From the NCBI GenBank assembly GCA_003221005.1, contig QHTZ01000024.1, positions 1-16,289 of the forward strand: DNA of 16,289 nucleotides. The letters are read 5' to 3'. Source of the DNA: Gemmatimonadota bacterium. GTDB taxonomy: Bacteria; Gemmatimonadota; Gemmatimonadetes; Gemmatimonadales; GWC2-71-9. Made by a program: the position numbers and the translations under genes. Positions within the stretch are counted from its first letter, which is position 1. Each line of letters starts with the position of its first letter. Below, piece by piece: positions 1 to 16,289 of this stretch. The notes below the pieces were generated by a model. The model saw only the letters and a program-made list of their open reading frames with translations. It did not search any database and had not been told where the DNA came from.

Positions 1-858
1 CGCCGCCCGCGCGTAGCACTCCTGTAGCTCGCGCGCGGGAACCTTCCCCCGGAACGTCGCCCGATCGCCCAGGCCAAGCTGGCGCGCCAGCGCCTCGAGC
101 GCCGGCCGCTCGGGGCCGTCGCCTATGACTTCGAGGCGTGGACCGCCGGGCCCGAGCCGCGCCAGGGCCTCCACGAGGTTCGCCACGCCCTTGCGCTCCA
201 CCAGCCGCCCCACGAAGAGCACCGGTCCAGTGCCGTCGCGTGCGACCGGTGCCGCACCCGGAGCCGGGAGCGACGTCGTGTAGGGGATGACCTCGATCGG
301 GATGTCGGCGAGCTCGCGCACCTCGGCCGCGGTGTAGCTCGAGATCGCCACGACACGGTCGGAGCGTCGCGCGGCCCACGCGAGAAACCGCCTGGCGAAG
401 GGCAGGGACGACCCCTTCACCCAGCGGAGCTCGGCGCCATAGAACGTGGTCACGAGACGTGCCGGCCGCGCTCGCTGCGCCGCCCAGCCGAGTAGCGCCA
501 GCGGGAACGGCCAGTGCACATGGATCACGTCGTAGCGGTGGCGGCGGCAGTGACGCCGGATCGCCACCATCCCCGCGACGACGAAGGCAAACGGCAGCAA
601 CCGATAGAGCAGGGAGCGACGCATCCGATCGGGCGCCGTTTCCTCGTGGGTCAGATTCTCCCAGCGACGCAAGAAATACCGGAACCGGTAGACCGGAATG
701 CCGGCGAACACGTGGTCCCCCATGCCGCGGTACGCCGACGTGAACACGGCGATGTCGTACCCCGCCGCGCGCAATCGCTTCAGCAGCTCGACGAGCCACG
801 GAGCGATGACGTCGTCGGCACTGCGGGGGAACGCGGTCACCACGTGGAGCACGCGCAT
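1..858 (-). CDS. Glycosyltransferase family 4 (GT-B fold), runs off the window edge
   Basis: Manual translation from ATG at 858, open to base 1: MRVLHVVTAFPRSADDVIAPWLVELL...YDVIHVHWPFP...VLFVGRLVERKGVANLVEALA...LEVIGDGPERPALEALARQLGL...; typical GT4 motifs. Not in the ORF track because no stop lies inside the window. Confidence 0.92.
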   Translation of the reverse strand, partial: MRVLHVVTAFPRSADDVIAPWLVELLKRLRAAGYDIAVFTSAYRGMGDHVFAGIPVYRFRYFLRRWENLTHEETAPDRMRRSLLYRLLPFAFVVAGMVAIRRHCRRHRYDVIHVHWPFPLALLGWAAQRARPARLVTTFYGAELRWVKGSSLPFARRFLAWAARRSDRVVAISSYTAAEVRELADIPIEVIPYTTSLPAPGAAPVARDGTGPVLFVGRLVERKGVANLVEALARLGPGGPRLEVIGDGPERPALEALARQLGLGDRATFRGKVPARELQECYARAA

Positions 859-936
859 CGCGGGAGTACTATACCGGACCGGGGTTCGGGCTCCAAGAGG
901 CCTCCTTTCCTGCGCTTAGGAGGCTTGGTATCTTGG
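859..936. promoter_or_regulatory. Divergent promoter region with overlapping -10-like hexamers and an SD-sequestering hairpin
   Basis: TACTAT (+, 867-872) overlaps TATAGT (-, 873-868). GCCTCCT 900-906 is complementary to AGGAGGC 918-924, and CCAAGA 893-898 to TCTTGG 931-936. Confidence 0.45.
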
Positions 937-1559
937 TCACACCGATGGCCCAACGCATTGCCCCCGCGTCTCGCGAGCTCGCGAAGTTCTACAGCGCCCG
1001 CCACAACTGGCGTAACTCTGGCGAGGAGCGGATGCGCTTCCGCAAGGCCACGGCGCTCGCTCGGGTCAGGCCCGGGAGCGCTGTGCTCGACATCGGGTCG
1101 CGCAACGGCGACCTCCGGCGGTACCTGCCGCCGGACGTGAAGTACCAGGGGCTCGACATCGCCCCCGAATTCGCCGCGCCCGATATTCTCGTGCACGACA
1201 TCTCGCAGGGGCTCCCGTTCGCGGACGTCTCGTTCGACTACGTCTTCATGATCGAGGTGCTGGAGCACACACCGACGGCGTATGCCACGGCGGGGGAGAT
1301 CCACCGCGTGCTGCGGCCCGGGGGCACGTGGATGGTGTCGGTCCCCAACCCCTATCACCTGAAGGAGATCATCTGGAACCTGCTGCGGGTGCCCGACAAG
1401 CAAGGGCACATCTACAGCTGGACCCGCCAGACGATTTCCCGGCTCGGGGAGATGAACGGGTTCCGCCTGGTGGACTGGGGCGGCACTTACTTCTATCCGC
1501 CGATTCCGGCGCCCTGGCTGCTGGCGCGGTCGGTGGCCTACAAGTTCGTCCGCGACTGA
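933..1559 (+). CDS. Class I SAM-dependent methyltransferase
   Basis: Motif I VLDIGSRNG, GLDIA, LPFADVSFDYVFMIEVLEH, EIHRVLRPGG. TTG at 933 has AGGAGG 9 nt upstream; ATG at 945 is an alternative start. Confidence 0.9.
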   Translation: MVTPMAQRIAPASRELAKFYSARHNWRNSGEERMRFRKATALARVRPGSAVLDIGSRNGDLRRYLPPDVKYQGLDIAPEFAAPDILVHDISQGLPFADVSFDYVFMIEVLEHTPTAYATAGEIHRVLRPGGTWMVSVPNPYHLKEIIWNLLRVPDKQGHIYSWTRQTISRLGEMNGFRLVDWGGTYFYPPIPAPWLLARSVAYKFVRD

Positions 1560-1566
1560 GCCCTGC

Positions 1567-2463
1567 GTGACCGGGCGGCGCTGGCTCCGGGCCGCTTCGG
1601 CCCTGGTCACCGTCGTGGTGGTCGCCCTCGTGGCGCGCGCCCTGGCCCGGAACTGGACCGAGTTCCGCACCTTGCACGTGACGCTCGCGGTGCGCCCGCT
1701 TTGGATCGTCGCTTCCGCGCTGCTCGTGCTGCTCACCTACGTAGCTCAAATCCAATCCTGGCGTGCGGTGCTCGCCGGCTGGCGGCAGCGGCTCTCCCTC
1801 GGGGCGGCGGCCCGCACTTGGAGTCTCGCGAACCTGGGCCGTTACGTGCCGGGGAAGGTGTGGAGCGTAGCCGGGCTGGTGGTGCTGGCCGAACGTGCGG
1901 GCGTGGAGCGCGCTCCCGCAGCCGCGTCCGCCTTCGCCTCGCAAGCCCTGGCTGTGGGAACCGGCGCCATCGTGGTCGCCGCTTGCACGCCGCACGCGAC
2001 GTCGCCGCTGCGGCTCGGCGCGGCGGTCCTCGCCGCGGTGGTCACGGTGGGACTCCTCGTCTGGCCGCCTGCCGTCCACCTCATCGGCCGCCTCGTCCAG
2101 GCGGAACGGCCCCTGGAGCCGCTGCGGCCTGCCGCAGTGCTGCAGGCGGTCGCATTTTCCCTGTGCGGTTGGGTGATCTACGGAATTGCGTTCTGGGCGC
2201 TGGCGCGCGGGCTCGTCGCCCCCGCGTCGGGAGCCCTGTCACTTTCGCTCGCCGCCGGCGCGTTCGCGCTGGGCTACATCGTGGGCTGGCTCGCGCTCTT
2301 CGCTCCCGGGGGAGTCGGGGTGCGCGAGCTGGTGTTCGTCGGCCTCCTGGCGCCCGTGCTGGGATCGGGGGGCGCCGTGGCCGTGAGCGTGGCATCTCGT
2401 GTCCTGCTCACCGCCACCGAGGCCGCCGCCGCCGCGCTCACCCTCCCGCTGGGTGACAAGTGA
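1567..2463 (+). CDS. UPF0104 / lysylphosphatidylglycerol-synthase TM domain (flippase-like) membrane protein
   Basis: About 8 hydrophobic segments; family motifs W..LANLGRYVPGKVW and APGGVGVRE...SR. Confidence 0.85.
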   Translation: MTGRRWLRAASALVTVVVVALVARALARNWTEFRTLHVTLAVRPLWIVASALLVLLTYVAQIQSWRAVLAGWRQRLSLGAAARTWSLANLGRYVPGKVWSVAGLVVLAERAGVERAPAAASAFASQALAVGTGAIVVAACTPHATSPLRLGAAVLAAVVTVGLLVWPPAVHLIGRLVQAERPLEPLRPAAVLQAVAFSLCGWVIYGIAFWALARGLVAPASGALSLSLAAGAFALGYIVGWLALFAPGGVGVRELVFVGLLAPVLGSGGAVAVSVASRVLLTATEAAAAALTLPLGDK

Positions 2464-4814
2464 GTCATCCCGAGGCACCGCCCGTGGCCCCGTTCGAGCC
2501 GAAGCGGCCGACGCTCCTCGCCACCGGCCTGTTCGCGCTGTGGCCGGTGCTGCTGTCGCTGCCGATGCTGCAAGGCCGCTGGCTCGCGAGCCCGTGGAGT
2601 GACCAATACACGGCGGGCTACCCGTTTCAGGCGTGGAGCGCCGAGTGGTGGAAGCGGACGGGCGATCTCCCGCTCTGGAACCCCGAGATCTTCGGCGGGC
2701 TCCCGTTTCTCGCGGCGGGGTCGGGAGATGTCTTCTACCCGACCTGGCTGTTGCGGCTGCTGATTCCGACCACGACCGCTGGCAACCTGAGCTTCTTCGT
2801 GCACTACGTCCTCGCCGGCCTCTTCACGTACCTGCTGGTCCGGCGTCTCGGCGTGTCGTGGGGTGGGGCTGTCGTGAGCGGCCTCGCCTACGAGCTGTCG
2901 GGCCTCATCGCCTCTTATCCCTCGCCCGGCCACGACGGCAAGCTGTTCGCCTCCACGATGCTCCCGCTGGCCTGTCTCGCGCTGGTTCTCACGCTGCGCG
3001 AACGACGCTGGACGGGGTACCCGCTGCTCGCCGCGGCCGTGGCGCTGTCCCTGCTCGGCCACTTCCAGCTCGCCTACTACCTCCTGATCGCGGCGGGACT
3101 GTTCGCGCTGTATCTCACGTTCGAGGAGGGCAGCGACGCGGGCGCGAAGGATGGAATGCGGGTGGGCCGCCTGGGACTCGCCCTCGCCGCGGTGCTCCTC
3201 GGCTTCGGCATCGCGGCGATCCAGGTCGTGCCGTTCCTCGAATACATCCCGTTCTCGCCTCGGGCGCAGGGGTACCGCGGCTTCGCCGGCTCGGTCTCCT
3301 TCGCCATCCCGTGGAATCACGTGCTCGAGTTCTTCCTGAAGAACTTCGTCGGCGCGCGCGAGACCTATTGGGGCTCAAACCCGCTCAAGCTGCACTCGGA
3401 GTACCTGGGGCTCCCGGTCATCGCGCTCGCGCTGCTGGGCGCCCGAGTGCGGGAGCGTCGCCGCCTCGTCCTCTGGCTCGGAGGCATCGGGCTGCTCTTC
3501 CTGCTGGTGAGCCTGGGGGGGGCGACGCCCTTCTACAAGCTGTGGTGGGCGCTGATGCCGCTCGTGAAGAAGACCCGCGCCCCGGGGATGGCCTTCTTCA
3601 TCGTAGCGTTCGTCACGGCGGTCTGCGCCGGCGTTGGCGCCGAGCGGGCGCTGTCGAGCGAGGGCCGGCGCGCGGCGCGGCCTGCGCTCGTGGTCGCCGC
3701 GTGCGTCGTGCTCCTCGCCGTCTTCGGCGTCTTCGGCCACGTGGCGCATACGCTGGCCGAGGGCCTCCAGGCGGATGCGGGGCGGGCGACCGGGGCGGCA
3801 GCCGACGCCGATCAAAGCGCGATCCTGTGGGGCGCCCTCGGGAGCGGCATCGCCCTCGCGATCGCCGCTGCGGTGTTCGGGCTCGCGAGTGGGAGGCTGG
3901 CGCCGGGCGTCGGGGCGGTGGCGCTCGCCCTCGGCGTCGGCACCGACCTGTGGCTGAACGCCCGTCCCTTCTGGAGCTACATCGAGCCGTACGGCCGCGA
4001 CCCCGTGATCGAGCGGATTGCCGCCACGCCGCTGCCATTCCGCGTCCTCAATCTCGACGCGTACCCCGGCTCGGCCCTCATGGCGTTCGATGTGCCGGAC
4101 GTGCTCGGCTACCACGGGAACGAGCTGCGCTACTACGACGAGCTGCTCGGAGGCAAGAACGAGTGGCGCAATCTCGGGCACCTGCCGCTGTGGAATCTGC
4201 TCGCGGTCCGCTATGCCATCGTGTCCACGGGACTGCGCGGCGCCGACTCGATCCCCGGCTTCCGCCGCGTGCTCGCCGCGGTGCGCGTGGCGGGGGGAGC
4301 GTCCGCGAACCTGTTCGAGCGGGAGACGCCTGCGCCCTACGCCCGTGTCGTCCCGGGGGCGATCAAGGGCGACTCGAGCATCATCGTTCCGACGCTCATG
4401 GACCCGCGCTTGGATTACTCGCGCGTCGTGCTGTTCACGACCGATCAGCCCGTCGTGCCCGCTCCGCTGAAGGAGCTGCCGCCACCGAGCCCGGCGAAAG
4501 CCACGGTCACGAGCTGGCAACCGGGACGGATGACGGTCGCCCTCGACCCCGCGCCGCCGGCACCGAGCTACCTCCTCATCGCCGAGAACTGGTACCCGGA
4601 CTGGCGGGCCCAAGCCGATGGGCGGCCGGCGCCTGTGGTCCGGGGGGACTACAGCCTGCTGGTGGTGCCCATCGCGGCCGGCACCCGCGCGGTAGAGCTG
4701 TCGTTCCGCTCGAGTGCCTACGAGCGCGGGCGGTTCATCACGCTGCTGTCGCTGCTCGTGCTCGTCGTGAGCGCCGGGGCAGCAGTGGCGGCGGGACGTG
4801 CGCGCCGTGTCTGA
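2460..4814 (+). CDS. YfhO-family polytopic membrane protein (GT-C fold glycosyltransferase)
   Basis: 784 aa, many TM helices; SDQYTAGYPF, LPLWNPEIFGGLPFLA, FYP, and C-terminal LLIAENWYPDWRAQADG...VELSFR plus a final TM. GTGA overlap with the upstream stop. Confidence 0.85.
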   Translation: MSHPEAPPVAPFEPKRPTLLATGLFALWPVLLSLPMLQGRWLASPWSDQYTAGYPFQAWSAEWWKRTGDLPLWNPEIFGGLPFLAAGSGDVFYPTWLLRLLIPTTTAGNLSFFVHYVLAGLFTYLLVRRLGVSWGGAVVSGLAYELSGLIASYPSPGHDGKLFASTMLPLACLALVLTLRERRWTGYPLLAAAVALSLLGHFQLAYYLLIAAGLFALYLTFEEGSDAGAKDGMRVGRLGLALAAVLLGFGIAAIQVVPFLEYIPFSPRAQGYRGFAGSVSFAIPWNHVLEFFLKNFVGARETYWGSNPLKLHSEYLGLPVIALALLGARVRERRRLVLWLGGIGLLFLLVSLGGATPFYKLWWALMPLVKKTRAPGMAFFIVAFVTAVCAGVGAERALSSEGRRAARPALVVAACVVLLAVFGVFGHVAHTLAEGLQADAGRATGAAADADQSAILWGALGSGIALAIAAAVFGLASGRLAPGVGAVALALGVGTDLWLNARPFWSYIEPYGRDPVIERIAATPLPFRVLNLDAYPGSALMAFDVPDVLGYHGNELRYYDELLGGKNEWRNLGHLPLWNLLAVRYAIVSTGLRGADSIPGFRRVLAAVRVAGGASANLFERETPAPYARVVPGAIKGDSSIIVPTLMDPRLDYSRVVLFTTDQPVVPAPLKELPPPSPAKATVTSWQPGRMTVALDPAPPAPSYLLIAENWYPDWRAQADGRPAPVVRGDYSLLVVPIAAGTRAVELSFRSSAYERGRFITLLSLLVLVVSAGAAVAAGRARRV

Positions 4815-5529
4815 GCGCGCGCTCGTCATCATCCCCACCTACAACGAGGCCCCGAACCTCGGGAATCTCGTTCCGCTGGTGTTGTCTCAAGACGAGCGGC
4901 TCGAGGTCCTGGTGGTGGACGACAACTCTCCCGACGGCACCGGTCAGCTGGCAGAAGCGCTGGCGCGTGCCAACCCCCGGGTGCACGTCCTGCATCGCGA
5001 GGGGAAACGGGGACTCGGGACCGCGTATCTCACCGGGTTCCGCTGGGCGATCGAGCGCGGCTACGACTACGTCTTCGAGATGGATGCGGACTTCTCGCAC
5101 GATCCCGTCCACCTCAAGGACTTTCTCAAGGCCGTGGCGGACGCGGACTTAGTGCTTGGCTCCCGGTACCTGGACGGGAAGGTGACGGTCGTCAACTGGC
5201 CTATGGCGCGTCTCCTGTTATCCTACACTGCAAACATCTACGCCCGGCGGCTGACCGGCTTGCGGATGTGGGACCTGACGGGTGGGTTCAAGTGCTTTCG
5301 CAGGCGGGTACTCGAAACGATCGACCTGTCGCAGGTGCGGTCCAACGGCTACGCATTTCAGATCGAGATGAGCGTGCGCGCATGGCGAAAAGGATTCAGG
5401 CTCAAAGAAATCCCGATCGTATTCGTCGATCGAACCGAAGGGGCCAGCAAGATGAACCACGCGATCGTCCGGGAGGCGATTTGGATGGTTCCGCGCCTGC
5501 GGTTGATGGCGTGGTTCGGCCGCATCTGA
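4807..5529 (+). CDS. Polyprenol monophosphomannose synthase-like GT2 (Ppm1/Dpm1 family)
   Basis: IIPTYNEA, VVDDNSPDGTG, GLGTAY, EMDADFSHDP, GSRY, DLTGGFKCFRR, SNGYAFQIEM, FVDRTEGASKM. GTG at 4807 overlaps the YfhO stop. Confidence 0.92.
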   Translation: MSERALVIIPTYNEAPNLGNLVPLVLSQDERLEVLVVDDNSPDGTGQLAEALARANPRVHVLHREGKRGLGTAYLTGFRWAIERGYDYVFEMDADFSHDPVHLKDFLKAVADADLVLGSRYLDGKVTVVNWPMARLLLSYTANIYARRLTGLRMWDLTGGFKCFRRRVLETIDLSQVRSNGYAFQIEMSVRAWRKGFRLKEIPIVFVDRTEGASKMNHAIVREAIWMVPRLRLMAWFGRI

Positions 5530-6356
5530 GCGGCCTGACGGTCTACAAGATGACGGGGTCGGGGAACGACTTCGTCATGGTAGACGGTCGTCACTCGTCG
5601 CCCGAGGACTGGGCGGTGAGCGACATTCACGCCGTATGCGCGCGCGGCACGGGGATCGGGGCGGACGGACTCGTGTTCGTAGGACCGGGGTCGAAGCCCG
5701 GTACCGTGCAGATGACCTACTTCAACAGCGACGGATCCCGCGCGATGTGCGGCAATGCGGCCCTCTGCAGCACTCGCCTGGCCGCGCATCTCGGCTTCGC
5801 CAACGCTCTCGCCATGCGGCTGGAGACGGATGCGGGCGTATATGAGAGCCGCTGCAGCCGCGATGACGGTCGCGCCGAACTGCGGTTCGCCGCGGTCGCG
5901 GCGCCCGCGAGGGTCACCAGCGCCGCGCTCAGCGCCGGTGAGCAGCGTGCGGCGCTGGCCGTGGTGGGCGTACCGCACCTCGTCGTGCTGGTGGATGACG
6001 TCGACCCGCTGGACGTGACGGGCCGCGGCAAGACGTTGCGGCACGATCCGGCTTTGGGGCCCGCGGGAGCCAACGTCAACTTCGTCGCCGCGGGAGCGGG
6101 CTCGGGGGCGCGGCCGGAATGGCGGATGCGCACCTACGAGCGGGGAGTGGAGGGGGAGACGCTAGCCTGCGGCACGGGCGCGATCGCCGTCGCGTGCGCG
6201 CTCGAGCAGTGGGGTCTGGGAACGCTGCCGCTCGCTATTCGGACGCGCAGCGGCAAGACCCTTGATGTCCGGGGGCAAAAGGCCCCTGGAGGTGGCTACG
6301 AGGACGTCTGGCTGGTGGGGGAGGCCCGGCTCGTGTTTAGGGGTGTGGTTATTTAG
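5526..6356 (+). CDS. dapF: Diaminopimelate epimerase
   Basis: KMTGSGNDF, GIGADGL, catalytic MCGNA and ETLACGTGA, GVPH, GANVNF, RTYERGVEGET. Start uncertain (CTG 5526, GTG 5511 or ATG 5550); the ORF-track start at 5268 lies inside the GT2 gene. Confidence 0.93.
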   Translation: MSGLTVYKMTGSGNDFVMVDGRHSSPEDWAVSDIHAVCARGTGIGADGLVFVGPGSKPGTVQMTYFNSDGSRAMCGNAALCSTRLAAHLGFANALAMRLETDAGVYESRCSRDDGRAELRFAAVAAPARVTSAALSAGEQRAALAVVGVPHLVVLVDDVDPLDVTGRGKTLRHDPALGPAGANVNFVAAGAGSGARPEWRMRTYERGVEGETLACGTGAIAVACALEQWGLGTLPLAIRTRSGKTLDVRGQKAPGGGYEDVWLVGEARLVFRGVVI

Positions 6357-6385
6357 GCCGCTTGTCCACATTTACACTGAGCATG

Positions 6386-6413
6386 ACTTAACATAACATC
6401 TATTATACGAAGT
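6386..6413 (-). other. dif site (XerC/XerD chromosome dimer resolution site)
   Basis: Minus strand ACTTCGTATAA-TAGATG-TTATGTTAAGT, an 11-6-11 layout. XerD arm is 10/11 identical to E. coli TTATGTTAAAT. AT-rich intergenic gap between convergent operons. Confidence 0.9.
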
Positions 6414-6439
6414 TTGCCTAGGGCATACGAGACCGGCTC

Positions 6440-7126
6440 CTAGGGCACGCCCGCCCCCTTCGTCAGCTCCCCGATGCGCACCTTCGCCTCTGTCACCGTG
6501 GGAGTCGAGTCCGTCCCCGACACGATGCTGCGGTAGTCGCTCAGCGCTGTGGCAGTGTCCCCCGCCGCCAGCCGCGCGCGCCCTGCATCCGAGAGGTATT
6601 GCGCCTTCAGAAAGGCATACTGGGCGCGGCGCGCGGCCTCTTCGTACGCCGCCGCGGCGTCTGCCGGGTGCCCGGCGTTCTCGTACGTCGCACCCAGGAG
6701 ACCGTAGGCCTGGGCCGCGTAGTCGCGCCCGACCGCTGGCGCGACGCGCTTCAGCAGGTCGATCGCCTGCGGACCTTGCCCCTGGTATAGGTGCACCTGC
6801 GCCAACAGCAGATTCGCTTGCGCCGCTGCGCGCGTGCCGGAGAAGTTTTCCACGAGCCGCGACAGTTCGCTCGCCGCCAGTGGATAATTGTGAGACTCGA
6901 AGGCGAGCCGGGCCTGCTCGAGCCGCTCGCTCGCCGCCGCCTCGACCCGGCTCCTCGAGAGGGCGTTCCACCATGCCAAGCCCCCGCCGATCACGATGAC
7001 CGCCGCGATGGCGCCCGCCATCTGACGATGGCCCTTGATCCACTGGATGAGCCACGTCAGCGCCGGCGACTCGCCCGGCGGAGGCGTCCTCGCCGCGCCG
7101 CGCGCGGCTTGCACGGAAGTCGCCAT
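6440..7126 (-). CDS. Membrane-anchored tetratricopeptide repeat protein (YfgM-like)
   Basis: N-terminal TM (AGAIAAVIVIGGGLAWW) followed by TPR-like helices. ATG 7126 has GAGGA 7 nt upstream; the ORF-track start at 7180 falls inside the tRNA. Confidence 0.82.
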   Translation of the reverse strand: MATSVQAARGAARTPPPGESPALTWLIQWIKGHRQMAGAIAAVIVIGGGLAWWNALSRSRVEAAASERLEQARLAFESHNYPLAASELSRLVENFSGTRAAAQANLLLAQVHLYQGQGPQAIDLLKRVAPAVGRDYAAQAYGLLGATYENAGHPADAAAAYEEAARRAQYAFLKAQYLSDAGRARLAAGDTATALSDYRSIVSGTDSTPTVTEAKVRIGELTKGAGVP

Positions 7127-7157
7127 GAATCGGTCCTCGCTGTACCCCCCACCCCAG

Positions 7158-7231
7158 TGCCCCTGGGGTGACTCGAACACCCGGCCAACGGTTTAGGAAA
7201 CCGCTGCTCTATCCACCTGAGCTACAGGGGC
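7158..7231 (-). tRNA. tRNA-Arg(CCT)
   Basis: GCCCCTG/CAGGGGC acceptor stem, GCTC/GAGC D-stem, GCGGT-TTCCTAA-ACCGT anticodon arm, GGGTG-TTCGAGT-CACCC T-arm. CCA is not encoded. Confidence 0.96.
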
Positions 7232-7266
7232 GTGCCCGAACTGCTAAGTTTTGAAAACTAGCGGGG

Positions 7267-7812
7267 TTACGTGTAGTGAAGCAAGGCCTCCAGGCGCTCC
7301 CCGCGCAGCCGCTCCCTCCCCTTCAGAAAATCGAGCTCGATCAGGAAGGTGAACCCGACGACTGCGCTGTCGTGGGCTCGAACCAGCTTCGCAGCCGCCT
7401 CCGCCGTCCCTCCCGTCGCCAGCACGTCGTCCACGATGAGGACTCGGTCGGCCGGGCTCACGGCATCGCGATGCATTTCGAGCGCGTCGGTGCCGTACTC
7501 GAGCGCGTACTCGACCCGTCCCCGCTCCGCCGGGAGCTTCCCCGGTTTGCGAATGGGCACGAGGCCGGCCTCGAGCGCCAGCGCAATCGGCGCACCGAGC
7601 AGGAAGCCGCGCGACTCGATGGAGATCACGCGGGAGACGCCGAATTTCCGGAACGGTGCCGCCATCAACTCGATGGCGCGACGGAACAGCGCGGCGTCGA
7701 GCAGCAGCGGCGTGATGTCCTTGAAGACGACGCCCGGCCTAGGAAAGTTGGGTACGTCCCGGATGCGCCGGTACAACTGCTCGACAGTCGCATCTCCCGT
7801 CATCTCAATCAT
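7267..7812 (-). CDS. apt: Adenine phosphoribosyltransferase
   Basis: IRDVPNFPRPGVVFKDITPLL, IESRGF, IRKPGKLP, YALEYG, PRPP motif VLIVDDVLATGGT. ATGA overlap with the acyP stop. Confidence 0.96.
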   Translation of the reverse strand: MIEMTGDATVEQLYRRIRDVPNFPRPGVVFKDITPLLLDAALFRRAIELMAAPFRKFGVSRVISIESRGFLLGAPIALALEAGLVPIRKPGKLPAERGRVEYALEYGTDALEMHRDAVSPADRVLIVDDVLATGGTAEAAAKLVRAHDSAVVGFTFLIELDFLKGRERLRGERLEALLHYT

Positions 7813-8081
7813 CGAATATCAAAGGACTTAAGTTGGCTGATCTCATGTGGAACCTCTGACTTTTCCACATAGGCGACCCGCGCGTGCGCGGGCCCGCGCC
7901 CGAGCGCCGCTTCGAGCTGTGCCAACGCTGCGAGCGTGCCATCGGCCACGACTTCCACCGCCCCGTCCGGCAGGTTGCTGACCCATCCTCGCAATCCCAA
8001 TCGCTCGGCCTCCCGGAACACGAACCACCGAAACCCGACGCCCTGCACGCTGCCGCGCACGAGGAACCGGGCGGCGGGCAC
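7809..8081 (-). CDS. acyP: Acylphosphatase
   Basis: Last 90 aa of the 7809..8699 ORF: VRGSVQGVGFRWF...GLRGWVSNLPDGAVEV...GP.HARV. GTG start at 8081. Confidence 0.92.
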   Translation of the reverse strand: MPAARFLVRGSVQGVGFRWFVFREAERLGLRGWVSNLPDGAVEVVADGTLAALAQLEAALGRGPAHARVAYVEKSEVPHEISQLKSFDIR

Positions 8082-8092
8082 GGGGCGCCCCG

Positions 8093-8719
8093 CTAGTCGC
8101 CCGACGGCGCCCGGCGCCGCTGCCGCAGCGCGTACACGCCGACGCTGAGCGCCAGGATCGGGAGCACGATGAGCAACGCGCGGCTCACATAGTGCTGCAC
8201 TGCCGCCTGGCGCAAGACCCCCTCGTTCCGGCCCAGCAGGTAGCCGATCGCCACGAGGATGCTGCACCACGCGAACGCGCCGAGTCCCGTGTACCCGATG
8301 AAGCGGCGCAGCGGCATCCGGGCGATTCCCGCCGGGATCGAGATCAGGTGACGGACGACTGGAAGCATGCGCCCTACCAGGACGCTGATCTCGCCGTGCG
8401 CGGCGAAGTAGCGCTCGGTGCGATCGAGCGACTTCTCGGTGACGAGGAAGTATTTCCCGAACCGGCGGACGAACCCGCGGCCGAGCCAGAGCGCCAGGCC
8501 GTAGTTCACGAGCGACCCGACAACACCGCCCAGGACGCCGCTCGCGATCGCGAGGGCGGCATCCATTTCCCCCTTGGCCACCCAGTAGCCGGCGGGCGGC
8601 ATCACGAGCTCCGCAGGGACCGGCAGCACCGAGGATTCCATGGCCATCAACAGGACGATCCCCGGGTAGCCGAGGTCGAGCAGCCCGTTCAGGAGCCACT
8701 GGATGAATTGCTCAAGCAT
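8093..8719 (-). CDS. DedA family membrane protein (UptA/YngC-like)
   Basis: LGYPGIVLLMAMESSVLPVPAELVMPPAG, GSLVNYGL, GRMLPVVRHLISIPAG. ATG 8719 overlaps the pcm stop. Confidence 0.92.
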   Translation of the reverse strand: MLEQFIQWLLNGLLDLGYPGIVLLMAMESSVLPVPAELVMPPAGYWVAKGEMDAALAIASGVLGGVVGSLVNYGLALWLGRGFVRRFGKYFLVTEKSLDRTERYFAAHGEISVLVGRMLPVVRHLISIPAGIARMPLRRFIGYTGLGAFAWCSILVAIGYLLGRNEGVLRQAAVQHYVSRALLIVLPILALSVGVYALRQRRRAPSGD

Positions 8720-9386
8720 CGAAGCCGTGCTCCCCGACGAGCGGGACGAAGCGGGCGTCCCCGAGCGGCGTGCGCCTGAGGTCAGCGCCATCACCCGTGC
8801 GCTCGACGAGCGTCAGGATCTGCGCTCCGCGGTCGCCCAGTGGCATCAGCAGCCGTCCCCCGGGCGCGAGCTGCGCGGCGAGCGGCGGCGGAACCTCCGG
8901 CCCTCCCGCAGCCACGAGGATCGCGTGGTAGGGCGCGTAGTCGCTCCACCCCAGCGTCCCGTCCCCCAGGAGCACGGACGCATTCGTAACACCTGCCTGG
9001 CGCAGCGCCTGTTGAGCCCGGAGGGCGAGGGCGCGGACCCGCTCGACGCTGAACACCTGGCCGGCCAGGGCGCACAGCAGCGCAGTTTGGTACCCGGAGC
9101 CAGTCCCGATCTCCAGCACGCGCTCGCTGCCCCGGAGGCCGAGCGCCTCCAGATAACGGGCCTGCGTGAAGGGTTGCGAGATCGTCTGCCCGTTCCCGAT
9201 CGGGAGGGCGGCGTCGTCGTAGGCGCGCGGGCGCAGCGCCTCGGGAACGAACAGGTGGCGCGGTGTCTCGGCGAACGCCTTGAGTACCGCCAGATCACGG
9301 ATCCCCCGAGCGCGGAGCGCCTCCACCAAGCGTGACCGGTAGCCGGCGAAGGTGTCGCCCCGCCCCGTTAGTCTTCGGGAAACCAC
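8712..9386 (-). CDS. pcm: Protein-L-isoaspartate O-methyltransferase
   Basis: PRHLFVP, AYDDAALPIGNGQTISQP, VLEIGTGSGYQTA, GDGTLGW, RFVPLVG. GTG 9386 gives MVSRR and overlaps the surE end; surE-pcm order is classical. Confidence 0.94.
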   Translation of the reverse strand: MVSRRLTGRGDTFAGYRSRLVEALRARGIRDLAVLKAFAETPRHLFVPEALRPRAYDDAALPIGNGQTISQPFTQARYLEALGLRGSERVLEIGTGSGYQTALLCALAGQVFSVERVRALALRAQQALRQAGVTNASVLLGDGTLGWSDYAPYHAILVAAGGPEVPPPLAAQLAPGGRLLMPLGDRGAQILTLVERTGDGADLRRTPLGDARFVPLVGEHGFDA

Positions 9387-10044
9387 GACTGCACGACCTC
9401 GATCAACTTGTAGTTGGTCATGTCCATGTGCAGCGGAGTGACGGAGATGTACCCGTCGCGGATCGCCCGGAAGTCGGAATCGGCGCCTCCCGACCACGTC
9501 ACGTGGCCGCCCCCGATCCAGTAGATGTCCTTGCCCCACGGATCCTTCATCAAGGCGAGCTCCTCGTGGAACACGCGGCTACCGAGGTGGGTCACCTTGA
9601 TGCCCTTCACGTCTTCCCCGGGGATCGGGGGCAGGTTGATGTTGAGCAACGTCTCCTTCGGGAAGTCGCGGACCTGGGCGAGGCGCTTGAGCAGCCGCTC
9701 GAGCTTGGGGCGGTGCGTCTCCATCAGGTCGAGATCGCTGCCCGCGAACGAGATGGCGATGCTCGGGATGCCGGCCACGAGGCCCTCGAACGCCGCGGCG
9801 ACGGTGCCGGAATAGAGGACGTAGCGAGGAGGACGCAGTCCGTGGGCGTGCCATCCACCTGATACGCGCCGTCGGGGCGCCGGGTGGCGCGCAGCGGGCG
9901 ATGCAGCGTCAAGGAGTGGGAGGTCCCGCTCTGCTCGCGATCAGGTGCGACGACGGTCACCTGTCCCACGGCCGCACACACCTCGCCGAGCACTCCGAGC
10001 CCCCGGGCGAGAATGCCGTCGTCGTTGGAGACGAGAATCTTCAT
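9368..10044 (-). pseudogene. surE: 5'/3'-nucleotidase SurE, disrupted by an internal deletion and frameshift
   Basis: MKILVSNDDG...APDREQSGTSHSLT...GTPTDCVLLA (74 codons, 10044-9823), then 2 nt (AC), then VLYSGTVAAAFEG...GYISVTPL in another frame (9820-9368). The PDxVxSGxNxGxNxG segment is absent. Confidence 0.88.
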
Positions 10045-10409
10045 CGCGGCGACGGCGCGTCCCCCTCGAGAATCGCGAGCACTGACTTCAACTGGGCGCG
10101 TAGGTCTCTGACGGTCTCGAGCGCGAGCGCCCGGCGCGCTTCGGGTTTGAGCTCGCCCGAGCGCCGGTATTGCTCGATCTTCTGGCGCGCGCCTTCGATC
10201 GTGTACTTCTCCGTGTAGAGCAGATGCTTGACGAGCATGATCAGCTCGATCTCGCGCCGCTGGTACACGCGGTTCCCCGAGCGGTTCTTGGCCGGGTTCA
10301 GGAAGCGGAACTGACTCTCCCAATAGCGCAGCACGTGCGGCTTCAGGTCGGTGAGCTGGCAGACCTCCCCAATGGAGAAGAACTCCTGGATAGGATGGGG
10401 CGCGCTCAT
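10041..10409 (-). CDS. MerR family HTH transcriptional regulator
   Basis: FSIGEVCQLTDLKPHVLRYWESQF...KNRSGNRVY...LLYTEKYTIEGAR. ATGA overlaps at both ends. Confidence 0.92.
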   Translation of the reverse strand: MSAPHPIQEFFSIGEVCQLTDLKPHVLRYWESQFRFLNPAKNRSGNRVYQRREIELIMLVKHLLYTEKYTIEGARQKIEQYRRSGELKPEARRALALETVRDLRAQLKSVLAILEGDAPSPR

Positions 10410-11407
10410 CGCCACTGCTCCGCTTTGAGCTCCCGTTCCATCAACGCAGCGACCGCCTGGCGCGGTGACTTCCCATGGAACAGCACCTCGGTCACCTCGT
10501 GCGCGATCGGGAGCTCGACATTGTGGCGCTCGCCGAGCGTCACGGCCGCCCGCGCGGTGTTCACCCCTTCCGCCACCGTGGGACGCTGTGCCAGCGCCTG
10601 CTCCAGCGGCGTGCCGCGGCCCAGCTCGACGCCCAGGGTGTGGTTGCGCGACAGCGGCCCGGTGGCGGTGAGGATCAGATCTCCCATGCCGGCGAGCCCG
10701 GCGAACGTGGCGGGCTCGGCGCCGAGCGCGACCCCGAGGCGAGTGATCTCGGCCAGGCCCCGCGTGATCAACGCCGCGCGGGTGTTGTGGCCCAGCCCGA
10801 GTCCCTCCAGCATCCCGGCGGCCAGGGCGATCACGTTCTTGAGCGCACCCGCGAGCTCCACGCCCACCACGTCGGTATGAGAGTACACCCGAAAGAACGT
10901 CGTCGCGAAGATCTGCTGGACCCGCTGCGCCACGTCGTGCTCCCGCGCGGCCGCCACGACCGCCGTGGGCTGTCGCGCATAAACCTCCTCCGCGAACGAC
11001 GGCCCCGAGAGCACGGCGATCTCGGTGCCACGCGGCAGGATCTCGACGAGCACACACGAGAGGGTGCTGAGCCGCTCCGGCTCGAGGCCCTTGGACACGC
11101 TCACCACGAGCGGCCGCTCGCGCAGCGCCGTCGCCGCTGCGGACATCACCGCGCTCACCGCGTGCGATGGCGCTGCTGAAACGACCACCTCGGCGGCCCG
11201 CACCGCCTCCGTGACGTCGCCCGTCGCCCGCACCTCGGGCGCGAGCGCGGCGCCGGGGAGAAACAGGTGGTTCACATGCTCGCGATTGATGCTCGCCACG
11301 ACCTCGGGCTCGCGCGCCCAGAGCCTGACGCCCGCCCCCTTGCGCGCCAGCAGATCGGCGAGCGTCGTGCCCCATGCCCCTGCCCCGATGACGGCGATCT
11401 GGGTCAT
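10406..11407 (-). CDS. gpsA: NAD(P)H-dependent glycerol-3-phosphate dehydrogenase
   Basis: IAVIGAGAWGT, SKGLE, LSGPSFA, GALKNVIA, GLAGMGDL, SRN, AEG. ATG 11407 overlaps the plsY stop. Confidence 0.96.
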   Translation of the reverse strand: MTQIAVIGAGAWGTTLADLLARKGAGVRLWAREPEVVASINREHVNHLFLPGAALAPEVRATGDVTEAVRAAEVVVSAAPSHAVSAVMSAAATALRERPLVVSVSKGLEPERLSTLSCVLVEILPRGTEIAVLSGPSFAEEVYARQPTAVVAAAREHDVAQRVQQIFATTFFRVYSHTDVVGVELAGALKNVIALAAGMLEGLGLGHNTRAALITRGLAEITRLGVALGAEPATFAGLAGMGDLILTATGPLSRNHTLGVELGRGTPLEQALAQRPTVAEGVNTARAAVTLGERHNVELPIAHEVTEVLFHGKSPRQAVAALMERELKAEQWR

Positions 11408-12021
11408 CTGTCCTCGCCCCCTGGGATGACGCGCGTCCGGAAACGATGCTCCGTCCCTGCGGCCAGCCGCCGGATGTTCGCGCGGTGCGAGAACACGATG
11501 AGCAACGCCAGGGCGACGCTCGCCCACAGGGTGGAGGGAGCGTCCGGCCGGGTGAGGCGCGCCCACAGAGGAAAGAGGGCCGCCGCGACGAGGGAGCTGA
11601 CCGAGACGTATCCCGACAGCCACAGTACCACTCCCCACACAATGGCCGAGATCGCGAGCGCGAGCGGCGCGAGCGCCAGGAACATCCCGCCCGCCGTGGC
11701 AACCCCCTTCCCGCCCCTGAAGCGAACGTAGGGCGAAAACACGTGGCCCGTCACGGCCGCGACCCCCGCCGCCACGGGCAGCCACGGCGGACCCCCGGAC
11801 CAGCGCTCGCACAGCGTCACGGGGAGCGCCCCCTTCGCCACGTCCAACAGGCCAACCGGGATCGCATACCGCCACCCGAGCACGCGGTACACGTTGGTCG
11901 CGCCGAGATTCCGGCTGCCGTGCTGGCGGAGATCGATCCCCCGCCCCAAGCGCCCGGCGATGTAGCTCGTCGGAATCGCGCCGAATAGGTAGGACGCCGC
12001 CAGCCACAGGGCCGCCGTCAC
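11404..12021 (-). CDS. plsY: Glycerol-3-phosphate 1-O-acyltransferase PlsY
   Basis: YLFGAIP, HGSRNLGATNVYR, DVAKG, GHVFS..FRGGKGVAT, HRANIRRL..GTE. GTGA overlap with the der stop. Confidence 0.95.
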   Translation of the reverse strand: MTAALWLAASYLFGAIPTSYIAGRLGRGIDLRQHGSRNLGATNVYRVLGWRYAIPVGLLDVAKGALPVTLCERWSGGPPWLPVAAGVAAVTGHVFSPYVRFRGGKGVATAGGMFLALAPLALAISAIVWGVVLWLSGYVSVSSLVAAALFPLWARLTRPDAPSTLWASVALALLIVFSHRANIRRLAAGTEHRFRTRVIPGGEDR

Positions 12022-13343
12022 GAGCGCACCCGCTTGCGGCGGAACTTGATGTTCACCGGGGCGCCGGTGAATTCCCAGGCCTCGCGGAAGCCGTTCAGCA
12101 GGTACCGCGTATAGGACTCGGGGATCGCCTCCGGGCGGTTCGAGACCACCGCGAAGCGCGGCGGAGCGGTGCCGATCTGCGAGGCGTACAGCAACCGCAC
12201 CGACGCTCCCACCGGCTGAGGGGGCTGCTGGCGCTGCACCAGCTCCTCGAGCACGCGGTTCACCTCGGCGGTGGGCACGCGCTTGTCCCTGGCTTCCGCC
12301 ACCTCGACGATCAGCTCGAGCAACTTCGTCACGCGCTGCCCGGTCTTGGCGGACACGTACAGGAACGGGATGAACGCGAGGAAGGGCGCCTTGTCCTGCA
12401 ACTCCCGCTCGCCGCGCACGGCGGTGTTGGCGTCCTTCTCCTCGATCAAGTCCCACTTGTTCACGGCGACGATCAGCCCCGCGCCGCGCTCCCACGCCTC
12501 GGTCGCGATCTTCAGGTCCTGGGCGTGCATGCCGTCGCTCGCGTCCACCACCAGGATGCACACGTGGGCGCGCTCGATGGCGCGCGCGGTGCGCAGCGTC
12601 GAGTAGAACTCGATGTCGTCCGAGACCTTGGAGCGCTTGCGCAGCCCGGCCGTGTCGATGAACACGATGGTACGCCCATGGTAGACGAGCGGCGTGTCGA
12701 TCGCATCCCGGGTGGTCCCGGGCTCCGCCGCCACCACGAGCCGATCTTGCCCCAGCAGGCGGTTCACGAGGCTCGACTTCCCCACATTGGGACGGCCCAC
12801 GACGGCGACGTGAATGGCGGGCTCCGCGCCCGTGGCGCCCCACGGCGGCAGCAGCTCGACCACGCGATCGAGCAGATCGCCGCTGCTCTTCCCCACCGCG
12901 GCGGACACCGGGAACGGATCGCCCAGGCCGAGCTCGTAAAACGCGAGGTGCCGCGTGTCAACCGGCAGCTCGTCCGCCTTGTTCGCGACGAGCAGAAACG
13001 GCCGCCGGGACTTGCGCACCAGCTCGGCGATCTCGCGATCGGCCGGGTGCACCCCGGCGCTCACGTCCACCACGAACAGCAGCGCGTCGCTCTCGGCGAT
13101 TGCCAGCTCCACCTGCGCCCGCACCGCCTGGCTCAGAGGATCGCTCGCCTGCGGCACGAGGCCCCCCGTGTCCACGAGCCAGAAGCGCTGCCCGTTCCAT
13201 TCCGCGGCGGCGAAATGCCGGTCCCGGGTGACGCCCGGCTCCGCGTCCACGATCGCGTCACGCCGGCCGATGATGCGGTTGAAGAGGGTGGACTTGCCGA
13301 CGTTGGGGCGGCCGATGATGGCGACGGTGGGGGCGCCCTTCAT
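12018..13343 (-). CDS. der: Ribosome biogenesis GTPase Der (EngA)
   Basis: Two G-domains (GRPNVGKS twice, PGVTRD/PGTTRD, DTGG/DTAG, NKAD/NKWD) and a KH-like C-terminus. Own ATG at 13343 preceded by GGGAGGGGAAGGG, but in frame with the upstream DUF512 ORF. Confidence 0.95.
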   Translation of the reverse strand: MKGAPTVAIIGRPNVGKSTLFNRIIGRRDAIVDAEPGVTRDRHFAAAEWNGQRFWLVDTGGLVPQASDPLSQAVRAQVELAIAESDALLFVVDVSAGVHPADREIAELVRKSRRPFLLVANKADELPVDTRHLAFYELGLGDPFPVSAAVGKSSGDLLDRVVELLPPWGATGAEPAIHVAVVGRPNVGKSSLVNRLLGQDRLVVAAEPGTTRDAIDTPLVYHGRTIVFIDTAGLRKRSKVSDDIEFYSTLRTARAIERAHVCILVVDASDGMHAQDLKIATEAWERGAGLIVAVNKWDLIEEKDANTAVRGERELQDKAPFLAFIPFLYVSAKTGQRVTKLLELIVEVAEARDKRVPTAEVNRVLEELVQRQQPPQPVGASVRLLYASQIGTAPPRFAVVSNRPEAIPESYTRYLLNGFREAWEFTGAPVNIKFRRKRVRS

Positions 13344-14549
13344 CCCTTCCCCTCCCACCCTCACGTCGTCGATGAATTGCATATCGTCGTTCACGGCCTC
13401 CGCCGGGAGGAGCGCGAGATCGAGGTCGCCCCGGTCCCGCAGGGCCGCACGAATCCCGGCCCCCGGGAGGAGGCCTGCGGTCGTCACCGCGGGGCCGAAC
13501 AGAGCGTTCTCGAGCACTATGAGCTGGTACGCGGCTCCTGTCAGCTCGGCGAGCCCCGCGAGCACCTGCGGCAGCAACGCCCCCATCGCGGTGCCGGTCA
13601 CGATGCCGATGCGCCGCCCCGCGAGCTGTCCCAAGTCCTCCCGGGCGGCGGCGATGCGCGTCTCCAGGTAGCGAACCGCTCCGACCCCGTTCTCGCGCTG
13701 CTCGAAATCGCCGTACCACTCCGCCGGCGGCAGCAGCTCGCCCGCCTGCAGGTACAAGTCATCCGCTCCGTAGCACCACGGGAAGCCGCGCTCCGCCACG
13801 GCCCGCGCGGCGAAGTCACTCACGGTGGCGAGGGCGCGCCTGCACTCGTCCCCCGTCGGCTGTCGCACCAGGTGATGCTTGCTGAACTCCGTCAGCGCGA
13901 CCGGGACGACGGAGACGGAGAGGATCGGCTCCCCCAGGCTGTAGAGGTCGGTGAGCGTGCTGGTCAACACCGCTCCGTCGTTCACACCTGGGACGAGGAC
14001 CACTTGCGTGTGGAATTTGATCCCCCGGTTCCCGAGCTGTGCGAGCTGCGGCACTACGTCAGGCGCTTCCGGATTGCGCAGCAGCCAGCGGCGCACCGTC
14101 GGATCGGTCGCGTGCACCGAGACGTACAGCGGCGACAGGCGATACTCCACGATCCGCTCCACGTCCCACGGCTTGAGATTCGTCAGGGTGGCGAAGTTGC
14201 CGTAGCGGAACGACAGCCGGTAGTCGTCGTCCCGGATGTAGAGCGGCCGGCGCAGGTCCTCAGGGTTGCCGTCCACGAAGCAGAAGTCGCAGTGATTGGC
14301 GCAACGGCGGATTCGCGGTGGCTCGAGCGTCACGCCCATCGGCCAGCCCTCAGGGCGCAGCACGTCGTACTCGATCTCCTCCCGCGCGGGCGACTTCACG
14401 TGCAACATGAAGTGCTCGTCGGCGGTGAGGAACTCCCAGTCCAGGAAGTCCTCGAGCGGCCTGCTGTTGACGGCCAGGAGCTCGGTCCCGCGAGTGAGTC
14501 CCAGGGCGGCACCGAGAGAGCCCGGCGCCACGGCCTGCACACGGATCAC
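13344..14549 (-). CDS. DUF512 PDZ-containing radical-SAM protein, no stop codon, reads into der
   Basis: N-terminal PDZ-like segment, CANHCDFC (CxxxCxxC), LYIRDDDYRLSFRYGNFATLTN, LSPLYVSVHAT, ENGVG, TTAGLL, FIDD. Confidence 0.88.
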
Positions 14550-14637
14550 ACCGGCCGCCTTAGGAGTTCAAGGAGTTTGTGAAGCCAGGTATCGCAACCC
14601 CAACGCTGGCTGACACTTCCAAACGCGTAAATATCGT

Positions 14638-16272
14638 CTAAGACGGCCTGTAGCGCCAGCCGAGCAGGTCTGTCCCCTTCACGTGGAGCTCGAACTGCTG
14701 GCTTCCGCCTGGCGGGAGGGCCGGGATGTCCGCCGGCAGTGTGGTCGCAACCGCGCCCCCAGGCCCGAGAAAATCGAAGGACAGTTTGAAGGGCTGGGAC
14801 GCTGCCGACCGGAGGTTTGTGGCAACGGCGGTGAGGACGAACCCCGCGCTGTCGGGGGCAAAGCTCGATACCGTGATGTCCACCGGCAGGGTCGAGTCGG
14901 CCCTGGTGACGTACTTCAGGGTGGAGTCGCGGCGACCCTTCAGGTCCCAGGCAGCGGCGACCAGGCGAATGCCGTTCCGGTTCAAGGGGTCGAGGGCGAT
15001 CAGGCGCTGGGCGGTGGGAAGCATGTTCGCCGAGTCCCGCAGCGTGTAGTAGGCCCTGGCGAGATAGAACAGTGCGTCACGGCGATAGGGATTCCTCGCG
15101 AGCCCGAGGGAGAGGGCGCGGGCGCCGGGGCGCACCAGCCCCGTGCCGAGCAGCCGCTCGCCCGCGATGATGAGGTCCTCCGCTTGCAGGTTGTGCGCAT
15201 GGACGAGCACGGAATCGAACACCGTCGTGGCCAGGTCGGGCTCGCCGCTCTGGGCGTAGAGCGTGGCAAGGTTCGTCGCGGCATCCATGTCATCGGGGAA
15301 CGCCGCGAGGAGATCGCGGTGCGCCGCGATCGCGGGCGCCGAGACGGCGCGCACGGCGGCAGCGCCGCTCGCCGCCTGCACGGCGAGCGCGGCCCGCGCG
15401 GCGCGCTCGCGGCCCACGGCGTCGGCTCGAGCGGACGAGTCGCGGCTGAACGCCGCCTGATCGGCAGGAGAGAGCCGCGCCTGCCGCTTGTGACGGGAGA
15501 CCGAGGAGGCGACCATGCGCGCGACGACCGCCGAATCGGCCGCGAGCAGGCGCTCCAGCGAATCCTGACTGGCGCGCGTCTGCTGCGCGCGCTGCACCGC
15601 AGGATCTGTCTGGGCACGACTCAAGTAGATGCGCGCGACGTTGGAGAGCGCGTCGCGGCGGTTGGCGGATAGCGCGGTGTCGCCTGCTGCCGCCGCTGCC
15701 GCGCGGCGGTAGTACACGATGGCGGAGTCGAAGGTCTGGGCCTCCGCGTACAGCCCCGCGAGCGCGAACAGCGGCCGGGCGTTCGAGGGCACCAGGCGGT
15801 AGGCCAGGCGGAACAACGCGGCCGCAGAGTCCTGGTTGCCGGCTTGCCAGGCAGTCGCGGCTCGATTCTGCGTTTCGACGGAGAGCACGCGTCGGTAGGT
15901 CGCGATGTCCGCTGTGCACTGCGGCGCGAGCGCCTCCGCGCGCGCGAAGGCGGTGTCCGCGCCCGCTGCGTCACCCACCGCCTTGAAATAGCGGCCGAGG
16001 TAGTACCAGGCGGCGGGGTTCTTATCCTGCTTGTCGTCCACGATCGAGCGAAACAGCACGTCCTTCGCCTGTGCCAGCATCCGGTCGCGCACGTCCTGCC
16101 GCTCGGCCGCCAGCTTCAGGTCGAGTTGCGCGGAGACGATGCGGAAGTAGCCGGGGGAGATGTCGCAAGGCGGACGGGGCGGAACCCACTGCTGAGCTCC
16201 GAGGAGGCTCGCACCCCCCAGGAGGAGGGCCAGGGCGGACCGAGGGGCGGTCCGTAAGCCAATCGGCGGCAT
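14638..16272 (-). CDS. Secreted TPR-repeat protein with C-terminal FxLYD-like beta domain
   Basis: Signal peptide (RSALALLLGGASLLGA/QQ), TPR motifs (AAWYYLGRY, PLFALAGLY, AATNLATLY, DALFYLARAY) and a C-terminal VATN...LSFDFLGPGG...LPPGGSQQF segment. Confidence 0.78.
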   Translation of the reverse strand: MPPIGLRTAPRSALALLLGGASLLGAQQWVPPRPPCDISPGYFRIVSAQLDLKLAAERQDVRDRMLAQAKDVLFRSIVDDKQDKNPAAWYYLGRYFKAVGDAAGADTAFARAEALAPQCTADIATYRRVLSVETQNRAATAWQAGNQDSAAALFRLAYRLVPSNARPLFALAGLYAEAQTFDSAIVYYRRAAAAAAGDTALSANRRDALSNVARIYLSRAQTDPAVQRAQQTRASQDSLERLLAADSAVVARMVASSVSRHKRQARLSPADQAAFSRDSSARADAVGRERAARAALAVQAASGAAAVRAVSAPAIAAHRDLLAAFPDDMDAATNLATLYAQSGEPDLATTVFDSVLVHAHNLQAEDLIIAGERLLGTGLVRPGARALSLGLARNPYRRDALFYLARAYYTLRDSANMLPTAQRLIALDPLNRNGIRLVAAAWDLKGRRDSTLKYVTRADSTLPVDITVSSFAPDSAGFVLTAVATNLRSAASQPFKLSFDFLGPGGAVATTLPADIPALPPGGSQQFELHVKGTDLLGWRYRPS

Positions 16273-16289
16273 GGTCTTACAACGACAGA

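Follow-up and report, generated by a model that had tools for sequence, protein, structure and literature searches.

Four closely packed genes at positions 933 to 5529 of the window—the whole stretch of DNA analysed, 16,289 nucleotides in length—most likely encode a cassette by which a sugar is loaded onto a membrane lipid carrier, flipped over the inner membrane, and attached to a molecule of the envelope. As a system the cassette is of an already known type, the combination of a polyprenol-phosphate sugar synthase, a flippase-like protein, and a GT-C glycosyltransferase. The fuller explanation, that these genes are the window's share of an envelope-glycosylation module conserved in the Gemmatimonadota, we put at an even chance. 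The features are as follows.

1–858, minus strand: GT4 glycosyltransferase, N-terminal 286 aa (Pfam Glyco_transf_4, 1.7e-21, and the start of Glycos_transf_1)
933–1559, plus strand: class I SAM-dependent methyltransferase (Pfam Methyltransf_23, 1.2e-14; Methyltransf_11, 1.5e-12)
1567–2463, plus strand: UPF0104/LPG_synthase_TM (PplT) membrane protein, putative flippase for a lipid-linked sugar (PF03706, 49.9 bits, cut-off 33.4)
2460–4814, plus strand: YfhO-family GT-C (PF09586), 784 aa, with membrane and periplasmic domains and a membrane helix at the C-terminus
2601–2603, plus strand: Asp48 codon (motif S47-D48-Q49); the residue is a candidate for the catalytic base and sits in the first loop on the periplasmic side
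3972–4715, plus strand: GT-C periplasmic domain, residues 505–752, an alpha/beta subdomain and, after it, a beta-sandwich
4798–5529, plus strand: DPM1/Ppm1/AglD-like GT2, polyprenyl-phosphate hexosyltransferase by homology, with no membrane helices (PF00535, 1.6e-33)
5553–6356, plus strand: dapF, diaminopimelate epimerase (TIGR00652, 174.8 bits, cut-off 114.65)

The initial annotation had described a methyltransferase, a UPF0104 protein, a YfhO GT-C and a GT2 in close packing, with a divergent GT4, and all five were recovered where it had placed them. By their coordinates, the methyltransferase and UPF0104 genes are separated by 7 nt, the UPF0104 gene and yfhO overlap by 4 nt, and yfhO and the GT2 gene overlap by 17 nt; a scan of 933–6356 returned no promoter-like site and no terminator-like site on the plus strand. 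The co-directional dapF is probably a passenger of the cassette's transcription unit. The host is a soil bacterium of the phylum Gemmatimonadota. Its genome contains LpxC, which strengthens the earlier suggestion of a probable diderm and supports a predicted LPS-type diderm envelope without known lipoteichoic acid (LTA).

The YfhO profile matches the GT-C with 53.2 bits (cut-off 28.5), residues 113–421 aligning with profile positions 97–384 of 835. The Pfam match to PMT_2 is weak (19 bits), and the best NCBIfam match of the C-terminus is PgfM1 (31.9 bits), where the last 59 residues of the protein align with the end of the model. A GT-C fold had been proposed for this gene, and the fold is confirmed: a multi-helix membrane domain is joined to a periplasmic domain, as is characteristic of the YfhO family, and the structure resembles STT3, PglB, and Pmt4. 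The closest solved structure is AftD, and no PDB chain, AftD included, gave a sequence-level match; since AftD, ArnT, and STT3 are the usual top matches of any YfhO-type GT-C, these resemblances do not discriminate between acceptors. In GT-C enzymes the first extracytoplasmic loop has a conserved acidic residue. The aspartate of the SDQ motif, earlier singled out for this role, is invariant in 19 of 19 sequences and in all 22 of a phylum-wide set that includes stand-alone paralogues; in the model, helix 48–67 begins with it, after membrane helix 17–37, and the loop that contains it runs between helices 17–37 and 104–129. R268, E314, R373, and D496 are likewise invariant in 22/22 sequences, and D90 is conserved in 18/22.

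The best solved relative of the GT2 is the Pyrococcus DPMS (5mlz, E 4.7e-27), whose MDAD is matched in the alignment by D96-A97-D98, and the NCBIfam models AglJ and PpgS match it below threshold. Its 19-residue hydrophobicity peaks at 0.87, which predicts no membrane helix, and it thus has the DPM1/Ppm1 form, in which the catalytic GT2 domain bears a DXD motif and lacks membrane helices; its place among the GT-A enzymes that make polyprenyl-phosphate sugars is assigned by homology only. Identity across the phylum is 57–85%.

The UPF0104 protein is one of six paralogues in the genome, and a PDB search gave no sequence match beyond chance. No GtrA-type gene was found in the cassette, and UPF0104/PplT stands where a dedicated GtrA-, Wzx-, or ArnEF-type flippase would be expected. 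To our knowledge, flipping of a polyprenol-linked sugar by a UPF0104 protein has never been shown. Among 120 long GT2 homologues listed, the fusion partners are GtrA (34), GT4 (12), PplT (7), LpxB (5), PAP2 (3), GT9 (2), and methyltransferase (2, P0123 and P0124), and the occurrence of GtrA and PplT in the same position suggests an equivalent role for PplT. One PplT–GT2 fusion, P0122, is 33% identical to the window's UPF0104 protein, P0121 joins a YfhO-like protein to a GT2, and P0046 is a single methyltransferase–PplT fusion; such Rosetta-stone fusions support the three-part architecture. MprF was considered as an identity for the UPF0104 protein and rejected, as its 298 aa hold the LPG_synthase_TM domain only and the aminoacyl-PG synthase domain is absent.

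Within the order, 40 of 41 genomes encode the GT-C, and across the phylum 199 of the 201 sampled do; in the last two the neighbouring dapF is missing as well, which points to a probable gap in the assembly. The GT2 gene adjoins that of the GT-C in 65/68 loci and the UPF0104 gene does so in 68/76, dapF is downstream of the GT2 gene in 61/65, a co-directional GT4 is present in 45/69—directly before the UPF0104 gene in most lineages—and RpoN lies within 6 kb in 32/59. The co-localisation that the initial annotation had predicted is therefore maintained across the phylum, and membership survives shuffles of gene order in other classes (L125, L129, L130, L132). In one genus the GT-C gene has moved away and the GT2 and UPF0104 genes are still adjacent, and in the window's clade the co-directional GT4 has been replaced and the UPF0104, yfhO, and GT2 genes are still together. 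The conserved order is lptB-rpoN-ArnC-like GT2-GT4-UPF0104-YfhO-GT2-dapF, and the module is directly downstream of lptB-rpoN in the studied genome as well. The ArnC/GtrB-like GT2 has two membrane helices and scores 95.7 bits over the full-length ArnC model; together with the cytoplasmic GT4 it is a constant member of the cluster. The three-component architecture claimed earlier thus holds, but it is only one part of a larger module, around which a wider block (TPR-apt-dedA) is likewise conserved. The synteny with lptB-rpoN and dapF could reflect inherited gene order without functional meaning.

The general mechanism that we propose has three steps, and we consider it very probable. The GT2, as its homologues suggest, would work on the cytoplasmic side and charge polyprenyl phosphate with a single hexose taken from a nucleotide sugar; the UPF0104/PplT protein would bring the lipid-linked sugar to the periplasmic face, on the strength of synteny and of the PplT and GtrA fusions beside GT2; and the YfhO/AftD-like GT-C, through Asp48, would put the sugar on an acceptor outside the inner membrane. 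All three molecules involved—sugar, lipid carrier, and acceptor—are inferred. Possible acceptors are the LPS core, lipid A, or a glycolipid started by the co-clustered cytoplasmic GT4 and ArnC-like GT2. In actinobacteria, PimA/PimB and Ppm1 act before PimE/Mpt, and by analogy the logic of the module resembles this route and that of ArnC/ArnT.

CsbB/GtcA/YfhO of Bacillus subtilis and GtlA/GtcA/GtlB of Listeria reportedly glycosylate LTA, and both have the same three-step logic and the same GT-C Pfam family as the cassette. In one account, the C55-P-sugar is the product of a GT-A enzyme, a flippase then moves it, and transfer of the sugar outside the membrane falls to a YfhO-family GT-C (PMC8035078). 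The cassette differs from CsbB/GtcA/YfhO in its probable LPS-type diderm host without known LTA, in having PplT/UPF0104 rather than GtrA, in having a GT2 of DPM1 type without membrane helices rather than of CsbB/GtrB type, and in a GT-C that covers only part of the YfhO profile. The archaeal AglD-type module (MJ_1080, arCOG00899, MJ_1079) contains the same three families in a conserved neighbourhood: in archaea, UPF0104 forms the C-terminal domain of AglD, fused to a DPM1-like GT2 as in close homologues of the cassette GT2, and its neighbours are a PMT/STT3-like GT-C and an AglD-like GT2 (PMC5898192). The archaeal genes have their role in the N-glycosylation of S-layer proteins and flagellins, whereas the cassette has a bacterial host and a YfhO-family GT-C. 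Actinobacterial Ppm1 with its GT-C enzymes (Pmt, PimE, MptA/B) and mycobacterial AftD belong to another phylum and, unlike the cassette, not to a diderm envelope of this kind. ArnC/ArnEF/ArnT carries out periplasmic transfer of an undecaprenyl-phosphate sugar to LPS; the module has an ArnC-like GT2 and adjoins lptB, but its GT-C is of the YfhO and not the ArnT family, and an ArnT-like GT-C is encoded elsewhere in the genome.

The acceptor is less certain than the mechanism, and a lipid-anchored envelope glycan—LPS or glycolipid—is the likeliest reading, to which we give even weight or slightly less. We count in its favour the constancy of the GT4 and ArnC-like GT2 in the cluster, the position of the module directly after lptB-rpoN, and the GT2 fusions to LpxB, GT9, and PAP2 among the 120 homologues listed. 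Against it we count the separate ArnT-like GT-C (175.7 bits to the ArnT model), which would be the default lipid A modifier, the PgfM1 match at the GT-C C-terminus, and a strong protein O-glycosylation sequon signal in the studied genome; YfhO-family enzymes act on proteins too, reportedly so in streptococci. Exported proteins had been among the candidate acceptors of the initial annotation. That the GT-C glycosylates them, at the Bacteroidota-type sequon D-(S/T)-(A/I/L/V/M/T) or other Ser/Thr sites, with the adjacent GT2 as source of the lipid-linked donor, we consider unlikely. The signal itself is real in the studied genome: 552 sequons against 252.5 expected in 249 predicted exported proteins, a ratio of 2.19 (bootstrap CI 1.95–2.44), compared with 254.5 +/- 15 in shuffles and a ratio of 0.97 in 979 cytoplasmic proteins. 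At position −1 Asp alone is enriched (the other 19 residues range from 0.75 to 1.18), at position 0 S and T, and at +1 L, T, V, I, and A. These are sequence counts and not proof of glycosylation, and protein calling and the signal-peptide rule were home-made heuristics. Observed and expected sequons are 36/18.0 in genome G030, 22/11.0 in G026, 133/61.7 in G041, and an unclear 15/8.9 in G135 (11 proteins), with 21/29.2 in the control, S. meliloti pSymB. Also in favour of proteins are the likeness of the GT-C fold to STT3, PglB, and Pmt4 and the lack of conservation, among the relatives tested, of the three Wzy_C (PglL-like) proteins that the studied genome encodes. However, enrichment is absent from G087 (65/78.0 = 0.83, 56 proteins) and G084 (55/77.3 = 0.71, 49 proteins), both of which keep the GT-C and GT2 with intact catalytic residues in their lineages, the whole module being kept in the genus of G084. 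The sequon thus does not co-vary with the cassette in these two relatives, which favours a lipid-anchored glycan over proteins. An ArnT/PMT_2-type GT-C (C120:88633-90312) tracks the sequon better, being present in G030, G026, and G041 and not found in G087, G084, or G135, and the module's cytoplasmic GT4 would have no role in single-sugar protein glycosylation. The Bacteroidota YfhO, also of this family and found almost throughout that phylum, which shares a superphylum with the Gemmatimonadota, is predicted in silico to be the phylum's O-oligosaccharyltransferase, but the same preprint reports YfhO absent from P. gingivalis (10.64898/2026.07.27.740950), in which 257 O-glycosylation sites have been mapped (PMC8729774); the absence conflicts with the predicted role. 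The cassette differs further in that its GT-C pairs with a single-sugar donor synthase.

A peptidoglycan or other non-lipid periplasmic or surface polysaccharide is a distinctly improbable acceptor. The linkage of dapF to the GT2 gene, the carbohydrate-module-like beta-sandwich of the GT-C, and its likeness to AftD, which acts on cell-wall arabinan, would fit such a substrate, but dapF lies within the larger conserved housekeeping block, no murein-specific gene is linked, and we know of no precedent for a YfhO-type enzyme acting on murein. Equally hard to credit is a pair of systems side by side, in which the GT4 and UPF0104 proteins would produce and translocate a glycolipid or glycosylated phospholipid in the manner of gpgSDF/hexSDF, and the GT-C and GT2 would act separately with another flippase. 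It draws on the placement of the GT4 before the UPF0104 gene and on two precedents: in P. aeruginosa, gpgS (GT4), gpgD, and gpgF (UPF0104, its flippase role unverified) lead to GlcN-phosphatidylglycerol (PMC12713373), and archaeal UPF0104 is typically found with a GT4 and a deacetylase (PMC5898192). The GlcN_PG_synth model matches the GT4 proteins weakly (51.8 and 72.5 bits, cut-off 480), and a scan of the loci showed no deacetylase. The cohesion of the UPF0104, yfhO, and GT2 genes where the GT4 was exchanged, the continued adjacency of the GT2 and UPF0104 genes after departure of the GT-C, and the PplT–GT2 fusions among close homologues of the window's GT2 all argue against separate systems, and the GT4–GT2 fusions link the GT4 to the same pathway.

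The two remaining genes of the window's glycosylation locus vary between clades. The methyltransferase had been included in the cassette and is indeed present in the window's operon, but it is a clade-specific accessory outside the core, found within 3 kb upstream of yfhO in only 23 of 69 loci. Its NCBIfam matches are all below threshold and its solved relatives are generic (E 8e-7 or weaker); a putative sugar O-methylase in the initial annotation, it probably modifies either the sugar or the head group of the lipid. In the window's clade the divergent GT4 has taken the place of the co-directional one; it shares 64% identity with its same-genus orthologue and only about 30% with the co-directional GT4 of other lineages. 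It is cut by the contig end, and its C-terminal 112 aa are at the end of another contig of the same assembly (G000:C125:22933-22598).

The window makes up all of contig C116 in a 2.79 Mb assembly (94% complete, ~70% G+C). The five genes named in the initial annotation were all confirmed, and together with the following dapF they are arranged as listed here; the four plus-strand genes from 933 to 5529 are referred to as the cassette.

1–858, minus strand: GT4, divergent, truncated by the contig end
933–1559, plus strand: methyltransferase, class I
1567–2463, plus strand: UPF0104/LPG_synthase_TM protein, above the Pfam cut-off
2460–4814, plus strand: YfhO-family GT-C protein, 784 aa
4798–5529, plus strand: GT2, 243 aa
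5553–6356, plus strand: dapF, the next gene after GT2

Successive genes between 933 and 6356 are spaced by 7, −4, −17 and 23 nt, and neither promoter-like sites nor plus-strand terminator-like sites were found within this interval. The remaining genes are housekeeping in nature: a TPR protein, apt, acylphosphatase, dedA, pcm, surE, a MerR regulator, gpsA, plsY, a DUF512-Der fusion and a second TPR protein. The fusion (12018–14549, minus strand) is an 843-aa protein with a radical-SAM-like/DUF512 domain (residues 70–398) joined to GTPase Der/EngA, the latter part with two GTPase domains and a KH-like end. The DedA/VTT-family membrane protein (8093–8794, minus strand) lies ~3 kb downstream of the cassette on the opposite strand, a position retained in most related loci; DedA proteins are recyclers of undecaprenyl phosphate. 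The host had been described as a probable diderm, and this is upheld because the genome carries LpxC.

Within the order, 40 of 41 genomes have the GT-C (a count that includes the unpublished G020), and of 201 genomes drawn from the whole phylum 199 have it at an E-value of 1e-10 or better, a tally that takes in the unpublished G201, G121 and G083. Two assemblies, G030 and the unpublished G176, gave no match to the GT-C, to the cassette GT2 or to the dapF next to it; G030 also gave no match to UPF0104, which is present in G176. Because the neighbouring dapF is also absent, the missing GT-C probably reflects an assembly gap and not gene loss, and at least for G030 the pattern points to a missing contig; use of the two genomes as a natural knock-out was dropped for this reason. 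Among close relatives of the GT-C, 78 of 80 are assigned to Gemmatimonadota/Gemmatimonadales, with one labelled 'bacterium' only and one 'Bacillota'.

That these genes form one unit was also part of the initial annotation, and their co-localisation is kept across the phylum, with members retained in other classes.

Neighbours of the GT-C in 80 named homologous loci, each feature scored only where the flank sufficed
GT2 directly downstream: 65/68
dapF downstream: 61/65
UPF0104 directly upstream: 68/76
Methyltransferase within 3 kb: 23/69
Any GT4 within 3.3 kb: 56/69 (45 co-directional, 11 of the divergent type seen in the window)
ArnC-like GT2 (GT2') within 5 kb: 34/59
rpoN within 6 kb: 32/59

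The three loci without a following GT2 (L082, L083 and L084) are stand-alone GT-C copies, and in three of the eight UPF0104 misses the gene is present at a greater distance. The usual arrangement is lptB-rpoN-GT2'-GT4-UPF0104-yfhO-GT2-dapF, in which GT2' is distinct from the cassette GT2, has two C-terminal membrane helices, and aligns with the whole of the ArnC model (95.7 bits, under the equivalog cut-off). The module of the window's own genome continues on contig C125, at the end of which lie lptB, rpoN, GT2' and the 3' part of GT4 that the window lacks. In other classes the order is shuffled, with lptB-rpoN-GT2'-GT4-yfhO-UPF0104-GT2 at locus L129 and lptB-rpoN-GT2'-UPF0104-yfhO-GT4 (opposite strand)-GT2 at locus L132; retention of the members in a changed order argues for shared function and not inherited order. 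Two complete genomes of one genus (G157 and G127) have GT2 and UPF0104 adjacent with the GT-C elsewhere, and a third member of the genus (G092) has one GT-C copy in the cassette and another that stands alone. Stand-alone YfhO-like paralogues that have no cassette neighbours were seen in Gemmatimonadaceae at L137, L138, L139, L082–L084 and L092. Upstream of rpoN, the LptB-like ABC ATPase has ~390 aa (L020:13838–15016, minus strand; G000:C125:18033–19178 in the window's genome), and its ABC domain starts near residue 160, after an N-terminal extension of ~160 aa.

A model of the GT-C was built with AlphaFold from 19 orthologues and is confident (pLDDT 86.4, pTM 0.88). Searched against the PDB with Foldseek, it gave 30 matches at an E-value of 1e-3 or better, and all among those listed are GT-C enzymes, so that the GT-C fold suggested earlier is borne out by the predicted structure. 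According to a review, AftD, ArnT, STT3, AglB and PglB are the usual best matches for YfhO-type enzymes, and extracellular domains of this kind presumably hold the polymer that serves as acceptor (PMC8035078); the fold therefore confirms the class and not the acceptor. By sequence, neither single-sequence nor profile searches with the GT-C matched a solved chain in the PDB. GT-C enzymes have a catalytic Asp, and the acidic residue that had been singled out in an SDQ motif, Asp48, is placed by the model in the first periplasmic loop, immediately past membrane helix 1. All 19 sequences compared within the order have this residue, as do all 22 in a set spanning other classes and stand-alone paralogues; R268, E314, R373 and D496 are also invariant, and D90 is found in 18 of 22. 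Judged by sequence matches the family is large: 26,671 of 1.84 billion cluster representatives match at an E-value of 1e-3 or better, 10,615 at 1e-10 and 771 at 1e-30, and a protein atlas places YfhO-type clusters in Gemmatimonadota, Verrucomicrobiota and Chloroflexota.

The GT2 is the most conserved gene of the set (57–85% identity across the phylum). Its closest solved relative is the Pyrococcus dolichol-phosphate mannose synthase (E-value 4.7e-27, with the DAD motif aligned), which has a membrane helix, whereas the cassette protein is predicted to be without one. Searches with the methyltransferase for clues to its substrate returned generic class I matches only, and the gene is an accessory one, specific to the clade of the window. 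There are six UPF0104 paralogues in the genome, the cassette protein included, and sequence comparison of the latter with the PDB gave matches at chance level only. The family corresponds to the flippase domain of MprF, and in archaea to the C-terminal domain of AglD, where it adjoins a PMT/STT3-like GT-C and an AglD-like GT2 (PMC5898192). Fusions of UPF0104 to GT-A, GT-B and methyltransferase domains are known (10.1101/2022.03.11.483950), and a P. aeruginosa operon of GT4, deacetylase and UPF0104 yields GlcN-phosphatidylglycerol, with a putative flippase step (PMC12713373).

Longer homologues of the cassette GT2 (44–73% identity) were compared for their fusion partners using precomputed domain lists.

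Domains fused to GT2 homologues, among the best 120 of 769 matches
GtrA: 34
GT4: 12
UPF0104/PplT: 7
LpxB: 5
PAP2: 3
Methyltransferase: 2
GT9: 2
dapF: 1
Lnt-like domain: 1

Three fusions were verified by alignment. Protein P0121 (1033 aa, on two contigs) has a YfhO-like part 35% identical to the GT-C over 758 residues joined to a 73% identical GT2, which fits the cytoplasmic end of the last membrane helix of the GT-C; in P0122 a GT2 is fused to a PplT that shares 33% identity with the UPF0104 of the window; and P0123 combines a GT2 with a related methyltransferase core (37% identity over 106 residues). A methyltransferase-PplT fusion (P0046) was seen in one case, and the domain lists give close GT2 homologues fused to LpxB (P0139) and to a GT9 heptosyltransferase-like domain (P0175). 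Lone metagenome gene calls may be frameshift artefacts, and fusions present on several contigs are the safer ones. GtrA and PplT occupy the same place beside the same GT2, which is the main argument that UPF0104 would carry a lipid-linked sugar across the membrane, and the best argument so far at the sequence level that UPF0104/PplT can replace GtrA as a carrier of polyprenol-linked sugar.

Homology, fold, invariant residues, synteny and fusions together make it highly probable that the cassette acts in three steps: GT2 would synthesise a lipid-linked single sugar, UPF0104 would move it across the membrane, and the GT-C would transfer the sugar in the periplasm. Gemmatimonadota are abundant soil bacteria, and to our knowledge their envelope chemistry is almost unstudied; judged by titles and the first lines of abstracts, we found no paper on glycosylation in the phylum, and nothing useful was found on the polar lipids of Gemmatimonas. 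A near-universal GT-C with its own donor synthase, single-copy in the window's genome, marks a core envelope modification in the phylum, and it gives work on cultured Gemmatimonas a specific gene to target.

Exported proteins had been listed among the candidate acceptors, with reference to a sequon; the O-glycosylation sequon D-(S/T)-(A/I/L/V/M/T) is defined for Bacteroidota (PMC8729774). We called 1,696 proteins of the window's genome with a GC3-based rule and sorted them by a simple signal-peptide and hydrophobicity rule, both heuristic, into classes that include 249 exported and 979 cytoplasmic proteins. The exported set contains 552 sequons against 252.5 expected from composition (ratio 2.19, bootstrap CI 1.95–2.44; 254.5 ± 15 in 200 within-protein shuffles), and the cytoplasmic set 715 against 740.6 (0.97). 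Asp alone is enriched at position −1 (other 19 residues 0.75–1.18), at position 0 S reaches 2.79 and T 1.64, and position +1 favours L (2.75), T (2.55), V (2.31), I (1.94) and A (1.65), with charged residues depleted; this profile agrees with the published motif. The same procedure applied to 350 kb of S. meliloti pSymB as a control gave 21/29.2 (0.72). Both TPR proteins of the window carry sequons, with 11 against 2.1 expected in one (14638–16272, minus strand, 544 aa) and 2 against 0.4 in the other (6440–7180, minus strand, 246 aa).

Sequons in exported proteins of six relatives, observed/expected
G030, same order: 36/18.0, ratio 2.00
G026, same order: 22/11.0 (10 proteins), ratio 2.00
G041, another class: 133/61.7, ratio 2.16
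G087, another order: 65/78.0 (56 proteins), ratio 0.83
G084, another order: 55/77.3 (49 proteins), ratio 0.71
G135, another order: 15/8.9 (11 proteins), ratio 1.68, ambiguous

Both G087 and G084 have the GT-C and GT2 despite showing no enrichment; the whole module is retained in the genus of G084 (L130, L132), and the invariant GT-C residues are intact in both lineages. The sequon signal is therefore real but does not follow the cassette. Exported proteins are accordingly a less probable acceptor for the cassette sugar, though still a serious rival. We favour a lipid-anchored glycan, LPS or glycolipid, at close to an even chance: a cytoplasmic GT4 is a constant member, as is a second carrier-sugar synthase, the module sits behind lptB-rpoN, GT2 homologues are fused to LpxB, GT9 and PAP2, the periplasmic domain of the GT-C is AftD-like, and the sequon does not co-vary with the cassette. 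A broader proposal, which we regard as rather improbable, is that Gemmatimonadales share a general protein O-glycosylation of the Bacteroidota type of which the cassette is a part, with either the YfhO-like GT-C as O-glycosyltransferase or GT2 and PplT as a donor arm feeding an ArnT/PMT-like GT-C; the 2.2-fold enrichment in the exported proteome would then reflect it. A preprint that predicts YfhO to be the Bacteroidota O-OTase also reports YfhO as absent from P. gingivalis (10.64898/2026.07.27.740950), a species with 257 mapped sites (PMC8729774).

The sequon signal would carry O-glycosylation of the Bacteroidota type into a second phylum. Several other candidates for its transferase were compared across six relatives. 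Three of the four Wzy_C (PglL-like) proteins of the window's genome were queried and set aside, with none found in five relatives and a single weak 24% match for one query in the sixth (G041), an absence that is weak evidence since these families diverge fast; a GT-C on contig C12 was also rejected, with no match in six genomes. Two PMT_2-type GT-Cs, one ArnT-like (G000:C120:88633–90312, plus strand; 175.7 bits to the ArnT model) and the other at G000:C1:4920–6419 (plus strand), occur in G030, G026 and G041, and searches of G087, G084 and G135 found neither. Within these few, related genomes they are better phyletic candidates for the sequon transferase than is the cassette GT-C, and comparing genomes that show the sequon signal with those that do not could help to identify the transferase.

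Follow-up and report, generated by a model that had tools for sequence, protein, structure and literature searches.

The D-(S/T)-(A/I/L/V/M/T) sequon of Bacteroidota O-glycosylation is enriched in exported proteins of several Gemmatimonadota genomes

Bacteroidota O-glycosylate their non-cytoplasmic proteins at a short sequon, D-(S/T)-(A/I/L/V/M/T). The system has been called unique to that phylum, with about half of the non-cytoplasmic proteins carrying a site and a slight preference for Ser, and a 2025 review reports from a survey across bacteria that over-representation of the motif occurs 'mainly in Bacteroidota', the available text of the review not naming Gemmatimonadota (PMC12871550). 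According to the same source, no transferase, core flippase or ligase had yet been assigned to the system more than 15 years on from its first description; proteins are reported to be glycosylated across species within the phylum, and an lfg-type locus with a flippase and several glycosyltransferases builds the outer glycan. Porphyromonas gingivalis carries 257 O-glycosites in 145 proteins at this motif (PMC8729774). A July 2026 preprint names YfhO, as an in silico prediction, as the O-oligosaccharyltransferase still missing from the Bacteroidota system, and describes P. gingivalis as lacking YfhO (10.64898/2026.07.27.740950).

Here we analysed a window of 16,289 nucleotides (the whole stretch of DNA under study) from a Gemmatimonadota genome, which encodes a putative UPF0104-YfhO-GT2 cassette together with sequon-bearing proteins (Table 1). 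A related system is described in streptococci, where the YfhO-family proteins PgtC2 and PgfM1 act with GtrB and PgfS, respectively, to O-glycosylate Ser/Thr of extracytoplasmic proteins (PMC12041528). As in our window, a GT2 is paired with a YfhO-family GT-C enzyme; in streptococci the GT2 makes Und-P-sugar and the GT-C enzyme is described as adding one sugar residue to exported proteins at Ser/Thr (PMC12041528; PMC5856776). In contrast to the Gemmatimonadota locus, the streptococcal targets are Ser/Thr-rich, disordered and without a sequon, the hosts are Gram-positive, and the putative UPF0104 flippase partner is a feature of the window. The CsbB/GtcA/YfhO systems of Bacillus subtilis and Listeria likewise combine a GT2, a flippase and an outside-acting YfhO GT-C (PMC5836110, PMC7389260). 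They differ in that the acceptor is teichoic acid and GtcA is a small GtrA-type protein rather than a member of PF03706; a small GtrA/GtcA-type flippase was not found beside YfhO in the window, the neighbour being a PF03706 (LPG_synthase_TM/UPF0104) protein. Teichoic acids are not known from the diderm Gemmatimonadota.

Ppm1/Pmt O-mannosylation in Actinobacteria and the eukaryotic PMT/TMEM260 enzymes are also described as using a polyprenyl-phosphate-sugar donor and a GT-C enzyme acting on exported Ser/Thr (PMC12331936, PMC10214176). The window YfhO resembles them in a weak PMT_2 match (E 0.0018) and a fold match to Pmt4 at rank 34, but it belongs to a separate Pfam family, and its best fold matches are arabinosyltransferases and ArnT. 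A sequon is not known for PMTs.

Table 1. Features of the window discussed in the text.
Feature	Position	Strand	Assignment
GT4 glycosyltransferase, truncated by contig end, divergent from cassette	1..858	minus	Pfam Glyco_transf_4 77.4 bits, Glycos_transf_1 44.9 bits
SAM-dependent methyltransferase, first gene of cassette	945..1559	plus	Pfam Methyltransf_23 54.8 bits
UPF0104 / LPG_synthase_TM membrane protein, candidate lipid-linked-sugar flippase	1567..2463	plus	Pfam PF03706 49.9 bits, cut-off 33.4
YfhO-family GT-C glycosyltransferase, 776 aa, candidate extracytoplasmic transferase	2484..4814	plus	Pfam YfhO
GT2 glycosyltransferase, 243 aa, putative polyprenyl-phosphate-sugar synthase type	4798..5529	plus	Pfam Glycos_transf_2 116.4 bits
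YfgM-like membrane-anchored TPR_21 protein	6440..7180	minus	Pfam TPR_21 34 bits, cut-off 25.5
Exported TPR protein, 544 aa	14638..16272	minus	Pfam TPR and signal-peptide-like N-terminus
TPR protein sequon DTA106	15949-15957	minus	
TPR protein sequon DSA148	15823-15831	minus	
TPR protein sequon DSA182	15721-15729	minus	
TPR protein sequon DTA198	15673-15681	minus	
TPR protein sequon DSL237	15556-15564	minus	
TPR protein sequon DSA246	15529-15537	minus	
TPR protein sequon DSV353	15208-15216	minus	
TPR protein sequon DSA413	15028-15036	minus	
TPR protein sequon DST449	14920-14928	minus	
TPR protein sequon DST459	14890-14898	minus	
TPR protein sequon DSA474	14845-14853	minus	

Sequon content of the window and of the source proteome

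In the exported TPR protein, 12 of the 39 Asp residues are followed by Ser or Thr (the eleven sites of Table 1 and DSS278), whereas composition predicts 4.6; the count in the initial annotation (12 of about 39, roughly 5 expected) was thus exact. Full D-(S/T)-(A/L/V/I/M/T) sequons number 11 versus 2.1 expected. Among 20,000 shuffles of the protein, at least 12 D-(S/T) pairs were obtained in a fraction of 0.0008 and 11 sequons in none. The N-terminus (MPPIGLRTAPRSALALLLGGASLLGA, followed by QQ) is signal-peptide-like and passed our heuristic at the relaxed setting only, and Pfam assigns TPR_14 (36.9 bits, cut-off 23.5), TPR_2 (32.4, cut-off 27) and TPR_19 (30, cut-off 25). The AF2 model (pLDDT 84.7) consists of two TPR blocks, long helices joining them and a C-terminal beta-sandwich, with 19 helices within residues 43-459 and strands in 465-543. 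Five of the 11 sequons lie at helix N-termini and four in mid-helix, implying that the pattern in this TPR protein could be partly structural. Seven orthologs with 42-53% identity contain 8-11 sequons each versus about 1.9 expected; sites 106, 148, 182, 237 and 449 are conserved in all seven, and substitutions at the sequons remain within the allowed set, site 246 reading DSA, DSV, DST, DST, dss, DSI and DSI.

Other proteins of the window also bore out what had been reported for them. The YfgM-like protein, which has a hydrophobic anchor at about residues 55-72, carries DTA208 and DST224 in its extracytoplasmic C-terminal part (2 versus 0.4 expected), and both DSI and DSS are present in the C-terminal domain of YfhO. 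GpsA, described as free of D-(S/T), has none at its five Asp residues, and the four pairs attributed to Der are D-T pairs in the Der half of an 843-aa open reading frame, two of them G3 motifs (DTGG460 and DTAG632).

With its many sites, the TPR protein belongs to a class of sequon-rich proteins that extends through the proteome. We compared observed D-(S/T)-(A/L/V/I/M/T) counts with the expectation from amino-acid composition (O/E), as in Fig. 2A of PMC12871550, across the source genome (G000), a 2.79-Mb Gemmatimonadales metagenome-assembled genome (MAG) of a soil bacterium. Its 2,666 genes were predicted with a purpose-written caller and sorted with a signal-peptide heuristic, by which 981 of the 2,666 proteins were classed as 'ambiguous'. 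Exported proteins (n=321) contained 685 sequons versus 307.6 expected (O/E 2.23, bootstrap 95% CI 2.00-2.46), whereas cytoplasmic proteins (n=938) contained 567 versus 574.2 expected (O/E 0.99, CI 0.90-1.08), an approximately 2.2-fold enrichment outside the cytoplasm in line with the proteome-wide difference that the initial annotation had anticipated. Three exported subclasses were concordant at 2.16 to 2.27, including lipoproteins alone (2.16) and SPI proteins alone (2.27). At least one sequon occurred in 220 of the 321 exported proteins (69%; 166.7 expected), and removal of the densest 10% still left an O/E of 1.90. When TPR proteins were treated separately, O/E reached 4.37 in exported TPR proteins (n=10), 1.01 in cytoplasmic TPR proteins (n=19) and 2.13 in exported non-TPR proteins (n=311). 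The enrichment therefore persists with TPR proteins left out, and TPR helix caps, against which the initial annotation had cautioned, are not the explanation, because cytoplasmic TPR proteins do not share it.

Control motifs in the G000 exported set gave 0.84 for E-(S/T)-x, 0.89 for N-(S/T)-x, 1.02 for the reversed motif and 0.96 for D-(A/G)-x. D-(S/T) followed by a non-sequon residue was depleted in exported (0.73) as well as cytoplasmic proteins (0.77), which implies that some context bias exists. At position 1, Asp alone was enriched (2.17), the remaining 19 residues ranging from 0.78 to 1.15 (Glu 0.78, Asn 0.94). At position 3 after DS, we found enrichment of L (3.37), T (2.75), I (2.61), V (2.56), A (2.55) and M (2.00), with values of 1.31 for DSS, 1.02 for DSG and 0.57 for DSP. 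An unbiased ranking by over-representation, covering 3,532 tripeptides, placed DSL at rank 1, DSA at 2, DSV at 6, DST at 7, DTT at 11, DSI at 15 and DTL at 25; the cytoplasmic O/E of these seven was 0.78-1.08. Our data indicate, at the level of composition statistics, that selection favours D-(S/T)-(A/I/L/V/M/T) in proteins crossing the inner membrane but not in those of the cytoplasm.

This profile agrees with the Bacteroidota system in the identical three-residue motif confined to non-cytoplasmic proteins, in the Ser preference and in the third residue (L, I, V, T, A or M, with S weaker and G and P not accepted). Glu is not tolerated at position 1 in Bacteroidota, a trait that is statistical only in G000, and sites occur in 69% of the G000 exported proteins versus 'about half' in Bacteroidota (PMC12871550). 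The difference lies in the phylum: the system predicted here would belong to Gemmatimonadota, a sister within the FCB group.

Sequon enrichment in other genomes

The sequon signal recurs in other Gemmatimonadota and is absent in the lineage of G074. Exported versus cytoplasmic O/E was 2.82 versus 1.08 in G018, 1.85 versus 1.04 in G101 and 2.03 versus 0.69 on plasmid 1 of the cultured Gemmatirosa kalamazoonensis; outside the class of G000, we obtained 2.25 versus 1.31 (G027) and 2.35 versus 0.75 (G031). Weak values were found for G080 (1.62) and G077 (1.30), the latter of low weight, with gene calls seeded with the G000 codon model and a coding density of 0.77. No enrichment was seen in the 360 kb and 50 exported proteins of G074, which contain 64 sequons versus 91.8 expected (O/E 0.70).

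The same pipeline returned 3.09 for exported versus 1.49 for cytoplasmic proteins in 280 kb of Nemorincola (Bacteroidota), an O/E of 0.97 in E. coli, and 1.12 (87/77.4, n=87) versus 1.01 in six pooled non-FCB records (1.2 Mb). A high-GC control, the Ralstonia megaplasmid, gave 1.51 (43/28) versus 1.26. Two small samples gave intermediate values: a Bacteroidetes MAG without YfhO (1.75 exported versus 1.33 cytoplasmic, coding density 0.71) and an Ignavibacteriaceae genome with YfhO (1.52 versus 1.22). The third-position profile of G000 correlated with that of a pool made up of Nemorincola and the MAG G024, whose identity is uncertain, at a Pearson coefficient of 0.81, versus 0.45 with the controls. 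G024 had been taken as a proteobacterial negative control and was dropped from that role, its identity being doubtful (400 kb sampled, 42% GC, O/E 2.50); a SusD search did not settle what it is.

The UPF0104-YfhO-GT2 cassette and other candidate transferases

The three cassette genes are tightly packed: the UPF0104 stop codon falls inside the longest reading frame of YfhO, which starts at an alternative GTG at 2460 and encodes 784 aa, and GT2 begins within the end of YfhO, with an overlap of 17 bases. YfhO matches PF09586 with 53.2 bits (cut-off 28.5) over residues 113-421 of the 784-aa form and was the single match, and the sole YfhO found, in G000. Its AF2 model (pLDDT 85.8, pTM 0.88) has a GT-C fold: a multi-helix membrane domain whose first outer loop carries an acidic residue, and a C-terminal domain on the outside. 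The top hits in Foldseek were AftD, AftA, ArnT, Emb, PglB, STT3, AglB and Pmt4, and each of the 17 matches to PDB entries with E ≤ 0.001 was a GT-C enzyme; lipid, polysaccharide and protein transferases are all represented. The acidic residue of that loop, Asp40, is shared by 24 of 24 orthologs and by every homolog in an alignment of 18 rows, including 12 more distant ones. Against NCBIfam, the sole match of YfhO was PgfM1, far below its cut-off (E 3.5e-8, C-terminal 59 residues), and GT2 matched AglJ, PpgS, dolichyl-phosphate hexose transferase, PgfS and ArnC best, all far below their cut-offs. A search of PDB sequences with a profile of the YfhO alignment yielded nothing meaningful (best E 0.55). 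The ESM Atlas yielded nothing but YfhO clusters (Gemmatimonadota, Verrucomicrobiota, Chloroflexota) and gave no functional lead.

Among Gemmatimonadales loci, UPF0104 adjoins YfhO in all 65 with sufficient upstream flank, and 74 of 77 have GT2, at 67-87% identity, no more than 6 kb away from YfhO. Given sufficient flank, the GT4 gene is present at 54 of 56 loci and the methyltransferase gene at only 29 of 61. A YfhO homolog occurs in 121 of 121 Gemmatimonadota genomes of at least 90% completeness (119 of 119 without the unpublished genomes G112 and G073). G074 has YfhO, UPF0104 and GT2 side by side, although its O/E is 0.70; in its genus, g57, the YfhO residue His150, conserved elsewhere, is Gln in three of three genomes. 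Two Nemorincola YfhO loci are without a GT2 or UPF0104 neighbour. In G018 (100% completeness), neither the family query nor the protein query matched a YfhO despite the O/E of 2.82. We rejected this genome as a natural YfhO-less test, because the orthologous GT2 (best match 35% identity) and the housekeeping neighbour DapF are also missing, which makes a missing contig likelier than a true loss.

Two further GT-C families were considered. G000 encodes one TMEM260-like protein (PF11028) and three PMT_2 proteins. TMEM260-like proteins were found in 14 of 14 genomes checked and, among 14 control genomes, in Bacteroides thetaiotaomicron only; since G074 is among the carriers, this family discriminates no better than YfhO. 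PMT_2 was matched in 10 of 14 genomes and unmatched in G074, G097, G115 and G077. Despite this distribution, PMT_2 was rejected as the shared enzyme because it has no match in the B. thetaiotaomicron control genome.

Readings of the sequon signal and their implications

We estimate a probability of about two in three that a general system of the Bacteroidota kind, which reads the sequon, O-glycosylates its Ser/Thr residues in the periplasm. Synthesis of a lipid-linked sugar or glycan would take place on the cytoplasmic side; the product would be flipped, and a membrane GT-C enzyme would then transfer it to the sequons of exported proteins. Of the O-glycosylation pathway proposed in the initial annotation, the enrichment, the restriction to exported proteins and the residue specificity fit the published sequon, whereas glycosylation itself, and which enzyme performs it, we infer from sequence statistics. 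An artefact of gene calling or export classification appears very improbable: both steps are heuristic, and the initial G077 calls had wrong frames, but the same code returns about 1 on E. coli and the pooled controls and 3.09 on a Bacteroidota genome, the three exported subclasses are independent and concordant, and misclassification is expected to dilute a contrast, not to produce one. The enrichment might also reflect a preference of periplasmic folds, or a site for another modification, a chaperone or a protease. The sequons at helix N-termini in the TPR model (5 of 11) and the depletion of non-sequon D-(S/T) in both protein classes are compatible with such an origin, which we nevertheless consider quite unlikely, as exported proteins of the six non-FCB records (1.12) and cytoplasmic TPR proteins (1.01) do not show the effect, the third-position profile follows the Nemorincola and G024 pool (0.81) rather than the controls (0.45), and the residue sets of positions 1 and 3 are those allowed in an experimentally defined glycosylation sequon.

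If glycosylation is the cause, the question is which enzyme transfers the glycan. The initial annotation named the Ppm1-like GT2/flippase-like/YfhO cassette as a possible initiator; conserved across the phylum and yet intact in the unenriched G074, it stands as a candidate only. In this sharper version of our main explanation, GT2 would load undecaprenyl phosphate with a sugar, UPF0104, in its putative flippase role, would flip it, and YfhO would transfer it to Ser/Thr after Asp. The confident GT-C fold with invariant Asp40, the overlapping or abutting genes with their conserved neighbourhood, the presence of YfhO in every near-complete genome, the streptococcal precedent (PMC12041528), the in silico prediction for Bacteroidota (10.64898/2026.07.27.740950) and the His150-to-Gln change in the genus of G074 all speak for this assignment. 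We nevertheless consider it less likely than not, since G074 retains the cassette, P. gingivalis is described as lacking YfhO yet has its 257 O-glycosites, the Nemorincola YfhO genes stand apart from GT2 and UPF0104, the fold search does not distinguish between protein acceptors and those that are lipids or polysaccharides, and the competing TMEM260-like family is present in all genomes checked and, among the controls, in B. thetaiotaomicron alone. There is a real possibility, short of an even chance, that another enzyme, such as a TMEM260-like or PMT_2-type GT-C, glycosylates the sequon and that the YfhO cassette decorates a non-protein envelope polymer. G074 and P. gingivalis, the additional GT-C proteins of G000, the absence pattern of PMT_2 and the glycosylation of lipoteichoic acid described for YfhO of Bacillus and Listeria (PMC5836110) would all be accommodated. 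This assignment is weakened by the lack of a PMT_2 match in B. thetaiotaomicron and the TMEM260-like protein of G074, and Gemmatimonadota have no known polymer target. Rather doubtful at present is the more specific proposal that the sequon system, rather than being a Bacteroidota invention, goes further back in the FCB group and is shared by Gemmatimonadota, with YfhO as its transferase, partnered by a UPF0104 flippase and a GT2 that is soluble, as in the compact cassette of the window; if this holds, the loss of signal together with His150-to-Gln in genus g57 would mark an altered YfhO.

On the main reading, a Bacteroidota-type sugar-tagging system probably works in Gemmatimonadota too, as a second phylum. 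Finding the same proteome signature there would place the system's origin at a deeper point within the FCB group. It offers YfhO and TMEM260-like proteins as a short list of GT-C candidates common to both phyla, for which the contrast between G074, without the signal, and G000, G018, G027 and G031, with it, offers a within-phylum comparison for phylogenetic profiling. It also predicts that most periplasmic proteins of Gemmatimonadota, a widespread soil phylum, would be glycoproteins, which is testable in the cultured Gemmatirosa kalamazoonensis KBS708, whose plasmid carries the signal.

Sequons in the window and in the TPR protein

The source assembly (G000) comprises 2.79 Mb in 141 contigs with 69% GC, and the window is its contig C116. 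Genes were assigned from Pfam matches and our own codon-usage gene calls. The ORF ending in Der is 843 aa long, uninterrupted by stops, and looks like a DUF512-Der fusion: residues 4-398 comprise PDZ, a radical-SAM-like domain and DUF512, and residues 408-837 a complete double-GTPase Der/EngA including its KH-like domain. SurE lies in two frames (profile positions 1-81 in ORF 9724-10323 and 118-187 in ORF 9368-9778, both on the minus strand); the split is a frameshift or assembly error near 9780-9810.

Genes of the window
Feature	Position	Strand
GT4 (partial)	1-858	-
Methyltransferase	945-1559	+
UPF0104/LPG_synthase_TM protein	1567-2463	+
YfhO	2484-4814	+
GT2	4798-5529	+
DapF	5511-6356	+
YfgM-like TPR_21 protein	6440-7180	-
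Phosphoribosyltransferase	7267-7812	-
Acylphosphatase	7809-8081	-
DedA/VTT	8093-8719	-
PCMT	8712-9326	-
Split SurE	about 9368-10040	-
MerR	10041-10415	-
GpsA	10406-11407	-
PlsY	11404-12021	-
DUF512-Der fusion ORF	12018-14549	-
TPR protein	14638-16272	-

The initial annotation had noted that Asp is unusually often followed by Ser or Thr in the exported TPR protein, and this was confirmed: 12 of the 39 Asp in this 544-aa protein are, against 4.6 expected from composition. Eleven form full D-[ST]-[ALVIMT] sequons (2.1 expected). Among 20,000 shuffled versions, at least 12 D-[ST] occurred in a fraction of 0.0008 and 11 sequons in none. The annotation's counts for the neighbours were likewise right, with DTA208 and DST224 in the YfgM-like protein, DSI and DSS in the C-terminal domain of YfhO, none of five Asp followed by Ser/Thr in GpsA, and four D-T in the Der half of the fusion, two of them G3 motifs (DTGG460, DTAG632).

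In six full-length orthologs (42-53% identity), the sequon count per protein is 8-11, where about 1.9 would be expected. All seven sequences have a sequon at sites 106, 148, 182, 237 and 449, and six of seven have one at sites 198 and 246; substitutions conform to the sequon (Ser/Thr exchange at 106 and 413; A/V/T/I at 246). A paralog elsewhere in the source genome (C40:40940-42418; 43-44% identity in two blocks) has 8 sequons versus 1.4 expected; paralogs adjoin the ortholog in G058, G062, G032, G026 and G064 too.

Enrichment across exported proteins and its residue specificity

We called 2,666 genes in the source genome by codon usage (coding density 0.92) and assigned export with a von Heijne-style signal-peptide and lipobox heuristic and a Kyte-Doolittle membrane filter. 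This yielded 321 exported proteins (168 SPI, 91 SPII, 62 relaxed), 938 cytoplasmic and 337 membrane proteins; a further 981 were ambiguous and 89 partial. Expected counts were computed from each protein's own composition and then summed. With export assigned heuristically and many proteins outside any class, the proposed difference between exported and cytoplasmic proteins was borne out proteome-wide: mature exported parts contained 685 sequons versus 307.6 expected (observed/expected, O/E, 2.23; 95% CI 2.00-2.46), cytoplasmic proteins 567 versus 574.2 (0.99; 0.90-1.08). Membrane and ambiguous proteins reached 1.21 and 1.33. The three exported subclasses agreed (2.27, 2.16, 2.19), 220 of the 321 proteins had at least one sequon (166.7 expected), and O/E was still 1.90 after removal of the densest tenth.

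TPR helix caps could be another source of such motifs, as the annotation had cautioned. As modelled by AF2 (pLDDT 84.7), the TPR protein has five sequons at helix N-termini (148, 182, 198, 413, 449), four within helices (106, 237, 246, 353) and two in loop or beta parts (459, 474), and a cap preference may shape their placement. Searching the genome with the Pfam models TPR_16, TPR_19 and TPR_12 gave 58 TPR places, corresponding to 56 called genes and two places without one. Exported TPR proteins were strongly enriched (n=10; 56 versus 12.8; O/E 4.37), whereas cytoplasmic ones were not (n=19; 18 versus 17.7; 1.01), so a cap preference is not the source of the enrichment. Exclusion of TPR proteins left an O/E of 2.13 for exported proteins (n=311; 629 versus 294.8) and 0.99 for cytoplasmic ones (n=919).

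The signal is specific at positions 1 and 3. At position 1, Asp alone stood out in exported proteins (2.17; other residues 0.78-1.15). The control motifs E[ST]x (0.84), N[ST]x (0.89), D[AG]x (0.96) and the reversed motif (1.02) were flat, and D[ST] with a non-sequon residue was depleted (0.73). The enriched third residues are exactly the set published for Bacteroidota: DSL 3.37, DST 2.75, DSI 2.61, DSV 2.56, DSA 2.55 and DSM 2.00, with DTT 2.40, DTL 1.87 and DTV 1.60; DSS (1.31), DSG (1.02), DSP (0.57) and charged residues (0.3-0.6) scored lower. In an assumption-free ranking of the 3,532 tripeptides whose expected count was 8 or more, DSL, DSA, DSV, DST, DTT, DSI and DTL ranked 1, 2, 6, 7, 11, 15 and 25, with cytoplasmic O/E of 0.78-1.08 throughout. 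The preceding residue was also biased: ADS, PDS, PDT and RDS ranked 5, 10, 16 and 24 (cytoplasmic O/E 0.64-1.29). The position-3 profile correlated with that of Nemorincola (Bacteroidota) pooled with G024, a genome of doubtful identity (Pearson 0.81), and less with controls (0.45).

Distribution of the enrichment

NCBI taxonomy places Gemmatimonadota and Bacteroidota together under the FCB group. Judged from sequon counts, the enrichment is widespread across Gemmatimonadota, yet not universal. A literature search, by titles and the beginnings of abstracts, found no report on glycosylation or a glycosylation motif in Gemmatimonadota.

Sequon O/E in other genomes, counted with the same code (G-numbers, Gemmatimonadota genomes; samples of other genomes were 120-400 kb, some with few exported proteins, and related genomes are non-independent)
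Record	Sample	Exported	Cytoplasmic
G018 (same order)		2.82 (65/23.1)	1.08
G027 (other class)		2.25 (85/37.7)	1.31
G031 (other class)	only 6 exported proteins	2.35 (28/11.9)	0.75
G101		1.85 (23/12.4)	1.04
G080		1.62	1.20
G077	poor gene calls	1.30	0.94
G074	360 kb, 50 proteins	0.70 (64/91.8, CI 0.53-0.96)	0.90
Gemmatirosa kalamazoonensis KBS708 plasmid 1 (cultured)	first 300 kb, n=35	2.03 (97/47.7, CI 1.62-2.47)	0.69
Nemorincola caseinilytica (Bacteroidota)	280 kb	3.09 (116/38)	1.49
E. coli K-12	400 kb	0.97 (31/32)	
Ralstonia megaplasmid	400 kb	1.51 (43/28)	1.26
S. meliloti pSymB		0.85	
M. extorquens megaplasmid		0.82	
T. thermophilus pTT27		0.28	
Azospirillum pAB510a		1.10	
Six non-FCB records pooled	1.2 Mb, n=87	1.12 (87/77.4, CI 0.88-1.36)	1.01

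G024, titled Agrobacterium sp. MAG, was set aside as a control and used only pooled in the position-3 profile. Its sampled part (C2:1-380000 and C1:1-20000) has 42% GC and an exported O/E of 2.50, neither expected for Agrobacterium, and its taxon label looks wrong. The ambiguous class of Azospirillum sp. B510 pAB510a 200001-300000 (L256-L260) held 193 sequons versus 73 expected, probably owing to one or a few repeat proteins of very large size, which illustrates how repeats can raise such counts.

The YfhO cassette as candidate machinery

In the window, the UPF0104 (candidate flippase), YfhO and GT2 genes abut or overlap. YfhO orthologs were found at 77 loci (43-78% identity). Apart from one record labelled Chloroflexi and one labelled uncultured bacterium, these loci belong to records named Gemmatimonadetes, Gemmatimonadales or Gemmatimonadota, which makes the source organism a Gemmatimonadales MAG. 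In Gemmatimonadales, YfhO is adjoined by UPF0104 in 65 of 65 loci with enough flank (of 77) and by GT2 in 74 of 77, and DapF comes next in 67 of 69. The order UPF0104-YfhO-GT2 characterizes the window and its order, and YfhO-UPF0104-GT2 other orders or classes (G074:C1:2199653-2203684; G027:C1:116534-120544). An Ignavibacteriaceae MAG (L274, G023:C17:60001-80000, at 9856-16786) has a string of GT2, methyltransferase, YfhO, Wzx-type flippase (Polysacc_synt) and GT4; its composition resembles the window cassette, but the flippase family differs.

A YfhO homolog was found in every Gemmatimonadota genome with a completeness of 90% or more (121 of 121, including unpublished G112 and G073). In the 83% complete G001 (same genus), the homolog at C3:305564-307871 is in five pieces in different frames with only 37-47% identity, either a decayed gene or poor assembly.

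The AF2 model of YfhO (pLDDT 85.8) has a GT-C fold, and its 17 PDB matches with E<=0.001 were without exception GT-C enzymes (AftD, AftA, ArnT, Emb, PglB, STT3, AglB), with Pmt4 at rank 34. The modelled fold shows a predicted polyprenyl-phosphate-sugar transferase working outside the membrane and leaves the acceptor unspecified. In favour of a link to the sequon, the YfhO-family enzymes PgtC2 and PgfM1 O-glycosylate Ser/Thr of streptococcal extracytoplasmic proteins (PMC12041528). A July 2026 preprint (10.64898/2026.07.27.740950) predicts YfhO as the missing Bacteroidota transferase; its grounds are HHpred, presence throughout the phylum, essentiality and the 12 membrane helices. Against the link, G074 lacks enrichment though it has YfhO, UPF0104 and GT2 in a row. 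Also against it, P. gingivalis has no YfhO according to the same preprint, yet is glycosylated at the sequon (257 mapped sites in 145 glycoproteins; PMC8729774).

Two other GT-C candidates were considered. A TMEM260-like protein (PF11028) occurs in 14 of 14 genomes checked, including G074, and among 14 control genomes matched only in B. thetaiotaomicron. PMT_2 gave no match in G074, G097, G115 or G077, nor in B. thetaiotaomicron. Within YfhO, the window clade shares His150 with G027, G031, G077, G101 and the homologs from Nemorincola and Ignavibacteria; the three genomes of genus g57 (G074, G097, G115) all have Gln at this position, and G080 has Asn. The cassette YfhO is one candidate for the sequon transferase among other GT-C candidates, and its His150 change in genus g57 is one remaining lead.
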